A stretch of DNA of 64,000 nt. Source: Patescibacteria group bacterium. GTDB taxonomy: Bacteria; Patescibacteriota; Minisyncoccia; Phycocordibacterales; PALSA-1337. The stretch spans positions 24,069 through 88,068 of the forward strand of contig JAZKBV010000004.1 of NCBI GenBank assembly GCA_040388415.1, read 5' to 3'. The notes below the pieces were generated by a model. The model worked only from the letters and a program-made list of their open reading frames with translations. It made no database searches and was not told the DNA's origin. Below are positions 1-64,000 of this stretch, piece after piece; the stretch's first letter is position 1, and each line of letters opens with the position of its first letter. Both the position numbers and the translations under genes were made by a program.

Positions 1-2158
1 CACGGTTGTGGGTAATGAGAATGAGTTGTGAATGCTTTGAAAGATTTTCGATCATATCGCCATATTTTTTACTATTGGCTTCATCGAGGGCGGCGTCGGT
101 CTCGTCAAGGATGATGAATGGAGGCGGATTGACCTGAGAGACAGCAAAGAGAAGCGCAATTGAAGTGAGAGCACGCTCGCCACCTGAAAGCATCATAAGA
201 CCTTTCACTTTCTTGCGAGGCAAACTAACGTTAACCTCGAGACCCTCTGGTCCTTCTTGTGATTCTTCATTCTCCATTCTTCCTTCTTCGTTTTCTACTC
301 CTTCCAGCATGTCACCCAACTCTTCAGTATCTCCTTTCTTCTTTCTCCTTACTTCTCTAATTACAGTAAGCTCTGCATTGCCTCCACCAAACATCAAAGA
401 AAAATAATTCGTAAACTCCTTATTTATCTTTAATATTCCCTGCTTGAACTCTACATCGATGCGTACATCGAGCTCAGCTATGAGCTTATTTAGTTCATCC
501 TTTGCCTTCTCAAGATCAATAAGCTCACGCGCAAGGAAAGCATCGCGCTCCTCAGTTTCTTTATACTCTTTCATCACTTCAGCGCCACCACCCGCACCCA
601 TGTCTTCGAGACGAATTTTCAGTTTATCTATCTGATGCTTGCGTTCTTGTTGCTCTTGTCTTTGCTCTTGCGTTCTTCCTTCTCCTTTCTCTTTACTTCT
701 TTCTTCTTCGTACTGCGTCGCCTCACGCCCTACGATCATTCCCGCTTCACCCAACTCTCTTTTGAATTCCGCATCGGCAAAATCTATCTTCTGAACCTCC
801 GCGGTCAAACTACCGACAATATGTCGTACCTCGTTTTGACGTGCGATAATCCTAAACACTTCTTTTTCAGCGTCGCGGTTCGTATCCTTCTCATGCTCGA
901 TCTTTTGCTTGAGCGCGTTATATTCGCTGACGATCTTCTTTTCAAAATCCCCCAGCTCAGCTCTCTTATGCTCAAAGCTTTTCTTCTCATCAGATAAACG
1001 CGCAATCTCCTTTTCCATCTCAGCGATGAACTGCGAATCATTGGTTGAACGATGACCTTTGATGAAATGCCTGAAGGCGTCGATGACTTCTTTTACTGTT
1101 TGAAAGAGCTCAACCTTACTGATGACTTCTTCAACATCTTTCAAATAGACAGTTTTAAACTCCTCCTGCTTCATTCTCCCTTCTTCTTTCTCCTTCGCGC
1201 GTTTATTGGCATTTATTTCGCCCTCTATACGGCCGAGTTCACGTACAACAGTATCAGTCTCGGTGCGCGTTTCAGCTAGCTTCTTTTCAAGTGAAATCAA
1301 TTCGTCACTGGTCACATCTTTGTTCTTTGACGCTGTTAATATCTCTTTAGCTTTGTTGAGCGCATGCTCAAGGTCAGACAGCTCTTTCTTTGGTCCAGCA
1401 ATCTCTGCATGTAAACGACTCTTTTCAGTGGTGATATAGTGGTCTTCATGAGCAAAATATATTTTATATATTGAAATAAGCTCACGGCGCATCTCTTCGG
1501 CTTTTTCAACTTTCTCAACTTGTTTCTTCAAAAAGCGCAGGTGCGGAGCGATCTCACGACGGAGCGACTCTACTTGCTTCATATTCTCTTCGGTGCGCTC
1601 GAGCTTGCGGATGCTTTCCAATTTCTTCCATTGATATATCTTGAGACCGAGAGCATCCTCGATCATTTCACGACGTTCGCGAATGCTTGCCGAGAGGATG
1701 CGGTCAGCTTCGCCCTGAGAGATGATGTGGTGACCAGTTGCGCCAACATGAGCAGTCGCCAGAAGCTCGATGATATCTTTGAGACGCACTGCGGTGCCAT
1801 TCAATAAATATTCATTGCTATTATCACGATGGACGATGCGTTCAATAGTCACTTCATCAAAATCAATCGATGCAAACATGCGGCTCGAATTATCAAATGT
1901 TAGTTTTGCGCTGGCACGATTTGCTCTGCCCGCAGCAGAAGGACCATCGCCGCCACCATTCCAGATCATATCCTCACCACGTTTGCCGCGAAGAGATTTG
2001 ATAGATTGCTCGCCGAGCACAAAACGAAATGCTTCAGCAGTGTTCGACTTGCCTGAACCGTTCGGACCTACGATACCCGTGATCGATGAGGTGAAATTGA
2101 GCGTTGCCTTTTTGGCAAATGATTTAAAGCCAGATACTTCGAGGGATTTCAGATACAT
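1..2158 (-). CDS. smc: Chromosome segregation protein SMC (C-terminal end runs off the window start)
   Basis: The reverse complement from 2158 reads MYLKSLEVSGFKSFAKKATLNFTSSITGIVGPNGSGKSN (Walker A). Near position 1 it reads LSGGERALTSIALLFA...PFIILDETDAALDE (ABC signature and Walker B). It is not in the ORF track because no stop codon lies in the window. The + strand ORFs at 165-1807 are low-complexity antisense artefacts. Confidence 0.85.
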   Translation of the reverse strand, partial: MYLKSLEVSGFKSFAKKATLNFTSSITGIVGPNGSGKSNTAEAFRFVLGEQSIKSLRGKRGEDMIWNGGGDGPSAAGRANRASAKLTFDNSSRMFASIDFDEVTIERIVHRDNSNEYLLNGTAVRLKDIIELLATAHVGATGHHIISQGEADRILSASIRERREMIEDALGLKIYQWKKLESIRKLERTEENMKQVESLRREIAPHLRFLKKQVEKVEKAEEMRRELISIYKIYFAHEDHYITTEKSRLHAEIAGPKKELSDLEHALNKAKEILTASKNKDVTSDELISLEKKLAETRTETDTVVRELGRIEGEINANKRAKEKEEGRMKQEEFKTVYLKDVEEVISKVELFQTVKEVIDAFRHFIKGHRSTNDSQFIAEMEKEIARLSDEKKSFEHKRAELGDFEKKIVSEYNALKQKIEHEKDTNRDAEKEVFRIIARQNEVRHIVGSLTAEVQKIDFADAEFKRELGEAGMIVGREATQYEEERSKEKGEGRTQEQRQEQQERKHQIDKLKIRLEDMGAGGGAEVMKEYKETEERDAFLARELIDLEKAKDELNKLIAELDVRIDVEFKQGILKINKEFTNYFSLMFGGGNAELTVIREVRRKKKGDTEELGDMLEGVENEEGRMENEESQEGPEGLEVNVSLPRKKVKGLMMLSGGERALTSIALLFAVSQVNPPPFIILDETDAALDEANSKKYGDMIENLSKHSQLILITHNR

Positions 2159-2532
2159 GGCTGATATTTTAGCATAAAAAAGTCCCTCCAGACCAAAAAG
2201 GTGTGGAGGGGTGAAAGAGGCACTGCTATGCAGATAGTGGAAATGGAAAGCGTAGCTGACTCTCCTTGTGTTGATTGAATCCGAGACAAGTCCTTAGATG
2301 CTCAGAATACTTGATCACCGGAAAATCTGACTCACACAACCCGCACGTTTGCATGAGGGCTGTAATATCTACTGCCTTCATTTGAAGAATTGCACTCGAG
2401 GTGCTTGCGACCAGGACACTGTTCGACCCGCCACTTCTACCGAAGTCGAGATGTAATTCGTGCATATAAAAACTAAAGTTCAGAAAGTTCGTAACTATTG
2501 TAACATAGTCAGTGATTTAGCCGCTCTTCAAT

Positions 2533-3249
2533 TTACCACTTCTTAACCACCAAAGCGTTTTCAGCCGCCTTCTGCTCCGCCTCCTGCTTTGACTTCCCTT
2601 CCCCTGTCGCAACCTGCACATCACCGAGAAATACGGCAAGCGTGAACTTCTTGTCATGATCAGGACCTGTTTCTTTGAGCGTCTTATATGATGGCGTGAC
2701 TCCCGCTTTCTCCTGCGCTTTTTCTTGAAACATGCTCTTTGCATCGATCCATGTCTTGTTCTTCACAATCTCATCGATGTCGATAATATTTAAAATATGT
2801 TCAGAAATAAAATTCGCAGATGTATCATAGCCACTATCCATATAAATAGCACCGATAACTGCTTCAACTGCATTGGCGAGGATGATAGCGCGCGCACGAC
2901 CAGTATCCTTTGCCTCACCTTTTGAAAGGAGCATATAGTCGTTGAGACCAACCTTGTCACCAACTTTTGCCAAACTAACCGTATTCACAATGGCTGAACG
3001 AAAGGCGGTGAGCTCTCCCTCAGCCTTCTTTGGAAATTTACGGAAAAGAAAACTGGTCACTACAAGCTCGAGCACGGCATCACCGAGAAATTCGAGGCGC
3101 TCATTGTGCTCCAAACCAGATTCGCGATTCTCATTGATATATGAGCGATGCGTACATGCGGTGCGCAAAAGAGCCATGTCATTGAACGTGACATTGATAT
3201 GCTCTGCCAAATTTTCGAAGTTTATTTTCATAAAAATACGCCTGCCCAA
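2533..3249 (-). CDS. rnc: Ribonuclease III
   Basis: ERLEFLGDAVLELVV signature and a C-terminal dsRBD (GEGKSKQEAEQKAAENAL). The start may be the internal MKINFEN at 3231. Confidence 0.9.
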   Translation of the reverse strand: MGRRIFMKINFENLAEHINVTFNDMALLRTACTHRSYINENRESGLEHNERLEFLGDAVLELVVTSFLFRKFPKKAEGELTAFRSAIVNTVSLAKVGDKVGLNDYMLLSKGEAKDTGRARAIILANAVEAVIGAIYMDSGYDTSANFISEHILNIIDIDEIVKNKTWIDAKSMFQEKAQEKAGVTPSYKTLKETGPDHDKKFTLAVFLGDVQVATGEGKSKQEAEQKAAENALVVKKW

Positions 3250-3250
3250 C

Positions 3251-4150
3251 TTATTTCTCCTCGCTCACAATCGTCACCGCTTTTGCTACTATAGGTAAAA
3301 TATCGTTATAGAAGTTAAGTTCAAGGATAGCGTCGAGCTTGAACCATTTTGCATCAGCGAGTCCCGGTTTCTTAGCGAGAGTGAGCGTCTTGAAATCAGA
3401 CTCGGCGAGATAGTAGTGCACTTGCTTGCGGATCTTGCCGATCTCGGGATCATTGGCGATATATTCATTTTCACCGAGGTCAGCGATGATCTTTACTTCA
3501 AGACCGATCTCTTCCATCACTTTGTTGATAGTACCCTGCTTCGGATCAACTTCCGGTGGAATCTTGCCCTTTGAGAGGGTCCAGTGGCCGAAGACATCAT
3601 AGACGAAGGCCATATAGACATCTGCGCCGTCACGAGCATATACCACTGCACCACCTAAGTGTTGGATTGGCATTTGCTCATAAGGGACTTCAACCTTCTT
3701 TTTCTTTATCGGCTGGGCATCCTTTCCTGGCTCACCGAGCTCTTTGTAAACTGCACCGAGAACGCCGTTGACGAAACGACCGCTTGTCTCACCGCCAAAG
3801 GTCTTTGCAAGCTCGATGGCTTCATTGATAGCTACTTTCGCAGGCACTTCAACGCGATCAGCAAAGAGAAGCTCATAAAGACCGAGACGGAGCACGTTAC
3901 GGTCTATCGGTGAGATCTTGTCGATAGGCCACTCAGGCGCTGCCTTTGAGATGATGTCATCGAGCTCACTATGTTTAGCGAGGATACCCTTCATAAGCTC
4001 ATCCATGAATGAAACATCGGCTACCCCGGGAGCGAACTCTTTTGCATCGCGCTCTATGATAACAGATGAGGTTGCATCTTTTTTGCCACAAAAATCCCAC
4101 TCAAAAAGTGCCTGGAGGACAACTGAGCGAGATAAATGTCTATTTGCCAT
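3251..4150 (-). CDS. nusB: NusB-family antitermination domain fused to a C-terminal Nudix-like domain (degenerate Nudix box)
   Basis: The N-terminus has RSVVLQALFEWDF...DRNVLRLGLYEL...VPAKVAINEAIELAKTFGGETSGRFVNGVLG, which is typical NusB. The C-terminal 150 aa reads GAVVYARDG...GHWTLSKGKIPPEVDPKQGTINKVMEEIGLEV, matching Gx5Ex7REUxEExGU only at the EExGU positions. Confidence 0.75.
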   Translation of the reverse strand: MANRHLSRSVVLQALFEWDFCGKKDATSSVIIERDAKEFAPGVADVSFMDELMKGILAKHSELDDIISKAAPEWPIDKISPIDRNVLRLGLYELLFADRVEVPAKVAINEAIELAKTFGGETSGRFVNGVLGAVYKELGEPGKDAQPIKKKKVEVPYEQMPIQHLGGAVVYARDGADVYMAFVYDVFGHWTLSKGKIPPEVDPKQGTINKVMEEIGLEVKIIADLGENEYIANDPEIGKIRKQVHYYLAESDFKTLTLAKKPGLADAKWFKLDAILELNFYNDILPIVAKAVTIVSEEK

Positions 4151-4264
4151 GAGTTTATTTGAAGAACATTGTTACGATAACCTGATTATAAAATTCCAAA
4201 TTCCAAATATCAATCACCAAACGAGCACATACCCTTTGGAACTTGTATCTTGGAGCTTGGAACT

Positions 4265-4483
4265 TTACTTAGCTGCCTTTGCAACCTTTGCCGCCTTCTT
4301 GGTAGCAGCGATAGTAAGATCAAGGACCTTACGGCCATTGTACCATCCACAGTTCATACAGACTGCATGACTCTTGTGAGCGGCCTTACAATTTTGGCAA
4401 ACAGAAGTACGTGCAGCATCGAGAGCATGATGTGAACGTCTATTGTCGCGATGAGCTCGCGTTGCGCGCATTCGGTTTACCAT
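4265..4483 (-). CDS. rpmF: 50S ribosomal protein L32
   Basis: RRSHHAL...C.NC...H..C.NCG.YNGRKV zinc-ribbon pattern. Confidence 0.85.
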   Translation of the reverse strand: MVNRMRATRAHRDNRRSHHALDAARTSVCQNCKAAHKSHAVCMNCGWYNGRKVLDLTIAATKKAAKVAKAAK

Positions 4484-4650
4484 GTGGAACAGTATTACAT
4501 ACCATCAAAAAAAACTCAAGTGATTTGTCTAATTAATGAAAACCTGTTATGTTATTACCTGAGTAAGTTATGTGAAATCTGGTCAAAAACTTTTCTGCCG
4601 CATACGCAGCATAAAAGTCTTTTGATCCGAATTTCGCAAAACCGAAATTC

Positions 4651-4723
4651 GCGCCCATAGCTCAGCTGGTAGAGCAGATCCCTCTTAAGGATAAGGTCGT
4701 AGGTTCGATCCCTACTGGGCGCA
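4651..4723 (+). tRNA. tRNA-Lys (anticodon CTT)
   Basis: Cloverleaf folded by hand. The acceptor GCGCCCA pairs with TGGGCGC. The anticodon loop is CTCTTAA and the T-loop is GGTTCGATCC. Confidence 0.85.
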
Positions 4724-4870
4724 CAAACCGAGGGCACGCAGGTTTGTGCGAGCCGCAGGCCTGACGAGGCCGAGGCGGGGTCGCGAGATTTTCTAGCAAG
4801 AAAATACTCGTGACCACAAACATCGTGATAAGATGTGAAAATCAAAGTATAATAACAATACAAATAATTT

Positions 4871-4952
4871 GCCGGGGTGGCGAAATTGGTAGACGCACGT
4901 GGCTTAGGACCACGCGGAGCAATCCTTGGAGGTTCGAGTCCTCTCCCCGGCA
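4871..4952 (+). tRNA. tRNA-Leu (anticodon TAG)
   Basis: The acceptor GCCGGGG pairs with CCCCGGC. The D-loop is AAATTGGTAGA, the anticodon loop is CTTAGGA, and there is a long variable arm. Confidence 0.85.
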
Positions 4953-5127
4953 CAATAACGCTATTTTAAGCCCTACATTGCTATATATAGTACCTATTGA
5001 CTTTTAGTGTAATATGTAGTAAGATTATACCAGCGTGCATTCGGAGGTTTTAACCTCAAGAGCACATTGAAAACCACATTAACCCCTTCCGTGAATTTCA
5101 CGGAAACAACACAAGGAGAGACGGATT

Positions 5128-6528
5128 ATGAGTACGAGCAACCCAAGCGACCCCAAGATGGGTCAGGTCACTAAACTGACCTTCAATCGCAAAAACGGTA
5201 ACTTCAGCTACAAGATCCCTGGCACCGGTGCCCGAAACGGCATCCAGTTCTATATCACGCCGACTGGCAACATCAAAGATGCCGTGCTCAGTATGGGCAT
5301 CTCTGGCGATCTTATCAAAATCGCCGCGAAGAACGGTAGCCTCACGCACAACTTGTCAGACTTCGGCCTTGTGTCGGAAAAGACTGTTGTGCGGGCGGGA
5401 GATTACTACCTTGTCCCGATCACCGTAGCGCACAGCACTTCTGGTCAGTCGCCGAGTGACCCGTTCTCGAAACCGGTCACACTCAGTCAAACGTTGGTGA
5501 ACGCTCTCGATGTCGTCTGGATCAAGAACAAGATCAACGTCCTGGAGTTGAATATCAATAAATTGAAAAAGGACGTTAACGGGATTCCGACTGATGCGCA
5601 CATCAAAGACCTCGCGAAAATCGAGGCGGCGACTGCATTCAGCGGCTATCAGGCTGAACTCAATGAACTTCGGGAGCTGCTCGACAAAAAGCAGCCCAAG
5701 GTCATCGTCAAGCGCACCGTCGCTTTGAACCTCGGAATGATCCTGATGAAAGCGCTCAGCAAGTGGACGGAGGCACGGAAGAAGAAAGCTCAAGCGAAAG
5801 CTGCGGCTACCCCTTCTTCTCCTGCCAAACCGGCTCTGAGCCCTCACCGCGCCCAGAAGCATGCGAACTATCGTCTGCGCTGGGCGTTGGCGGGAATCGC
5901 ATTCCTCATCCTCTGTCTCTCTGCGTTGGGGTATTACTTGAACCAAAAGTCCGGTCACCAAGGGGTCACTCCTTTGGCATCGGCTTTGGTCAACACCAAT
6001 GCGGGTGCAAGCAGTAACGCGCCGGCGAGCAGTGTGGCGACGATTGTCACCACGAACAGCCTCGGAACGAATGCGAACTCAGCTGTTTTGACTGCTGCTG
6101 CGACAAATAGCGCTTCAGTCATTCAGCAGATGGTCGTCGGACCTAATTGCAGTAACGTAAGCGGGCCAGTCAACATGAACTTTAGTCTGTTGTCTGTTCC
6201 CCCGCAACCAATCGTTGTGAAAACAATTGTGAAAACAACGGTCATCGTTACGAATCCGGTCGCTGTGAAAAAACCGTTCACGCCAGCCGTAGGGTATCAA
6301 CCGCCCGTGGCACAAAAAACCTTTGTGCCTGCGCAAGCGGTAACGCCCCCACAGGCCTCGGTGATCATCATCAACAATCAGACTGTCAACCGAGGAGGTT
6401 ATGGTCCTGGCACGGTATTGATAAGCGGCTGGCAGTATGACAATCAGCTCAGAGGCGGGAGACAAGTTTGCTACCGGGACAACTACCGGGCAATACGATC
6501 CTTCCCTCCGCCGTGTCGCCATCAATAA
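5128..6528 (+). CDS. Hypothetical protein with a central TM helix and a C-terminal low-complexity V/T/P-rich region, in a higher-GC segment
   Basis: A 466-aa ORF with an AAGGAGAG RBS 8 nt upstream. One TM segment reads WALAGIAFLILCLSALGYYL. Local GC is about 50-55% against about 43% in the core. An intrinsic terminator follows at 6551-6583. Confidence 0.6.
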   Translation: MSTSNPSDPKMGQVTKLTFNRKNGNFSYKIPGTGARNGIQFYITPTGNIKDAVLSMGISGDLIKIAAKNGSLTHNLSDFGLVSEKTVVRAGDYYLVPITVAHSTSGQSPSDPFSKPVTLSQTLVNALDVVWIKNKINVLELNINKLKKDVNGIPTDAHIKDLAKIEAATAFSGYQAELNELRELLDKKQPKVIVKRTVALNLGMILMKALSKWTEARKKKAQAKAAATPSSPAKPALSPHRAQKHANYRLRWALAGIAFLILCLSALGYYLNQKSGHQGVTPLASALVNTNAGASSNAPASSVATIVTTNSLGTNANSAVLTAAATNSASVIQQMVVGPNCSNVSGPVNMNFSLLSVPPQPIVVKTIVKTTVIVTNPVAVKKPFTPAVGYQPPVAQKTFVPAQAVTPPQASVIIINNQTVNRGGYGPGTVLISGWQYDNQLRGGRQVCYRDNYRAIRSFPPPCRHQ

Positions 6529-6550
6529 ATTCGACGCGGAACAAAATCAC

Positions 6551-6583
6551 AAAACCCACAGACTTAATCTGTGGGTTTTTTTT
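6551..6583 (+). terminator. Rho-independent terminator
   Basis: AACCCACAGA cttaa TCTGTGGGTT followed by TTTTTT. Confidence 0.8.
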
Positions 6584-6612
6584 CATATCTGTATTTTTCG
6601 TATGTGCCTACC

Positions 6613-6903
6613 CTATCTACCAGCGATCGTATTTGAAATGAAATAGACAATGCCCCATGCAGATACCATGATCATGATGCCAACGACGCCGGCCAACATA
6701 TGATTGCGTCCTTTCGTGCGCGCGTCGCCATCTTCACCGTTAATCATCATCTGTATGACGCCCCATACAAAAACTATGATGGCAACCGCGAACATGAGCA
6801 TGATCAGTGGATTGACTATGTGCGTGAATATAGGATCAACCACAGAGGCAAAAGCCGCTGTGGGATCCGCTGCTGCATGTACTGTATCGATGAGATAGCT
6901 CAT
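6613..6903 (-). CDS. Pilin-like small membrane protein (TrbC/VirB2-like topology), paralog 1, lacking an N-terminal signal peptide
   Basis: Two hydrophobic helices are separated by a charged loop (NGEDGDARTKGRN). The C-terminal motif SAWGIVYFISNTIAG is shared with four upstream paralogs. Confidence 0.4.
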   Translation of the reverse strand: MSYLIDTVHAAADPTAAFASVVDPIFTHIVNPLIMLMFAVAIIVFVWGVIQMMINGEDGDARTKGRNHMLAGVVGIMIMVSAWGIVYFISNTIAGR

Positions 6904-6908
6904 TCTCT

Positions 6909-7268
6909 TTACGGAATCTGAGGAGGATAGTTCAACTGTGGGAAGTTCTGCGTAGGAGCGTTCGTGTTTGTTCTGAACGTATTTGAGAGAATATTAACGA
7001 GACCCCAGATCGAAAGGATAACAAAGAGACCGACGATGCCCCAGAGCACAGCCATACCAATCGACTTGCGCTTTTCTGGATCCTCAGCGGCCATGATATA
7101 ACGAACAACATTGAAGATGATATAGAGAACCGCAAAAGCGATAAGAATCTCAATAGCGACGTTACCGAGGTTCGTCAGTTTGTTGGTAAGAGAGTTGACG
7201 TCCGTAATAGCCTGAGCGCTCACGATAGCTGGAGCAAAAACGGCGACAAGTGCGATGATTTTTTTCAT
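6909..7268 (-). CDS. Pilin-like secreted/membrane protein (TrbC/VirB2-like), paralog 2
   Basis: Signal peptide MKKIIALVAVFAPAIVSAQA. Two TM helices with loop AAEDPEKRKS. C-terminal motif LSIWGLVNILSNTF. Confidence 0.5.
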   Translation of the reverse strand: MKKIIALVAVFAPAIVSAQAITDVNSLTNKLTNLGNVAIEILIAFAVLYIIFNVVRYIMAAEDPEKRKSIGMAVLWGIVGLFVILSIWGLVNILSNTFRTNTNAPTQNFPQLNYPPQIP

Positions 7269-7377
7269 TTTCTTATAAACTAAATTGGATAATAAAATCT
7301 AATACGATACCTCTAGTATACCCCACATTATTCGCGAGGAGCAACATAACGTGTGGATTAGTCGGTGATGTATTTCA

Positions 7378-7818
7378 CTAGCGTGGGAAGATGTTCGAGA
7401 TCTCTGTCCATGACCCAGGCCCGTAACCTGTATTGCCGAGACCAAATGTATTTTGAAGGATATTGACCAAACCCCACATCGAAAGGATGACGAAGAAGCC
7501 GATGACGCTGTACATGACATATGAACCAGCCTCTTTCTTATCGGCATCAGGCTTAATGAAATAGTTGAATATGTAGTAGACGAATACGACTACCGAAAGA
7601 CCGATCAATAAAAAGAGGATCTGGTTCAAATAACCGATAACACGGTTGATAAGTGTACAAAGCGTCATGGCATTTGAAGTACACTGACTACCCGATGAGG
7701 CGTAATTTCCATATGAGGCGTTACCACCAATGTTGAAAGTAACCGGCGATGTTGCATATGTAGCTATTGGGCTCACGAGCAGAACAAAAGCAAAAAGAGA
7801 AATAAGTGTTTTTTTCAT
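7378..7818 (-). CDS. Pilin-like secreted/membrane protein, paralog 3
   Basis: Start taken at MKKTLISLF (7818), which abuts the stop of paralog 4. Signal peptide present. Two TM helices with loop KPDADKKEAGS. C-terminal motif LSMWGLVNILQNTFG. Confidence 0.5.
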   Translation of the reverse strand: MKKTLISLFAFVLLVSPIATYATSPVTFNIGGNASYGNYASSGSQCTSNAMTLCTLINRVIGYLNQILFLLIGLSVVVFVYYIFNYFIKPDADKKEAGSYVMYSVIGFFVILSMWGLVNILQNTFGLGNTGYGPGSWTEISNIFPR

Positions 7819-7828
7819 AAAATAATAA

Positions 7829-8539
7829 TTACTGGTTATTAATAGCATTCTGCGCATTTTGAATGATCGCTGGATTGACTGTGCCAGTCGCCTGGAGCGT
7901 ATTGATGACGACGCTGATCAATATGCGCGCACCAAGGATGACACCGATGCCAACAACAACCCAGAGGAGCTGGTTGCTGCGGGTCTTAATCGCTTCCGGA
8001 TTTCCCTGCGCCAATACGAACTGGAGACCGACCCACATGAGCATGAGCACACCAAAAATCACTGCGATGTAGCTGACGATCTTCATAAAGGTCAAAATAA
8101 GATCGCTCACCGAATTGACTCCCTTAAGCGGATTGGAGAGTGTCGTCACTGGTGCAGGCGCAGGAGCTTGATCAGAAGCACTCGGTGTTTTTGCTGTAGA
8201 CGTGCGAGCTGCTGGCTGACCGGCAGTCGTTGGAGAACTAACTGTCGTTGGAGATGTAGCGTTATCAACTGCATTTACATTTGATCCTGAATACGGCACT
8301 GGAATAGTCGAGGGAGATGAATCATATGTTGTATCATACGAATTATAATCATAGCTCGAATCAGTGGATGGGTCTGTTGCTGATGGGTCTGTCGAATCTG
8401 CACCGGCACAGCTTTCTGGCGTACCTCCTTCGTTCAAACAATAATCATAATCGCTATTTTGTGCATAGCTGACGAATGGGCTCGCGATAATAACCGCTAA
8501 AGTAAGATATGTGACGTAGATTTTTAGAGTTGTTTTCAT
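7829..8539 (-). CDS. Pilin-like secreted/membrane protein with a long S/T/P/D-rich insert, paralog 4
   Basis: Signal peptide MKTTLKIYVTYLTLAVIIASPFVSYAQ. An approximately 110-aa low-complexity S/T/P/D-rich region. The C-terminal two-TM core ends in ARILISVVINTLQATG. Confidence 0.5.
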   Translation of the reverse strand: MKTTLKIYVTYLTLAVIIASPFVSYAQNSDYDYCLNEGGTPESCAGADSTDPSATDPSTDSSYDYNSYDTTYDSSPSTIPVPYSGSNVNAVDNATSPTTVSSPTTAGQPAARTSTAKTPSASDQAPAPAPVTTLSNPLKGVNSVSDLILTFMKIVSYIAVIFGVLMLMWVGLQFVLAQGNPEAIKTRSNQLLWVVVGIGVILGARILISVVINTLQATGTVNPAIIQNAQNAINNQ

Positions 8540-8573
8540 GAAAAAAAGATCAAATTAATAATTGAGTCAGTAA

Positions 8574-9095
8574 TTATGGACTACCGAGCAACTTGGTAAA
8601 CGCACCATTTCCCGTCAGCCAATTGAGGATCTGATAAACGATGAACCATGCTGACAGCATGATGATCAAACCAATGAATATCTTTGGAAAAATATCCTTG
8701 GCATGACTACGGTCACTATCCTTACCTGTCATAAGTAAATATCCTGCATAGGTAAAGAGAACAATGGCGGCGAGGACACCGAGCACCATGGCAATGTTGA
8801 TGAGATGCTGGACCTGTATCATCATGCCATTAAAATTGCAGGGCACATATGGCTGCGCATGTCCGAATTTTTTCATAAATGCGGTCTCACCTGAAGGCGA
8901 TAATATCTCTCTCGTCTTCGTATCGAGATTAGCTGGCAGCTCTGGGCCATCGCACGCAACGATCCTGAATGACGACTGAGTAGGATCCTCACTTGCGCTA
9001 GGAGACGTTAATGTTTGAGTATTCTGTGCAAAGACTGAAGACGTAGCAAGGAGGCTAACGCTGAGAAGTATGAGAGAAAGGGTAATTTTTTTCAT
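8574..9095 (-). CDS. Pilin-like secreted/membrane protein, paralog 5
   Basis: Signal peptide MKKITLSLILLSVSLLATSSVFAQ. Two TM helices with loop MTGKDSDRSHAKD. C-terminal motif LSAWFIVYQILNWLTGNG. Confidence 0.5.
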   Translation of the reverse strand: MKKITLSLILLSVSLLATSSVFAQNTQTLTSPSASEDPTQSSFRIVACDGPELPANLDTKTREILSPSGETAFMKKFGHAQPYVPCNFNGMMIQVQHLINIAMVLGVLAAIVLFTYAGYLLMTGKDSDRSHAKDIFPKIFIGLIIMLSAWFIVYQILNWLTGNGAFTKLLGSP

Positions 9096-9099
9096 GGTA

Positions 9100-10398
9100 T
9101 TACTGCGTTGTCGCTTGTCTGATCAAAGAGTCATATCGTATGCCCGTATCTTCGATCGCTTGGAAAGACGACCTCTGCCCTGTCGTGATTGATTCTATCA
9201 TATTGCCGAGTAATTGGGCTGACTGAACTGGGTCTGGATCGAGCCATGCTTTGCTGACAAGTGCTGCCTCGCCGAATACTGAAAGATATGGATCACTCGA
9301 GCCTTGAGCGATAAGATCGGTGCGCACGGGAGGCAGATACATCGTCTTTGCGAGCGAAGCGAGATAGGTTGGTTGAGTCAGTATAGAGAGAACTTGATAT
9401 GTGCCGTTGGCATTTGCACTTGAACGAACGATGGAGAAACCGTACATGCGTCCATAGGTCGCCTTGACGCCTCCCTTGCGTATCTGCGGAAGCGGTGCAG
9501 CGTCAAAATTGAGATTCTGGTTTTTTTCACGGATACTCGAAAGCTCTGAAGCAAATCCAAAATACGTAGCAAGATCGCCCGCAAGGAAAGCAGTGCGAGA
9601 ATCTGACATGCCGCGGTTCCAAGAATAATTCGGGTTGGTGGCGTCGACAAATTGTGAGAAGAAATCAAGTACGAGCTTTGGATTCACTTGCGCCGATAGA
9701 CGCAATGTCGACTGAAGCGTTCCTTGAGCATTGTATGCAGTGACAGGGTTACCCATTTGCATCAGGAGTGAGCCGAGGATCTCACGAGCACTCAAGACAT
9801 TGGTGAAATCGCCAAGAGCGATGGCCGATTTTCTGACGTTGCCGTTTGAATCTTTGACGGTGAGCTTTGGGATGATAGTGGTGAACTCGTCCCAGTAATG
9901 GGGATAAGTTGCTATGCCTGCAGTATTGAACATGTCGCGATTCCAATACATGATCAATGGATCAATAGTGAAAGGCAGTGCGAGTATGCCTGTATCCGTC
10001 GTATACATCTGAGCCTCCTGGATATACGTATCTCTATATGTGCGTGCAGAAAGCGCAGAGTACGGTATGAGCGCAATCTTGTCCTCATGTGGCAAGATTG
10101 TGTCTGCCGGGATGAGGATAGCGTCAGGGCCTATACCGCGTGCGAGAGCTGCGATGAACTGCTGTGAGAAAGCTGATGGATCTATCTGCTTGTAGGTAAC
10201 TGAAATCGGCGATGACGAGTTGTTATTTATATTTGAAACATAATCGTTGAATATGCCTGAAGAAAATGTGCCCCATATGGTGATAGCGGGCAATTGTGTG
10301 CTGCTGCTCGTATTCCCTTTGTACATAGCAAATGAAACTACACCCACAATGATGAAAAGTACGAATACGCCGAGAAGGATAATTTGAAATTTGGTCAT
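9100..10398 (-). CDS. Membrane-anchored extracellular solute-binding-protein-like protein (SBP family 1-like), orphan
   Basis: N-terminal TM anchor. SBP-like motifs: LPAITIWGTF, GIGPDAILIPADTI, YWNRDMFNTAGI. No adjacent permease or ATPase genes. Confidence 0.45.
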   Translation of the reverse strand: MTKFQIILLGVFVLFIIVGVVSFAMYKGNTSSSTQLPAITIWGTFSSGIFNDYVSNINNNSSSPISVTYKQIDPSAFSQQFIAALARGIGPDAILIPADTILPHEDKIALIPYSALSARTYRDTYIQEAQMYTTDTGILALPFTIDPLIMYWNRDMFNTAGIATYPHYWDEFTTIIPKLTVKDSNGNVRKSAIALGDFTNVLSAREILGSLLMQMGNPVTAYNAQGTLQSTLRLSAQVNPKLVLDFFSQFVDATNPNYSWNRGMSDSRTAFLAGDLATYFGFASELSSIREKNQNLNFDAAPLPQIRKGGVKATYGRMYGFSIVRSSANANGTYQVLSILTQPTYLASLAKTMYLPPVRTDLIAQGSSDPYLSVFGEAALVSKAWLDPDPVQSAQLLGNMIESITTGQRSSFQAIEDTGIRYDSLIRQATTQ

Positions 10399-10408
10399 AA
10401 ATAAGTGT

Positions 10409-10927
10409 CTATAATCTCGTTAATACCAAACCGTAGTGGTGATCTCCGGCGCCAAATGACTGATCGAGCTTGAAACCACTTTTTTCAAAGAGCATTTGGG
10501 CACGGGCAGATGAAAACAATGTCTTTGGACTGAGCGGGCTACCACCATTCCAATCGATGACCATGACTTTGCCCCCTGGTTTAAGTACTCGCTTTATCTC
10601 CAATGCGAACTCTTCCGGCTTCTCTATTTGAAAGAGCACATTTGAAACGATCACACGGTCAGCGATATTTTCACGGAGCTTTGTGCCGCCGATCTTCTCG
10701 ATATTTGCCCAGATGACTTCTATATTATTCAAATGCTGGCTTGTGCCTGCTACGCGGATGCGCTCAAGGATGTCTTTTTGGATATCGATAGCATATACGC
10801 GACCGCCAGGACCGACGCGACGGGCTGATTCGATAGAATAAAAACCTGAACCAGCGCCGAGATCGACGACTTTCATACCGAGTGCAAGTCCGAGTTTAGA
10901 CAAGTTGGCATTTGGGTCTGAGAACAT
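10409..10927 (-). CDS. Class I SAM-dependent methyltransferase
   Basis: VVDLGAGSGFYS glycine-rich SAM motif. Start taken at MFSDPN (10927), downstream of the gyrA stop. Confidence 0.7.
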   Translation of the reverse strand: MFSDPNANLSKLGLALGMKVVDLGAGSGFYSIESARRVGPGGRVYAIDIQKDILERIRVAGTSQHLNNIEVIWANIEKIGGTKLRENIADRVIVSNVLFQIEKPEEFALEIKRVLKPGGKVMVIDWNGGSPLSPKTLFSSARAQMLFEKSGFKLDQSFGAGDHHYGLVLTRL

Positions 10928-10983
10928 GGCTATAGTATAGCAAAGGAGTAGGAAGAATGGAGAAAGGAGTATGGGGACAAATA

Positions 10984-13482
10984 CTAGAGGCACACCAAAC
11001 TGGCCAACTCATCTCCTTCACGAAGCTTCATGATGCGTACACCTTGAGTTGCACGACTGAGCGCAGGGATCTCTTTGATATCAACACGGATAACCTGACT
11101 GTTTTTTGACATAGCGATAATCTCTTCATCATCATCAGTGACTACCTTTGCAGCCATGAGAGCACCAGTCTTTGGAGTGACATTCATTGTGAGGATACCT
11201 GAACCACCACGACCTTGGACCTTATATTCGCTCAGGTCAGTCTTCTTACCATAACCATTGCCGCCCATGACAAAGAGAGCGGGATTCTTTGCATCTTTTG
11301 AAATGATATCAGCAGAGATAACCGCATCAGCCTCGATCTTTTTCTTTGGATCTGCATCAGCAAGCTTCATGACGCGTACGCCAGCGGCGTTTCTTCCCAT
11401 TTCACGTACATCACTTTCTTTGAAGCGAATCGACTGACCCTCCTTGGTTGCAATCATGACATCTTGTCCCTTTGAGACAAACGAAGCTGAGATGAGCACG
11501 TCGCCAGCATCGAGCGTGATAGCGATGAGTCCTGAACGACGCACATCTTTGAACTGCTGAGCTGATGTCTTCTTGCCTGTTCCATTACGGGTAACCATCA
11601 TGAGTGAAAGACCTTCTGCGGCTCTCTTGTCTTTTGGCATTGGCAAAATAGAAGTGATGCGCTCGCCATCAGCCAGAGAAATAAAGTTCATAATCGACTT
11701 GCCACGTGTAGCGCGCTTACCCTCTGGAATCTCAAACATCTTGATCTGATATGCCTTTCCACGATCACTGAAGAACAAGAGGTCGTTGTGCGTTGAAGCA
11801 TACACAAGGTGCGTGATGAAATCTTCCTCCTTTGTATCGAGATCGACAACGCCAACGCCACCGCGCTTCTGTTTGCGGTATTCACCTGGATCAGTACGCT
11901 TGATATAACCACCCTTGGTGAGAACGAGTACTGACTCTTGATCTGGGATGAGGTCTTCAGCCACAAACTCCTTTACCCCGTGCTTGACGAGCTTGGTACG
12001 ACGTTCATTGCCATAACGAGCCTTGATCTCAGTGAGTTCGTTCTTGATGATAGAACGAATCTTTTTGTCACTGCCGAGAATGCCCTTGAGCTCTTCGATG
12101 AGCGCTTGGACTTCTGCCAACTCATCGAGGACCTTTTTACGCTCGAGACCAGCGAGTTTGACGAGACGCATATCAAGGATGGCTTGTGCTTGAAGATCAC
12201 TGAACTTGAATTTCTTTATAAGAGCTGCCTTTGCTTCGACGGCGTCCTTTGAAGCACGGATAAGAGAAATGATCTCGTCGATATGGTCGAGAGCTTTCTT
12301 GAGACCGAGGAGGATATGCTCGCGCGCTTCAGCAGCATTGAGATCGAACTGAGTGCGACGACGAATGACTTCGATACGATGTTTAACGAACTCTTGAAGG
12401 ATAGTCTTGAGGCCAAGTGTATGAGGCACACCATCGACGAGCGCCACCATGTTGACGTGGAACGACTCTTCGAGCTGAGTGTGCTTGTAAATGAGGTTGA
12501 GGACCTTTTCTGGGAATGAACCGGACTTGAGATCAATGACGATGCGGATATCTTTGTCTGACTCATCACGGAGACCACGTACACCCTCAAGAATCTTTTC
12601 GCGGACGAGATCTGCGATCTTGATGATGAGCTCGTTCTTGTTCACGCGGAACGGGATCGAGGTGATAATGATCTGATACTGACCTTTTTTATCTTCAGTT
12701 ATCTCAGCTTCACCACGCACGACGATGCCACCACGGCCAGTTGCGTAGGCATGATGAATGTCTTTTTCGCCATACATGACTGCACCGAGTGGAAAGTCGG
12801 GGCCTTTGATGAATGTGAGCATATCCTCAGTCGTTGCTTGGGGGTTTTCGATGAGATGTACTGTGGCGTCGACTATCTCTCCCAAGTTATGTGGAGGAAT
12901 GTTCGTCGCCATACCGACAGCGATGCCGAGAGTGCCGTTTAAAAGAAGGTTCGGGACAGCGGTCGGCATGACGCTCGGCTCTTTCTTTGTACCATCGTAG
13001 TTTGGATGAAAATTGACTGTGTCTTTGTCGATATCGCGGAGGAGCTCGGCTGACATGCGTGACATGCGCGCTTCGGTATAACGCATAGCAGCAGCTGGGT
13101 CACCGTCGACAGTACCAAAGTTACCTTGTCCTTGGACCAGCGGATAACGCATAGTGAAATCCTGAGCCATCTTGACCATAGAATCGTACACAGCAACATC
13201 GCCGTGTGGGTGATAGTTACCGAGCACATCACCCACAACCACGGCAGACTTACGGAACTTGGCAGAAGCAGTCAGGCCTTTTTCATGCATAGCAAAAAGG
13301 ATACGGCGGTGCACTGGCTTGAGACCGTCACGGACATCAGGCAATGCGCGGTCAGTAATAACTGACATAGCATAGTCGAGGAACGAGTTGCGCATCTCAA
13401 CCGTGATTGATCGTGCGCGGATACCATCTGCTTCAGGACGCTTCTCAACAGGGATTTCAGGCTGTTCTGATTTTTTTGCCAT
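10984..13482 (-). CDS. gyrA: DNA gyrase subunit A
   Basis: [10 protein letters not shown] and [10 protein letters not shown] motifs, the active-site region, and C-terminal beta-pinwheel repeats. 832 aa. Confidence 0.95.
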
Positions 13483-13598
13483 GGGAATTACAAAATAATA
13501 GGAAAATTAATGATAGGAATGTCTATATATTATAGCATTTTTTCATACATCAAACACATTGACATGATGTAGATTTACTGTAGTTATTTAACTCTGTT

Positions 13599-13895
13599 CT
13601 ACTTCCCTGGCGCAACTTGAATATCAGTATAGGTAACGACACGAGGTTTGAATATGAGATCTTTGATATCGCCAAAAAAACCTCCAACACTGGCAGTTAA
13701 CGACTGAGCTGGCGTACCAGCCTGCTCCACTGCATGAGCAACTGCTTGCTGGGTGTTCTTGCCAACGCTCGTAAATGAAGCGATCCAAAAAGTGAAAATA
13801 ACAAGCGTAATGCCGAATGCTGACCAAAAAGCGATCTGCTTTCTCACATGCTCAGGTTTTGATCGTAAATTTTCTATATGTGTTTGGATGCTCAT
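13599..13895 (-). CDS. Hypothetical small membrane protein
   Basis: 98 aa with one TM helix (FWSAFGITLVIFTFWIASF). Confidence 0.4.
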   Translation of the reverse strand: MSIQTHIENLRSKPEHVRKQIAFWSAFGITLVIFTFWIASFTSVGKNTQQAVAHAVEQAGTPAQSLTASVGGFFGDIKDLIFKPRVVTYTDIQVAPGK

Positions 13896-13936
13896 GTGTA
13901 TTTAGTTTAGCATTCGTACCTCGAGGCGCAAGTGTA

Positions 13937-14569
13937 TTATTCTTGCTCCAAAACGATAACCTCCGCATCCTTGCCTTCAAGATCTTTTTTCTTGAGAGTG
14001 AGCTTCGGTTCTGGCTTTGGATTCTCACCGGCTTCTTTGAGGAATATCTTGAGCGAATCTTTGTTACCAATATCACCATAGTGCATAGGAATAATGATCT
14101 TTGGCTCAAGAGCGACAGCGAGCTTATATGCTTTTGAAGCATCGAGAACGCCTTCACCACCGATCGGTACAAAGAGAATATCGATACCATCGACGCCTTC
14201 GTCCGCATCTTTTGGAAGCGCTTCCTGATCAATCGCACCAAGGAAACAGATATTCATGCCTTCGAGAGCAACAGAATAAATCGTATTGATGCGCTTTTCG
14301 CCATCATAATTCGACTCTGAGCCAAAGCCTTTGATGAAGACACCTTTGACTTCATATTCGCCAGGACCACTAATAGCAAACGGCTTCTTTTCACCGAAAC
14401 CGACCTGATCGATACCATTCATGTCAGGATGATTGAGCGTCGAAAGGACCACATCAGCACCAAACTTGCTCGTTTTGAGCTTTGAATCTTTTGAAATAGG
14501 GTTAAATGCAAGCGTTGTATCACCAAATGAAACTTTGAATGACTCGCCACCAAGGTATGTAATAATCAT
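13937..14569 (-). CDS. MBL-fold metal-dependent hydrolase
   Basis: A family resemblance to beta-lactamase-fold hydrolases of this size. The canonical HxHxDH motif was not explicitly located. Confidence 0.6.
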   Translation of the reverse strand: MIITYLGGESFKVSFGDTTLAFNPISKDSKLKTSKFGADVVLSTLNHPDMNGIDQVGFGEKKPFAISGPGEYEVKGVFIKGFGSESNYDGEKRINTIYSVALEGMNICFLGAIDQEALPKDADEGVDGIDILFVPIGGEGVLDASKAYKLAVALEPKIIIPMHYGDIGNKDSLKIFLKEAGENPKPEPKLTLKKKDLEGKDAEVIVLEQE

Positions 14570-14690
14570 AGTTTTTTGATTGTATCATATCAATATTTGC
14601 GGCACTAGGGCTTTATTGACTTTATCTGTAAAGAGTGCTAGAGTGCTCAATCGCTGTTCTTAGGCGAAAGCCATTCCTACACGTGTAGAA

Positions 14691-15203
14691 ATGGCTCACA
14701 AACCAACTGAAAACCAAATACCGTTACACATGTCATTAAGCACACATAAGCAACCGAAGCATCTCTTACTCTTCACGGGTGACAATACCGTCAACCTCGA
14801 GGATTACTCCGATACTCTCGGAGACAATTACTACCTGCGCTCATGCGGTTGTCTGACCCTCGGTCGGATGGTCTTGCGTGAAGCCCGGGGACACAAGCTC
14901 GATCTGGTCGTCATCATGTGGGAACACATCGACCTCAAGACGGCTTCTGATATCGCCAAAGCAGTCAGAAGCGAGTTTCCTGATATGCCCATCGTCGTCA
15001 TTGCGCATCCGCGCGTGCACGAGTCCGAAATCAAGAAAATTGACCCTAAGGACGAGATGCATGTGATCCGGCTCAGCAAGGGCAAAGACCACATTCGGCT
15101 CTTTGCCAGCATCGTGCCCAACCTCGTCGGGGATCATGAGGACCACTGTCATCGTGACTCTCATGCGCACGAAACAACTGAAGTTCAACTGGCAACCGCC
15201 TGA
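14691..15203 (+). CDS. Hypothetical protein, possibly a degenerate receiver (CheY-like) domain, in a higher-GC segment
   Basis: KLDLVVIMWEHIDLKTASDIAKAVRSEFPDMPIVVIAHP resembles a response-regulator receiver. A palindrome overlaps the start codon. A terminator follows at 15226-15258. Confidence 0.45.
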   Translation: MAHKPTENQIPLHMSLSTHKQPKHLLLFTGDNTVNLEDYSDTLGDNYYLRSCGCLTLGRMVLREARGHKLDLVVIMWEHIDLKTASDIAKAVRSEFPDMPIVVIAHPRVHESEIKKIDPKDEMHVIRLSKGKDHIRLFASIVPNLVGDHEDHCHRDSHAHETTEVQLATA

Positions 15204-15225
15204 ATCTGTTAGTATTTGAAACACA

Positions 15226-15258
15226 CCACCGCCCAGAAGCAATTCGGGCGGTTTTTTA
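15226..15258 (+). terminator. Rho-independent terminator
   Basis: CCGCCCagaagcaattcGGGCGG followed by TTTTTT. Confidence 0.8.
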
Positions 15259-15418
15259 TTGGACAAATGAGACGTTTTAAGTTATTCTCTTCCATACGGC
15301 TGTAGAGCCATTTTTAGTCCGGTTATCAGTTCGTTTTAATAACTTCGTGTTATCCCGCACTTATCAAACCGCCATGGGGCGTTTATCAAATTAAAAAGCG
15401 GAGCGCGAAAAAATAAAT

Positions 15419-16633
15419 ATGTTCAAAAAAATAAAAGATTCGTTCGCAGGTAAGAGTGATTCGAAAGAAGTAAAGGGTGCAAAAACTCAGACAGAGATGA
15501 CAGACGATGAGTCTCGTGAGGCCAGTATCATTGCCAAGAAAAATGAGGCGATGATCATGACCGACGCTCAAAAGTCTACCGTCATGGGCAAAATGGTCGG
15601 TTCAATGAAGAACCCTCCACAGATCGGCGACCTCGTCGAAGGTCCAGTTCTCGCTATCGAGAAGTCATCTATATACGTTGACCTTGCTCCATTTGGAACA
15701 GGTATCATTTATGGACGTGAATTCATCATAGCTCGCGACGTTATCAAGAAGATCAACATCGGCGACACTATCGCCGCAAAGATTGTTGATAACACTCATC
15801 CAGAAGGCTATTACGAGCTCTCTCTCAAGGAAGCTCGTCAGGCACTCATTTGGAGCGAAGCTGAAGTCGCTATCAAAGAAAAGAAAGTTCTCGAAATCCT
15901 CGTCAAAGAGGCAAACAAGGGTGGTCTTCTCATGGAATGGCAAGGTATCGTTGGTTTCCTTCCAGCTTCACAGTTGAAGGGCGAGCACTATCCAAAGGTT
16001 GGTGATGGTGACAAGGATAAGATCCTCGAAGAGCTCAAAAAGCTCGTAGGTACACGTCTCTCAGTCTCTATCATCACTGCAGATCCAAAGGAAGGTAAGC
16101 TCATCTTCTCAGAAAAGGGTCCTGAATCTAAAGAAAAGGAAAAGATTGTCAGTAAGTACGAAGTCGGCGATGAAGTCGACGGTACAGTCACTGGCGTCGT
16201 TGATTTCGGTGTCTTCGTCAAGCTTGAAGAAGGTCTCGAAGGTCTCGTCCATATCTCTGAGATCGACTGGGGCCTCGTCGAGGATCCGAAGACCTTCGTT
16301 AAGGTTGGCTCAAAGATCCGCGTCAAGATCATCGAAGTTAAAGAAGGCAAGATTTCCCTCTCTATCAAACAGCTCCGTCCAAACCCATGGACAGAGGCTA
16401 GTAAGAAGTACAAAAAGGACATGCCTGTCACTGGCGTTATCATCAAGTTCAACAAGCATGGTGCCCTCGCTTCTATCGAAGAAGGCGTCGCTGGCTTGGT
16501 CCATGTATCAGAGTTCGGTTCAGAGGAGAAGTTGCGCAAGGCTCTCGAGCTCGGCAAGACCTATCCTTTCAAGATAACCGTCTTCGATCCAAAGGAACAG
16601 AAGATGGCTCTCGCGTATACAGGAACGAAATAG
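15419..16633 (+). CDS. rpsA: 30S ribosomal protein S1 (short form, four S1 domains)
   Basis: Repeated S1-domain signatures: GDLVEGPVLAIEKSSIYVDL; VGDEVDGTVTGVVDFGVFVKL...GLVHISEI; MPVTGVIIKFNKHGALASI...GLVHVSE. Confidence 0.8.
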   Translation: MFKKIKDSFAGKSDSKEVKGAKTQTEMTDDESREASIIAKKNEAMIMTDAQKSTVMGKMVGSMKNPPQIGDLVEGPVLAIEKSSIYVDLAPFGTGIIYGREFIIARDVIKKINIGDTIAAKIVDNTHPEGYYELSLKEARQALIWSEAEVAIKEKKVLEILVKEANKGGLLMEWQGIVGFLPASQLKGEHYPKVGDGDKDKILEELKKLVGTRLSVSIITADPKEGKLIFSEKGPESKEKEKIVSKYEVGDEVDGTVTGVVDFGVFVKLEEGLEGLVHISEIDWGLVEDPKTFVKVGSKIRVKIIEVKEGKISLSIKQLRPNPWTEASKKYKKDMPVTGVIIKFNKHGALASIEEGVAGLVHVSEFGSEEKLRKALELGKTYPFKITVFDPKEQKMALAYTGTK

Positions 16634-16726
16634 GGAGAAAGAGAATCATAAAGAAAAGGCCGCCAGAGATGGTGGCTTTTTCTATTGATTATGCTAATTT
16701 ATGCTCTGAAAGGTACAAAGAACACA

Positions 16727-17005
16727 ATGAAAATAAAAACAAAACTGGAACCGGCACCGACAAAAGCGGCAAAGCTACTGGCAGCCATGGCGAAACTGGC
16801 CCGGGAATATCCTGGACTGTTCCTCCTCATGGAGCGCAAAACATTCAAATTGCTCGGCATCAACCCCAAACTAAAACGTTTTTTTGAACCGGGCGAGGAA
16901 ATGAAAAGCTTGCGCGAATACCAGAAGACGCTTCCTGGATCGGTTAGCACGATCATTTTCGGTTCGACACCGGATGGTCAGCTCCTCGCGGGAAACTTCG
17001 GGTGA
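16727..17005 (+). CDS. Hypothetical small protein
   Basis: Start taken at MKIKTKLEP. No recognisable domain. A bidirectional terminator hairpin follows at 17026-17058. Confidence 0.35.
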   Translation: MKIKTKLEPAPTKAAKLLAAMAKLAREYPGLFLLMERKTFKLLGINPKLKRFFEPGEEMKSLREYQKTLPGSVSTIIFGSTPDGQLLAGNFG

Positions 17006-17025
17006 TCACTGTTCGGTGCTCATAT

Positions 17026-17058
17026 AAAAATCGGCAGGTATTTTATCTGCCGATTTTC
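17026..17058. terminator. Bidirectional intrinsic terminator between the small ORF and pth
   Basis: AAAAATCGGCAG gtattttat CTGCCGATTTT, with A/T runs on both sides. Confidence 0.7.
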
Positions 17059-17079
17059 ATTACCACTTTTTTAGTTTTA

Positions 17080-17715
17080 TTATTCCGTATTCGCCAGATT
17101 TGTCGCTCGTTCCCTACCATCCTTGATCCAGACTTGAACAACTTCAATCGCTTTCTTTGCCATCTTCTTGAGTTCCTTCATCTCTTCTTCTTTGAACTTG
17201 CCGAGAATGAACTTTTCAATCACATCTTCACCGTGTGGAACTTTAGCATCACCACTCTTTTTTGCCACAGCTGTACCGATACGGAGACGAGGAAAGGCTT
17301 CGGTCTTAACTGACTTGATAACAGACTCGAGACCGTTGTGCCCACCAGAACTTTTATTATAAGAAATTTTCATACGACCGATCGGCAACTGAAAATCATC
17401 ATAGATAACGAGGAGATCATCGGCAGCTTTGATTGACACCTTCTTTTCACCAACAAGCATCTTTATTGACTTCGTCTTCACAATTGATGCAAGAGACTTA
17501 CCGGAGTTATTCATAAAATTATCCGGCGCAACAAGCAACACTTTCTCTTTACCAACTTTTACTTCAGCAGTAAGAGCATTCAACTTTTTATTTATTTCAA
17601 ATTCACTGCCCGAATATTCTTTTCTAATGGCATCCAAAATAATACGTCCTGCGTTGTGACGAGTATTTTCATATTCTGCTCCTGGATTACCGAGACCAGC
17701 AATGATGTATGACAT
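17080..17715 (-). CDS. pth: Peptidyl-tRNA hydrolase
   Basis: MSYIIAGLGNPGAEYENTRHNAG N-terminal signature. Confidence 0.9.
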   Translation of the reverse strand: MSYIIAGLGNPGAEYENTRHNAGRIILDAIRKEYSGSEFEINKKLNALTAEVKVGKEKVLLVAPDNFMNNSGKSLASIVKTKSIKMLVGEKKVSIKAADDLLVIYDDFQLPIGRMKISYNKSSGGHNGLESVIKSVKTEAFPRLRIGTAVAKKSGDAKVPHGEDVIEKFILGKFKEEEMKELKKMAKKAIEVVQVWIKDGRERATNLANTE

Positions 17716-17770
17716 AACAACCAGTAAAACACGCCTTCCTCTCTTGTGTCAAACCCATTTTGGTACTACA

Positions 17771-18397
17771 ATGTATGTCATTATGGAGAACGAAAACAAT
17801 TTTCAGTTGAACGCAAATCAACCAGCTTCTCCCCTCCGCGAAAATGAGGACACGCTTTGGGACTCTATCAAAGAATGGGTCCAGGTCATCATTGTTGCAC
17901 TCATCATCGCCCTCCCTATCCGCTGGTATGTAGCCGAGCCATTCATCGTCAATGGCGCATCGATGGATCCTACCTTTGCTACGGGACAATTTCTCGTTGT
18001 TGACCGCCTCACCTATCATTTCGAAAATCCAAATCGTGGGGATGTTATCGTTTTTGAATATCCAAATGACCCAAGCACATACTATATCAAGCGCATCATC
18101 GGTCTTCCTGGCGAAACTGTCGATATAAAAGATGGTGAGATTACGATCATCAACAAAAAATACCCTGACGGCATCAAGCTCAACGAACCATATCTGGCTA
18201 ACGAGCATCTTTCGCATGACACTTCAACAAAGACATTGGGCCAGACAGAATATTTTGTCCTTGGCGACAACCGCGCACAAAGTTCAGATTCCCGTTTCTG
18301 GGGACCGCTCGACAAGCATTTCATCATCGGCCGTCCTATCGTACGATTGATGCCTATAACAAAACTCTCGCTCTGGCCTGGCCAAGAGAGTCAGTAG
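17771..18397 (+). CDS. lepB: Signal peptidase I
   Basis: GASMDPTF (Ser box), YIKRIIGLPGETV (Lys box) and GDNRAQSSDSRFWGP. Start moved to MYVIMENEN to avoid overlapping the divergent pth start. Confidence 0.85.
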   Translation: MYVIMENENNFQLNANQPASPLRENEDTLWDSIKEWVQVIIVALIIALPIRWYVAEPFIVNGASMDPTFATGQFLVVDRLTYHFENPNRGDVIVFEYPNDPSTYYIKRIIGLPGETVDIKDGEITIINKKYPDGIKLNEPYLANEHLSHDTSTKTLGQTEYFVLGDNRAQSSDSRFWGPLDKHFIIGRPIVRLMPITKLSLWPGQESQ

Positions 18398-18425
18398 AAG
18401 TCATCCTGAGATCGCTTATCACTGA

Positions 18426-19676
18426 TTGAATAAAAATACACGTATGAATACTAAGAATAAAAAGCCTCAAGATAGTAAATTTATTCCCTACGACCATCTC
18501 GACAAGATCGGTGAGACAAGCATCTATTACGGTTTTACGCCGACAAAGAGCCCCGTCATCACCAAAGCTGACCTTGATGCCGCAAAAGACATCATGGAGG
18601 GCGATCATATCGATGATGAATCTGAAAAGCATGGACGTCTCCCTCTCCATGCAGAGGAAAAGATAGCGATCATCCGTTCATATCATGAAGCGGGCTGGCA
18701 CGCTCAGCCTCAGCCAGTCATGTTGTATTTCAAAGACCCTTTCCGTGGTTCAATCAAAAAGAACGGCTATCATCGCTACGCCGATCTCGAAATCATCGGT
18801 TCATCTGGTTCTATTGCGGAAGCAACACTCATACAGACGACTCGCGCAATGCTCGCTGAAGAAGGCTATGTTGAAACTGCTGTTGAGATCAACTCGATCG
18901 GTGATCGTGATTCGATAGCCCGTTTTGCGCGCGAACTGACTGCGTATTACCGCAAACATATCAATGAAATGACTCCTGAGGCGCGTCAGATCCTCAAACG
19001 TGACCCATTTGAGCTCCTCTCATGGCACGATGAATCATGCACTGAGCTCAACGCCAAAGCGCCTCGTTCAATGGATTTCTTATCTGAAAGTAGCCGTCGT
19101 CACCTTGAGGAGATACTCGAATACTGTGAGACGCTCGGTATCCCCTACACCGTGAACAATAGTTTGATCGGAAATCGTAAATACTGCACAGAAACGATCA
19201 TCGCAATAGTCAACACTTCTACCAACAAAAAAGACCAGCGTTTGCTCGCAATCGGCGTTCGCTATAACGGTCTTGCAAAGCGCCTCAATATGAAGCGCGA
19301 TGTGCCAGGAGTAGGCATGTCCATGCTCGTCAAAGAGAGCAGTCCAGCGCTCCGAAAGTCTGTATCAAAGATGAAGCGCCCTATCGCATCGTTTGTTCAG
19401 CTTGGTATGGAATCAAAACTTGTCGCACTCAATGTTGTTGAACAGCTTCGCCAAGCAAAGATCCCGCTGTATCTCTGTCTCGCCAAAGATCGTCTCACCG
19501 CGCAAGTTTCTGCAAACGAAAAATTCCATATGCCCTACACAATAGTCATGGGAAAAAAGGAGGCGGTCGAGAAAACTGCTATCGTCCGAAATACTGATAC
19601 GCATGCCCAGAGCATCATCCCTCTCGATGAATTGTCGAAATATATGAAGAAGACCGAGGCTGACTATTGGGGGTAG
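18426..19676 (+). CDS. hisS: Histidyl-tRNA synthetase-like protein (divergent class II core plus HisRS-type anticodon-binding domain)
   Basis: FRGSIKKNGYHRYADLEIIGS is motif-2-like. The C-terminal anticodon-binding domain reads PIASFVQLGMESKLVALNVVEQLRQAKIPLY...MPYTIVMGKKE. Catalytic motifs are degenerate, so a HisZ-like paralog is not excluded. Confidence 0.6.
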   Translation: MNKNTRMNTKNKKPQDSKFIPYDHLDKIGETSIYYGFTPTKSPVITKADLDAAKDIMEGDHIDDESEKHGRLPLHAEEKIAIIRSYHEAGWHAQPQPVMLYFKDPFRGSIKKNGYHRYADLEIIGSSGSIAEATLIQTTRAMLAEEGYVETAVEINSIGDRDSIARFARELTAYYRKHINEMTPEARQILKRDPFELLSWHDESCTELNAKAPRSMDFLSESSRRHLEEILEYCETLGIPYTVNNSLIGNRKYCTETIIAIVNTSTNKKDQRLLAIGVRYNGLAKRLNMKRDVPGVGMSMLVKESSPALRKSVSKMKRPIASFVQLGMESKLVALNVVEQLRQAKIPLYLCLAKDRLTAQVSANEKFHMPYTIVMGKKEAVEKTAIVRNTDTHAQSIIPLDELSKYMKKTEADYWG

Positions 19677-19724
19677 GCGCATCTATTGCACCCAAATAAA
19701 ACCTGTGTTATCCTAGTAGCCTAT

Positions 19725-19973
19725 ATGATAAACGTAGAAATAACCCGCAACCCAAACGAGAACGCCCTTGGTGTCCTCCGCCGTTTTAGCAGAAAAGTCC
19801 AGAGTTCTGGCGTCATCAACCGCAAGCGTTCGCTTCGTTATGCTACGCGCACTCAGTCTCCTTACAAGATCAAGCAAAAGACTCTCAAGTCTATTGTCCG
19901 CAAAGCCGCTCTCGCTGAGCTCGTCAAACAAGGCAAGGCTCCAGTCAAACCAGAACGCCCAGGACGCAAATAA
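19725..19973 (+). CDS. rpsU: 30S ribosomal protein S21
   Basis: VEITRNPNENALGVLRRFSRKVQSSGV...RKRSLRYATR matches the S21 pattern. Start taken at MINVEI. Confidence 0.75.
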   Translation: MINVEITRNPNENALGVLRRFSRKVQSSGVINRKRSLRYATRTQSPYKIKQKTLKSIVRKAALAELVKQGKAPVKPERPGRK

Positions 19974-19979
19974 GAGTAG

Positions 19980-20354
19980 ATGTTCACTCTCATCAACGAA
20001 ACAAAAGAAAAGATACCTCGTGTCGAATTTGAGGCTATTAAAGACGAGATTCTTGGTGCAGATTATGTCTTGAATGTTATCATCACCACTTCGGAGAACA
20101 TAAAGAAATTAAATACTATTTATCGAAACAAGGAGCATGCTACAGATATCTTGAGTTTTCCTCTATCAGACACTGAAGGAGAGATCTACATCTCAACCAA
20201 AGAGACCAAAGAAGAGGCGAAGAAATTCGATCGTCCTTACGAGAACTTTTTTCCTTTTCTATTCATTCACGGTTGTACACATTTGAAAGGACACGACCAT
20301 GGGGCTATAATGGAGGGTATAGAAGTCAAAGCACGCGAAAAATTCGGTATATAG
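19980..20354 (+). CDS. ybeY: rRNA maturation RNase YbeY
   Basis: HGCTHLKGHDHG zinc-binding motif (H..H.....H). Confidence 0.85.
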   Translation: MFTLINETKEKIPRVEFEAIKDEILGADYVLNVIITTSENIKKLNTIYRNKEHATDILSFPLSDTEGEIYISTKETKEEAKKFDRPYENFFPFLFIHGCTHLKGHDHGAIMEGIEVKAREKFGI

Positions 20355-20376
20355 CTTTGTCTTTTGACCTAACTCC

Positions 20377-21564
20377 ATGTCCAGAAACATCATCACAGGC
20401 ATCGACGTCGGAACATACCATGTAAAGGTCGTGATCGCTGATTCGCGTGAAAAAAATGAAAAAGGCCTCCCCAAAATCATTGGCGCGGGCATGGCCGATA
20501 GTCACGGCCTCCGTCATGGCTATGTCACAAATGTAAAAGATGTCGCTGAAAGCATCAAGCGCGCTCTTGCACAAGCAGAAGAAAAAGCTGGCATCAAAGT
20601 CAAAAAGGCTTTTGTTGGCGTGAGTGGTATTGGTTTGTCGGGCGTAACTATCACCAGCTCGATCATGACGTCACGTGCTGATGCTGAGATCACCGACATC
20701 GACCTTACAAAGCTTCAGGAGCAGTGCGAAAAGGATATCCCTCGCTCCTCTATCGCTAATAGGCGCATCGTACATAGTATCCCCGTTCAATACACTATCG
20801 ACGGCACTCCCGCTCTCGGCAATCCAAAAGGGCTCACGGGCAACAAAATAGAACTTACGACCCTTTTCATCACTTCGCTTGATCATCATGTCGCTGACCT
20901 TATCCAAGCAGTCAATGAAGCCGGTCTCCAAGTCGAGGATATCATGGCATCACCTATCGTTGCTGGATTCGTTACGCTTTCAAAGTCGCAAAAGATCGCC
21001 GGCTGCGTCCTCGCCAACATTGGTGCCGAAACGGTCTCAATCGCCGTATTTGAAAATAATATCCCTACCTCACTCGAAGTCTTTCCGATCGGTTCAACTG
21101 ACATCACCAATGATATCGCTCTCGGCCTCAAAGTTCCTCTGGAGGAAGCAGAGCAGATCAAGATCGGTGCCATCACTGGCAGCTCATATCCTCGTAAAAA
21201 GCTTGAGGAAATCATTAGTGCGCGTGTATCTGATATGTTCGAGCTCATAGAAGCACACCTCAAAAAAATCGGCCGTAACGGTCTCCTTCCAGCCGGCATC
21301 ATCATTACCGGTGGCGGTTCCGGCATGCATTCTATCGACGATATGGCACGTATATCACTTCGTCTACCTTCACGCATCGGCTCAATCACTGATACGACAA
21401 ATGGCGCAAAGACTTCATTCAAAGATGGCACATGGGCGGTTGCATACGGATTGTGCATCTGGGGACTTCATGCTGATGAAGGACCAGAAATTGATGGCAC
21501 AAAGATATTTTTCACTCACCTCTGGAAAGCTGCCACACGTTGGATTAAGCAGTTTTTACCTTAA
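20377..21564 (+). CDS. ftsA: Cell division protein FtsA
   Basis: Actin-fold N-terminus ITGIDVGTYHVKVVIA. Size and synteny upstream of ftsZ. Confidence 0.9.
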   Translation: MSRNIITGIDVGTYHVKVVIADSREKNEKGLPKIIGAGMADSHGLRHGYVTNVKDVAESIKRALAQAEEKAGIKVKKAFVGVSGIGLSGVTITSSIMTSRADAEITDIDLTKLQEQCEKDIPRSSIANRRIVHSIPVQYTIDGTPALGNPKGLTGNKIELTTLFITSLDHHVADLIQAVNEAGLQVEDIMASPIVAGFVTLSKSQKIAGCVLANIGAETVSIAVFENNIPTSLEVFPIGSTDITNDIALGLKVPLEEAEQIKIGAITGSSYPRKKLEEIISARVSDMFELIEAHLKKIGRNGLLPAGIIITGGGSGMHSIDDMARISLRLPSRIGSITDTTNGAKTSFKDGTWAVAYGLCIWGLHADEGPEIDGTKIFFTHLWKAATRWIKQFLP

Positions 21565-21573
21565 TACATATAC

Positions 21574-21948
21574 ATGAGAACGTACCTCTCAGCATTGGTT
21601 GCCCTAGTTGTTTTATTTATTGCCCACATACTAGGTAATTCATTTGATTTCTACACGCGCATCACTGGATATGACATACCCATGCATATTCTTGGTGGTA
21701 TCGGCATTGGATTTTCTATCGTCGCAGTACTTCGCTCATGCACATTTAAAATTGATAGTCGCTATTGGGTGGCTATCATATTTGTTTTTATCGGCGGATT
21801 CTTGTGGGAATTATTCGAGGCGTACTATGGCATAGCCGGAGCACCAGTAGGAACTAAGGCGTACTACATCGATACTATAAAAGATCTATTCGATGACACG
21901 CTCGGCGGACTTCTCGTTGTCTACATAGAGAAGCACAGAAAAAAATAA
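21574..21948 (+). CDS. Hypothetical membrane protein between ftsA and ftsZ
   Basis: 124 aa with 3-4 hydrophobic helices. No recognisable family. Confidence 0.45.
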   Translation: MRTYLSALVALVVLFIAHILGNSFDFYTRITGYDIPMHILGGIGIGFSIVAVLRSCTFKIDSRYWVAIIFVFIGGFLWELFEAYYGIAGAPVGTKAYYIDTIKDLFDDTLGGLLVVYIEKHRKK

Positions 21949-22113
21949 TCTGTCAATGATAGCGACGCCTTGCACACAAGCTATAACTTGATATGATACT
22001 AGGCATATTCAGCTGTTTAGAGACTGCTTGCCCCCAACGCCACTAATCAAGATTGGCGTACGGATTGTGCTGTCTTCACTTTTACTTTTAACCTTAAACC
22101 TTAAACTACCTTC

Positions 22114-23343
22114 ATGCCCCACATCACTCCCGACATCGAGACATTCGCACGCATCAAAGTCCTTGGCGTGGGCGGTTCAGGTCGCAATGCGGTCAATCAC
22201 ATGATCACCGCAAAGGTTAAAGGCGTAGATTTTATCGTCGTCAACACTGATGCGCAAGATTTGCACGGTTCGCTCGCAAAAAAGAAGATCCATATCGGTA
22301 AAAATCTCACTCGTGGTCTTGGTACAGGCATGAATCCAGACCTTGGTCGCCGCGCAGCAGAAGAGACTCGTGATGAAGTTCAAGACGCTATCAAAGGCGC
22401 AGATATGGTTTTTGTCACCTGTGGTATGGGTGGTGGCACTGGTAGTGGCGCATCTCCGATGGTTGCCCGTATCGCCAAAGAGCTCGGCTGTCTCACAGTC
22501 GGCGTCGTCACCAAGCCATTCTTCTTTGAAGGACGCCAGCGCACTCGTATCGCAGATACAGCGCTTGAAGAGCTCAAAAAAGAAGTTGATGCTATCATCG
22601 TCGTACCGAACGACCGCCTTCTCTCTACGGTTGGTAAAGACACAACAGTAAAGAACGCGTTCGGCATGTGCGATGAGATACTCCGTCATGCTGTCGAAGG
22701 TATTTCAGACCTCATCACTACACCTGGTTTGATCAATATCGACTTTGCTGACATCAGAACAATCATGGAGAACGCTGGCTCAGCGCTCATGGGCATAGGC
22801 TCTGCTACCGGTGAAAATCGCGCTATAGAAGCAGCCAAGGCCGCTATCAACAGTCCACTCCTCGATGTGTCGATCACTGGCGCAAAGGGCGTACTCTTTT
22901 CGATCGCTGGCGGTGAAGACCTTACCATGTTTGAAATCCAAGATGCCGCAAAGGTCATCACAGAATCTATCGACCCTGAAGCCAAGATCATATTCGGTAC
23001 TGTTCGTGATGATAAGCTCAAAAAGAACGAGGTCCGCGTCACTGTTATCGCTACCGGTTTCCCTGAAACAAATACTTCGAAGACCACTACAAATACTCCT
23101 GCTCAGGAATCCCCTATCAGTGCTCTTTCAAAAGGATCTGACAGACCTGTGAACAAGGGTGGCATCGTCAATTCAGCTGGCAAGATATTCAATACACTTT
23201 CTGCCTCTGACAGCCGTAAGGAAACACCTTTACCGATAAAATCCGCCGACTCAGTCATTCGAAAAGAAGTGAAGCCCGAGACGAACGATGATGACGATTG
23301 GGGTGCAGTGCCCGCATTCTTGAGGAGATCACGATTGAAATAA
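22114..23343 (+). CDS. ftsZ: Cell division protein FtsZ
   Basis: GVGGSGRNAV, the GGGTGSGASP tubulin signature, and a C-terminal disordered tail. Confidence 0.95.
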   Translation: MPHITPDIETFARIKVLGVGGSGRNAVNHMITAKVKGVDFIVVNTDAQDLHGSLAKKKIHIGKNLTRGLGTGMNPDLGRRAAEETRDEVQDAIKGADMVFVTCGMGGGTGSGASPMVARIAKELGCLTVGVVTKPFFFEGRQRTRIADTALEELKKEVDAIIVVPNDRLLSTVGKDTTVKNAFGMCDEILRHAVEGISDLITTPGLINIDFADIRTIMENAGSALMGIGSATGENRAIEAAKAAINSPLLDVSITGAKGVLFSIAGGEDLTMFEIQDAAKVITESIDPEAKIIFGTVRDDKLKKNEVRVTVIATGFPETNTSKTTTNTPAQESPISALSKGSDRPVNKGGIVNSAGKIFNTLSASDSRKETPLPIKSADSVIRKEVKPETNDDDDWGAVPAFLRRSRLK

Positions 23344-23391
23344 GCTCAAAAAAACCGGATAAATTCCGGTTTTTTATTTGATGTAAAATAT

Positions 23392-24963
23392 TTAGTCAAT
23401 CAAGGGTAACATGATCATAAACGTCGTTCCCTTGCCTTCCCCACCTGATTCAACGGTTATTTTGCCACGATGACGCTCGATGATATGTTTTGAAAGATAC
23501 AAGCCGATACCCATGCCTTCAGTATCTGCCTTTCTTCCATTTTCCGCACGATAAAACTTAGTGAATATATATTTTATCTCCTCTTTTGGAATACCAATGC
23601 CCGTATCGCTGATGCGTATCGTCAGTCTATTTCCTTTAAATCTGCCACTACTGCTTTCTACAGCGACCGTAACTTTCCCGCCAGCGGGAGTGTAGCTCAA
23701 CGCATTATCCATGAGCGTCTGAAAGACGAATTTTATCTTTTGTTCATCACCAAAAACATAGAAAGGCAGCTGCTGTTTATATACGATATCGATATTCTTC
23801 GCGGAAGACTTTTTTATTGTTTCTTCCACGCATTTATTGAGCAACAAGCCAACATCAATATTTGTAAATATATATTCATAACTCTTATCATCTGAACCGG
23901 ATAGATTTGAGAGCAGCGTCGTAAGCTCAACGAGACGTTCATTTGCTACTTCGATGTCCTGCAGATCATCTTTAATATTTTCGGGAGCTATTTCCTTGAG
24001 ATTCTCTGTTATCCACTTGATAGACGTGAGTGGCGTGCGGAATTTATGTGTCACCACATTCATGAACTCATACTTGAGCACATCTGCTTCACGTGCCTTA
24101 TTCCAGATCAATGAAACTGCCAAAGCAGTGAGACATGCCAAGATAATTGACGCAACCCAGTTAGGAAAATTTGGGTACATGGCTATCATGACTGTATTGA
24201 AATAATTCAGTCCGCTCAACATGAGACCAATGAACGCTGCTACAACCGCGTATACCAGAGCTTTTTTTGCCACCACAGATATGCTCATCAGTTCGTACTG
24301 CAAAGCCGCGTAGGTATACGGGATGACCGAAAGCGGAACGAAGAGAAAACCGATGAGTGGATCAATCGGAATATCATATATCAATAAGAAATCGATCGAA
24401 CCAATGGTATAGCCGAAAAAGAGAGCAAGAAAGAAGTACTTTATTCTGTTTTTCTCGATGCCGTTTGAGATGGCATACACCCCCCTCATCCATACCAAGA
24501 AATACACTGTAAGGAGGAAAAAGAATAGGAGCATGACCCAGTAGTAAGGTCCGGGAACATAATAATTTGGGAAATAGAGCTTGGGCATTGACGTGAGCAG
24601 AAACAAACTTGGCTTGATGATAAATATCGTAGCCATAGCAATAGCGATGCTATAGCACACGATGAGGACTTTTCTCTGGCTACGATTTTTTTCAAGGAGC
24701 GCGAATACAGAATGAGCGCTGAACAACGGTAAAAAGATGTCCACAAGATTGAACATCAGTATCTTGCGAGACAATTCACCATCCTGAACCATGACACCGA
24801 GAGCATGCGACACAACAAAGATGATGACACATACCCACGTCATGATGAGCGTGTATTTTGAAGCGCCTGGCTTTGCTTTGAAAGCAATCAGGCCTATGAG
24901 AAATACTACAAGGAGCACATCGATCGAGTACGCGACAGTGTGAAGCAAGAGATGAATATTCAT
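23392..24963 (-). CDS. Multi-TM sensor histidine kinase (orphan, no adjacent response regulator)
   Basis: About 8 N-terminal TM helices. HisKA H-box THKFRTPLTSIKW. HATPase_c boxes include ISDTGIGIP and GMGIGLYLSK. Confidence 0.8.
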   Translation of the reverse strand: MNIHLLLHTVAYSIDVLLVVFLIGLIAFKAKPGASKYTLIMTWVCVIIFVVSHALGVMVQDGELSRKILMFNLVDIFLPLFSAHSVFALLEKNRSQRKVLIVCYSIAIAMATIFIIKPSLFLLTSMPKLYFPNYYVPGPYYWVMLLFFFLLTVYFLVWMRGVYAISNGIEKNRIKYFFLALFFGYTIGSIDFLLIYDIPIDPLIGFLFVPLSVIPYTYAALQYELMSISVVAKKALVYAVVAAFIGLMLSGLNYFNTVMIAMYPNFPNWVASIILACLTALAVSLIWNKAREADVLKYEFMNVVTHKFRTPLTSIKWITENLKEIAPENIKDDLQDIEVANERLVELTTLLSNLSGSDDKSYEYIFTNIDVGLLLNKCVEETIKKSSAKNIDIVYKQQLPFYVFGDEQKIKFVFQTLMDNALSYTPAGGKVTVAVESSSGRFKGNRLTIRISDTGIGIPKEEIKYIFTKFYRAENGRKADTEGMGIGLYLSKHIIERHRGKITVESGGEGKGTTFMIMLPLID

Positions 24964-25030
24964 TTACACTATTATACCATCAATTTGAGATTCTACTGAA
25001 TCGAACCTGTGATATACTATTTCCACTATT

Positions 25031-25969
25031 ATGATATACGACCTCGCAATCATCGGTGGTGGACCTGCAGGTGCAGCTGGAGCAGTCTATGCGGCACGCA
25101 AGCGTCTCAAAACCGTCGTCATTACAAAAGACTGGCTCGGCCAGAGCAACGTTTCTGAAAAGATAGAAAACTGGGTGGGTACTGTGGCTATCTCTGGATT
25201 TGAATTGTCACAAAGCCTTGAAAAACATGCAAAAGCATATGGCACTGACGTGCTTGAGTTCGTCGAGGGACAATATGTAACAAAAGTTACAAGTAACAAG
25301 GGACAAGGCCAAAGCAAAACTACGTTTACTGTTACAACAGAAAAGGGTTCGTACGAGGCTCGTGCTGTCCTTGTAACTGCTGGCAGCCGTCGACGCAAGC
25401 TCGATGTTCCTGGTGCTGATATCTTTGAGCACAAAGGTCTTACGTACTGCGCTACCTGCGACGGACCGCTCTATGGTGACCAAGACGTCATCGTCGTTGG
25501 TGGAGGCAATGCGGGCTTCGAGAGCGCATCTCAGCTCCTCGCCTACTGCAAGAGCGTTACCCTTTTGAGCAGAAGTGAGTTCAAAGCTGATCCAGGCACC
25601 GTAGAAGCTGTTTCAAAGAATCCTAAGTTCAAAGGTATCGAGTTCGCTGTGCCAACAGAGGTCAAAGGCGACAAATTCCTCACATCACTCGTATATCGTG
25701 ATACCAAAGCAAACATAGACGTTGAACTCAAAGTCACGGGCGTATTCGCTGAGATAGGCTCTGTACCTAATACCGATTTTATCAAAGATGTCGCTGTACT
25801 CGACCAGTATAACCACGTCACTGTAGACGCAAAAAACCAGCGCGCTTCAACAGAAGGTGTCTGGGCGGCTGGTGATTGCACTGATGGTCTCTATCATCAA
25901 AACAACATCGCTGCTGGTGATGCAGTTAAGGCAATAGAAGACATCTATATTTGGTTACAAAAGAATTAA
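25031..25969 (+). CDS. trxB: Thioredoxin reductase
   Basis: GGGPAGAAGAVYAAR FAD motif. CATCDG redox-active site. VVGGGNAG NADPH motif. Confidence 0.9.
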   Translation: MIYDLAIIGGGPAGAAGAVYAARKRLKTVVITKDWLGQSNVSEKIENWVGTVAISGFELSQSLEKHAKAYGTDVLEFVEGQYVTKVTSNKGQGQSKTTFTVTTEKGSYEARAVLVTAGSRRRKLDVPGADIFEHKGLTYCATCDGPLYGDQDVIVVGGGNAGFESASQLLAYCKSVTLLSRSEFKADPGTVEAVSKNPKFKGIEFAVPTEVKGDKFLTSLVYRDTKANIDVELKVTGVFAEIGSVPNTDFIKDVAVLDQYNHVTVDAKNQRASTEGVWAAGDCTDGLYHQNNIAAGDAVKAIEDIYIWLQKN

Positions 25970-25974
25970 GCTAT

Positions 25975-26553
25975 TTATTCTTTACAACTTCCCCACAACC
26001 CCTTCCCTGATTTCCTTGCTGTTAACTCATCTTCTTTGAAGATTTTTTGATACTGATACGGGTTTTTCACGTTGAAGGTATATTCTCTTCCGTACCCTTC
26101 TCTAATCAGATAATTATTCACAAAGAGCGTATCTACCCACACATACGCAAGCAGGCGACCGAACTTATCTGTGCGCTCATAATTTTTGTTTATAGCCACA
26201 AAAACATTCTTTCCAGTTAATAGCTTCTTCGACTCTTCTGATGCCTCTGTACCGAAACATTCGACTGGTTTGCGTGGATCAATAACTTCAGGTGTATTCA
26301 CACCGAGCAAACGAGTTGTGATGTCATGCCCTGCAATATGGATTTTAAGCGTATCTCCATCAACTACTTCAGCTACCGGATAGAGCATATGTGGATCAAT
26401 AGGCACCGTAAGCGCCCATGAAGCGGATTTTTTCTTACCATTTCCTATAACGCTCTTTTTATATTCATTCCCAAACATCATTGCCACGCTCGCACTGATC
26501 AAACCTACGCACAAAACAACGATCACCATGATCTTTTTATACTTTCTAAACAT
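25975..26553 (-). CDS. Membrane-anchored thermonuclease (SNase-like) homolog
   Basis: VVDGDTLKI...TRLLGVNTPE...GTEASE...GRLLAYVW, the staphylococcal-nuclease pattern. N-terminal TM anchor. Confidence 0.7.
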   Translation of the reverse strand: MFRKYKKIMVIVVLCVGLISASVAMMFGNEYKKSVIGNGKKKSASWALTVPIDPHMLYPVAEVVDGDTLKIHIAGHDITTRLLGVNTPEVIDPRKPVECFGTEASEESKKLLTGKNVFVAINKNYERTDKFGRLLAYVWVDTLFVNNYLIREGYGREYTFNVKNPYQYQKIFKEDELTARKSGKGLWGSCKE

Positions 26554-26604
26554 ATGTAGTTGTACATCACCACCAATGCACGCTCTTCACCTAACTCTAA
26601 ATTG

Positions 26605-26691
26605 CGGAGAGGGAGGGATTTGAACCCTCGAGGAGCTTACGCCCCTGCTGGTTTTCGAAACCAGTGCCTTCAACCACTCAGCCACCTCTCC
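26605..26691 (-). tRNA. tRNA-Ser (anticodon CGA)
   Basis: The reverse complement folds with acceptor GGAGAGG/CCTCTCC, anticodon loop TTCGAAA, and a long variable arm. Confidence 0.8.
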
Positions 26692-26732
26692 AGCAGTTAC
26701 CCGAGGATATTACCTTACCATTTTTTGGAGTT

Positions 26733-26767
26733 TTGTAAATTAACATAAATATGATAGTATCTTTTTT
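26733..26767 (+). promoter_or_regulatory. Sigma70-like promoter for tRNA-Glu
   Basis: TTGTAA, a 16-nt spacer, then TAGTAT, ending about 5 nt before the tRNA 5' end. Coordinates are approximate. Confidence 0.55.
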
Positions 26768-26770
26768 ATT

Positions 26771-26842
26771 GGCCCTATCGTCTAACGGTTAGGACACCGC
26801 CTTTTCAAGGCAGTAATCGGGGTTCGATTCCCCGTAGGGCTA
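26771..26842 (+). tRNA. tRNA-Glu (anticodon TTC)
   Basis: GGCCCTATCGTCTAACGGTTAGGACACCGCCTTTTCAAGGCAG...GGTTCGATTCC. Matches the bacterial tRNA-Glu consensus. Confidence 0.85.
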
Positions 26843-27069
26843 CACGAACAAAGTGAGTGGAGACCGTAAGCTCGTGCCTGCGCACGAGCGTCGGGGAATC
26901 GAAAAGGCTCTCCCATATTTTCGAGGAGCTTTGCTCTGAGAAAATGGGAAGCCTGCACTGCGCCTGTAAGGCGAGATTCCTAGCAAGCCGAGACCTGTGA
27001 CTGATTCTACAAATAAAAACCACGCGCAGTCAGAAGACATACGCGCGGGTGATTGAGTGGGTGAGTTAT

Positions 27070-27180
27070 TCAGCTCCGGTTACGTTTGAGCACCGAGGCT
27101 ACAATGCAAGCAAGACCGATGATGAGAACTCCAACAACCAAAACTCCTGGCAAGGTGACATGGAGGGACATAATGTGCAT
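27070..27180 (-). CDS. Candidate 36-aa single-TM small membrane peptide
   Basis: Reads MHIMSLHVTLPGVLVVGVLIIGLACIVASVLKRNRS. An AAAGGAAA RBS-like sequence sits 5 nt upstream. An intrinsic terminator (CCACGCGC...GCGCGTGG plus T-run, 27012-27050) follows on the same strand. It is not in the ORF track because it is under 60 aa. Confidence 0.3.
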   Translation of the reverse strand: MHIMSLHVTLPGVLVVGVLIIGLACIVASVLKRNRS

Positions 27181-27376
27181 AAATTTCCTTTCGTTGGTTT
27201 TTCGACCTACAGCCAATTATAACATAGTATAATAAGCATGTAAATAGGCATTCTGTGGACAATTTGTTCCAGATACCATATATCCTAGCTATTTTCTCTG
27301 TACCATGCTATTATCATAAACCTAGTGGAAATAGCTCTCTAACGTCGAATTTCTTCAAATTAAAGCAAACAATAAC

Positions 27377-27574
27377 ATGACAGGAACAATCAAGACTCTC
27401 ACAGACAAAGGATTCGGTTTCATTGCTCGCGAAGGCGAAGCAAAGGACCTCTTCTTTCACTCAAACGATCTTTCAGGCGTTACTTTCAACGAACTCCAGG
27501 TTGGTGATACACTCAACTTCGAAGTAGTTGATGGCCAGAAAGGCCCTAGTGCAAAGAACGTAACACGCGTTTAG
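27377..27574 (+). CDS. cspA: Cold-shock protein (CspA family)
   Basis: GTIKTLTDKGFGFIAREGEAKDLFFH RNP motifs. 65 aa. Terminator at 27598-27627 (AACCGCC cttgt GGCGGTT TTTTT). Confidence 0.9.
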   Translation: MTGTIKTLTDKGFGFIAREGEAKDLFFHSNDLSGVTFNELQVGDTLNFEVVDGQKGPSAKNVTRV

Positions 27575-27650
27575 TTACGCGGGCTATGCCCTTTAACAAA
27601 AAACCGCCCTTGTGGCGGTTTTTTGTTTGCACATATATACCTTGTTCTAA

Positions 27651-28040
27651 CTAATCATTCCAACCCAAGAGATTTGCATACCCGCGTGATGAAAAATCAT
27701 TAAAGAGAGCGACCTTTGTTACTGGGCCATAATATCCTACTGCTGGCGTAACATTGAGTCTAGCCTGATAGTTAACAACTGCGTTCTTTGTCATTGATCC
27801 GTAGTAGCCCAATGGAATGCCTGCTGGTACATTGAGATATCCCATCTCAGACAAAAGCGCCTGAAGCGTGACAACACTAGCCCCCGCCATGCCGACAGTA
27901 AGATTCTCACTTACGGTGATATTCTGAGTTTCAGCATGAGCTTGTGGAGCAAGGATAATGGCACCCATAACAAACGCGAGTGCAAATGCACTGCCTACTA
28001 CTACGCGAGATGAAGTGACTAATTGTATGATTTTATTCAT
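27651..28040 (-). CDS. Secreted peptidoglycan-binding-domain protein
   Basis: Signal peptide. PG_binding_1-like repeat VVTLQALLSEMGYL...GYYGSMTKNAVVNYQARLNV...GYYGPVTKVAL. Confidence 0.55.
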   Translation of the reverse strand: MNKIIQLVTSSRVVVGSAFALAFVMGAIILAPQAHAETQNITVSENLTVGMAGASVVTLQALLSEMGYLNVPAGIPLGYYGSMTKNAVVNYQARLNVTPAVGYYGPVTKVALFNDFSSRGYANLLGWND

Positions 28041-28263
28041 ATATTTATTATTGTTAGATTTATTAAAGTGAACTTTCAGCTATGATGTCGGTGGTAACGT
28101 AATATGATTACAGTGTCATGTCGTGCGCACCCTATCTATAATCCAAATACTGTGATACACTGTTAATTGACAACTATCTATTTGTTTAGCACAATATATA
28201 TACCTGTAATAACCCTCTCACTTCTACGGCATCGTACTGTCTTCATCACGATACTATCTCTTT

Positions 28264-28776
28264 ATGAATACCAAAGAAAAAACAGCGATGAACCTCGTTC
28301 TCTCGGACGCGCATTTTGATTTTCAAAAAGGTTTAAACGCGCGGGCATTTTTCAAGATAAGCGACCATGAGATGGGCCAGGATCTTGTACAGGAAACATT
28401 TTTGAAAACATGGAAGCACCTCGTGAGCGGTGGCAAGATCCATATGATGAAAGCTTTTTTATATCATATTTTGAATCACCTTATCATTGATGAATATAGA
28501 AAGCGTAAAACGAGCTCCTTGGACGATCTATTGGAAAAAGGCTTTGAAGTTGGCACTGATGATACTGAACATCTTTTCAATACGCTTGATGGCAAGATCC
28601 TTATTCTTCTCATAAAAAGCTTGCCGGAAAAATATAAAGAAGTTATACATCTGCGATTCATCAAAGATTTATCGCTCAAAGAAATATCGCTTATAACAGG
28701 AAAAACAAAAAACAGTGTAGCTGTTCAGATACACCGTGGATTGATACAACTCAAGCTACTGTATAAGCATGCTTAG
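28264..28776 (+). CDS. ECF-type RNA polymerase sigma factor (sigma-70 family, regions 2 and 4)
   Basis: Region 2: QETFLKTWKHL. Region 4 HTH: LPEKYKEVIHLRFIKDLSLKEISLITGKTKNSVAVQIHRGLIQLK. No adjacent anti-sigma factor. Confidence 0.75.
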   Translation: MNTKEKTAMNLVLSDAHFDFQKGLNARAFFKISDHEMGQDLVQETFLKTWKHLVSGGKIHMMKAFLYHILNHLIIDEYRKRKTSSLDDLLEKGFEVGTDDTEHLFNTLDGKILILLIKSLPEKYKEVIHLRFIKDLSLKEISLITGKTKNSVAVQIHRGLIQLKLLYKHA

Positions 28777-28777
28777 A

Positions 28778-30775
28778 CTACGCTACTAGAACATAATCTA
28801 ATGTCTTCTTATCAAGATCAGCTGCGATAGCTTTGAACTTGACCTTATCACCAAGAGTAAATACCTTCCCTGTCTTTTCACCAATGATCGAATATGACTT
28901 TTCATTAAATACATAGAAGTCAGTGCCGAGACTGCGCATGCCGATCATACCTTCTGACTTGCTCTCATTTTCTTCAACATACATACCCCACTTGGTCACA
29001 CCAGTGATCGTACCTTCAAAGACGATACCAAGGCGGGTGCTCATATACTCAACCTGCTTGAGCTTCTTTGACTCGCGCTCGGCTTCAGAAGCACTGATCT
29101 CACGTCGTGTTGAGCTATCAGCGATATGTTGGAATGCGATGATATCCTTGTCTCCAAACGGCTCATTATGCAGATGCTTTGCCAAGACACGATGAACAAG
29201 CAGATCAGGGTAACGACGAATCGGCGAGGTGAAGTGTGTATAGAATTCAAAAGCCAACCCGAAGTGACCAACATTTTTTGTCGAATAGACAGCCTTCTGC
29301 ATTGAACGAAGGATAGCGGTGCGGATAAGATTTTCCTGAGGCTTGCCGTCGATCTGCTCCAGAAGATCATTCAAACCGTGGGCAGTGACAACACCATCTT
29401 TGTCAGCACGAAGGTCGAAACCGAGCGCTTTGACGAAAAGAGCGAGATTCTTGATCTTATCTTTGTCCGGCGCATCGTGGATACGATATATGGCACCCGT
29501 ATCACGCTTTCCCTTTGTCTTGATCTGATCAAAGACGAACTTAGCTACTTCGCGATTGGCAAGCAGCATAAACTCTTCGACGAGCTTGTGGGTATCAATA
29601 CGCTCATATGCATATACGCCGATCGGTTTGCCGTCTTTATCGAGTCTGAACTTGATCTCTTGTGTCTCAAACTCTATAGCTCCACGAGAAAACTTCTCTT
29701 TTTGCAGGATCTTTGCGATGTTATTTAAGGTAATGAGCTGCTCGCGATATGGCATGCCTGCATCGACTGAAGATGCGACTTGTATGCCCTTTGAATATTT
29801 TTCGACATTTGCGGGTACACCATCGATGACTGCCTGAGCAGTCTCATACGTAAAACGATGTGTTGAATTCATTACTGTTCTGCCGAACCAACGCTCATGA
29901 ATATGGCCATTATCATCTATGACAAATATCGCTGAGAAACTGAGCTTGTCTTCATGCGGATTGAGACTACAGACGTCATTTGAAAGCACCTCGGGAAGCA
30001 TAGGAATGGTGCGATCGACGAGATAGACGGAACAACCACGCTTTACGGCTTCTGCATCGAGAGCTCCGCCTTCACGGACATAATGTGACACATCGGCAAT
30101 ATGCACGCCAACTTCATATTTTCCGTCACTCAATTTCTTGAATGAGATAGCATCATCAAAGTCTTTGGCATCAAACGGGTCAATAGTGAATGTTTCCGTG
30201 CCGCGCATATCACGACGCTTAGCGATTTCTTCAGCGCTGATGATACGTTCATTTTTTTCTATCTCTTCAGCTTCTTTTTCGACCGCTTTTGGAAAACCGA
30301 CTTCAAAGCCTTTTTCAAGAACAATGGATTCCATTTCTACATTGTTCACGCCTTTCTTTCCGAGAGTTTTGACGAGAGTTGCTTTTGGCTTTTCTTTTTG
30401 ATCAGTCCACGAGAGAAACTTGATATAGACTTTATCGTCTTTTTCTAAACTTTTGAGACCGTCACCTGTCAAGACAAAAGAAGTATAGGCTTTCTTATCA
30501 TCTAGCATAACGATGTATTCACCATTGACGATAACGACGATTCCCACAAAATACTCTTTGGCACGCTCGACGACCTTGAGGATCTGGCCAACAGGCGTTT
30601 TGACGCCTCGAATCATTTTGGAAGCGACTTTAACCTCGACCAAATCACCGTTCATGGCGGTGTTGAGGGTATTTTCTTCTATATATATCGAATCCTTAAG
30701 TGGATCTGGGTCGTCTATATAACCAGCGCCTTTGCGGGTAGTGGCTATGCGACCAGTGATGATAGAGTCTTTCAT
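28778..30775 (-). CDS. rnr: Ribonuclease R / exoribonuclease II family
   Basis: RNB catalytic region HFGLAFEFYTHFTSPIRRYPDLLVHR. N-terminal cold-shock domains. C-terminal S1 domain. Confidence 0.9.
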   Translation of the reverse strand: MKDSIITGRIATTRKGAGYIDDPDPLKDSIYIEENTLNTAMNGDLVEVKVASKMIRGVKTPVGQILKVVERAKEYFVGIVVIVNGEYIVMLDDKKAYTSFVLTGDGLKSLEKDDKVYIKFLSWTDQKEKPKATLVKTLGKKGVNNVEMESIVLEKGFEVGFPKAVEKEAEEIEKNERIISAEEIAKRRDMRGTETFTIDPFDAKDFDDAISFKKLSDGKYEVGVHIADVSHYVREGGALDAEAVKRGCSVYLVDRTIPMLPEVLSNDVCSLNPHEDKLSFSAIFVIDDNGHIHERWFGRTVMNSTHRFTYETAQAVIDGVPANVEKYSKGIQVASSVDAGMPYREQLITLNNIAKILQKEKFSRGAIEFETQEIKFRLDKDGKPIGVYAYERIDTHKLVEEFMLLANREVAKFVFDQIKTKGKRDTGAIYRIHDAPDKDKIKNLALFVKALGFDLRADKDGVVTAHGLNDLLEQIDGKPQENLIRTAILRSMQKAVYSTKNVGHFGLAFEFYTHFTSPIRRYPDLLVHRVLAKHLHNEPFGDKDIIAFQHIADSSTRREISASEAERESKKLKQVEYMSTRLGIVFEGTITGVTKWGMYVEENESKSEGMIGMRSLGTDFYVFNEKSYSIIGEKTGKVFTLGDKVKFKAIAADLDKKTLDYVLVA

Positions 30776-30910
30776 TACCGAGAAAGTCTAGCATTTTTCA
30801 CTAATTTCTGCTATTTTAGGTAAGTTCGTTAGTGGCGGTTCTGGTCGAAAACTTTTTTCGGGCTTTGCCCAAAAAAAGTCTTTCGATCCGAATTTTGAAG
30901 TGCAAAATTC

Positions 30911-30983
30911 GCGCGGTTAGCTCAGTTGGTAGAGCGACCCCTTGACGTGGGGTAGGTCACAGGTTCGAATCCTGTATCGCGCA
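30911..30983 (+). tRNA. tRNA-Val (anticodon GAC)
   Basis: GCGCGGTTAGCTCAGTTGGTAGAGCGACCCCTTGACGTGGGGTAGGTCACAGGTTCGAATCCTGTATCGCGCA. Confidence 0.85.
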
Positions 30984-30993
30984 CACATTAAAT

Positions 30994-32211
30994 ATGATCA
31001 TTCTCGGCATCGAAACATCATGCGATGAGACCGCTCTGGCCCTTATCGAAACACGCGAAATCAAAAACTCGGGCGGCATGACGCATACGGAATACCGCAT
31101 CATCCAGTCGCTCGTCCACTCTCAGGCAGAGCTTCATAGTGCATACGGTGGCGTCTTCCCTACGCTGGCAAAACGAGAGCATAGCAAAAACCTTGTCCCA
31201 CTTCTCGACAAGATTCTCAAAGATTTACCTCCGGATACTCACAAAAAACACCCGAACTTTAAAGAAACGCTCGAATCGTTCAAAAAAGCCTACGGCGAGC
31301 AAAACGCTGACTTGCTCGAATCGTTCACTCATGCCCATTTCCTCGAACATATTCCTCAGATCGATCGTATAGCGGTCACAGAAGGCCCCGGCCTCGAACC
31401 CGCTCTCTGGGTCGGCATCATGTTCGCGCGCATGCTGGGTGAACTCTGGGGCGTTCCTGTGATACCTGTCAACCATATGGAAGGCCATGTGGTCGGCTCG
31501 TTGCTTGATAATGATAAGCCGTCCGGTGCATGGCAACAGTTAAAGAAATTGGAATTGCCAGCTATCGCTCTACTCATTAGCGGAGGACATACTGAACTCG
31601 TAAAAGTTGAAGGAAAAAATAACTCGGCCGGCTTTACGTATTCTCTCCTCGGTCAAACACGCGACGATGCCGTGGGCGAAGCATTCGACAAGACCGCTCG
31701 CTTACTCGGTCTGCAATACCCTGGTGGACCGCACATATCACGACTTGCACATGAAGCATGGGAACAAAAAATCACCTCATCAGTGAAGCTTCCTCGCCCG
31801 ATGATCAACAGTAAAGATCTTAATTTTTCATTTTCTGGATTAAAAACTGCAGTTTTATATGCAGTTCAAGATGCACAAAAAAATAACACATTCGATGACA
31901 CTTTCAAAAAGGGCCTTGCGTATGAATTTGAGCAATCTGTAACTGAAGTACTTGTAGCTAAGCTTCAAAAAGCCATTGAAGATATCGGCGCCCAGTCTAT
32001 CATCATCGGTGGAGGCGTAAGTGCAAATCATGTGCTACGCGCGCAGTTCACAAAACTGGCTGAAAAATATGCTATTCCTCTCTTCTTACCATCGATGCAC
32101 CTTTCTGGAGACAATGCCCTCATGATCGCTCTTGTCGGTTCAATGAAATCAGAAACCTCGCTTCAATCAACACCTATCCACGCCCAAGGTACAAAAAAGA
32201 TAACCGAGTAA
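30994..32211 (+). CDS. tsaD: tRNA N6-adenosine threonylcarbamoyltransferase TsaD (Kae1/YgjD family) with an approximately 35-aa insertion
   Basis: GIETSCDET at the N-terminus, HMEGH, and the GGVSAN C-terminal motif. There is an insertion between the REHSK and AVTEGPG regions relative to E. coli TsaD. Confidence 0.9.
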   Translation: MIILGIETSCDETALALIETREIKNSGGMTHTEYRIIQSLVHSQAELHSAYGGVFPTLAKREHSKNLVPLLDKILKDLPPDTHKKHPNFKETLESFKKAYGEQNADLLESFTHAHFLEHIPQIDRIAVTEGPGLEPALWVGIMFARMLGELWGVPVIPVNHMEGHVVGSLLDNDKPSGAWQQLKKLELPAIALLISGGHTELVKVEGKNNSAGFTYSLLGQTRDDAVGEAFDKTARLLGLQYPGGPHISRLAHEAWEQKITSSVKLPRPMINSKDLNFSFSGLKTAVLYAVQDAQKNNTFDDTFKKGLAYEFEQSVTEVLVAKLQKAIEDIGAQSIIIGGGVSANHVLRAQFTKLAEKYAIPLFLPSMHLSGDNALMIALVGSMKSETSLQSTPIHAQGTKKITE

Positions 32212-32230
32212 TGTTATACTAGAGGCATAT

Positions 32231-32923
32231 ATGGTTTCCTTATATCCGTTCTTATACGCTTTCATCGCTGGTATACTCCCTTCGCTCTTGTGGCTCTTTT
32301 TTTTCACTCGTGAAGATGCCTCCCACAAACGCCCTCGTGGCATCATATTCGGTTGTTTTCTGGGCGGAGCTATTGCCGTGATCATTGCCATCTTTGCGGA
32401 AAAAGTCATTGCCGACATTGTACCTGACCCAACTATGCGCTACACCCTCTGGGCCGCATTTGAAGAAACGGTAAAATTCATGGTGGCTGGAATGATCATA
32501 TTTAGCTCGCGCGCAACTGAAGACCCTGTGGATACTATGGTCTACTGCGCCAGTGTTGCACTCGGCTTTGCAGCTATCGAAAATACACTATTCATTCTCG
32601 GACCGCTCTCTCATGGCAGTCTCGTGCAGGCCATCATCACAACCAATATGCGCTTTATCGGAGCCACACTTGTACACGTAGTCAGTTCAGCACTTGTCGG
32701 CTTTATGATTGGCTATGTTTTTTACCATGGCCGTCTTGTAAAGATTGCCGCTGCGCTCGTAGGACTTGCAGGCGCGATCGCATTGCATGCAACATTTAAT
32801 TTGTCTATAATTAACGCAAGTTCCCTTGATACGCTCAAAGCATTCGGATGGATATGGGGTGCAGTAGTAATACTGATCATCCTCTTTGAAGAAGTGAAGG
32901 CTGTTCACCCGAAATATATTTGA
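32231..32923 (+). CDS. PrsW-family intramembrane protease-like protein
   Basis: Multi-TM protein with FEETVKF (EExxK), FAAIEN and HATFN motifs characteristic of PrsW. Confidence 0.6.
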   Translation: MVSLYPFLYAFIAGILPSLLWLFFFTREDASHKRPRGIIFGCFLGGAIAVIIAIFAEKVIADIVPDPTMRYTLWAAFEETVKFMVAGMIIFSSRATEDPVDTMVYCASVALGFAAIENTLFILGPLSHGSLVQAIITTNMRFIGATLVHVVSSALVGFMIGYVFYHGRLVKIAAALVGLAGAIALHATFNLSIINASSLDTLKAFGWIWGAVVILIILFEEVKAVHPKYI

Positions 32924-32956
32924 GCATTTATACATACATAATTAACATACATCACT

Positions 32957-33433
32957 ATGGCAAAAGACACTCGATCATTCTTTGAACGTCTCACGGGCAC
33001 CGTCCGCATGGACGAAGATGCTGACGTGGAGGTGGCAAAAAAGCCCGCCTCTTCAAAAAATGATCCTCTTGCCAGTGTATGGAATGATGAAGAGTCAGAG
33101 GAGGAAGGCGAATTGACTATTGATGTGTATCAAACTCCCGATGCTATTATTATAAAGAGCATGATCGCCGGCGTTCGCCCTGAGGATCTCGATGTTTCTA
33201 TTACTCGTGACACGGTCTCTATCCGTGGGCATCGCGAAGAAGAGAAGATAGCGAAAGAAGACGATTATTTTGCCCGCGAGCTCTACTGGGGTTCATTCGC
33301 TCGCACCATCCAGCTCCCAGAAGAGATCGACGTCGATGAAGCTGAAGCCGTTGAGAAACATGGTTTGCTTATTTTGAAGCTTCCAAAGCTCGACAAGAAG
33401 AGACATTCGAAGTTGAAAGTGAAGACGGCATAA
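32957..33433 (+). CDS. Hsp20/alpha-crystallin small heat-shock protein
   Basis: LTIDVYQTPDAIIIKSMIAGVRPEDLDVSI...GLLILKLPK alpha-crystallin domain. Terminator at 33444-33470 (AAAAATCCCC ttct GGGGATTTTT). Confidence 0.8.
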   Translation: MAKDTRSFFERLTGTVRMDEDADVEVAKKPASSKNDPLASVWNDEESEEEGELTIDVYQTPDAIIIKSMIAGVRPEDLDVSITRDTVSIRGHREEEKIAKEDDYFARELYWGSFARTIQLPEEIDVDEAEAVEKHGLLILKLPKLDKKRHSKLKVKTA

Positions 33434-33496
33434 CAATGCAAACTAAAAATCCCCTTCTGGGGATTTTTATTAGCAAAACTATTCCGAGCAAATAAA

Positions 33497-35641
33497 CTAA
33501 ATGTCGAGTGTCGCCAGCTTTGCATTCGACTGGATAAATGACTTGCGAGCAGGCACATCATCTCCCATAAGCATGTCGAACACCTTGTCTGCATCTGCAG
33601 CATCTTCGACATTGACCTGGATGAGGATACGCTTCTGTGAATCCATAGTTGTCTCACGGAGTTCATCAGCATTCATTTCACCGAGACCCTTATAGCGCTG
33701 GATAGAAATCTTTGCTGACTTTACAGGCGCTACAGCTTCACCTTTCTCTTTGCCCTTTTTGATCGGTTCATCAGTACCACCAGCTGCTTCGAGCAAACGT
33801 TCCTTGTCTTCTTCCAAGCCCTCTTCGCTTTGTTCGCCTTCTGCGCTCAACAACTGGCTCTCATCGAAATCCTTTCCGAGGAACTTGACCTTTTCTTCTT
33901 CAGAATAGAAATAGAACAACTCCTTGCCCTTCTTGACCTTGTACAATGGCGGCTGAGCGATATAGACATGACCATTGTCGATCAGTGGGCGGAAATAACG
34001 ATACAAGAGCGTCAGGATAAGCGTACGGATATGGGCACCGTCAACGTCGGCATCGGTTGCGAGGATAATCTTGTGATAACGAAGCTTGCTGATATCGAAC
34101 GTATCACCGATAGCAGTACCAAATGCCAAAACGAGGTTCTTGATCTGCTCTGAGCCAAGCATGCGATCAAGGCGGGCTCGCTCAATGTTCAAGATCTTTC
34201 CACGGAGTGGCAGGATAGCTTGGGTACGGCGATCACGGCCCTGCTTTGCAGTACCTCCCGCAGAGTCACCCTCCACGATGAAGAGCTCAGACTCAGCAGG
34301 ATCGCTCGACTGACAGTCAGCGAGCTTACCTGGCAATGTCATACCCTCGAGTGCTCCTTTACGCAATACGGAGTCCTTAGCAGCCTTTGCAGCCTTGCGA
34401 GCCTTCATGGCAAGGATGACCTTGTTAATCATGGCACGACCGTCTTCTGGGTTCTCTTCGAGGAAAGCAGCGAATGCCTCACCGAAAACTGTTGCGGTAG
34501 CACCCTGCGCCTCCATAGAACCGAGCTTAGCCTTGGTCTGGCCTTCGAACTGAATCTCACGGAGTTTCACTGACACAACAGCTGTCAAACCTTCGAGGAT
34601 ATCGTCACCAGTGAATGTTTCTTCGCCTTTAGAGAAGTTATTATTCTTTGCATACGTATTGAGCGTGCGAGTAAGAGCAGTTTTGAAACCAGTCACATGT
34701 GTACCACCTTCTGGTGTATGGATGTTGTTTGCGAATGCGAGGATATGTGAAGCGACATCATCTGAATACTGAAGCGCAACTTCGATCGATTCGACACCTT
34801 CAACCTTCTTTTCAACGTAGAAAATGTTCTTGTGGATAGGCTTGAGGAGCTGATTGGTGAATTTTACGAGAGAGACAAGTCCACCTTCGAAATAGAAAGT
34901 AAATGAAGGGGCATCGACGCCGGTATCACGAATATAGAAAAGTTCATTATCGAGACCGAATGTCGGCATTTGCTCGCGTGCATCGATAACGGAGATACGG
35001 AGACCTCGGACGAGATATGCCTGCTGGCGCATATGACTAACCACGCGGTTGAAATCAAAAATGACGCCTTCTTTGAAGATGGTCGGGTCAGGCTGGAATG
35101 TGACGATGGTGCCATGGAGCTTGGATGAACCGATCTTCTTGACCTGAGCCTTCGGCTTACCGATGCCGTATTCCTGTACATGAATACCTCCTTCGCTATG
35201 AACGAGCACCTTCGCATACGTCGAGAGTGCATTGACCACAGATGCACCTACACCGTGGAGACCACCAGAAACCTTATAACCACTATCTTCACCGCCGAAC
35301 TTGCCACCGGCATGGAGAACGGTCATAACCATTTCCAAAGCTGATTTCTTGGTCTGTTTGTGGATGCCAACAGGGATACCGCGACCGTTATCGGCTACAC
35401 GGACTTTGTTCTCAGGAAGGAGGACGATCTCTATATCATTGGCAAAACCACCCATGGCTTCATCGCGGGAGTTGTCGAAGATTTCTGTGATGAGGTGGTG
35501 GAGACCGTCGGGACCAGTGGTACCGATATACATACCCGGACGCTTACGGACTGGTTCGAGACCTTCGAGAACCTGAATGGAAGAGGCATCGTATCCGCCT
35601 TCTGTTTTTTTAGCCTTTGTTTCCTTGGTTTTTTCAGACAT
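33497..35641 (-). CDS. gyrB: DNA gyrase subunit B
   Basis: GHKL ATPase, a TOPRIM region (EGDSAGG) and the C-terminal tail. Start taken at MSEKTKE (35641). Confidence 0.95.
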   Translation of the reverse strand: MSEKTKETKAKKTEGGYDASSIQVLEGLEPVRKRPGMYIGTTGPDGLHHLITEIFDNSRDEAMGGFANDIEIVLLPENKVRVADNGRGIPVGIHKQTKKSALEMVMTVLHAGGKFGGEDSGYKVSGGLHGVGASVVNALSTYAKVLVHSEGGIHVQEYGIGKPKAQVKKIGSSKLHGTIVTFQPDPTIFKEGVIFDFNRVVSHMRQQAYLVRGLRISVIDAREQMPTFGLDNELFYIRDTGVDAPSFTFYFEGGLVSLVKFTNQLLKPIHKNIFYVEKKVEGVESIEVALQYSDDVASHILAFANNIHTPEGGTHVTGFKTALTRTLNTYAKNNNFSKGEETFTGDDILEGLTAVVSVKLREIQFEGQTKAKLGSMEAQGATATVFGEAFAAFLEENPEDGRAMINKVILAMKARKAAKAAKDSVLRKGALEGMTLPGKLADCQSSDPAESELFIVEGDSAGGTAKQGRDRRTQAILPLRGKILNIERARLDRMLGSEQIKNLVLAFGTAIGDTFDISKLRYHKIILATDADVDGAHIRTLILTLLYRYFRPLIDNGHVYIAQPPLYKVKKGKELFYFYSEEEKVKFLGKDFDESQLLSAEGEQSEEGLEEDKERLLEAAGGTDEPIKKGKEKGEAVAPVKSAKISIQRYKGLGEMNADELRETTMDSQKRILIQVNVEDAADADKVFDMLMGDDVPARKSFIQSNAKLATLDI

Positions 35642-35845
35642 GGGTAGTGATTTAATAAATGAAATTAATGGGTTTTTGTACTCTATATTATAGCAAATTA
35701 CCACTGGTAATGCACATATAAAAAGAGCTCAAAAATGGCTACAGATATGGGGATAAACGGATGATAGTTATGCACTTTTCGGGTTGATTTTATGGCATAT
35801 TAGGAGCAGAATGGGAGTCGGACTGAAAACAACTTTAACAAGGAG

Positions 35846-36205
35846 GTGACCATGGACAACTGTGAGCTAAAAATCGATATTAATTCATTTGTAGGCAAAA
35901 GTGTCCGGATCAAGAGTGCGCCAGGATGCTGGAAAGTGACTGATGCAGATTTTTTCAAAAATGAAAATACAGATCGAGCCCAGAATGTCTTTATATTTAT
36001 TGTTCCAAAACCTGCGCTCAAAACTGAAGGCACGCTAAAAATTGTTACTTTCCTTCAAGCGGAGTTATCTGGGAAAAAATTTCCTAATGGACGTATTATT
36101 GTCTATCTAAACCAGGAACACAGCATCACACTTGAACTTGAAAGATCAAGTAAAAAAACACGTAAGTCCATCGGTTATATGGACTACCCAAGGCATCAAA
36201 AGTAA
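35846..36205 (+). CDS. Hypothetical protein
   Basis: A strong AAGGAGGTGA RBS 5 nt upstream. Terminator at 36212-36240. Confidence 0.5.
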   Translation: MTMDNCELKIDINSFVGKSVRIKSAPGCWKVTDADFFKNENTDRAQNVFIFIVPKPALKTEGTLKIVTFLQAELSGKKFPNGRIIVYLNQEHSITLELERSSKKTRKSIGYMDYPRHQK

Positions 36206-36242
36206 ATTCATACCACCCAATCTTGGGTGGTCTTTTTATTCA

Positions 36243-36280
36243 GTTGTAAAAGTGACAACTTTTCTTGTCACTTTTACAAC
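36243..36280. repeat. Perfect 16-bp inverted repeat GTTGTAAAAGTGACAA / TTGTCACTTTTACAAC with a 6-nt spacer
   Basis: Read directly from the sequence. It sits between the terminator of the upstream + gene and the pheS-like stop codon. It is not followed by a T-run on either strand. Confidence 0.6.
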
Positions 36281-36326
36281 TAGTGGAATTAATAGTCTCC
36301 AGCTCTGCCCGCCACCGATAATTGGA

Positions 36327-37468
36327 TTACCTCAACACCGCCTTGAATTCCCCTGCTGTCCGCTCACGGATCTTCTCATGGATAGCATTGACCTCTTCGT
36401 TGGTCAGCGTACGTTCAAGGGAACGATAAATAATACGGAATGTATAGCTGACCTTATCTGCCCCGAACTTTGCTGCATTTTCAAAGGTATCTACGAGTTT
36501 GAATTCCTCGACGAGGTCACCGGCTATATCACGAACAAGCTCAAAATACGTATTGAGACTAACGCTCTTATCGACGATAAATGAGATATCACGCAACACT
36601 GCAGGATATTTACTAACTTCTTTGTATACAGAATCGATACCAGTGAACTGACTGGTAATTCGAGGATCATCAGACCAGAGGATACGGATATCAGGAATGC
36701 TCATCTTGATCATAGCAAGACGCTCGCCGAAGCCAAATGCCCAGCCATTATAAATCTCTGGATCAAGTCCGAAATTTTTTAAAACGATCGGATTGACCAG
36801 ACCAGCGCCGTTGACTTCGAGCCAGTTGCCATTGAATTTGATGTCCATCTCCAAACTCTCAACCGTATAAGGGAAATTATCCTCCAAAAATTGGTACTCG
36901 ATACCCTTTCCGAATATGCCAGACGCGAGGTCGAGTTGAACTGCCTTGAGATCATCTTGAGTTATTTTTTTCTTTTCTTTCTTGCAGATATATAAACCGT
37001 CAATCTGATGGAATGCAGGGAAATGGTGTCTATCGATTTCATCCTTGCGATAGACGATACCTGGCGCCAAAGCCATGATCTCCCCTTCTTTTTCGAGGCG
37101 CTCGCGAACCGCTGGATCAGTGAGATAGAATGACCAAAATGCCGTCATCTGAGTGCGGAGCATGTGTGCAGGGTCAATATAGTATGTGTCAGTTTCTTTG
37201 CGACTGACATGATCAGCAGGCGTATTGAGAAGATTGAAATTTTGCTCAACTGAGACGATCTTTGGAAATTCGACAAGGTCAAAATCTTTGAAACGAGGCA
37301 AGTTGATGATTTGATCAAAGAGGATTTTGACGGGTGAATTCGCTTTCTTGGTGAGGTCTGGCAATGCCAAATGACGCTTTATACGCAAAGCTGTTGTATC
37401 GGTGCGACCATCAAGGCTAGCAACGAGCTTTGATTCATTCGGATCTGTCATGATGATGTGGTTGCGCA
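36327..37468 (-). CDS. pheS: Single-chain (mitochondrial-type) phenylalanyl-tRNA synthetase: PheS catalytic core fused to a C-terminal FDX-ACB anticodon-binding domain
   Basis: TPADHVSRKETDTYY, motif 2 APGIVYRKDEIDRHHFPAFHQIDGL, and motif 3 GWAFGFGERLAMIKMSIPDIRILW. The C-terminal 100 aa (YKEVSKYPAVLRDISFIV...GDLVEEFKLVDTF...YRIIYRSLERTLTNEEVNAIHEKI) aligns with the human FARS2 and PheT FDX-ACB domain. The start may be at 37450. Confidence 0.8.
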
Positions 37469-37551
37469 TGGGTAACACTATAGCAAAAAGTGGGCAAAAT
37501 AAAAGCCCCACATTGCTGCGAGGCCGAGATTACATTCAATCTCGAAAGTGT

Positions 37552-38292
37552 TCACGAAGGAAGCTTTGGCCGATTGGCATCCTTAATTCGATTCTTAGCC
37601 TCATCGAAAATTTTCTTCTTTGGGCTAATAGACAAATCATAATCTTCGAGAACCTGCCAAAAATCAGAAAATTTCTTTCTTTCAGATTCAAGAGATGCCC
37701 CTTTAGCAATGAGATCACCGACTGTGTAGCGAAGATCTTGTCGCATCACAAGGAATTGTCCTTCAGACTGAACGACTGTTGTAGCTAAAACTATAGCAAC
37801 TTCCATGAAACGTCCGAGCATAAAAGACTCTTTTTGATGACTTTCGAAAGGATTTAGGGACTTAATAAATAACTCAAACTCCTCGAAAACTTTTTCGTAA
37901 TTATCCTGCGCAGGTCGAAGCTTCCGTATTTGACTCCGGGTAGACCATCCAGCAATACCTGCAACAAGTAATCCTGAGCCGAGTAATAAAACAGGAAACG
38001 AGATAGTCGCAATAAAACCGTGAGTCGTATCATTAACCCACTTGATATATCCCGTATGAAAACAAAGATCATACCAAACTGTTGCGGTTAGTATTGCACC
38101 CAGAACTGATGCAATTAGAAAGCGAATAACTGCCGACTCGGTTTTTGTGTTATTTTTTTCGTAGTTCGCGATGCACTGACTCACTGATTTCCCTTTCAGA
38201 AAACCATTTAGGTGTTTCTTTTCGAAAAATCCTGTAACTATAGGACCACAGAGATCAATCAGATCCCTGGTTTTATTTGTGTTCGTATTCAT
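37552..38292 (-). CDS. Hypothetical membrane protein (2 TM), low GC
   Basis: 246-aa ORF with no recognisable domain. Confidence 0.45.
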   Translation of the reverse strand: MNTNTNKTRDLIDLCGPIVTGFFEKKHLNGFLKGKSVSQCIANYEKNNTKTESAVIRFLIASVLGAILTATVWYDLCFHTGYIKWVNDTTHGFIATISFPVLLLGSGLLVAGIAGWSTRSQIRKLRPAQDNYEKVFEEFELFIKSLNPFESHQKESFMLGRFMEVAIVLATTVVQSEGQFLVMRQDLRYTVGDLIAKGASLESERKKFSDFWQVLEDYDLSISPKKKIFDEAKNRIKDANRPKLPS

Positions 38293-38452
38293 TTTTCAAT
38301 GCCTATTGTAGGATCTCTCGATCCGAGACCAAGGGGTTTCAGCCCATCTTCACAAGCTTACGACTCATGAAGATACTTCTTGTAATCCAAATAGTTCGGC
38401 AGCTATTCTCCTCACTTTATACTACTCAAAGTAGGTAAATGTCAATACAACC

Positions 38453-40153
38453 TTATTTGAGGTACTCCGGCGTATTCACATGCATCCAGTCGAGTTCCTC
38501 GCGCATGACCGCAGCCGCACCAATGAGATTTTCCACAGCACCATGATCCATCACTACCGCAAAAGCGTACTTTGGATTTTCATAGGGCCAAAAGCCGGTG
38601 ACCCATGAGTTGACGTTCGCCTTTGATACACCGAGCTCAGCGGTACCAGTCTTTGCAGCGACATTTACATATGGAACACCAAGAGCCTTTGCCACACCGA
38701 TCTGTGCCGATAGGCGCATACCTTCATGGACTACATCAAAATCAGATTTTGCCAGAGGTACAATACCCTCTACATGAGGCGCGCTATCTTTGAGTATAGA
38801 AGGTGTGAGGAGTGTACCTTCATTTGCCATTGAACCAACTGCACGGATAACCTGGGCAGGAGTCACTTGGAAGCCATACTGACCGATAGCAGTATGATAC
38901 GTATCACCGAGATACCAGTCTTCGCCGAATGTTTTTTGTTTCCATGCGGGCGTTGGAATAAGTCCTGCGGGTCCAGTGAAGAATGACGGTGCTATTTTCG
39001 TACCAAAACCGAACATACTAAAATATTTATCGAGACGCGTGATACCTAACCCAGGTTGATCTTTATATCCGCCACCTACTGTATAAAAATAGACGTCAGA
39101 TGACATAGCTATACCATGACGCAAGTCGAGGTCACCCAAAGCCTTCCAGTCGCGAAATATGCTCACTTGTGCAGGATTATATGGGTTTGTCACTGAAATA
39201 GAACCTGTATCGTGGATGATCTTGTACGGATCAATAACTTTTTCAGTCAACACGCCCATAGCCACATACGGCTTCACAATAGAACCCGGCGTATAGAGAC
39301 CATCAGTGATGCGGTCGAGGAATGGCTGATTTTTATCAGTCAAAAAACCACGGATAGCATCTGAGTCAACCTTATCTGACATCACTTCTGAACTATATTC
39401 GGGATAGCTCGTCATAGCCAAAACTTCCCCCGTATGCACATCCATGATGATGCCGGCGCCTCCTTTGAAATTGACGCGAGTGGCTACATCCTTGATGCTA
39501 TTGAATAACGCAGACTGAACACGGCTATCTATAGAAAGAGTGACGCTATTTCCCGCTTGTGCTGGACGAACAACATTTTCTGAAACGACTTTGCCGCGCG
39601 CATTTACTTCTATGAGTCGTGAACCATTCACCCCTTGCAAGATGCTATCGTAATATTTTTCAACACCAGCGACACCATTGAAATCTTCTTGATAATAAAA
39701 GCCATTTGAATCTTTTGACGGATACTGCACATAGCCGAGCACATGCGATAAACCAGTTGATGTCGCATAATTGCGCTGAGCAATGACATTATTTACATCT
39801 GCGGTCGTTGTTGCCGTTGGATCAACATCTGCGGGCGCATTCCATGCGAGCGGTATACCATTGCGGTCATATATGATGCCTCGCGCAGCGAATATCGGCA
39901 CTGGACGAAGGAGATTTGCTTGACTGCGAGCGCTGTATTCTGAACCATGCACTATTTGAAGATTAGCTGTTTGAAATATATATGCGGATGCGACAAGAAT
40001 GAAAAAACCGAGCACAGAATAAAGCACTGTCTTGGAAATCGGCCGTTCCATGCGACCTTCGAACTGATCACGATCGAACTGCGAGATATTGTGCGCATCC
40101 ATCAGCACTTCATCAGGATCTATTTCATATGATTTTCTTCTGCGTAGCGGCAT
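38453..40153 (-). CDS. mrdA: Penicillin-binding protein 2 (elongasome transpeptidase)
   Basis: SIVKP (SxxK), the SSD region, and the KTGTAE transpeptidase motif. N-terminal TM helix. Synteny after mreBCD. Confidence 0.85.
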   Translation of the reverse strand: MPLRRRKSYEIDPDEVLMDAHNISQFDRDQFEGRMERPISKTVLYSVLGFFILVASAYIFQTANLQIVHGSEYSARSQANLLRPVPIFAARGIIYDRNGIPLAWNAPADVDPTATTTADVNNVIAQRNYATSTGLSHVLGYVQYPSKDSNGFYYQEDFNGVAGVEKYYDSILQGVNGSRLIEVNARGKVVSENVVRPAQAGNSVTLSIDSRVQSALFNSIKDVATRVNFKGGAGIIMDVHTGEVLAMTSYPEYSSEVMSDKVDSDAIRGFLTDKNQPFLDRITDGLYTPGSIVKPYVAMGVLTEKVIDPYKIIHDTGSISVTNPYNPAQVSIFRDWKALGDLDLRHGIAMSSDVYFYTVGGGYKDQPGLGITRLDKYFSMFGFGTKIAPSFFTGPAGLIPTPAWKQKTFGEDWYLGDTYHTAIGQYGFQVTPAQVIRAVGSMANEGTLLTPSILKDSAPHVEGIVPLAKSDFDVVHEGMRLSAQIGVAKALGVPYVNVAAKTGTAELGVSKANVNSWVTGFWPYENPKYAFAVVMDHGAVENLIGAAAVMREELDWMHVNTPEYLK

Positions 40154-40171
40154 CTTTATATCGTATCACAA

Positions 40172-40435
40172 TTACCTCACTATTTTTTTCAAAAAATAAA
40201 AAACTACCAATATGATGCACGCGGTTATCGTACCTGCATACCCCCAGATGCCCGCTGCCGGTATCATGCCAAAAAGCGCATCATACATGATACCCGCAAC
40301 AATAATTTCAACGACGAAATACAAACGCCATATGCCGATGAGTACGAGCGGGAACGCTATGAACCACCATCCGTTGATGATAGAGATGAACAACGCTATA
40401 TCAATAAGTATACGAAATATAATTGATCGATTCAT
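40172..40435 (-). CDS. mreD: Rod shape-determining protein MreD (probable)
   Basis: 87-aa polytopic membrane protein positioned between mreC and PBP2. Confidence 0.5.
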   Translation of the reverse strand: MNRSIIFRILIDIALFISIINGWWFIAFPLVLIGIWRLYFVVEIIVAGIMYDALFGMIPAAGIWGYAGTITACIILVVFYFLKKIVR

Positions 40436-40439
40436 GAAA

Positions 40440-41366
40440 TTATTTTTTTGCTTTTGTCGAAGTTGATGTGATATTCGGATTGATCAGTACCCAACGAAGC
40501 TGATACACGCTCACCCCTGGAGAGAAGAGTACTGTTTCAAATGGATCCGCGGGATTATTGATGACAGCAGTGACCGTACCAAACGCCCCATCATCGAGAG
40601 ACGTATCAAGGATAATGTCTCCCTCAGCGATCTTTGTTGCTTGAGGAACCTGAGCCTCGTACTGGCCACCACCGCGACCGACAGCGGTTGCAGGTATATG
40701 ATTTGAGCCAATCAACACAGGATATGTTTGCCCTGGTGAAGACAGTAAAGTTATTTTTGAGGTCTGTCCGAACACATCAGTCGTAGTGCCAATAAGTATA
40801 TTTCCTGGAGCATATACTTTTGTGCCAAGCGCTACACCTTGATTGAGCCCTGCATCGACGATCAGTTCGTCATATCCAGTCAGTGGTGGACGAACAAGCA
40901 CTGCGGCAAGGATTCGCCCATTGACCGAACTGAGTGATGCAAATGTTTTGCTGATATTCGACACTGATGTGGATGATGCGGATGTAGATGAACCAAAATC
41001 TTCAGCCTCACTGCCTGTTGTGTTAAAAGAAGTTATATTGAGATCAGGGCGGCCAAGGACAGAGAGGAGGTCTGCATTCTGCGTGCGCACCAGATCAGCA
41101 GCGGCGTCTTGTATTGACACTTCTTGAAGGCGCACCTTGAGAGCTTCATTCACAGCCAAAAGCTCGGTAGGAGATCTGAGCGAACCGCTTTGTATAGAAA
41201 ATTCTACGCGCCAAAATGGACGAGCAATAGTGGTAAAAAGAGCCGGTAAAAAATGCGGTATGAGGAACTGAAAGACGGCCACAACAACAATCAGAACACC
41301 GATAATGAGTCCTGCAATTCGAGTGCGACGTTCTGATGGCCTGCTACTTGTTCGGATATACATCAT
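40440..41366 (-). CDS. mreC: Rod shape-determining protein MreC
   Basis: N-terminal TM helix, coiled-coil, then a beta-rich domain. The start ATGATG at 41366/41363 overlaps the mreB 3' end. Confidence 0.75.
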   Translation of the reverse strand: MMYIRTSSRPSERRTRIAGLIIGVLIVVVAVFQFLIPHFLPALFTTIARPFWRVEFSIQSGSLRSPTELLAVNEALKVRLQEVSIQDAAADLVRTQNADLLSVLGRPDLNITSFNTTGSEAEDFGSSTSASSTSVSNISKTFASLSSVNGRILAAVLVRPPLTGYDELIVDAGLNQGVALGTKVYAPGNILIGTTTDVFGQTSKITLLSSPGQTYPVLIGSNHIPATAVGRGGGQYEAQVPQATKIAEGDIILDTSLDDGAFGTVTAVINNPADPFETVLFSPGVSVYQLRWVLINPNITSTSTKAKK

Positions 41367-42414
41367 CGTCGCTGTCCAACAGGACCGCCTTATACTTATC
41401 CAAATCTTCCAAGATGATACCTGCACCGCGTGCAATAGCGGTCAACGGATCTTCAGCTATCGTTACAGGAATATTGAGCGTCTCACGGAGCAGTTCATCC
41501 AATCCTTTGATGAGAGCACCACCACCGACCAAGTGGATGCCACGCTTCATGATGTCAGCAAGAATCTCAGGGGGAGTTGTTTCAAGGGCTTCTCGTGCGG
41601 ACTCGACGATACTATTGATCGACTGGTTCATCGCTTCACGGATATCTGAGTCAGTGATGATCACTTCACGTGGGAGACCTGTGATGAGATCGCGTCCACG
41701 GATAGTAGTCTCGACAGCCTCTCCTGGCATAACGATACCGACACTGATCTTTACTTGCTCAGCCGTTGTCTCACCGATCAAGATTTTAAATTCATTGCGG
41801 ATATATGAAATGATATCGTTATTGAGCTTATCGCCAGCGATCTTGAGATTTTTTGAGCGCACAATACCGCCAAGTGAAATAATAGCGATGTCTGTCGTTC
41901 CTCCGCCAATATCGATGACCATAGAGCCAACGGGGTCATGTACAGGGAGACGAATACCAATCGCGCCTGCCATCGGTTGTTCTACGATGTAGACTTCTCT
42001 CGCACCAGCATTTTTTGCTGCATCACGAACTGCGCGGACTTCAACGTTCGTTACGCCAGATGGTACGCCGATCACGACGCGCGGACCAAGAAACTTTTTG
42101 GGGAGATACTCGTGTGCGCGCTTCATGAGGTATGCAAGCATTTCTTCAGTCACTTCAAAATCAGAGATGACTCCATCGACGAGCGGACGCACCGCAGTGA
42201 TATGAGTTGGCGTACGTCCCAACATTTCTTTTGCAGCAGTACCTACAGCGACAACTTGTCCTGTTTTTTGATTGACTGCGACCACCGAAGGTTCGTTGAC
42301 CACGATACCCTTTCCACGCACATACACGAGCGTATTGGCAGTACCAAGGTCAATGCCGATATCGTTAGAAAAACGGCTGAGTAGCTTGTCTTTTTTCTCC
42401 TTGAAAGACGTCAT
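41344..42414 (-). CDS. mreB: Rod shape-determining protein MreB
   Basis: IGIDLGTANTLVYV actin-fold phosphate 1 motif. 356 aa. Confidence 0.9.
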   Translation of the reverse strand: MTSFKEKKDKLLSRFSNDIGIDLGTANTLVYVRGKGIVVNEPSVVAVNQKTGQVVAVGTAAKEMLGRTPTHITAVRPLVDGVISDFEVTEEMLAYLMKRAHEYLPKKFLGPRVVIGVPSGVTNVEVRAVRDAAKNAGAREVYIVEQPMAGAIGIRLPVHDPVGSMVIDIGGGTTDIAIISLGGIVRSKNLKIAGDKLNNDIISYIRNEFKILIGETTAEQVKISVGIVMPGEAVETTIRGRDLITGLPREVIITDSDIREAMNQSINSIVESAREALETTPPEILADIMKRGIHLVGGGALIKGLDELLRETLNIPVTIAEDPLTAIARGAGIILEDLDKYKAVLLDSDDDVYPNK

Positions 42415-42470
42415 AGGGTCAACTCTACCATAAATCCAAAAAGGAAGTAGTTGACAGGTATTATTTTCTT

Positions 42471-43709
42471 TTACATAACATCAGAAAGCTTCACCATCTC
42501 CACTTTCCCAGTCAATCTATCTTTCTTTTCAACTGAATCCTCTGCGATAGTTTTTGCACTGATCGTATAGCGAGTTGGAATACCGATCAGATCTGAGTCA
42601 CCAAATTTTTCACCTGCTGTAGTATCACGATCATCATAGAGAACTTCAACTCCCTTTGCTTTCATTTTTTCATATAATTCATCTGCGACTGGTTTTACCT
42701 TTCCTTCTTTATCGAAAAGCGCGACGAGATGCACTGCGAATGGTGCGACCGCAACTGGCCAGACAAGACCCTTGTCATCACCGTACGTTTCAACGATCGT
42801 ACCCATGAGACGCCCAGGACCAATGCCGTAACTACCCATGACGACAGGAACTGACTTACCTGCTTCATTGGCATATACGAGTCCAAGCGCATCAGAAAAA
42901 CGCGTACCCAACGAAAAGATATTACCTACCTCTACCGCTTTCTTTTCAATGAGTTCTTCTCGCTTCACACCAAGGTCAGCGAGCACTTCATCATTCAACA
43001 CTTCTTTGTTGATAGCGATTTTTTTGCCTTCGTGAATGTAAATCAAATCTTCGCCCGCATCAGTGATAGTTTGGAATTCGTGGGAATACTTTGAGAATGA
43101 TCCTCCGCTCGCAAATGTGACATATGTCTGTGAACCCAGACCTACACGATCAAATATTCGTACGTATGCCTCCTTGGCCTTCTCATAAAAATCCGCATGG
43201 GCATGTTCGTCGACATTGAATGAATAGAGATCTTTCATCAAGAATTCACGGCCGCGCATGATGCCGGATTTGGCGCGCGCTTCATTACGGAACTTAGTTT
43301 GAAATTGATATGCGGACACAGGTAAATCACGGAATGAACGAATATAGTTGCGCATGAGGACAGTCAACGGCTCTTCATGAGTAAAACCGAGGCCAAGCTC
43401 TGTGCCATTTTTGAGCTGTGTCTTGAACCAATTATCAACCAGCTTGTCATCCCATCGTCCAGATGTTTCCCACGGAGTTTTGTCCTGAAGCGCGGTGAGC
43501 GAGACTTCCTGTCCGCCGATTGTATTCATCTCTTCGCGGATGATACCCACAATCTTGTTGAGCACACGTAAACCTAGTGGGAGATACGAGTAGACTCCTG
43601 CCATCTCCTTGTTGATATAGCCTGCACGGATGAGCAACTGAGCATTCTTGGCAACTTCATCTTTTGGAGCCTCGCGACGCGTCTTGGTAAATAGGTGTGT
43701 TTGTTTCAT
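42471..43709 (-). CDS. proS: Prolyl-tRNA synthetase, short bacterial form without an editing domain
   Basis: Class II motifs FRNEARAKSGIMRGREF and GSYGIGPGR, plus a C-terminal anticodon-binding domain. Start taken at MKQTHLF (43709). Confidence 0.85.
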   Translation of the reverse strand: MKQTHLFTKTRREAPKDEVAKNAQLLIRAGYINKEMAGVYSYLPLGLRVLNKIVGIIREEMNTIGGQEVSLTALQDKTPWETSGRWDDKLVDNWFKTQLKNGTELGLGFTHEEPLTVLMRNYIRSFRDLPVSAYQFQTKFRNEARAKSGIMRGREFLMKDLYSFNVDEHAHADFYEKAKEAYVRIFDRVGLGSQTYVTFASGGSFSKYSHEFQTITDAGEDLIYIHEGKKIAINKEVLNDEVLADLGVKREELIEKKAVEVGNIFSLGTRFSDALGLVYANEAGKSVPVVMGSYGIGPGRLMGTIVETYGDDKGLVWPVAVAPFAVHLVALFDKEGKVKPVADELYEKMKAKGVEVLYDDRDTTAGEKFGDSDLIGIPTRYTISAKTIAEDSVEKKDRLTGKVEMVKLSDVM

Positions 43710-43823
43710 GGGGATAATGATACCCAATAATGAAGATATTTGCACGGCATTGACGTGCGCACACATGAAAGATAAAGTAGTGACAGTCTTAGATCGGTAT
43801 GGCATGAAGCTATACCTTTTACA

Positions 43824-44381
43824 ATGAAAGGAATTATGTCAAACACTTCATTATTACATGTCGGCAACATTTGCTGGATAGCAGTGGGTGCGATACTTCT
43901 GTATCTCATCATCTTGTTCATCAGATCAGCTATTGCCAGAGCTGTTGAATTGAAGAAAAACAAGGAATACTATACGAAAGTGTGGCGCGAACAGATTGTT
44001 CCGGGATTTCGTGATCACACTCACAAAAATCCTCATGAAGTTTTCTTGCGGGCTGAAGAATACTTATTCGAAGGCTTCTTCACTGAGGTACAGATCGGTA
44101 TTTCGTTGGACGAGCTTCTCAAGCACGCACTTACCTGCCAAAAAAAACTCATTGTGGAGGCGCAACACGGCCTGCATCTTGAAGAACTGCGACTTGAAGA
44201 TCAACGCTTGGATGTCGGTTTATCACCCAGACTATGGGAAGAAACTCTTCGCAGCACACTTTCAGGTATTACCGGCTGGAGAAATATGATTGCTACTGGC
44301 GAAAAAAGGTATGCGGAACTCGAGGCTCGCTGGAAAAAAATAGTTACTGACCAACCCCAGCTCGTTTTAAAACTTGCTTAA
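43824..44381 (+). CDS. Hypothetical protein with an N-terminal TM helix
   Basis: 185 aa with a hydrophobic N-terminus (ICWIAVGAILLYLIILFI). No recognisable domain. Confidence 0.45.
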   Translation: MKGIMSNTSLLHVGNICWIAVGAILLYLIILFIRSAIARAVELKKNKEYYTKVWREQIVPGFRDHTHKNPHEVFLRAEEYLFEGFFTEVQIGISLDELLKHALTCQKKLIVEAQHGLHLEELRLEDQRLDVGLSPRLWEETLRSTLSGITGWRNMIATGEKRYAELEARWKKIVTDQPQLVLKLA

Positions 44382-44428
44382 TCTTATCCGCAAAACACAA
44401 ACCGCCAGAGGTATCTCGGACGGTTTTT

Positions 44429-44752
44429 TTATTTATCCACTGTCGTTTTCTTCTCATAAAGCAGATCCGACACTTTGTTGAGAGCGTCGTCACTATCGCC
44501 ATGCATATATTCATCTAAAAATTCAGGATGCTCTTTGATTATTTCGGCAAACTTCTTTGAGTCTTTCATTATCCAATCCATAAATACGCTGTCATCACGA
44601 AAACCATAATAACGTCCCGCAAGATCTACTTGCATTTGTTTTCGACAAAGGTTGATATAGTCGGGGGTCTCGATTTTTCTCTCGAAATCCTGTGCATATA
44701 GCACATCTTCAGCTTCATTATTTGATTGTTCTTGTATTCCTTCAAAACTCAT
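44429..44752 (-). CDS. Hypothetical protein
   Basis: 107-aa acidic protein with no recognisable domain. Confidence 0.4.
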   Translation of the reverse strand: MSFEGIQEQSNNEAEDVLYAQDFERKIETPDYINLCRKQMQVDLAGRYYGFRDDSVFMDWIMKDSKKFAEIIKEHPEFLDEYMHGDSDDALNKVSDLLYEKKTTVDK

Positions 44753-44784
44753 ACATGTAATCTTACCAAACCCACCAAGAAAAA

Positions 44785-45882
44785 CTACTTGAACAACTTC
44801 ACCACATCCTTGTATGTCACCACCACCATAAGGAGCATAAGGAGGCTAAAACCAACCAGATTGACCATATTGGTGAACTTCGCTGGGATAGGACGGCGAA
44901 TGATCGACTCGATGATAACAAAGAATATACGCCCTCCATCAAGCGCTGGGAAAGGAATGAGGTTGATGATGGCGAGATTGATAGATATGAGCGCGGTGAT
45001 CATGAGGAGGTAGGTGATGCCAAGACGGGCAGCATCTCCAACAACACCGGCGATGCCGACTGGGCCAGAGATCTCAGAGAAATTAGCTTTACCGTGAAAT
45101 ATTTGCGCTACAAAACCATACAAACCAGTAACAGTTTCTTTGAGCATGACACCTGTATAATGTGCACCTTCCCATACTGCAACAAAGAACGGCAACTTCA
45201 TATCGACCACATCGCTCATAGCAATGCCGATAGCGTATTTTTCAGGAACAATCTCTTGTTTTGGAGCTATTTCAGCATCAACCGTCTTTCCATTTCTCTC
45301 ATAACGAATCGGGATAACCGCGCCCTTACTTGATGAAATGGTGTTTTGAATTTGAACAATACTCTGAGTGCCGACAAGGACATCGCCCGATCTGAGTCCA
45401 GCTTTATCAGCAGGCGAGTCTTTGAGTACATCAGTGATCATGATGCGTTGATTGCTGAAATAATCTGCATATTTTGAAAAGCCATCTGCTGTCGCAGTCA
45501 CACCATGACTGAACAATCCCACGTACAACAACCATGCAAATAAAACATTAAACAATACGCCACCAGCCAACACGAGTACCTGTTGCCATTTAGATTTGTG
45601 GACTAAACTACGCTTCGAATCAACCCCAACACATGACTCAGCATCTGGCGTCTCACCAAAAATCTTCACATATCCGCCGAATGGGATGAGATTTACGCCA
45701 TACTCGGTCTCACCTTTTTTGCCATCTTTACCTTTTGGCGTCCACGCAAAAATCTTTGGTCCAAAACCAATCTTGAAAGCATCGACACGGATACCGCACA
45801 AGCGCGCGAACAAAAAATGCCCGAGCTCATGAACGAATATGAGTATAGCGAGAACAACTAAGAATATGATTACTGTAAGCAT
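44785..45882 (-). CDS. rseP: RseP/RasP-type site-2 protease (M50 zinc metalloprotease with PDZ)
   Basis: HELGHF zinc motif within TM1. A PDZ region. The start at 45882 lies 3 nt after the frr stop. Confidence 0.8.
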   Translation of the reverse strand: MLTVIIFLVVLAILIFVHELGHFLFARLCGIRVDAFKIGFGPKIFAWTPKGKDGKKGETEYGVNLIPFGGYVKIFGETPDAESCVGVDSKRSLVHKSKWQQVLVLAGGVLFNVLFAWLLYVGLFSHGVTATADGFSKYADYFSNQRIMITDVLKDSPADKAGLRSGDVLVGTQSIVQIQNTISSSKGAVIPIRYERNGKTVDAEIAPKQEIVPEKYAIGIAMSDVVDMKLPFFVAVWEGAHYTGVMLKETVTGLYGFVAQIFHGKANFSEISGPVGIAGVVGDAARLGITYLLMITALISINLAIINLIPFPALDGGRIFFVIIESIIRRPIPAKFTNMVNLVGFSLLMLLMVVVTYKDVVKLFK

Positions 45883-45884
45883 GA

Positions 45885-46436
45885 TTATCCGATGAGTTCT
45901 TTCTCTTTCTTTGCGAACTCTCCTTCCATCTTTTTGTTGCAATCATCGACGAGCTTTTGTGCGTCTTTCTTGCCACGGAAAACATCATCCTTACCCATAG
46001 CGCCTGACTTCTCTTTTGCGTCAAGGTCTTTGATGACAACATCACGATGTGAGCGAAGCTGTTTCTTTCCCTCTTCGAGCTTTTCTTTTGCTATTTTGAC
46101 GATCTCAGCACGACGATCAGAGGTGAGCTCAGGGAAATTGACGCGGAGGCCTTGGTCATCAACGATAACTGAAAGGCCGAGATTTGCGAGGGTAATACCC
46201 TTTTCTATATCTTTGATTTGGCCCTTGTCCCAAGGAGAAACACGCAAGGTGCGAGCACCTTCGATCATGACACTTGCGACTTCCTTGAGCGCCATCGGCG
46301 CGCCGTAGACCTCAACTTTAACCCCATCAAGAATAGACGGAGACGCCTGTCCCGTACGAATCTGCTGAAACTCCTTTTTGAGCCACTCTTCTGTCGAAGT
46401 TATTTGTTTTTTGAAAGGATTAAAATCGTAGGCCAT
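45885..46436 (-). CDS. frr: Ribosome recycling factor
   Basis: 183 aa with typical Frr composition and a coiled-coil C-terminus (LRSHRDVVIKDLD...). Confidence 0.85.
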   Translation of the reverse strand: MAYDFNPFKKQITSTEEWLKKEFQQIRTGQASPSILDGVKVEVYGAPMALKEVASVMIEGARTLRVSPWDKGQIKDIEKGITLANLGLSVIVDDQGLRVNFPELTSDRRAEIVKIAKEKLEEGKKQLRSHRDVVIKDLDAKEKSGAMGKDDVFRGKKDAQKLVDDCNKKMEGEFAKKEKELIG

Positions 46437-46465
46437 GGAATTAAGTTAAATAGGTAATATATTCA

Positions 46466-47191
46466 TTATACATTAAGTGCCACGTATTCCAAGAGCATCT
46501 TCACTGATGGCGCGCGATCATTCAAATAATTTCGTGCCACCTCAATCGCTTCGAGTGCTAACTTTCCTTCTTTCACACTTTTCTCTTTATAAACAAGCCC
46601 CTGTACCGCATTCAAAAAATCAATCGCGTCCTGCTTTGTCTTTTTTTCTTTTGAAATAGCGTCAACAAGTGTTTTTACGATATCTAGTCTTTTTGACTGA
46701 TTGGCTTTGATGAAAGCTTCTGCATCCTTGATCAAGTCAGCGTCAGTTTCTTTTGAAGAACTCGCCTCGCCAATCAAAGAAAGGCGCGACTTCACCGTTG
46801 GCAGTAATAAATGTGCTGAAGGAATGATCAAAAAGAAACGTGCGTACTCTGCAGGCTCTTCGAGAAGTTTGAGGAGCGCATTCTGAGCTTCTATGGTGAT
46901 GCCGTTCATCGTAAGCACAAATATTTTCTTGCCTGCGCCATTATTTCCTTTTATCGAACCCTCGTCGGTTAGTGGTCGACTGCTATGTAATGATTTGATC
47001 TCACGCGCATCATCAATAGTGAATGTTTCGTAATTGCGAATATAAAAATCAGGATTGCCCTGTGCGGTTATTGTATGTTTCTTTTCAAGTATAGAAATGA
47101 GTTCGTCACGCGTTTCGGTGGTACCGACGAGGCCATATGCGTGGTGAGAAAGACTGCTGAGCTGATCAAAATGTTCGTTACTAGATTTCAT
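46466..47191 (-). CDS. holB: DNA polymerase III delta-prime-like subunit (degenerate P-loop)
   Basis: NALLKLLEEPAEYARFFLI...LLPTVKSRL matches the delta' sensor and box motifs. No intact Walker A. Confidence 0.6.
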   Translation of the reverse strand: MKSSNEHFDQLSSLSHHAYGLVGTTETRDELISILEKKHTITAQGNPDFYIRNYETFTIDDAREIKSLHSSRPLTDEGSIKGNNGAGKKIFVLTMNGITIEAQNALLKLLEEPAEYARFFLIIPSAHLLLPTVKSRLSLIGEASSSKETDADLIKDAEAFIKANQSKRLDIVKTLVDAISKEKKTKQDAIDFLNAVQGLVYKEKSVKEGKLALEAIEVARNYLNDRAPSVKMLLEYVALNV

Positions 47192-47269
47192 GCGGTTATT
47201 CTAGCATTTTTGAAAGGGTCGACCTACTATCCCCAGTTTTTTGTTAGATCCGACCTAGGAATTGTTGAT

Positions 47270-47308
47270 AAATAAAAAAGCGCTCGCCGACAGCTTGTCG
47301 ACGAGCGC
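47270..47308 (-). terminator. Intrinsic terminator on the minus strand upstream of holB
   Basis: On the minus strand, GCGCTCGTCGACAAGCTGTCGGCGAGCGC is followed by TTTTTTATTT. Confidence 0.75.
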
Positions 47309-47780
47309 ATGTGGGTGAATGTGTCATCCCCGGTTCGAAACATGTTCGTATACCGTCATAGACGACACTGGATTACGATTGAATGTTCTGCAGGAGCACT
47401 CTTTCAATTTAATCCTCTCTATATTTCAATTCTTGCTGTGAGTGAATTTCTGTCGCGCAACAGATTTCCAAGCAAGAACCATGGACAGAGTTGTCCGAAC
47501 CATGGCCGAGTTGGCGAATGGACTAACATTGATTTTCAAAGCACCTTCATCAATGATTCGTTTTGTACGCGGTCAATACGACGCGGAGTGCACGGGGACT
47601 TCCCACCGTTCATCATGCACTATCCAGCATCGCGACCGCGAGATTCGCGCAAAAGAAGCCGGCAATGATACTAACACTTCTCTTTAAGGCCGGCAAACAT
47701 TTGCGCTTTTTCAATGAACTAATGAACCTCGGAACTTTCGTACTTTGGATCAATCGACGATACTTACCGTCGTACCTGAG
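47309..47780 (-). ncRNA. Candidate structured ncRNA or long regulatory leader (about 480-500 nt), identity unknown
   Basis: Minus-strand promoter TTGACA (47810-47805), 16-nt spacer, TATGAT (47788-47783). The region is GC-enriched with multiple hairpins (e.g. GCGCAAAtgtttGCCGGCC...GCCGGCttcTTTTGCGC). It ends in the terminator at 47308-47270. Only short or implausible ORFs are present. Confidence 0.45.
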
Positions 47781-47782
47781 TA

Positions 47783-47810
47783 TCATAGCACCCCATACAA
47801 TATTTGTCAA
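47783..47810 (-). promoter_or_regulatory. Near-consensus sigma70 promoter TTGACA-N16-TATGAT (minus strand)
   Basis: Read directly from the reverse complement of 47783-47810. Confidence 0.65.
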
Positions 47811-47904
47811 GTACTATAAAATATTGCAAAATTGGCACTAAAAAACCTTATTTTCAGGGTTTTTTCTCCTCTCTAGATTCTCCTTACTTCTTTCTTCCTG
47901 TAAT

Positions 47905-48918
47905 TTATCTCTTCGCCACAATCGCCTTCTTATATACACCCAAATGCTCGAGAGCGATACCAGTTCCCTTTGCTACACAGAGGAGCGGTTCTTCGGCTAG
48001 CTGTGCCTTAACGCCAGTGCGACGGAATACAAGCTCAGGAAGGTTACGGAGCAGTGACGAACCACCAGTGAGCATGATGCCCTGATCGATGATATCAGCA
48101 GCGAGCTCAGGCGGTGTCTCTTGGAGAACGTCTTTGATCGCTTTGATCATATCGCGGAGCTCGGCAGTGATCGCTTTGACGATCTCATTTGTCTTGATCT
48201 CAGTTGAGCGTGGGAGACCGGTGATGAAGTCGCGACCCTTAACCTGCATCGAGAGCTCCTGATCGAGCGGAATAGCTGAGCCAATATTCATTTTGATATT
48301 TTCTGCCATATGATCACCGATAGCGAGGTTAAATGTTTTCTTTACATAATCAGTGATAGCATTGTCGATTTTATTTCCTGCGCACTTCACCGACGTCGAT
48401 GAAACGATACCGCCGAGAGAAATAACTGCGACGTCAGTTGTACCGCCACCGATATCTACCACCATATGACCTTTTGCTTCATGAATAGGAATGCCTGCAC
48501 CGATTGCAGCGAGAATAGGCTCTTTGACAACATATGCATTCTTGGCACCAGCACGAATAGCAGCTTCGATGACCGCACGACGCTCGGTAGATGTAACACC
48601 TGCGGGAACAGAGACCATGACATCAGGTTTGAAAAGATTGAAACGACCGAGTGCTTTGTCGATGAAATAGCGGAGCATTGCTTCGGTCACACGATAGTCA
48701 GCGATAACCCCATCTTTCATAGGACGATAGGCGACAATCGTATCTGGCGTACGACCGACCATTTCTTTTGCCTCGACGCCAACAGCAAGAACTTTCTTAT
48801 CGACTTCAGAGATAGCGACGACGGTTGGTTCATTGAGAACGATTCCCTTTCCAGGCACAAAAACAAGAGTATTTGCCGTACCCAAATCAATGCCGAGTTT
48901 TGGAGAAAACATGTTCAT
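47905..48918 (-). CDS. mbl: Second MreB/Mbl-like actin homolog
   Basis: LGIDLGTANTLVFV. 337 aa and colinear with MreB at 41344-42414. Confidence 0.85.
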   Translation of the reverse strand: MNMFSPKLGIDLGTANTLVFVPGKGIVLNEPTVVAISEVDKKVLAVGVEAKEMVGRTPDTIVAYRPMKDGVIADYRVTEAMLRYFIDKALGRFNLFKPDVMVSVPAGVTSTERRAVIEAAIRAGAKNAYVVKEPILAAIGAGIPIHEAKGHMVVDIGGGTTDVAVISLGGIVSSTSVKCAGNKIDNAITDYVKKTFNLAIGDHMAENIKMNIGSAIPLDQELSMQVKGRDFITGLPRSTEIKTNEIVKAITAELRDMIKAIKDVLQETPPELAADIIDQGIMLTGGSSLLRNLPELVFRRTGVKAQLAEEPLLCVAKGTGIALEHLGVYKKAIVAKR

Positions 48919-48938
48919 TCGTACTGGCGACTATAGCA

Positions 48939-50267
48939 CTAGTTCTCCTTCCTTTCAATCTTTGCTCCCAGCATTTGCAAGCGGTATTCCAACTTCTCAT
49001 ACCCCCTATCTATAAGATGAATGTTGGTGATAGTGAACTGACCTTTACCCGCAAGCGCTGCCATAACCACCGCAAATCCGGCACGGATATCGCGCGCCTC
49101 AAGAGTAGATCCTTCTGGCTGTGCTTTGAATGCTGTTGGGCCATTGATGCTGATCTCGCGCGGATTGAGGAATGAGATGCCTGCACCGATCGTATTTAGA
49201 TCTTCCACATACTTGTAGCGTCCCTCATAAATAGTTTCAAAAACTTTACTCTTGCCATTTGTCTGCGTGAGATATGTTACGAGTGGCGCTTGCAAATCGG
49301 TTGGAAAACCGGGGTACTCATGCGTGCGAATATCGGCGACAGAACTAAGCAGAGATGTTGGCGCAACATTATTTACGATTTTAATTGTGGTTGGCTCAAT
49401 AACAAGTGGCACGCCAGAATCGCGGAGTAGATTGATGAGCGACTCAACATGCTTTGGTTCACAGTCAGTGATAGACATATCTTGCGCGCACAATGCCCCG
49501 AGCAACAGATAACTACCCGTTTCGATACGATCCGGAATGGTCACATACGGATGCTTCTTCGCTGAGAGGAGTTTGCCCCCAGTGCCCGTGATCTCGATCG
49601 TCGGTGTACCAACGCCACGAATATCTGCACCACAAGCATTGAGCCACTCGGCAACATTGACGATCTCTGGTTCCATAGCACAATTTTTGAGGATAGTCGT
49701 ACCGCTACTGAGCACCGCTGCCATCATAAGCGTTTCGGTGCCGCCGACGGTTTGTTTATTAAAAAATATCTCTGTCTCATGAAGCTTGTTCGGTGCAGTT
49801 ATATAATATGAGTTCTTATCTTCATCAATCTTGGCGCCCATCTTTTTGTAACCATCGATGAAAAGGTCGATCGGGCGTGCGCCGATGACGCAACCTCCTG
49901 GTGTTGGGAATGAGACTTTGTTGTAACGCGCAAGCAAAGGACCCGTGAGCACAACTGATGCGCGCATACTGCCAGCGAGGTTTGGATCGATATCTGTCGA
50001 GGCAATACGAGCCACCTCTATCTTGAGTGATAGTTCGCCGTCAGTGAATATGCGCTCAACTGTTGCACCAAGCTTAGTGAGTATCGTGCCCATGGTCAGT
50101 ACATCAGCATTATCAGGGATATTTTCGAGCATGACAGGACCGTCAAAGAGGATCGCTGCTGCCATAGCTTTGAGCGCGGCATTCTTTGCCCCTTGGATAG
50201 AGACTGAACCTGTGAGCATCTTTTCGCCAGCAAGACCGGTGATGTGGAAGGATTGTTTTGGATTCAT
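48939..50267 (-). CDS. murA: UDP-N-acetylglucosamine 1-carboxyvinyltransferase
   Basis: MNPKQSFHITG...GAKNAALK and the EPSP-synthase-fold repeats. 442 aa. Confidence 0.9.
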   Translation of the reverse strand: MNPKQSFHITGLAGEKMLTGSVSIQGAKNAALKAMAAAILFDGPVMLENIPDNADVLTMGTILTKLGATVERIFTDGELSLKIEVARIASTDIDPNLAGSMRASVVLTGPLLARYNKVSFPTPGGCVIGARPIDLFIDGYKKMGAKIDEDKNSYYITAPNKLHETEIFFNKQTVGGTETLMMAAVLSSGTTILKNCAMEPEIVNVAEWLNACGADIRGVGTPTIEITGTGGKLLSAKKHPYVTIPDRIETGSYLLLGALCAQDMSITDCEPKHVESLINLLRDSGVPLVIEPTTIKIVNNVAPTSLLSSVADIRTHEYPGFPTDLQAPLVTYLTQTNGKSKVFETIYEGRYKYVEDLNTIGAGISFLNPREISINGPTAFKAQPEGSTLEARDIRAGFAVVMAALAGKGQFTITNIHLIDRGYEKLEYRLQMLGAKIERKEN

Positions 50268-50291
50268 GGAAAGTATTAATATCGAGCGTCC

Positions 50292-50837
50292 CTACATTCT
50301 AGACGAAATTGTAAGTCTTGGGAAATAACGGTCGCCGAAAAAGTTTGACAAAATTCTTTGGTTTTCTATACTATAAGTACGTGAAGAGGTTCTTATCTTC
50401 ACGACATTGGCTTCGGCCTCCAAGGACCCCACAATTGTGGGGTCTGTTACATTTATGAGAAGGCTACAGACACAACCAACAACAGTATTAAAATCAGTGA
50501 CAGACATTACCCCGATCTTTTTACCGAGACGACGACTATCGAAAGATCTCACGTGAAGCAGTAGTAGGTCCGTTTTTCTTCCCCTTAGAACATAATGAAA
50601 CCTGAATTGTTCCTCGCTGATCGTCGTAGTGAATGGTACCCCTAAAAATATCGTCTGAGTGAATTTCTTGAGGACTAAGATTGGCCTGCTAAAATCACCT
50701 GAATAAGAATCCTGTTCTGATCCGATATTTACACCTATTTTGCACCACCAAATCTCACGTTCATGAAAATTAACCGGACGACGTTCGTTGTTGATGATCT
50801 TTTTGTATTCATTCCATGTATCAAAATCTTTTGGCAT
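50292..50837 (-). CDS. MazF/PemK-family endoribonuclease toxin-like protein with N- and C-terminal extensions, no adjacent antitoxin gene
   Basis: REIWWCKIGVNIGSEQDSYSGDFSRPILVL...GVPFTTT...HVRSFDSRRLGKKIGVMSVTDFNTVVGCVCSLLI aligns with MazF (GDLIWVDFDPTKGSEQ...RPAVVLS...VPCTT...IRS.D.R...). A TTGTAA-N16-TAAAAT promoter ends 6 nt before the ATG, so the mRNA looks leaderless. Confidence 0.6.
   Translation of the reverse strand: MPKDFDTWNEYKKIINNERRPVNFHEREIWWCKIGVNIGSEQDSYSGDFSRPILVLKKFTQTIFLGVPFTTTISEEQFRFHYVLRGRKTDLLLLHVRSFDSRRLGKKIGVMSVTDFNTVVGCVCSLLINVTDPTIVGSLEAEANVVKIRTSSRTYSIENQRILSNFFGDRYFPRLTISSRM
50344..50443 (+). promoter_or_regulatory. Convergent sigma70 promoter (TTGACA-N16-TATACT) plus three consecutive hairpins, antisense to the 3' part of the mazF-like ORF
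   Basis: -35 at 50344-50349 and -10 at 50366-50371. Hairpins: GTGAAGAggttcttATCTTCAC (50380-50402), GGCttcgGCC (50408-50417), and the perfect palindrome GACCCCACAATTGTGGGGTC (50424-50443). Confidence 0.5.
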
Positions 50838-50871
50838 CCAGATATTTTATTCTTCTGGGAGGAAATTTACA

Positions 50872-50913
50872 AATAAAAAAACAGTCCGCGTCTCAACATG
50901 AGAAACGGACTGT
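50872..50913 (-). terminator. Intrinsic terminator after the 157-aa gene (minus strand)
   Basis: On the minus strand, ACAGTCCGTTTCTCATGTTGAGACGCGGACTGT is followed by TTTTTTTATTT. Confidence 0.75.
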
Positions 50914-50932
50914 TGTGATTGAAGACCACTGA

Positions 50933-51406
50933 TCAATGTTTTGATTTACTGTGGACCCACACATTGTCACCAAAGAAAACTTGTAGTGGAGTTCCATTGC
51001 TTGATCCACTCATCGCTAAAAAGTTTACTGAAACATGAAAGAATGGGACCCTGGGTGATTTTTTCGAGAAGAAATTCACACTTAAGCGAAGAGTTCTCGA
51101 TTGCACACCCGGAAATTCCACACTACTTTCAAAAACCATTGACTGTTCAAGTCTGCAGGCTTTTTGTGCTGCCTCACGGAATTCATAGTATGAGGTTTCA
51201 TCGCCCTTTTTATCTGGGACCCAATCGTTACAAAGAATTTGATCAATCTCAAACTTGGTAAAAATAAATGAGCAGGCATTTGTTCTTGATGAAACATGTT
51301 CTGCGTGAACGCAAAATTTATTTCCAACTTCTTTGGCTGATAACCAAACTGCATGATCATCAGCAGACGTGACTGATGGATTGAACCGCGTTATTTTTCG
51401 TATCAT
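50933..51406 (-). CDS. Hypothetical protein
   Basis: An AAAAGGAGAA RBS 7 nt upstream of the ATG. 157 aa with no recognisable domain. Confidence 0.5.
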   Translation of the reverse strand: MIRKITRFNPSVTSADDHAVWLSAKEVGNKFCVHAEHVSSRTNACSFIFTKFEIDQILCNDWVPDKKGDETSYYEFREAAQKACRLEQSMVFESSVEFPGVQSRTLRLSVNFFSKKSPRVPFFHVSVNFLAMSGSSNGTPLQVFFGDNVWVHSKSKH

Positions 51407-51569
51407 AATGATTCTCCTTTTGGGAATGGCTCATGTGTAGGGCCATATGGTTTTATTTCAACACGGCTTCCATAAAATGGGGCCGATAACTACTCGGGTA
51501 CAATTATACCACCATAAATACCATTCTGTCAATCCTCCCTCAACCCTTAAAATAAGCTATATTCAAGCC

Positions 51570-53555
51570 ATGAACCTGATAACCGTCATTCCGCTCACCC
51601 GTCAGAAAGTGGCTCCAACACTTTCGTATTTTACCTCGTCGGTTGTACCGGTTGGCGCTATCGTGACCGTCCCCCTCCGTTCAAAGACGATCAGTGCTAT
51701 CGTCTCAGACTCGCGTCCTGTGGCAGACGTCAAAGCAGACGTGAAAAGCGCGCCGTTCGAAATACGCAAGTTGGGCGCCGTCAAAGCCATCGCCTTCTTC
51801 CCTCCTTCATTCATCGAAGCATGTCGTTCGCTCGCCCTTCACTATGCCACTACTACAGGCAGCATCATCGACGCAATCATTCCTGACATCTTGATGGAAA
51901 ATGCACACAAGATCACTCCCCCCAACTCCGCACTCCCAACTTCTATCTCCAATGCGATACCTAACGAAGTCTACGTAGTCCAAGGCGACGATGCTGACCG
52001 CTTTAGCACGTGGCGCAGTCTGATCCGTCAGGAGTTCGCACGAAAAAAATCGGTTGTCTTTCATACGCCTACAATCGAAGATGCAAAGAACATGTTCAAA
52101 CTCCTCGAAAAAGGCATTGAGGGATATATTTTTATTCTTCATAACAAGCTCGCCAAAAAAGAAATCATCGAAACATGGGAGCTGATCGCAAAAACAGATC
52201 ATGCAGTGGCTATTATTACTGCCGGCATATTCCCCCTTCTTCCTCGCAACGATATCTCATCGGTCGTCATTGAGAGAGAAAACGGCCGTGGCTGGATATC
52301 ACCAAAGATGCCATACATGGACTTGCGCAAAGCGTTCGAGATCATCAACAAGCTCGCGCCCGGCAGAAATATATATCTTGCTGATAGTCTGCTCCGTAAC
52401 GAGACACTTCATCGTCTCGATCGTAACGAAATCTCACAGGGTTCACCATTCAAGTGGCGCTCCATCTCTACCGCCATTGATACACTCATCAATATGGTGC
52501 CGGAGAGGTCACAAGAGATAAGAGATAAGAGCTTGGAGGTAAGAAAAGACACAGAAACTATAGATGCTGACTCTAAGCTCCTAGCTCCTAGCTCCAATCT
52601 CTCTTTTCGTATCCTCTCTCCAGAGCTCGAGCGTTTGATCACCACAAATCGGGATGAGAATAGTCACCTCTTCATCTATGCGGTACGTAGAGGCCTCGCC
52701 ACCATGACAGTCTGTAGCGACTGTGAGACCATCGTAACGTGTGCCTCATGCTCATCACCGGTGGTCCTGCATGCATCAAAAGAAACGGGCAGAAACTTCT
52801 TCATGTGCCACGTCTGCGGTATTCGTCGCAGTGCCGATGAGGTCTGTCGCGTATGCGGAGGCTGGAGACTAACCGCGCTCGGCATCGGCCTCGATCGCGT
52901 CGAACAAGAGATCAAAGCAAAGTACCCGAACATCGACGTATACAAGATAGACGCCGATATCACCAAGACAGACAAACAGATCGCTGCAACGCTCGATAAG
53001 TTCCGTTCAAAACCGGGCAGTATATTACTTGGTACAGAAATCGCATCTTTGCACTTACATGAAACTGTTGATCATTGCGCTATCGTATCACTAGATTCAT
53101 TATTTGCTCTCCCTGACTTCCGCATACCGGAAAAGATAATGTATACGCTCATCCGCCTGCGCACGCTTGCCAGCCGTTCGATACTCGTACAGACGCGCCG
53201 TATAGAAGAAAAAGTATTCGAGTATGGCCTCAAAGGAAACTTGAGCGACTTTCATCGTGAGACTATCAGTGAGCGTCGCCGTTTTGGATATCCGCCATTT
53301 ATGACGCTCATCAAGATTAGTATTGAGGGTAAAAAGGATTCTATTGCAGAACAGATGGCTGACATTCAGAAAATCATTGAGCCTTATGAAATAGACATAT
53401 TTCCTGCATTCACTGGCGCTGCGCGAGGCAACTCCATCATCCACGGGCTCCTCAAATTACCACCTGAAATGTGGCCGAACATTGAGCTTGCCGAAAAGCT
53501 TCGCAATCTTCCTCAAAATGTCAGCGTGAAAGTCGATCCGGAGAGCTTGTTGTAG
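51570..53555 (+). CDS. priA: Primosomal protein N' (PriA)-like, helicase Walker A motif absent
   Basis: N-terminal 3'-DNA-binding-like region (VIPLTRQKV...VPVGAIVTVPL). A C-terminal Cys-rich zinc-binding region (CSDCETIVTCASCSSPVV...CHVCGIRRSADEVCRVCGG). A GSGKT/S P-loop was not found where expected (YVVQGDDADRFSTW). Confidence 0.7.
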   Translation: MNLITVIPLTRQKVAPTLSYFTSSVVPVGAIVTVPLRSKTISAIVSDSRPVADVKADVKSAPFEIRKLGAVKAIAFFPPSFIEACRSLALHYATTTGSIIDAIIPDILMENAHKITPPNSALPTSISNAIPNEVYVVQGDDADRFSTWRSLIRQEFARKKSVVFHTPTIEDAKNMFKLLEKGIEGYIFILHNKLAKKEIIETWELIAKTDHAVAIITAGIFPLLPRNDISSVVIERENGRGWISPKMPYMDLRKAFEIINKLAPGRNIYLADSLLRNETLHRLDRNEISQGSPFKWRSISTAIDTLINMVPERSQEIRDKSLEVRKDTETIDADSKLLAPSSNLSFRILSPELERLITTNRDENSHLFIYAVRRGLATMTVCSDCETIVTCASCSSPVVLHASKETGRNFFMCHVCGIRRSADEVCRVCGGWRLTALGIGLDRVEQEIKAKYPNIDVYKIDADITKTDKQIAATLDKFRSKPGSILLGTEIASLHLHETVDHCAIVSLDSLFALPDFRIPEKIMYTLIRLRTLASRSILVQTRRIEEKVFEYGLKGNLSDFHRETISERRRFGYPPFMTLIKISIEGKKDSIAEQMADIQKIIEPYEIDIFPAFTGAARGNSIIHGLLKLPPEMWPNIELAEKLRNLPQNVSVKVDPESLL

Positions 53556-53589
53556 TAACATTGCCAAAACTCCACAAAATAGGTATTAT

Positions 53590-54126
53590 TTGCCCATGCT
53601 CGAAATCGTCCAACAAAAGGACCCCGTCCTCAGAAAAAAGGCTAAACCCGTCCCTTCATCGATGATCGGAACACCTGAACTGACCAAAGTGCTCAATGAT
53701 ATGCGCAGAGCTATGGCAACCCAAAAAGATGGCGTGGCAATCGCTGCCCCACAAATCGGCGCATCACTGCAAATCTTCATGGTCTCTGGCGCAGTGTTGA
53801 GCAAAGCCGACCAAGACTATGCTGGCGATACCACTGATCTCGTCTTCATAAATCCTACCATCACCAAACTTTCAAAAGATAAAAAACTCGTTGAAGAAGG
53901 GTGCCTCTCAGTCCGTTGGCTCTACGGCACTATCAAGCGCTCTACCCGCGCATCGATCACTGCCCTCAATGAGAAAGGAGAAAAAGTAGAACGTGGTGCA
54001 TCTGGTTTGCTCGCACAAATATTCCAACATGAGACAGATCACCTCAAAGGAACACTGTTTATTGATGGCGCAGAAGAAGTATGGGAAATGAGCGAGGAAG
54101 AGATTGCGCAAGCTCAGGGAAAGTAA
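53590..54126 (+). CDS. def: Peptide deformylase
   Basis: GVAIAAPQIG (motif 1), EGCLSV (motif 2) and QHETDHL (motif 3). Confidence 0.9.
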   Translation: MPMLEIVQQKDPVLRKKAKPVPSSMIGTPELTKVLNDMRRAMATQKDGVAIAAPQIGASLQIFMVSGAVLSKADQDYAGDTTDLVFINPTITKLSKDKKLVEEGCLSVRWLYGTIKRSTRASITALNEKGEKVERGASGLLAQIFQHETDHLKGTLFIDGAEEVWEMSEEEIAQAQGK

Positions 54127-54167
54127 GAGGTAACACGAATCAACGAATGAACACACGAATACCACAA

Positions 54168-55079
54168 ATGTCCGACCTATCGCCTATTCCCTTTGTGTAT
54201 TTTGGTAGTTCACGCCTGTCAGTTATTGTCTTGGACGAGTTGCTCAGACTTGGCTATAAGCCTACACTGATTGTCACTACTACCGATAAGCCTCAAGGAA
54301 GAAAATTGATTGTCACGCCTAATGTCGTTAAGACATGGGCAGTCGAGCACAATATTCAAGTACTCAGTCCTGCAAAACTCGATAGTGAATTCATTGCGCC
54401 ATTGGTTATTGGAAATTGGTCATTATTTATTGTTGCCTCGTATGGAAAAATTATCCCCACGAGCATAATTGAATTACCTAAGTTCAAAACCCTAAATATT
54501 CACCCTTCTCTCTTACCACAGTATCGCGGTGCATCACCACTCCCTACTGCCATCCTTGAAGATACAAAGAAGACCGGTGTATCAATCATGCAACTCGATG
54601 CGGAGATGGATCATGGACCAGTTATCGTTCAGAAAGAAATCAATATTGCTGATCATTTCAAAGAGTGGCCAACATACGAAGATTTTGAAGAATTCATGGC
54701 TAAACAAGGTGCACTGCTATTGGCAGATGTTCTACCAGACTGGGTAGCAGGAAAAATTACCCCGCACGAACAAGATCATTCAAAAGCGACCTATACAAAA
54801 AAAATCACCAAAGAAGATGGTTTGATTGATTTTAACGTTGAAGAATTAAAAAATCTCACAAAGATTTCACCTGATCGCGCATATAGACTATTTCGCAAGA
54901 TTCAAGCTTTCCATGAGTGGCCTCAAGCATATTTCTTCATTGAAAAAGATGACGCAAAAATACGCATCAAAATAACCAATGCTTCATTTGAACATAATAA
55001 ATTAACCATCGATACAGTTATCCCAGAAGGAAAAAAAGAGATGAGCTATAACGACTTTATTCGAGGCTATATACAGTAA
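54168..55079 (+). CDS. fmt: Methionyl-tRNA formyltransferase
   Basis: Formyl-transferase N-terminal domain (FGSSRLSVIVLDELL...NIHPSLLPQYRGASP) plus a C-terminal domain. Synteny after def. Confidence 0.85.
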   Translation: MSDLSPIPFVYFGSSRLSVIVLDELLRLGYKPTLIVTTTDKPQGRKLIVTPNVVKTWAVEHNIQVLSPAKLDSEFIAPLVIGNWSLFIVASYGKIIPTSIIELPKFKTLNIHPSLLPQYRGASPLPTAILEDTKKTGVSIMQLDAEMDHGPVIVQKEINIADHFKEWPTYEDFEEFMAKQGALLLADVLPDWVAGKITPHEQDHSKATYTKKITKEDGLIDFNVEELKNLTKISPDRAYRLFRKIQAFHEWPQAYFFIEKDDAKIRIKITNASFEHNKLTIDTVIPEGKKEMSYNDFIRGYIQ

Positions 55080-55293
55080 AACTACCTGAAGCTTATTTCG
55101 CTTGAAGCTCCTGAGTGATTTGTGCGTTGCTAGTCGCGATAGTAGAGAGTTGATCTTTGATGTAATACACAACCACCCAAATGGTCCATGAAACCATGAG
55201 ACCAATGCACAACCATTGATTAATCGGTTGTCTTATCGAGAGGCTGAAAAAGTTTTGGTTGAGCATACGCTCTAGTATACTATATTTCCCTTT

Positions 55294-55659
55294 TTAAAAT
55301 GGCCATATACCTTTCATCATCGCCTTTACTTGAGCGCCACCGCGTCTCATGAATGAAAGTTGCTTGCCTTTGCTTGCTTTGACTTCACGTATGACTTCAT
55401 CGCGCATCGCATCGATAGCTGCGTAAAGGTCACTGTCTTCAGCACTGGCATAGAGATCCTTGCCTTTGCCTACGATATGTATTTCCGCACGGAAAATATC
55501 ACCATTTTTGTGATGGGCAGTTGTTTTTGCCAGTTCCACGTCGCATATAAAAGAAGGGTCGCCACCAATTATTTTTGTTATTTTAAGCAATCGCTTGTCA
55601 GCATATTCTGAGATTGCAGGAGTAAGAGTTATACCAGTTGTTTTTATTTTGATATTCAT
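55294..55659 (-). CDS. hpf: Ribosome hibernation promoting factor / RaiA family
   Basis: MNIKIKTTGITLTPAISEYADKRL...IHIVGKGKDLYASAEDSDLYAAIDA matches the sigma-54 modulation protein family. Confidence 0.8.
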   Translation of the reverse strand: MNIKIKTTGITLTPAISEYADKRLLKITKIIGGDPSFICDVELAKTTAHHKNGDIFRAEIHIVGKGKDLYASAEDSDLYAAIDAMRDEVIREVKASKGKQLSFMRRGGAQVKAMMKGIWPF

Positions 55660-55807
55660 GTTATTGAAAATATCTAGCGAGCTGATAATGGAGACTCTGC
55701 ACCTATTATAGCGCATGCAAGTGGAGACGAACAAGATTGCTTTTTATTACTGAGTCTATGCCTTTACTACTACGCGCAAAATAAAACTGGTGCACAAAAA
55801 GTGTGGT

Positions 55808-56032
55808 CTAATTATTTTTATCGCTGATTTCTATGAGCTTACTCGGCGAATGGTGTCCGTTCACGATTTTCACTGCCCTGTTCGGGTACATTGAACACAT
55901 GATCTCAAGGATTCGCTTGTTGGCGAGACCACGTTCTGGTGGTTGACGGAGATACATCTCTATATGATCATCCTCTATTTTCTGGATGACTTCTTTTGGG
56001 GCACCTGTTATGACTCGGACTTTGATATACAT
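55808..56032 (-). CDS. DUF167/YggU-family protein
   Basis: IKVRVITGAPKEVI...LRQPPERGLANKRILEIM matches the YggU pattern (APP..G.AN..L...L). Confidence 0.55.
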   Translation of the reverse strand: MYIKVRVITGAPKEVIQKIEDDHIEMYLRQPPERGLANKRILEIMCSMYPNRAVKIVNGHHSPSKLIEISDKNN

Positions 56033-56128
56033 ATTTTGATTTCGGATACGATATATGGTACATTTTCACATACCTCTTATTGGAGAGGATACCATATTAC
56101 TGGTACTTCGTTTGAAAAGTAAATACAT

Positions 56129-56201
56129 TCCTCGGTAGCTCAGCTGGTAGAGCAGCTCGCTGTTAACGAGTTGGTCGTAGGTTCGAATCCTACCCGAGGA
56201 G
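56129..56201 (+). tRNA. tRNA-Asn (anticodon GTT); its 3' end is overlapped by the recombinase gene (integration site)
   Basis: TCCTCGGTAGCTCAGCTGGTAGAGCAGCTCGCTGTTAACGAGTTGGTCGTAGGTTCGAATCCTACCCGAGGAG. Confidence 0.85.
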
Positions 56202-57743
56202 CATTGTAGGACGAGAGGGCACAAAAGTGCTCTCTTTTCTTTTTATGGAGCCATTATTTTCTGGTTCGAAAGTGTTATTAAGTAAAGGCACCCATTTAGC
56301 AAGAAATTCAAAGGCTAAAGTGTATTGTGGGGCTATAACATTAGCTTTCATTGAGATGTTCGAAAATATCTGACTTAAAAGCAATCTCTTTTGCTCAACA
56401 GTCGTCTTTGGACCCAAATATATATCTTTTGCCTTCATAGCTAGCTCATGAATTGAATACCCTGCTTCGTAATATCTCTGACGGTCCTCAGAAAGTTTTT
56501 TTAATGAATCCAACAGGACTTCATTTTCTCTTTTTGTATCTTCAAAGACCTTTGTGTACATCTCTCCAGTAATGGCACCATCCAGTTTATCCATATAAAC
56601 TTTCTCCATTCTGTTGTCATTACGCTTAATGAGCCTAGATATCTCTTCTTTCCTGAGACCATGTTCTTGAATCTCATCTGCATGACTTTCTTTTAATGCT
56701 TTTTCTAACCACGCAATAACCCTAGGATTTTTAGGGGCTATCTTGTCGAAATAAGCAAAAAGCTCTTTTTCAACCTCTTCCTGTCGAATCCATTTAGCCT
56801 TTGGACAGCCTTTATAATAATTACAGTGCCCATACCAATGCCCTTTTTGAGTCTCCCATGTAATCACACCTTTACATACCTCACAGTTAAGCTTCGCTTT
56901 GAATACTGGAGTGTGTTTTCTATATGAAGGAGACTGATTTTTACGGTTTAATTTATCTTGAACAAGATTAAATAATTCTTGTGAAATCAATGGCTCATGC
57001 TTTCCTTGATAAATCTCATTGTTCCACCTTATCTTTCCGTAGTAGAAAGGGTCACTCAAAAAATCATGCATTCTCGTCTTACCTACTCTGGTTCCAAAAT
57101 TATTTCTAAATCCCTCCTTATACAAAACATTACTCAGTTCTTGGACCGAATAGTTGCCAGTTGAATACAGGTCAAACATCCGCTTTATATACTGAGCCTT
57201 TTCAGGATTAATTACATGTATCTTATGACCCTTTTCTCCTTGTGATTTATAACCTAATGGTGCCCTAACAGGTGCCCAGCCTTGAGAAAGCTTCTCTTTC
57301 TGCCCTTTGCGGACCTCTTCAGACAAATTTGATATATACTTCTTAGCCAAAACTATTTCAATGTCCCATCTAAACCTTTCATCAGATTTTGCATTTCTGT
57401 GTATCACTAAATTTTGCTTCACAAAGTGAATCTTGCGATTTACATCAGCATCAATCCAATCGTTCGCCACGACTGCTTCCTTGAGGTTTCTAGTTAGTCG
57501 GTCAACCTTTTCGCACAACAGATTATTAACCCCATTCTTAGTCATGTAATCAATCATGTCTGAAAACACCTTTCTTTGCTTTGCACCACTTGCAGATTCA
57601 GCAACAGAAAAAGTTTTTACTACCTTCATATCCTTTCTTTGCGCATGTTCCTCTAGCAACTTCTCTTGTGCTGGCAAAGAATAGCCAGTTTCCTCCTGTT
57701 CTTTTGAACTCACTCGGGCATATATAACAGCTTTTTCTTTCAT
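56190..57743 (-). CDS. Large serine recombinase (serine integrase)
   Basis: N-terminal resolvase catalytic domain (AVIYARVSSKEQ, catalytic Ser). Recombinase domain. Zinc-ribbon and coiled-coil region (CEVCKGVITWETQKGHWYGHCNYYKGCP). 517 aa. Confidence 0.85.
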   Translation of the reverse strand: MKEKAVIYARVSSKEQEETGYSLPAQEKLLEEHAQRKDMKVVKTFSVAESASGAKQRKVFSDMIDYMTKNGVNNLLCEKVDRLTRNLKEAVVANDWIDADVNRKIHFVKQNLVIHRNAKSDERFRWDIEIVLAKKYISNLSEEVRKGQKEKLSQGWAPVRAPLGYKSQGEKGHKIHVINPEKAQYIKRMFDLYSTGNYSVQELSNVLYKEGFRNNFGTRVGKTRMHDFLSDPFYYGKIRWNNEIYQGKHEPLISQELFNLVQDKLNRKNQSPSYRKHTPVFKAKLNCEVCKGVITWETQKGHWYGHCNYYKGCPKAKWIRQEEVEKELFAYFDKIAPKNPRVIAWLEKALKESHADEIQEHGLRKEEISRLIKRNDNRMEKVYMDKLDGAITGEMYTKVFEDTKRENEVLLDSLKKLSEDRQRYYEAGYSIHELAMKAKDIYLGPKTTVEQKRLLLSQIFSNISMKANVIAPQYTLAFEFLAKWVPLLNNTFEPENNGSIKRKESTFVPSRPTMLLG

Positions 57744-58178
57744 GTATTATGTTAATTATACTGCTAAATTGTTTTTTTAAATACAACCAACTTTTACCTT
57801 TAATGAGAGGTAATTAGCTATATCTAATATGTTACCCAATACTGTAATCTAACGATGGTACTACCTTTTGAATAATATTCTTATGAAGCAAACTTATTCG
57901 ACATTAGCCCATCAAAGATTTGAGATACTTCGATACTTTTTAAACGGCTGGGCGAGAAGTTGTCACTCGTTTTCCCAGCATTCTCAAAAATACCTAAATA
58001 TCCCTTTATTGTTTGTTACATGCAACGCTTCAGTGGCATATAATTTTATAAGATTCCAAGTTGTTTTGGTGTAGTAGTTTAGTCTTATGACTACTCTGTA
58101 TTGTGGTTTTTAACAAACGGGTACATTTAATCAAATACCCTTATCTATCTCATTATCTAATGGGACACACAAGGAAAT

Positions 58179-58364
58179 TCAATTCTGTTGATGATTAATC
58201 AATGCAAGTAAATCAAAGTAGCCCGTAAGGTCACGAGCCAATTCAGATACTTTCTCTGGGACAAGCTGAATGCCATATTCCTCGAAAATTATCTGACCCA
58301 ATTCTTTGATTGTTTCTGCTTTTAAATTCATTATGATTTTCGTTTCTAACACTTTATATTTCAC
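58179..58364 (-). CDS. Hypothetical small protein (island cargo)
   Basis: 61-aa ORF with low GC. No domain recognised. Confidence 0.3.
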   Translation of the reverse strand: MKYKVLETKIIMNLKAETIKELGQIIFEEYGIQLVPEKVSELARDLTGYFDLLALINHQQN

Positions 58365-58425
58365 TAAACGTAATCTATATCAACTTTGCTATTTACTAAC
58401 CCTATAAGTGAAATTCAGTCCATTT

Positions 58426-58647
58426 TTATGCGTCCTCAGGGGTATTTGCGAGCTTCTCAAGACTATTAATTAAGCTGAACTTGTCTTTGTTATTAAATTC
58501 ATCTTTAGGAACGAGTAACTCGAATGCCTTATTAAGAGCTGAACGCTTAAAACTTTGACCTCGAACAGCTCTCATTAAAGCTGTGTAAGCAGATAGTCCG
58601 GAATCGGACTGCATAGTATTGACAAATCGTTTTTTGATACTTCTCAT
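58426..58647 (-). CDS. Hypothetical small protein (island cargo)
   Basis: 73-aa ORF. No domain recognised. Confidence 0.3.
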   Translation of the reverse strand: MRSIKKRFVNTMQSDSGLSAYTALMRAVRGQSFKRSALNKAFELLVPKDEFNNKDKFSLINSLEKLANTPEDA

Positions 58648-58811
58648 GTAATTTAATTTTGGTAAATAAAAAAAGCCCGTTTGGGGGCTGTGCTCCCATT
58701 ATAACATTTTTCAAACATTCATTATAGACCTCCTAGTAAATTTGTGTTATAAAAATGTGGCTCAAATAAGCCACTAAACTTATCCACATTAAAAATAGTT
58801 TGGAGGACCCA

Positions 58812-59489
58812 TTAATTAACTGCTTCAAGTACATATTTGTCGTTAATCGCATATGTGCCCTGAGAAATCTTAATTATTAACGGTTCAGTCATATTACAAC
58901 GCTTTTTTAATTGGGAATTAATTCTTTTACATTGCAGGTAGATATTACTTCTGTCCTCATATTTAGTAATTGCCTGAATTTCACTACCTAATAGTATTTC
59001 TTTACTTAAAAAAGCAGAAACAAGTAGAAAACTTTTTTTACTTTTACCTGAGGATTTAAGTCTATAGTATTCTTCTCGTTTACCCTGAACATATAATCCA
59101 TAATTCGATTCCAAACATATTTTTACTCTGTCTCCACCGTTTGTATCTATAAAATTTATCAGGTATGCCTTCAGTTTTTCCATATCAGCATCAAAATACA
59201 AATACAACACTCTGTTTTGAGTATCTTGAGAAGCTATTTGTTGTTTTTCCCCTCTTTTATAACTACTAACCTGTGTATTTGTTATCAAATTCTCCTTATT
59301 TAACATATCGATAAAATCGGTCCAACCAATAAAATTCTGAATAACGATTGATTCCGAAGGTGAAAATCCGCTTTTAAAATCCAATTTACTAATCTCTTTA
59401 AGTAAGAGATTGGCAATGTTTATAGCACTTAAACCGTATGTATCCCTGTGACTGGTCATGCAACCTAGATTAGCACAATGGAAAACCAT
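58812..59489 (-). CDS. Hypothetical protein (island cargo)
   Basis: 225-aa ORF. No domain recognised. Confidence 0.4.
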   Translation of the reverse strand: MVFHCANLGCMTSHRDTYGLSAINIANLLLKEISKLDFKSGFSPSESIVIQNFIGWTDFIDMLNKENLITNTQVSSYKRGEKQQIASQDTQNRVLYLYFDADMEKLKAYLINFIDTNGGDRVKICLESNYGLYVQGKREEYYRLKSSGKSKKSFLLVSAFLSKEILLGSEIQAITKYEDRSNIYLQCKRINSQLKKRCNMTEPLIIKISQGTYAINDKYVLEAVN

Positions 59490-59495
59490 TAAAAA

Positions 59496-59891
59496 CTAGT
59501 TACTCAGACAAGCTGAGTATGCCTGTTGATACTGAGCTTGATAGTAAACATTTTTTGCATTATCTGTATTCTTATTTAATTCTGACATGAGCCCATTAGC
59601 GCAAGCTAAACTACCAGCCTCGCACACTATCTTTGCTTGTTCAACAATCTTCTGTACCTCAGCATTTGCAATCGTTGGAGTGGCTAACTGTAATTGCTGT
59701 TTAGCGAGAATATCTGAAGATATTTTACACTTCTCAATCTTTATCTGCGGGCCATTGTTTACTTTAGGGACAGTGGTTATTGGCATTGGTACTGCCTGTT
59801 TGATATTTACAATGATGAGCGTTGAAACTAACAATAAAAGCACTGCGACAATACTCAACTTAAACCAATTTTCTTTTAAAAAACTATTCAT
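59496..59891 (-). CDS. Hypothetical membrane-anchored protein (island cargo)
   Basis: N-terminal TM helix (LSIVAVLLLLVSTLIIV). Cys-containing extracytoplasmic domain. Start chosen at MNSFLKE to abut the upstream gene. It could instead be 59933. Confidence 0.4.
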   Translation of the reverse strand: MNSFLKENWFKLSIVAVLLLLVSTLIIVNIKQAVPMPITTVPKVNNGPQIKIEKCKISSDILAKQQLQLATPTIANAEVQKIVEQAKIVCEAGSLACANGLMSELNKNTDNAKNVYYQAQYQQAYSACLSN

Positions 59892-59892
59892 A

Positions 59893-60651
59893 TCATTTAA
59901 ATCCACAAAGATGGGACCGGAGTTTCGTTTCAAGTTCTTCCTTATTTAACTGCACCGAATCAATGGTTTTTTGCAACAATGCTTTTTGTGCCTGAAGTGA
60001 CTTAAATTCTTCTTGTTTGTTAGTAGTGGTTGATTGAGGTGAATCTTGTTGTATAAGAACATATATTTCTTTTTGCAACGACTGAAGCCCTTGTTGCTTC
60101 ACCGTTAGTATCGATTTTATGTCATCAAACTGACTTGCATATGTTAAACAAAGATTGGTGTCTGCAACTGGCACTACTATTGCAAAAGGTTCTCCACCAC
60201 ACTTTGAGGCGTAATTCCCATATTTTTCTTTTAATGAGAGCAGGATAGCCTTATACAAAGGTTGTGCCTCATACGAGAGTTGTTTAGGTATGTAACCTGT
60301 CTTTAATAAATAAAGTGTACGGGCATAAAATTTATTGACGGTAGAAACATCACCCCAATTCTCGGTCCCACTTGTTAGTGGCACATCCTTTTCTAACTCA
60401 GAACACATCACTTGTAACTTTAATGAGTTATTGTTAATTTCAACCTCATTTATTCGATTACTTAATGTAACCTGTTCAGTCTCAATTGAAGATACCTTAC
60501 CAAAAATAGTGTTTATCTGAGAAACTATCGAAGACATCGCTTCAGTAGGCGTTTTGCCACCGAGAACAGAAATTGCAAACGTACCTGCAAATGTAATTAC
60601 AGGGAAAGCAATAATGACTCCGAGTACTATAAAAATTATGTGTTTTCTCAT
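59893..60651 (-). CDS. Hypothetical secreted/membrane-anchored protein with a coiled-coil C-terminus (island cargo)
   Basis: Start taken at MRKHIIFIVLGVIIAFPVITFAG (60651). The upstream region carries GTTACTGG repeats and a CACGTG hairpin. Confidence 0.45.
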   Translation of the reverse strand: MRKHIIFIVLGVIIAFPVITFAGTFAISVLGGKTPTEAMSSIVSQINTIFGKVSSIETEQVTLSNRINEVEINNNSLKLQVMCSELEKDVPLTSGTENWGDVSTVNKFYARTLYLLKTGYIPKQLSYEAQPLYKAILLSLKEKYGNYASKCGGEPFAIVVPVADTNLCLTYASQFDDIKSILTVKQQGLQSLQKEIYVLIQQDSPQSTTTNKQEEFKSLQAQKALLQKTIDSVQLNKEELETKLRSHLCGFK

Positions 60652-60948
60652 TTTGTTACTGGTTTTAGGTAGCATAAAGCCCACCACGTGGGCGACGGCT
60701 TGCGCCATCCATACCAGTTTCCCGATATGACCAGTAACGATAGCCCCACATGATGGGTTTTCTACTCGTTACTGGTTTTTTCACCATGTCAGTATTTCTA
60801 CTGATTTAGGCTACTCGTATAAAATATTGAATTGTGTTCCCATTAAACCATAAAATACTCTCGTTTAAAAGTGACATTGGGGCATTTGTTGATAAGTTTA
60901 ATATCAATCTAGTGTATAATATTGATATCAGTTTTTGATATTTGAACA

Positions 60949-61548
60949 ATGCTCTCAATCAATAAAAATCAGCACACTAGCGATTTAAAGATTAGACATA
61001 ATCTAATTAAATACATTGGGAAACAGTACAATAATCACCCAGCAAAAATAATCGAGGAATTTTCTGTTTGTGACGGGGCTGCACGAGTAGATTTAGCGGC
61101 AGTGAATGGAATAATGCACGGATTTGAAATTAAAAGTGATATTGATTCATTAAATAGACTTCCGCACCAAATTGAACTCTACGGCTCAGTATTTGATAGG
61201 GTTACCTTGGTTGTGGGGGCAACTCATTTGTATGAGGCTTTTAATATGATTCCAGAATGGTGGGGTGTCTTAGTGGCTAGAATAAATAAAAATGGGACAG
61301 TTTCTTTTAACGAAATCAGAAGCCCAAAAAAGAACAGGAACGTAAAAATTCATTCTGTTGTAAAACTCTTGTGGAAGGAGGAGGCAATCAGTGTTCTTGA
61401 AGGAATAGGTTTTGCTCGTGGGTATAAGTCGAAAAATAGAGAACAAATCTGCAGAAAAATTACCGAGGAACTTGATTTAAAAACAATTTCTACGAAAGTT
61501 AGGGAATCAATTTTATTTAACCGACAAGGTTGGAAAGTTGGTGTATAA
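60949..61548 (+). CDS. Candidate PD-(D/E)xK-fold nuclease-like protein (possibly sce7726-like family)
   Basis: VCDGAARVDLAAVNGIMHGFEIKSDID fits a D...D/E-x-K catalytic pattern. An extended -10 promoter (TGTATAAT, 60913-60920) is flanked by the inverted repeat TAATATCAAT/ATTGATATCA (60899-60930). The 3' end overlaps the convergent 387-aa gene by 32 nt. Confidence 0.5.
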   Translation: MLSINKNQHTSDLKIRHNLIKYIGKQYNNHPAKIIEEFSVCDGAARVDLAAVNGIMHGFEIKSDIDSLNRLPHQIELYGSVFDRVTLVVGATHLYEAFNMIPEWWGVLVARINKNGTVSFNEIRSPKKNRNVKIHSVVKLLWKEEAISVLEGIGFARGYKSKNREQICRKITEELDLKTISTKVRESILFNRQGWKVGV

Positions 61549-62680
61549 CCACTGCAGTGTGGTGACTGATTCCATATGCAATCCAGTCCCATGTACGCCC
61601 CGTGCCCTTTACACTATTATCTTTTGCATAAACTTTAAAGTGTTCAGCTTTTTCACATATCTTTTTATCTCCCCAACTAAATTTTTCTCCCATACCGTAA
61701 GTCGCACTTTTAAATTCTGGCTGAAGAACAAGCAAAGAGGCGTTCGTCAGATACAGATGCAACGCTCTTTTTTTACCTTTCATAATCATCCATTGTGGTC
61801 CGAGAGTGTATTTGAGTGTCGACGTTGATTCAATAAATTGCAACGAATCATTGTACATGGGATGTCGAATACTGTAATCACTGTAGGTTGGGATTCGATT
61901 AACACCGTTTTTTAATACATTACTTTCCCAGCTGGTCCAATCTGTTCTTGGTAGATATGTAGATTCATCGATTGGACACTCTGACATATCGACTGGAAAT
62001 GCCCCACTCGCAAAGATAAATTCCTTAAATTGCTTCAAACCAGTTATTTTCTGTGCTTTATCAAATAATAGCCCGTACGTTTCAGGTGAGTGGTCTAAGT
62101 ACTTTAAATCAATCAATAAATGGGTGTCCTCCTTTGACACCTTAAGTACATTTACGAGTAAATCAGATATTTTTTTGTCTAAAATATCTATATCCCTCAA
62201 ATTTGATGGGGTTACCCTTAAACACACCTCATTGATTAATTTTTTAGAAATTAATTGACCAATGTTATTTACGATTGAATGTTCATCTGCAACATTAAAT
62301 ACCGGCACTATTTCAATCCCTTTTATCCTTCCTTCTTCAACTAGCTTGTTCAATGTTTCTATTTTTAACTCACTAGTTTTATGTCTATCATGAAGCAACG
62401 TAACATCAACATAAATTTTATCTACACCCCAAAATTCCTTAATTTCCTCTGGTATTTCACCTAATCGACTTGAAAGCATCTTTTCAACCATTTCTGCATG
62501 AATTTCATCATCAGTTTTTTTTATCGTCCTTTCTTTATCTTTATGTGTATTAACGCTTGGAAGCACTAGTTCAATCAGAGGTACGACATGTTTCTTGTCT
62601 ATAGAAGAGATGTTGCTGAGAGCTGCCATTTCTCCAGCTTTCCATTTTAATATGGGTACGTATTTAATGTTTTTGGTCAT
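61517..62680 (-). CDS. Hypothetical 387-aa protein, co-transcribed with the HTH-ImmA gene (possibly sce7725/beta-protein-like; candidate effector)
   Basis: The ORF starts 4 nt after the upstream gene's stop. No motif recognised by eye. Confidence 0.5.
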   Translation of the reverse strand: MTKNIKYVPILKWKAGEMAALSNISSIDKKHVVPLIELVLPSVNTHKDKERTIKKTDDEIHAEMVEKMLSSRLGEIPEEIKEFWGVDKIYVDVTLLHDRHKTSELKIETLNKLVEEGRIKGIEIVPVFNVADEHSIVNNIGQLISKKLINEVCLRVTPSNLRDIDILDKKISDLLVNVLKVSKEDTHLLIDLKYLDHSPETYGLLFDKAQKITGLKQFKEFIFASGAFPVDMSECPIDESTYLPRTDWTSWESNVLKNGVNRIPTYSDYSIRHPMYNDSLQFIESTSTLKYTLGPQWMIMKGKKRALHLYLTNASLLVLQPEFKSATYGMGEKFSWGDKKICEKAEHFKVYAKDNSVKGTGRTWDWIAYGISHHTAVVIHQLSNLVG

Positions 62681-62684
62681 AAAT

Positions 62685-63887
62685 TTATTTAATCCACATC
62701 ACTTCAGGAAAATAATCCCGTACCGCTGATTCAGTAATTATTTTTGTTAATTTGTTCCAACTATTCATTTCGTATCTAATTTTTCCGGCAACAATAGCCA
62801 TATGTACACCAATTTCACTAGCCAAAGCACTAGCGGCTAGTTTGGAAGGTATAAGTTTTGCCGCACTGACTTCCCACTTATCTGAAGGAACCAGAGCTTC
62901 ACTAGCCAATGTATCTGCCTCTTTTTCAATTTTACTAATTTCTACACCAGATACATTTTCTAATTCATCGTAGAAAATATGATTTTCATGTTCACTGTGA
63001 AGTGCAATGTGTGCAAGTTCATGCATTAGCGTAAACCAAAAACTATCAAGACGGTCAAATCTTAAGGTTAAAGCAATAATCGGGTTGTTTTTATCTACGA
63101 AAATTGCCGCTCCATCAAGACGTGTACCTTTAAAATGAGGCTCAATAACTAATATAATCCCATTTTCCAAAAGAAAATTTTGAATCTTTTTTGGGGCATT
63201 TTCTAAAATACTCATTTGCGCCACTTTACGCATAAATTGCAAATTAACAGTGCCCTTTTTATATAAGCAATTAATTTTAGCCGCTTCCGCACGCTTAAGC
63301 ACACATCCAAACCAAGCCGCTAAAGCATTCTTATCCGTTAATGGTGATGTTCTGTAGTTAGACTGACGAAGTAATCCTGCAAATTGAACTTCTTGATTTC
63401 TGAACTGGAACAGTTTACTTAAATCCACACCATTGATACGTGTAGTAATTTCTGATACCAACTTTGTGCTCCAATTTAAAATATTTTTAGTATCACGACT
63501 TTCTGTTTCTTGAATCAATACCTTAAAAGGAATATCAAGCCCGCTTTCAAGTGCTCGAATCATTTTTATGGTTAAAGGTCTCTTACCCGATAAAATCTCT
63601 GACGCTTTACTGCGACTACCGATATAAGGTTCGAGGTCAACAGGCTTCAAATTTTGTTGTTCCATTCTGAAACGTATAGCCTCAATAGGACTTGGAAGAC
63701 TGGAAGAAAAGTTGTTTCTTTCGTAATCCTCAATAAGAGTAGCGAGCAGTTGAAGTTGGTCCGCCTCTTTAGAGCCAGATTTGGGGTTAACAATCATCAG
63801 CTCTTCAAGTGCTGACAGAGCTTCTTCGTGGTCTTTTTGAGTTTTTATTACTTTAATATTTATCATGGTTTTTATTTGATATTCCAC
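62685..63887 (-). CDS. XRE-family HTH domain fused to an ImmA/IrrE-family zinc metallopeptidase
   Basis: HTH region: IEAIRFRMEQQNLKPVDLEPYIGSRSKASEILSGKRPLTIKMIRAL. C-terminal HEXXH: FTLMHELAHIALHSEH. Confidence 0.75.
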   Translation of the reverse strand: MEYQIKTMINIKVIKTQKDHEEALSALEELMIVNPKSGSKEADQLQLLATLIEDYERNNFSSSLPSPIEAIRFRMEQQNLKPVDLEPYIGSRSKASEILSGKRPLTIKMIRALESGLDIPFKVLIQETESRDTKNILNWSTKLVSEITTRINGVDLSKLFQFRNQEVQFAGLLRQSNYRTSPLTDKNALAAWFGCVLKRAEAAKINCLYKKGTVNLQFMRKVAQMSILENAPKKIQNFLLENGIILVIEPHFKGTRLDGAAIFVDKNNPIIALTLRFDRLDSFWFTLMHELAHIALHSEHENHIFYDELENVSGVEISKIEKEADTLASEALVPSDKWEVSAAKLIPSKLAASALASEIGVHMAIVAGKIRYEMNSWNKLTKIITESAVRDYFPEVMWIK

Positions 63888-64000
63888 TTTTCGTACTCCT
63901 CATGTGTTCCTACCGCTTTAATATTTACTATCTGATGTTCATAGCTAATTTGTACCCATATCCTATACTTATTGCCACATATATTGAAAACCGTATTTAA

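What the first reader, a model, noticed from the sequence alone, without database searches (positions are those of the whole stretch)
56129..64000. Low-GC integrative element inserted at the tRNA-Asn 3' end, led by a large serine recombinase
The recombinase ORF (56190-57743, minus) overlaps the last 12 nt of tRNA-Asn. From that point GC falls from about 43% to about 30-35% and stays low to the window end. All cargo genes are hypothetical small, secreted or membrane proteins, ending in a three-gene regulator and nuclease-like module. This is the clearest accessory region in the window.
Basis: partly seen in the sequence, partly recalled or inferred. Interest (0 to 1): 0.7.

Follow-up and report, generated by a model that had tools for sequence, protein, structure and literature searches.

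The report
Split-recombinase mobile island at tRNA-Asn
An 8.3-kb mobile island carrying an anti-phage toxin-antitoxin cassette sits at the end of the tRNA-Asn gene of a Patescibacteria bacterium, and because its serine recombinase gene contains its own attachment site, insertion leaves the enzyme's last 33 codons at the island's far end.

Summary
A 517-aa large serine recombinase (LSR1, 56190-57743, minus) ends inside tRNA-Asn, and GC falls from 45.3% to 35.7%.

A near-identical strain (99.94% in the flank) has the same tRNA followed directly by genes that lie 18 genes further on in the window's genome, so this is an insertion.

The element (E1) is 8,292 bp, from 56203 to 494 nt past the window end. 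Its ends share only a 4-bp core (GAGC), not a tRNA repeat. attP lies inside the 3' end of the LSR gene, so integration leaves the last 33 codons at the far end. The same layout recurs in dozens of related loci.

E1 is the tRNA-proximal unit of a two-element array. Its outer flank is the 3' end of a second, 26%-identical LSR.

Cargo is a complete PD-lambda-2 type cassette (HigB, HTH-ImmA, Beta) plus a conserved convergent cII/sce7726 gene, a LOOT RNA, two membrane proteins and a conserved small protein.

Each ingredient has a precedent. The combination, widespread in Patescibacteria, appears undescribed. Recombination activity and excision were not demonstrated.

The parts
56129..56202 (+). tRNA-Asn(GTT), the integration target. 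It stays intact after insertion.
   Evidence: ARAGORN. Rfam tRNA 71.5 bits. Identical in the element-free strain L082.
56199..56202 (.). attL core GAGC. The inferred crossover dinucleotide GA is at 56199-56200 (tRNA positions 71-72). G56201, the discriminator, and everything to its right come from the element.
   Evidence: This is the only sequence shared by the two ends, GCTC on the LSR strand. The core is conserved in 38 attL and about 22 attR sites of the family. The reconstructed attP is a dyad around TC, with 10 of 13 inner positions symmetric. The Logan contig ends fall exactly 30 nt outside the element-specific DNA.
56190..57743 (-). Large serine recombinase LSR1 in its integrated, tail-less form (517 aa). 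The last four codons and the stop are read from the tRNA.
   Evidence: Pfam PF00239 and PF07508. PHROG 95 integrase 9e-69. S12 and four Cys (287, 290, 307, 313) are invariant in 25 homologues. PDB matches to the A118 and TP901-1 integrases. NCBI MES2314944.1.
57744..58178 (.). 435-nt stretch upstream of LSR1 without a convincing ORF. Presumed promoter or regulatory region.
   Evidence: ORF list. Several relatives carry a roughly 77-aa ORF here, read as ribbon-helix-helix-like from its sequence motif only, with no family search; the window does not carry it. No Rfam match.
58179..58364 (-). p61, a small protein (probably 50 aa from M12) that is a conserved core gene of the element family. Candidate directionality factor or regulator (inferred).
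   Evidence: tblastn hits upstream of the LSR on the same strand in 39 of 80 family loci. No Pfam, PHROG or PADLOC match. Not annotated by NCBI.
58426..58647 (-). p73, hypothetical protein.
   Evidence: ORF. MES2314945.1. Homologue only in L086/L122.
58812..59459 (-). p215, hypothetical protein with the lowest GC in the element (30.7%).
   Evidence: Gene call on L001. GC. No family match.
59496..59891 (-). p131, protein with one N-terminal transmembrane segment.
   Evidence: Gene call. Hydropathy scan.
59893..60708 (-). p271, protein with one N-terminal transmembrane segment, directly downstream of the LOOT RNA.
60694..60812 (-). LOOT RNA (Rfam RF03000), an orphan structured RNA that recurs in this element family.
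   Evidence: 87.5 bits against a gathering score of 46.4, E = 4.5e-16. Also found in 11 of 14 other family loci scanned.
60949..61548 (+). sce7726 / phage P4 cII-like protein, convergent with and overlapping the Beta gene.
   Evidence: NCBIfam NF033832 9.4e-50. PADLOC cll 3.3e-29. Pfam Phage_P4_cII. Same position and orientation in almost all of 80 cassette loci.
61517..62680 (-). Beta protein, the PD-lambda-2 component C.
   Evidence: Pfam PF14350 1.8e-43. PADLOC PD-Lambda-2_C 9e-36.
62685..63866 (-). HigA-like HTH fused to an ImmA/IrrE metallopeptidase, the PD-lambda-2 component B.
   Evidence: PADLOC PD-Lambda-2_B 4.3e-126. Pfam Peptidase_M78. MES2314951.1.
63872..64000 (-). C-terminal part of HigB-like toxin, PD-lambda-2 component A. 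The gene runs to 64159, outside the window. Beyond it lie the higB upstream region (64160-64396), the displaced LSR1 tail (64397-64497) and the attR core GAGC (64495-64498).
   Evidence: L001 is 100% identical to the window over 7,828 nt and adds 524 nt. PADLOC PD-Lambda-2_A 1.8e-34. Tail and attR.

Best explanation
The region is E1, an 8.3-kb integrative element. It spans window 56203 to 64494 in extended coordinates and is bounded by GAGC cores at 56199-56202 and 64495-64498.

Integration (inferred from sequence). E1's own large serine recombinase inserted it at the 3' end of tRNA-Asn. The attachment site attP lies inside the last part of the recombinase gene. In the free form the gene would encode about 550 aa, ending ...PSRPTM-LAWQDAFRTYDWISAFPDPEMTMRQVRQLISLL. 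Recombination at a GA/TC dinucleotide, at tRNA positions 71-72, joins the gene body to the tRNA. The integrated gene therefore ends ...PSRPTMLLG-stop, using a stop codon read from the T-stem. The last 33 codons end up at the other end of the element. The element supplies the discriminator G and the trailer, so the tRNA gene stays intact.

Array (shown by comparison). The target was already occupied. E1's outer flank is the 3' end of a second recombinase gene, LSR2, only 26% identical to LSR1. LSR2 belongs to an older element, E2, of roughly 9 kb. E2 ends with its own displaced tail next to the ancestral flank. The locus therefore reads tRNA-Asn | E1 | E2 | host.

Cargo.
- A PD-lambda-2 type abortive-infection toxin-antitoxin cassette: HigB, HigA-ImmA and Beta.
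- A conserved convergent cII/sce7726 gene.
- A LOOT RNA.
- Two membrane proteins.
- A conserved small protein, p61, that may act as excision factor or regulator.

Shown here: the insertion polymorphism, the boundaries, the att architecture and the family-wide pattern. Inferred only: catalysis by LSR1, activity of the truncated form, any role of p61, the defence function, and how the element moves between cells.
For: (1) Empty site.
- L082 (GCA_040384245.1) equals window 52928-56205 at 99.94% and then diverges completely.
- Its downstream genes carry accessions MES2314962-970 on the window's own 132-kb contig. DUF167 is MES2314943 and LSR1 is MES2314944, so 18 genes are inserted.

(2) Right end.
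- Logan contig L001 is 100% identical to the window and extends it by 524 nt.
- It carries a stretch encoding LAWQDAFRTYDW...LISLL* on the LSR strand.

(3) Family pattern, from 80 loci of LSR1 relatives.
- In 48 loci the LSR stop lies within a convergent tRNA 3' end: 34 Asn, plus Gln, Asp, Ser, Ile, Arg, Tyr and Val.
- In about 20 loci a homologous tail lies upstream of the LSR on the same strand, typically 6-11 kb away. It is preceded mostly by stop-rich, non-conserved flank ending in GC|TC.
- In other loci the tail is contiguous with the LSR ORF.
- The tRNA-Asp lineage uses core GC at both of its ends.

(4) att architecture is that of a large serine recombinase.
- The reconstructed attP is a dyad around TC, 10 of 13 positions, chance about 1e-4.
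- The outer motif of the P arm (TTCCGTACCTATGAC) recurs in the tRNA arm (TTCGAACCTACGAC) 5 bp closer to the centre. The same shift is reported for A118 integrase (PMC3783163).

(5) Array.
- The 30 nt outside E1's right core are identical to the 3' end of a 553-aa LSR that reads into tRNA-Asn in another species, L166.
- L166 also shows that LSR type with its native contiguous tail, LHVVNDIITYFQ.
- The same tail type sits at the distal junction with the L082-type flank in the window's strain, L164.
- Three annotated genes lie between higB and the 400-aa E2 gene.

(6) Polymorphism.
- Both ends of L001 lie exactly 30 nt (k-1) outside the E1-specific DNA. This is what a de Bruijn fork with an E1-free allele in SRR26324621 would give (k = 31 is recalled from memory).

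(7) Horizontal movement.
- E2 DNA is 92.6% identical between two hosts whose neighbouring housekeeping genes are only 63-68% identical.

(8) Composition and cargo.
- GC 35.7% against 45.3%.
Against: - No excised circle or free attP of E1 was seen. No family contig is circular, and the contigs with a contiguous tail look like array junctions rather than free elements.
- Recombinase activity was not tested. Whether the tail-less 517-aa form can excise is unknown, and no directionality factor was identified.
- Inserting next to a resident element means LSR1 used a site whose outer half is another recombinase's P' arm. Characterised serine integrases recombine only attP with attB (PMC3783163), so this requires tolerance for the B' half.
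- The E1-free allele in the same sample is inferred from contig ends only.
- LSR2 of the window's strain was not retrieved. Its fusion to E1's tail rests on 30 nt of sequence plus gene numbering.
- E1 encodes no transfer, replication or packaging genes that I could recognise.
Confidence: 0.85

Rival explanations
1. E1 and E2 are not two elements but one composite island of about 17 kb. It moves as a unit between the tRNA junction and the distal tail, and the internal tail is a fossil.
For: The only fully empty allele seen (L082) lacks both units. attL of E1 and the distal attR could in principle recombine. No excised form of E1 alone was observed.
Against: The ends of L001 fit a fork at E1's own two cores. 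L164 runs through the distal junction without a break. E2-type elements with LSR2 sit directly at tRNA-Asn in other genomes, L166 and L167. E1-type elements of 6-11 kb bounded by a type-1 tail occur elsewhere. Each unit has the tail type that goes with its own recombinase clade.
Confidence: 0.12
2. The region is a decayed temperate phage or a phage satellite, not an autonomous integrative element. The recombinase is a leftover prophage integrase.
For: The LSR matches the PHROG integrase family, and Beta, cII and HTH-ImmA match PHROG families. Beta and cII are known from satellite phage P4 (PMC9122126, listed; the P4 gop-beta-cII locus is described in 10.1101/2023.04.06.535777).
Against: No capsid, terminase, tail, lysis or replication gene was recognised in E1. 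There are no close relatives in the viral contig collection. Family members are uniformly small (6-13 kb) and share the same minimal core of LSR, p61 and LOOT.
Confidence: 0.08
3. The low-GC segment is ancestral, and the recombinase is a domesticated or unrelated site-specific recombinase that merely abuts the tRNA.
For: Adjacent host genes (fmt, hpf) also have somewhat reduced GC, about 0.39-0.42.
Against: A near-identical strain lacks the segment. The att architecture is present at both ends. The same junction structure occurs at tRNAs of many unrelated hosts.
Confidence: 0.02

Closest known systems
Phage-type large serine integrases (A118/LI, Bxb1, phiC31, TP901-1)
   Same: Resolvase catalytic domain, recombinase domain and a Cys4 zinc ribbon. 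Short att sites with a 2-bp crossover. A pseudo-palindromic attP. The outer motif shifted 5 bp between attP and attB.
   Different: The target is the 3' end of a tRNA gene rather than a protein-coding gene. attP lies inside the recombinase's own coding sequence. The outer (B') half of the target appears free to vary, which allows insertion next to a resident element. There is an extra conserved C-terminal region of about 70 aa plus the detachable tail.
Streptococcal IME_Spy2096_SNF2, a serine integrase whose recombination site lies within the integrase gene (PMC5357655)
   Same: A serine integrase with attP inside its own gene.
   Different: It targets the snf2 gene of conjugative elements, not a tRNA. 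No tail-bearing arrays, LOOT RNA or Patescibacteria hosts are described.
Myxophage Mx8 IntP and SSV1-type archaeal integrases (recalled from memory; the paper on archaeal tyrosine recombinases, PMC8371274, appeared but was not read)
   Same: attP lies inside the integrase gene. Integration into a tRNA gene changes or splits the integrase's C-terminal end.
   Different: These are tyrosine recombinases with long identity segments that duplicate part of the tRNA. Here the enzyme is a serine recombinase and only 4 bp are shared.
phiRSM filamentous-phage small serine recombinase at tRNA-Ser (Askora et al. 2011; seen here only as reference 22 of PMC7192596; its tRNA-Ser target is recalled from memory)
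   Same: A serine recombinase integrating at the 3' end of a tRNA gene.
   Different: It is a small resolvase-like enzyme with a longer shared core, not a large serine recombinase. attP is not inside the gene.
PD-lambda-2 anti-phage system of E. coli (PMC9519451)
   Same: HigB-like A, HTH-peptidase B and Beta-like C in the same order on one strand. All three match the PADLOC profiles.
   Different: The cII/sce7726 gene convergent with C was present in nearly every locus long enough to show it, among the 80 best loci examined. It is not part of the PADLOC three-gene definition and links the cassette to P4 gop-beta-cII. No gop was found.
Tycheposons and tRNA-targeting genomic islands (10.1101/2020.12.28.424599; Islander, PMC4383910)
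   Same: Small cargo-carrying islands that stack at tRNA genes. A minority of tycheposons and cryptic elements (27 of 937) carry a large serine recombinase.
   Different: Most use tyrosine integrases and leave a displaced tRNA fragment as a direct repeat. E1 leaves none.

Membership tests
Large serine recombinase (serine integrase) | N-terminal resolvase-type catalytic domain with the nucleophilic serine | tested here: met
   PF00239 1.9e-18 at residues 5-155. The R10-V11-S12-S13 motif is invariant or nearly invariant in 25 homologues. TP901-1 catalytic domain match.
Large serine recombinase (serine integrase) | Recombinase domain followed by a zinc ribbon with a coiled-coil insert | tested here: inconclusive
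   PF07508 5e-15. A118 integrase C-terminal domain match at residues 177-290. C287, C290, C307 and C313 are invariant. PF13408 is recorded for some homologues, but the window protein did not reach Pfam's threshold. The coiled coil was not tested.
Large serine recombinase (serine integrase) | Short att sites, a 2-bp crossover, a dyad attP, and an outer motif 5 bp closer to the centre in attB | tested here: met
   4-bp shared core. attP dyad with 10 of 13 positions symmetric. P-arm and tRNA-arm alignment with a 5-nt offset. Criterion taken from PMC3783163.
Large serine recombinase (serine integrase) | Catalyses attP x attB recombination, with excision needing a directionality factor | not testable with these tools
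p61 is only a positional candidate.
Classical tRNA-targeting genomic island (Islander type) | Tyrosine integrase | tested here: not met
   No tyrosine recombinase in E1. The only recombinase is of the serine type.
Classical tRNA-targeting genomic island (Islander type) | Displaced tRNA 3' fragment as a direct repeat at the distal end | tested here: not met
   No repeat longer than 13 nt with mismatches between the two ends. Only GAGC is shared.
PD-lambda-2 defence system | Three co-oriented genes: HigB-like A, HTH-peptidase B, Beta-like C | tested here: met
   PADLOC A 1.8e-34, B 4.3e-126 and C 9e-36. Order and strand.
PD-lambda-2 defence system | Abortive-infection protection against phage | not testable with these tools
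   Shown only for the E. coli system (PMC9519451).
P4 gop-beta-cII system | gop, beta and cII genes together | tested here: not met
   cII matched at 3.3e-29. The P4-type beta profile matched only at 1.5e-4. No gop match.
LOOT RNA (Rfam RF03000) | Covariance-model score above the curated gathering score | tested here: met
   87.5 bits against 46.4, with the full model length matched.
Prophage | Virion, packaging or lysis genes | tested here: not met
   No such PHROG or Pfam hits among the nine proteins scanned.

The most novel reading that the evidence does not exclude
Placing attP inside the recombinase gene may be a built-in directionality switch. Only the excised or incoming form would make the full-length, tail-bearing enzyme that integrates. 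The integrated copy would make a tail-less enzyme with different activity or partner requirements. In arrays a resident recombinase acquires the newcomer's tail, which re-creates a functional attP-like site and could let neighbouring elements control each other's mobility. If this holds for both recombinase clades, Patescibacteria would host a large, self-regulating family of tRNA-targeting serine-integrase elements marked by the LOOT RNA.
Probability: 0.25. Interest if true: 0.8.

Novelty: new variant of a known kind. Interest (0 to 1): 0.6.

Why it matters
- It shows, with base-pair boundaries, that Patescibacteria exchange defence genes on small serine-integrase elements that stack at a tRNA gene. 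These bacteria have tiny genomes and few recognised mobile elements.
- It contradicts the rule of thumb that tRNA-gene islands are the work of tyrosine integrases.
- It shows a serine integrase whose attachment site is part of its own coding sequence, so that integration edits the enzyme.
- It gives an orphan RNA motif (LOOT) its first clear genomic home.
- It yields dozens of natural recombinase and att-site pairs with a conserved, universally present target, a tRNA 3' end. These could be tried as integration tools, including in Patescibacteria themselves.

Tried and rejected
Searches that returned nothing useful:
- A direct or inverted repeat of the tRNA 3' segment at the far end. Nothing beyond chance.
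- An exact 30-mer of the right flank in JGI metagenomes. 0 hits.
- LSR1 relatives in viral contigs. None.
- A protein search with the 42-aa tail fragment. No candidate. The likely reason is that the tail is either unannotated or hidden inside a 90% cluster.
- A protein search with the L166 LSR2, to fish out the window strain's LSR2. It returned only a cluster representative at 97% identity with 17 members. None of the 120 hits listed showed the 132,070-bp contig as its longest.
- The source genome was not in the GTDB representative collection. Its 132-kb contig was never returned by the look-ups.

Ideas corrected along the way:
- I first read loci with only the 3' half of tRNA-Asn next to the LSR as free attP sites. 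They are tRNA-Asn genes interrupted by a group I intron (PMC13011429).
- I first took contigs with a contiguous LSR tail for free circular elements. None is circular. Those with long flanks carry a second LSR on the same strand, and one, L153, reaches a tRNA-Asn, so they are array junctions.
- I first took the L082 flank for a different island, because it did not match the 524-nt extension. Protein accession numbering showed it is the ancestral flank beyond a second element.


Full report
**Observation.** The window carries tRNA-Asn(GTT) at 56129-56202 (Rfam 56129-56201, 71.5 bits). A 517-aa ORF lies at 56190-57743 on the minus strand, and its last three sense codons and stop lie inside the tRNA. 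The protein has the Resolvase and Recombinase domains. It matches the PHROG integrase family at 9e-69, has distant NCBIfam similarity to XisF and CcrA/B, and matches the solved A118 and TP901-1 serine integrases. In an alignment of 25 homologues the catalytic-serine motif and four cysteines are invariant. GC is 45.3% to the left of the tRNA end and 35.7% to the right. No host window of the same size falls below 43.4%.

**Getting past the window end.** An exact look-up of the HTH-ImmA protein found a public Logan contig (L001, SRR26324621, 8,352 bp). It is 100% identical to the window over 7,828 nt and adds 524 nt beyond position 64000. It completes higB. It ends with a short open stretch, on the recombinase strand, encoding ...PSLAHSSLGLAWQDAFRTYDWISAFPDPEMTMRQVRQLISLL*. 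There is no copy of the tRNA 3' segment there.

**Is it an insertion?** The 74-aa DUF167 protein next to the tRNA is also encoded on NCBI contig JAWVHA010013490.1 (L082). That contig equals window 52928-56205 at 99.94% and then has no similarity at all. Exact look-ups gave accession numbers on the window's own source, a 132,070-bp contig of a 'Patescibacteria group bacterium' MAG.

- DUF167 is MES2314943 and the recombinase is MES2314944.
- p73 is 945, cII 949, HTH-ImmA 951 and HigB 952.
- The genes that follow the tRNA directly in L082 are 962-970.

The window's strain therefore has 18 genes between the tRNA and the flank that is adjacent to it in L082. L082 is an empty site.

**The recombinase family and its junctions.** LSR1 has 2,599 relatives at E <= 1e-20, largely from Patescibacteria. 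I fetched 80 loci from metagenomes.

- In 48 loci the recombinase's stop lies inside the 3' end of a convergent tRNA gene: 34 Asn, 6 Gln, 2 Asp, 2 Ser, and one each of Ile, Arg, Tyr and Val.
- In four more loci (L085, L104, L120, L156) only the 3' half of tRNA-Asn is seen. For L120, Rfam shows that the tRNA is interrupted by a group I intron. This feature was recently described for Patescibacteria (PMC13011429).
- In the remaining informative loci the ORF continues for 25-40 codons.
- A tblastn search with the window's 33-aa tail found homologous tails (LAWRDAFRTYDW...). They lie on the same strand upstream of the recombinase, typically 6-11 kb away, in about 20 of the tRNA-joined loci. Most are preceded by non-conserved, stop-rich DNA that ends in GC|TC.
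- The attL sites share the mirror pattern ...tcct.t.ttGC|TC|CG.gggtaGGatTCGAACC.
- The tRNA-Asp lineage has GC instead of TC at both of its ends. This independently marks the crossover position.

The conclusion is that attP lies inside the 3' end of the recombinase gene, and integration leaves the body at attL and the tail at attR.

**The att sites.** Joining the window's two ends gives attP ...CGTCCTACAATGC-TC-GCTTGGCAGGACG.... It is symmetric at 10 of 13 inner positions around TC, with a chance probability of about 1e-4. It restores an ORF ending ...PSRPTMLAWQDAFRTYDW..., which parallels natural contiguous forms such as L136...SSPGWLAWRDSLRTFKW. The P arm and the tRNA arm share an inner GG.AGGA motif. 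They also share an outer motif, TTCCGTACCTATGAC against TTCGAACCTACGAC, that sits 5 bp closer to the centre in the tRNA. That is the attP/attB difference established for A118 integrase (PMC3783163).

In tRNA terms the crossover GA is positions 71-72. The element supplies G73 and the trailer, so the gene stays whole. The conserved FRT residues of the tail are encoded by TTYCGNAC, which mimics the T-loop.

**Boundaries and polymorphism.** E1-specific DNA runs from 56203 to 64494 (8,292 bp) between GAGC cores at 56199-56202 and 64495-64498. L001 begins exactly 30 nt before this DNA and ends exactly 30 nt after it. Its terminal 30-mers end and start with GCTC. Logan assemblies use k = 31 (recalled from memory), so this is what a graph fork with an allele lacking E1 would produce. 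A circular junction would instead have cut the contig at the core. I treat the E1-free allele in that sample as inferred, not shown.

**The array.** The 30 nt outside E1's right core (CCATCTCTGGCTCATTCGTCACTAGGGCTC) are identical to the 3' end of a 553-aa recombinase in another species. That enzyme (L166, GCA_040384205.1) is 26% identical to LSR1, ends ...NEPSLAHSSLGLRRQDSNL..., and reads into that species' tRNA-Asn. L166 also holds a remnant of the same enzyme type with its native contiguous tail...SSLGLHVVNDIITYFQNT....

In the window's strain, a second Logan contig from the same sample (L164) reaches the L082-type flank. Its junction reads ...GTCAAGTAATGCTC|CACGTTGTAAACGAAATT..., which encodes the same tail type, LHVVNEIITYFQTT.... 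Three annotated genes (MES2314953-955) lie between higB and the 400-aa gene of this second unit. By collinearity with L166 they are LSR2, a 297-aa gene (read as a winged-helix protein from its sequence only, with no family search) and a 73-aa gene.

The locus is therefore tRNA-Asn | E1 | E2 (about 9 kb by collinearity) | host flank. E1 inserted between the tRNA and the resident LSR2, which now carries E1's tail. Similar mixed arrays occur in L153, L147 and L087. E2 DNA is 92.6% identical between the two hosts, while their def, fmt and priA regions are 63-68% identical. That indicates transfer between species. I could not retrieve the window strain's LSR2 itself.

**Cargo.**

- The right-hand module is HigB (PADLOC PD-Lambda-2_A, 1.8e-34), a HigA-like HTH fused to an ImmA/IrrE peptidase (PD-Lambda-2_B, 4.3e-126) and a Beta protein (PD-Lambda-2_C, 9e-36; PF14350).
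- A convergent, overlapping sce7726/P4-cII gene follows (NF033832, 9.4e-50; PADLOC cll, 3.3e-29).
- In E. coli, PD-lambda-2 is an abortive-infection system. There B is toxic, A neutralises it, and C is needed for defence (PMC9519451).
- In the 80 best loci holding the B protein, A-B-C plus convergent cII are in the same order wherever the contig is long enough. cII is thus a regular fourth gene. A bare HigB-ImmA pair also exists, on an Acinetobacter plasmid.
- The same cassette sits at the tail-proximal end of another element of this family, L069, which is 12.9 kb and joined to an intron-bearing tRNA-Asn.
- The rest of E1 holds two proteins with one N-terminal transmembrane segment each, and three proteins without any match.
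- One of the three, p61, lies just upstream of the recombinase in 39 of 80 family loci. It is the obvious candidate for a directionality factor or regulator. That is inference only.
- A LOOT RNA (RF03000, 87.5 bits) lies at 60694-60812. It recurs in 11 of 14 other family loci scanned, usually followed by a small membrane-protein gene.

**Comparison with what is known.** Large serine integrases normally target protein-coding genes, and tRNA-gene islands are typically attributed to tyrosine integrases (PMC4383910 abstract). Precedents exist for each ingredient.

- A streptococcal mobilisable element has its recombination site within its serine integrase gene (PMC5357655).
- The small serine recombinase of phiRSM integrates at tRNA-Ser (seen here only as a reference in PMC7192596; target recalled from memory).
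- Mx8 and SSV1-type tyrosine integrases have attP inside the gene and tRNA targets (from memory).
- A minority of tycheposons and cryptic elements carry large serine recombinases.

Full-text searches found no description of this Patescibacteria family, of tail exchange in arrays, or of a mobile-element context for LOOT. The library is incomplete, so I rate the finding a new variant of a known kind.

**Limits.** No activity, excision product or transfer route was shown. Using an occupied site as target departs from the strict attP x attB pairing of studied serine integrases. The E1-free allele and the LSR2-tail fusion in this strain are inferred.

Noticed in passing
window 60694-60812 (-); also L085 2110-2237, L097 3901-4017, L089 6707-6832, L098 7215-7330, L106 1598-1727, L105 5567-5684, L093 957-1079, L137 7130-7250, L133 2647-2771, L091 8327-8444: The orphan LOOT RNA motif (RF03000) lies inside 12 of the 15 elements of this recombinase family that were scanned. 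It occurs in either orientation and is usually followed by a gene for a small membrane protein. It looks like a hallmark of these elements.
   Followed up: partly
L120 2894-3177 (-); similar junctions in L085, L104, L156, L069 and L147: tRNA-Asn genes next to the recombinase are interrupted by a group I intron in the anticodon loop, and ARAGORN misses them. The recombinase still sits at the 3' exon (PMC13011429).
   Followed up: yes
L164 1-7450 (beyond the window, same strain): The second element (E2) carries an Mrr_cat/NA-iREase1 nuclease-like protein, a NERD protein, a tRNA_bind protein and a high-GC purD gene (GC 0.55-0.57). The purD gene is unexpected cargo for a Patescibacteria mobile element.
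   Followed up: no
L069 428-13296: A 12.9-kb element of the same family carries the same PD-lambda-2 plus cII cassette, inverted relative to the recombinase. The MAG is labelled Gammaproteobacteria, but the intron-bearing tRNA-Asn suggests a mis-binned Patescibacteria contig.
   Followed up: partly
window 57744-58178; L106 5846-6079, L108 496-729, L116 565-798, L123 3906-4136, L133 9682-9918, L137 9709-9945: Several relatives have a roughly 77-aa ORF between p61 and the recombinase (MSTN..KKLY..TVQVRISEKWH..), read as ribbon-helix-helix-like from its sequence motif only, with no family search. The window has a 435-nt ORF-free gap there instead.
   Followed up: partly
L166 4573-4673, 5949-6896 and 12660-14321: The related genome L166 also holds an array: an intact LSR2 at tRNA-Asn, a 315-aa remnant LSR with a contiguous native tail, and a further lone tail.
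   Followed up: partly
L165 (Acinetobacter plasmid NZ_CP032281.1) 2707-4194: HigB plus the HTH-ImmA fusion occurs there as a two-gene pair without Beta or cII, so the cassette exists in two-gene and four-gene forms.
   Followed up: no
L082 3400-5650 (L163 3276-5500): The ancestral flank just after tRNA-Asn is itself low in GC (0.36-0.39 for about 2.2 kb) and full of small ORFs. It begins with ATTnnnnGAC, like the recombinase-side arm of E1. It might be an older decayed insertion.
   Followed up: no
window 28000-29000: There is a short GC dip (0.36-0.38) around the 170-aa ORF at 28264-28776, which lies between tRNA-Glu (26771-26843) and tRNA-Val (30911-30984). No recombinase is nearby.
   Followed up: no

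Follow-up and report, generated by a model that had tools for sequence, protein, structure and literature searches.

A four-gene relative of the anti-phage system PD-λ-2 with a phage P4 cII-type gene in an uncultured Patescibacteria genome

We analysed a 64,000-nucleotide stretch of DNA (referred to at its full length as the window) from an uncultured Patescibacteria genome, and found in it a relative of the E. coli anti-phage system PD-λ-2. The locus comprises four genes in the order HigB → HigA-HTH/M78 peptidase → β protein →← cII/sce7726. An earlier note on the same DNA had described a three-gene unit, and these genes are real: the three open reading frames lie at 60949-61548 (plus strand, 199 aa), 61517-62680 (minus strand, 387 aa) and 62685-63887 (minus strand, 400 aa), and the two motifs (HExxH and ExK), the convergent overlap of 32 nt and the 4-nt gap that it described are all there. 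The unit itself, however, has a further gene, HigB-like and first in order, which the note had missed. The features of the locus and its surroundings are listed below in window coordinates.

56129-56202, plus strand: tRNA-Asn gene (ARAGORN, Rfam tRNA)
56190-57743, minus strand: large serine recombinase gene, 517 aa, abutting tRNA-Asn (Pfam Resolvase and Recombinase)
60901..60928, plus strand: perfect 8+8 inverted repeat ATATCAAT-12-ATTGATAT around TATAAT (60915-60920), 21 nt upstream of the cII ATG
60949..61548, plus strand: gene for a cII/sce7726-family protein, 199 aa, with a predicted PD-(D/E)xK nuclease fold and a C-terminal helical domain
61517..61548, across both strands: antisense overlap of the β and cII 3′ ends, 32 nt (from the coordinates)
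61517..62680, minus strand: gene for the β protein, 387 aa, PD-λ-2 C, phage P4 β family, predicted TIM barrel (Pfam, PADLOC)
62685..63866, minus strand: gene for a 393-aa protein that joins a HigA-like HTH to an M78 (ImmA/IrrE) zinc peptidase, PD-λ-2 B (PADLOC, Pfam, HigA structures)
63872..64000, minus strand: 3′ part (42 codons plus stop) of a HigB-type toxin gene, PD-λ-2 A, which the window edge cuts (translation)
63872-64159, minus strand: the full HigB-type gene, 95 aa, at 366-653 of the identical contig L001 (gene call with PF09907)

The gene calls on contig L001 (366-653, 659-1840 and 1845-3008) place A, B and C next to each other and co-directional in PD-λ-2 order, an order common to 75 relatives, and the PADLOC PD-Lambda-2 A, B and C profiles are all matched. 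The peptidase gene most likely begins at ATG 63866 (393 aa) rather than at GTG 63887, the alternative possible start of the 400-aa frame, because the PADLOC alignment starts at residue 8 and the independent call on L001 also gives 393 aa. Between its stop and the β start codon there are 4 nt (62681-62684).

Profile and structure matches identify the first two proteins with the partners of a toxin-antitoxin pair. The A protein matches Pfam HigB_toxin at 4e-26 (91.5 bits against a cut-off of 27), PADLOC PD-Lambda-2_A over its full length at 1.8e-34, and the E. coli HigB structures 5ycl_B and 5ifg_A at 7e-7; residues R66, H86 and Y89 are invariant among its homologues. The B protein matches PADLOC PD-Lambda-2_B at 4.3e-126, with positions 1-398 of the 402 in the profile covered, and its residues 7-110 match the E. 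coli HigA structures 5ycl_A and 5ifg_B at 6.5e-6. A and B are thus each homologous to partners in the very same HigBA crystal complexes. The remainder of B carries the peptidase, with matches to Pfam Peptidase_M78 (7.7e-10, 39.1 bits against a cut-off of 22) and to the PADLOC capP profile (1e-11). Its HExxH motif (HELAH) occupies residues 282-286, and H282, E283, H286 and the downstream E314 are invariant in 78 homologues. The reading of this protein as an HTH-ImmA fusion stands, but not its reading as a regulatory gate alone, since the HTH-peptidase of the E. coli homologue is itself toxic (PMC9519451).

The third protein (387 aa) belongs to the family of the β protein of phage P4. Pfam Beta_protein (PF14350), for which we found no mention in the literature searched, matches it at 1.8e-43 (149.8 bits against a cut-off of 27) and PADLOC PD-Lambda-2_C at 9e-36, while the P4-type PADLOC ‘beta’ profile matches weakly, at 1.5e-4, at the N-terminus. 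The earlier suspicion that it is an sce7725 protein did not hold: the NCBIfam sce7725 model matches neither it nor four other β proteins, no NCBIfam family matches it at E <= 0.1, and none at E <= 0.01 matches the β proteins of P4, Rac-SA53, E. coli C and the Gordonia phage DumpsterDude; Beta_protein is the supported family. The predicted structure, proposed in the note as a check for an effector fold, is a (β/α)8 TIM barrel with conserved residues at the strand C-termini, where the invariant D92, D191, R245 and D268 are placed. Neither Foldseek nor TIM-barrel comparisons found a specific structural relative. Kinship with TGT and DpdA was considered and dropped, as dozens of unrelated TIM barrels matched at least as well and Foldseek did not rank these two.

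For the fourth protein (199 aa), the note's assignment to the sce7726 family, with a restriction-endonuclease-like motif, is borne out. NCBIfam NF033832 (sce7726_fam) matches at 9.4e-50 with 169.1 bits against a curated cut-off of 70 bits, and NCBI names the identical protein ‘sce7726 family protein’. The predicted core is a restriction-endonuclease-like αβββαβ fold, and E37, D48, E60 and K62 (E37...D48...E60-x-K62) are invariant in 86 homologues. By fold and catalytic residues the protein is a member of the PD-(D/E)xK nuclease superfamily, and we predict it to be a nuclease. The PADLOC ‘cll’ profile matches it at 3.3e-29, and P4 cII is matched directly (tblastn 2e-10, 29% identity). The literature searched holds passing mentions only of sce7725 and sce7726. 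The proposal of a defence or abortive-infection-type module made of an HTH-ImmA/IrrE fusion, a β-protein and a PD-(D/E)xK sce7726 protein is thus supported by the PADLOC PD-Lambda-2_B and _C, Pfam and NCBIfam matches.

The four genes form a conserved unit. Of 75 related loci, which span many phyla (Patescibacteria, Planctomycetota, Acidobacteriota, Bacteroidota, Gammaproteobacteria and others), 74 have the arrangement HigB>B>β><cII intact, so the genes that the note expected to find together elsewhere do stay together. The median gaps are about 8 nt between the first two genes and about 1 nt between B and β, and the genes flanking the unit are not conserved. Overlap of β and cII is equally constant: 74 of the 75 genomic loci have it, with lengths of 26-101 nt (mode 50), as do 71 of 73 viral pairs, and nearly all of these overlaps are 3n+2 nt long, that is, in a fixed relative frame. 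The two halves of the unit also occur apart. In 74 of 80 viral loci β/cII is found without HigB or peptidase and with no recurring partner gene (gop was found in none of the 80), and the HigB plus peptidase pair is found without β/cII on plasmids. Because β/cII stands alone in phages, P4 has gop-β-cII, and HigB and peptidase stand alone on plasmids, two modules are stably fused in the locus, one made of the HigB-like protein and the HigA-HTH/M78-peptidase fusion and the other of the convergent, overlapping β and cII.

Two promoter regions with palindromes were found, of which one is conserved. A palindrome, TGTTCCCAT-n-ATGGGAACA, is conserved 15-40 nt upstream of HigB. At the window locus it lies at 330-348 of contig L001 and overlaps the -10 of the HigB operon promoter. 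In 62 of 72 loci its half-site (TTCCCA/TGGGAA) occurs upstream of HigB, where it is enriched 11-fold, and 37 loci have it in palindromic form, which suggests a putative operator of HigA-type autorepression. The promoter region of cII is separate and has no HigB-type operator. Co-regulation of cII through that operator was rejected, with the motif upstream of cII in 4/72 loci, below the coding-region rate; a copy of the TGTTCCCAT half-site on the cII side (60835-60843) is probably due to chance. As for the extended -10 inside an inverted-repeat operator that had been reported upstream of cII, the TATAAT and the repeat are present (1 match of ATATCAAT-12-ATTGATAT observed versus 0.01 expected), but the TG directly adjoins the TATAAT, giving no TGnTATAAT, the -35 candidate TTGATA is 20 nt from it, and the promoter scan did not report the site at 60915-60920. 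Nor is the repeat a family operator, its best-arm mean being 6.4 nt versus 5.9 nt in shuffled sequence over 72 loci. We regard it as a candidate promoter/operator specific to the window locus.

A low-GC island at tRNA-Asn carries the module as cargo, and the tRNA-Asn/recombinase pair (56129..57743) is the proximal boundary of this island. Just before it lie the PriA-like, Fmt and HPF housekeeping genes, and from 56 kb to the window end the GC content falls from about 45% to about 35%. No direct repeat of the tRNA-Asn 3′ end of at least 10 nt (an att site) occurs in the 524 nt beyond the window, and the distal island boundary was not found. A LOOT RNA is seen near the module in 4 of 24 Patescibacteria loci (the window counted), on varying sides and strands; with this inconstancy it was rejected as a component of the system.

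The locus can be placed among systems that are already known. PD-λ-2 is an already named kind, and the four-gene form with cII is a new variant of it; the first three genes are the counterparts of E. coli PD-λ-2 and the last two correspond to the β-cII part of the gop-β-cII system of satellite phage P4, which was reportedly described by Ghisotti in 1990. The conserved fourth gene, of the P4 cII type and a predicted nuclease, ties PD-λ-2 to gop-β-cII. Both are validated anti-phage systems for which the mechanism is not known. PD-λ-2 of E. coli ECOR42 acts by abortive infection (Vassallo et al. 2022, Nat Microbiol; PMC9519451), with B toxic, A neutralizing B and C needed for defence. Much like the E. 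coli system, the window locus has a HigB-like A, a HigA-HTH/M78-peptidase B and a β-protein C, co-directional, in the same order and with operon-like spacing. In the window clade, however, a convergent cII/sce7726 gene overlaps the β 3′ end, whereas the 3.4-kb E. coli clone that was validated has none. At the PD-λ-2 locus of E. coli C a separate SIR2 (PDC-S25) gene converges on β instead of cII; tblastn found no cII remnant there, and the 80 nt between β and the SIR2 gene leave no room for one.

gop-β-cII protects against λ and P1 (Rousset et al. 2022, PMC9122126) and is triggered by phage orf184 (bioRxiv 10.1101/2023.04.06.535777). It likewise has β followed by a convergent cII/sce7726 gene (gop>β><cII) and is anti-phage and toxin-antitoxin-like, P4 β being described as an antitoxin that interacts functionally with the upstream toxin gop (PMC9122126). 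The locus in the window differs in having the HigA-peptidase fusion upstream of β, HigB before that, and no gop: the PADLOC gop profile has no match among the island ORFs, while P4 gop itself scores 4.8e-70. In P4, moreover, β and cII do not overlap and have a terminator between them, unlike the window pair, and P4 cII is longer (264 aa versus 199 aa). Escherichia phage Rac-SA53 carries a pair (‘sce7726 family’ plus ‘beta family’) whose genes converge and overlap antisense at their 3′ ends, by 41 nt versus 32 nt in the window and with an identical relative frame; such stand-alone prophage pairs lack the upstream HigB and peptidase genes. Compared with E. coli HigBA (PDB 5ifg, 5ycl), A resembles HigB, the N-terminal roughly 110 residues of B resemble HigA, the toxin gene comes first and a palindrome (a putative operator) lies at the promoter. 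The HigA homologue of the window nevertheless has an extension of roughly 280 residues with the M78 zinc peptidase, and toxin and neutralizer have changed places in the E. coli PD-λ-2 system. Finally, as in ImmR/ImmA, DdrO/IrrE and CapH/CapP, an M78 HExxH peptidase is associated with an HTH repressor domain, but at the window locus the two are one polypeptide.

Taken together, we consider it probable that the locus is a four-gene, abortive-infection-type anti-phage module on an integrated island, in which a HigB/HigA-peptidase module and a β/cII module are fused, and which would work as follows. The homologies, predicted folds, invariant catalytic residues, gene order and conserved putative operator are as observed above; what triggers the system, in which order the steps follow, what its substrates are and what part, if any, cII plays are our inference. 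At rest, the HigB-like protein would bind the N-terminal, HigA-like part of the fusion protein in the manner of HigBA complexes, and the A-B complex would sit on TGTTCCCAT-n-ATGGGAACA, over the operon -10, so that transcription stays low and both partners stay inactive. A phage cue would then activate or free the zinc peptidase, as in sensors of the ImmA/IrrE/CapP type, or otherwise break the complex. Derepression of the operon would let loose the toxic activities, namely mRNA cleavage by HigB, proteolysis and the β/cII executor, in which cII may cut DNA with β as its enzymatic partner or regulator. The toxicity of B, its neutralization by A, the need for C and the abortive-infection phenotype come from the E. 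coli homologues only, and with 24-37% identity between the E. coli and window proteins any transfer of function is an extrapolation. Since the E. coli roles reverse those of canonical HigBA, it is uncertain whether the release of HigB is what kills, and since the E. coli PD-λ-2 clone lacks cII, cII is not required for the three-gene core in E. coli.

There are other possible explanations for the locus. HTH plus ImmA/IrrE is the architecture of ImmR/ImmA-type immunity switches, and the island that carries the module does have a large serine recombinase next to tRNA-Asn; the fusion could thus be an island immunity switch, like ICEBs1 ImmR/ImmA, that governs excision or transfer via the recombinase and has nothing to do with defence. 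Such a switch is very improbable here, for linkage of the module to a serine recombinase is not conserved: one lies within 7 kb in only 15 of 80 loci, and its position varies. Nor is any other island gene ever conserved along with the module, the constant partners being HigB, β and cII, and the closest characterized homologue is a defence system (PMC9519451). A defence function could also be divided differently, with β/cII as a minimal restriction-modification-like pair (β modifying DNA or the nucleotide pool and cII cutting unmodified DNA) and HigB/HigA-peptidase as only a regulator or addiction module. This we hold to be quite unlikely: the TGT and DpdA matches of β do not stand out among TIM barrels, E. 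coli PD-λ-2 defends without cII and is reported as abortive infection, not restriction (PMC9519451), and P4 β is described as the gop antitoxin (PMC9122126).

Somewhat less improbable, though still unlikely, are two independent neighbours without functional coupling, a HigB/HigA-peptidase toxin-antitoxin beside a separate β/cII system. The occurrence of each half alone, on plasmids and in the viral loci and Rac-SA53 respectively, would fit such a pair of neighbours, as would the cII promoter region of its own. Against mere adjacency, B and β share an operon in 75 loci that span many phyla and differ in their flanks, the median distance between the two genes being about 1 nt, the E. coli β gene is required for PD-λ-2 defence (PMC9519451), and P4 β interacts functionally with its upstream toxin (PMC9122126).

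The four-gene locus bears on how the two known systems are related. We tentatively suggest, as a proposal whose chances fall a little short of even, that PD-λ-2 and gop-β-cII belong to a single superfamily whose universal core consists of β (TIM barrel) and cII (PD-(D/E)xK), convergent genes with a frame-locked ancestral antisense overlap at the 3′ ends, and is autonomous in most phages. This core would have acquired different trigger or toxin modules, either gop or HigB plus HigA-peptidase, the three-gene E. coli form would have lost cII, and the chemistry of β, not HigB, would be the key to both systems. The comparative picture points to β/cII as the core worth studying and names residues and a DNA site, because cII is kept in 74/75 loci, the phage pair is self-contained, the catalytic residues are kept in all four proteins and the HigB promoter has a conserved putative operator. 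For Patescibacteria, a group with few characterized defences, the locus provides a recognizable defence system on a mobile island. No paper linking PD-λ-2 with gop or cII was found in the literature searched, and defence-finding tools list PD-λ-2 and gop-β-cII as unrelated. Outside E. coli the four-gene form seems to be the usual one, so that cII may have to be added, as an optional fourth component, to the definitions used by PADLOC and DefenseFinder.

Re-deriving the coordinates of the three open reading frames in the earlier note reproduced every position, together with the 4 nt that separate the peptidase gene from β (62681-62684) and the 32-nt overlap of the convergent β and cII genes (61517-61548).

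60949-61548, plus strand: cII, 199 aa
61517-62680, minus strand: β, 387 aa
62685-63887, minus strand: peptidase fusion as placed in the earlier note, 400 aa

Past 63887, the minus strand reads as the C-terminus of a further protein (...GNKYRIWVQISYEHQIVNIKAVGTHEEYEKWNIK*) that ends at 63872. The rest of its gene is supplied by L001, an identical public contig (Logan SRR26324621, 8,352 nt, spanning window 56173-64524), and encodes a 95-aa HigB_toxin protein; on this contig the peptidase gene is called from the ATG at 63866, giving 393 aa. The three genes proposed as a module are therefore part of a unit of four, the first of which, HigB, is cut by the window edge.

Profile searches show that the locus was correctly recognized, and well interpreted, as a defence module, with matches to the PADLOC A, B and C profiles of PD-Lambda-2. 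The 95-aa protein matches Pfam HigB_toxin (4e-26), PD-Lambda-2_A (1.8e-34) and the E. coli HigB structures 5ycl_B and 5ifg_A (7e-7). The 393-aa protein covers the entire PD-Lambda-2_B profile (4.3e-126) and passes the Pfam Peptidase_M78 cut-off, with HTH_3 weak; its residues 7-110 match E. coli HigA of the same complexes (6.5e-6). The 387-aa protein matches Pfam Beta_protein (1.8e-43) and PD-Lambda-2_C (9e-36). Its suspected identity as sce7725 is unsupported, since NCBIfam gives no match for it. The suspected sce7726 identity of the 199-aa protein is borne out (169 bits for NCBIfam sce7726_fam, whose cut-off is 70), and this protein also matches PADLOC 'cll' (3.3e-29), PF26915 Phage_P4_cII and P4 cII itself (29% identity, 2e-10). 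In NCBI, a Patescibacteria MAG has identical proteins on a 132-kb contig, where this one is labelled 'sce7726 family protein' and β 'hypothetical'. Residues H282, E283, H286 and E314 of the peptidase fusion are invariant in 78 homologues, as are R66, H86, Y89 and W92 of HigB among its homologues; all four proteins are apparently catalytically competent.

The locus is of a known, experimentally validated kind. PD-λ-2 was found by functional selection in E. coli ECOR42, and its three components are A, which is HigB-like; B, a HigA-HTH/peptidase; and C, described as 'related to a P4 phage antitoxin' (PMC9519451). B is toxic by itself and is neutralized by A, the opposite of canonical HigBA; C is dispensable for neutralization but required for defence against λvir, and the phenotype is abortive infection (PMC9519451). 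The 3.4-kb clone held only three ORFs (PMC9519451, Table S2), so that E. coli PD-λ-2 functions without cII, whereas the window locus has a convergent cII after β. The matching E. coli C locus (NZ_CP029371.1) likewise encodes HigB, ImmA/IrrE and β, and no cII. There, a SIR2-family gene (L086:1952-3469) converges on β in the place cII takes elsewhere; it matches PADLOC PDC-S25 (1e-159), a separate candidate system, and is adjoined by a tyrosine integrase. In satellite phage P4 the order is gop, β and convergent cII; phage orf184 triggers this system (bioRxiv 10.1101/2023.04.06.535777), which gives protection against λ and P1 (PMC9122126). The evidence supports reading the window locus as a PD-λ-2-type locus extended by a P4-type cII, a predicted nuclease. 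The literature searched contains no joint mention of PD-λ-2 and gop, and both the conservation of a fourth gene and a connection of PD-λ-2 with gop-β-cII appear undescribed in it.

Scanning genomes with the 393-aa protein turned up at least 549 relatives, of which we examined the best 80 (44-72% identical), from Patescibacteria, Planctomycetota, Acidobacteriota, Bacteroidota, Gammaproteobacteria, Chloroflexota and other groups. Joint conservation, which the earlier note had set as a test, was found across related loci from many phyla: among these 80, co-directional HigB, peptidase fusion and β with convergent cII occur in all loci with enough downstream sequence, with the sole exception of L081, where β is truncated to 68 aa (L081:6523-6729) and no cII was detected. 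Another locus has an insertion of about 520 nt that separates β from the peptidase gene (L076:8249-8763). Median gaps in the relatives are about 8 nt (HigB to peptidase) and 1 nt (peptidase to β). The 3′ ends of β and cII overlap in 74 of 75 loci, by 26-101 nt (mode 50 nt) and almost without exception by 3n+2; the frame of the two genes relative to each other is thus fixed, and the overlap is inherited.

Both halves of the unit also exist separately. Of 80 cII loci on IMG/VR viral contigs, 74 consist of the convergent β/cII pair alone, with no HigB, peptidase or gop; these pairs have no recurring gene upstream of β, and overlap in 71 of 73 cases (3n+2 in 67 of the 71). Rac-SA53 is an annotated β/cII pair with a 41-nt overlap. 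More distant plasmid relatives of the peptidase fusion (36-40% identity) have HigB and peptidase alone, often amid other defence genes. On two plasmids the pair adjoins ThiF adenylyltransferase, multiubiquitin and DUF6527, which are ubiquitin-like defence genes (L168:1189-3458, L171:5512-5907); further lone pairs stand beside restriction genes and AbiE, so the pair itself occurs among defence genes. Since both modules are found apart, the window locus is a stable fusion of the two. With the modules separable on the one hand and their joint order kept across phyla on the other, it is unlikely that two unrelated systems merely neighbour each other. That β and cII form an R-M-like pair seems quite improbable. 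Least probable, and hardly to be expected, is that the HTH-peptidase fusion is an immunity switch of its island: the module does lie on an island, the window's other island genes are never co-conserved with it in the 80 loci, and a serine recombinase is nearby in only 15, at varying positions.

For the fused four-gene unit, the proposed mechanism is a resting A-B complex, in which a phage cue would activate the peptidase and toxic activities would then be released, with β/cII as the putative executing pair. The cII-independence of E. coli PD-λ-2 and its reversed toxicity are caveats to this scheme.

In Gordonia phage DumpsterDude (MT024859.1) an unannotated cII homologue (L085:3959-4636, 36% identity) lies where the record has a short opposite-strand ORF. 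Gene 33 (380 aa), which converges with it, is presumably the β-type partner; tblastn with the window β gave no match there.

Upstream of HigB, a palindrome, TGTTCCCAT-n-ATGGGAACA, recurs in distant relatives. Half-sites number 1.29 per 150 nt there (62 of 72 loci, palindromic in 37); coding DNA has 0.12 and the region upstream of cII 0.06. Relatives from several phyla share the palindrome, and in L053 its arms are 15 nt long. At the window locus, just outside the window (L001:303-348, equivalent to 64177-64222), there is a promoter-like TTGCAT-16-TATTAT, and TGTTCCC-catat-GGGAACA runs from the last base of the -10 to 17 nt before the ATG. This layout is the geometry expected of HigA-type autorepression, and the HigB-first operon is probably autorepressed. 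cII does not share it. Of the cII promoter-operator proposed earlier, the 8+8 inverted repeat around TATAAT (60915-60920) is present and the canonical extended -10 is not; the promoter scan did not report this site, and repeats of this kind upstream of cII are not enriched in relatives. A half-site TGTTCCCAT (60835-60843) inside a promoter-like TTGAAT-18-TAAAAT (60827-60856) upstream of cII is probably due to chance, because the motif is unenriched there in relatives (4 of 72 loci).

The module sits as cargo on an integrated island, as indicated by the fall in GC from about 45% to about 35% between the tRNA-Asn/recombinase boundary and the window end (56000-64000); housekeeping genes sit just before that boundary.

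56129-56202: tRNA-Asn, abutting the recombinase gene with a 13-nt overlap
56190-57743: large serine recombinase gene, 517 aa
58179-60708, minus strand: five ORFs (61, 73, 225, 145 and 271 aa) between recombinase and module
60694-60812, minus strand: full-length LOOT RNA (Rfam RF03000; 87.5 bits, gathering score 46.4)

No att repeat was found within 524 nt past the window end, nor was the distal boundary of the island found; L001 ends inside tRNA-Asn. Neither Pfam nor PADLOC matched any of the five ORFs, and the 80 related loci contain no homologue of them, save a borderline orf61 match (E 4e-4). LOOT is an sRNA motif, and the 64-kb window has no second copy; this one is flanked by orf271 and cII, at 136 nt from the start of cII. 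Of 23 other Patescibacteria loci, 3 also have a LOOT RNA about 0.15-1.2 kb from the four-gene module, with side and strand differing (L007:6435-6550, minus; L050:5210-5323, minus; L059:305-424, plus). Several relatives have tmRNA or tRNA genes a few kb from the module (L005:249-630, L025:10835-11219; tRNA genes in L005, L007, L022, L036 and L041), which fits carriage on islands integrating at such genes. A group I intron is present at L021:5434-5711.
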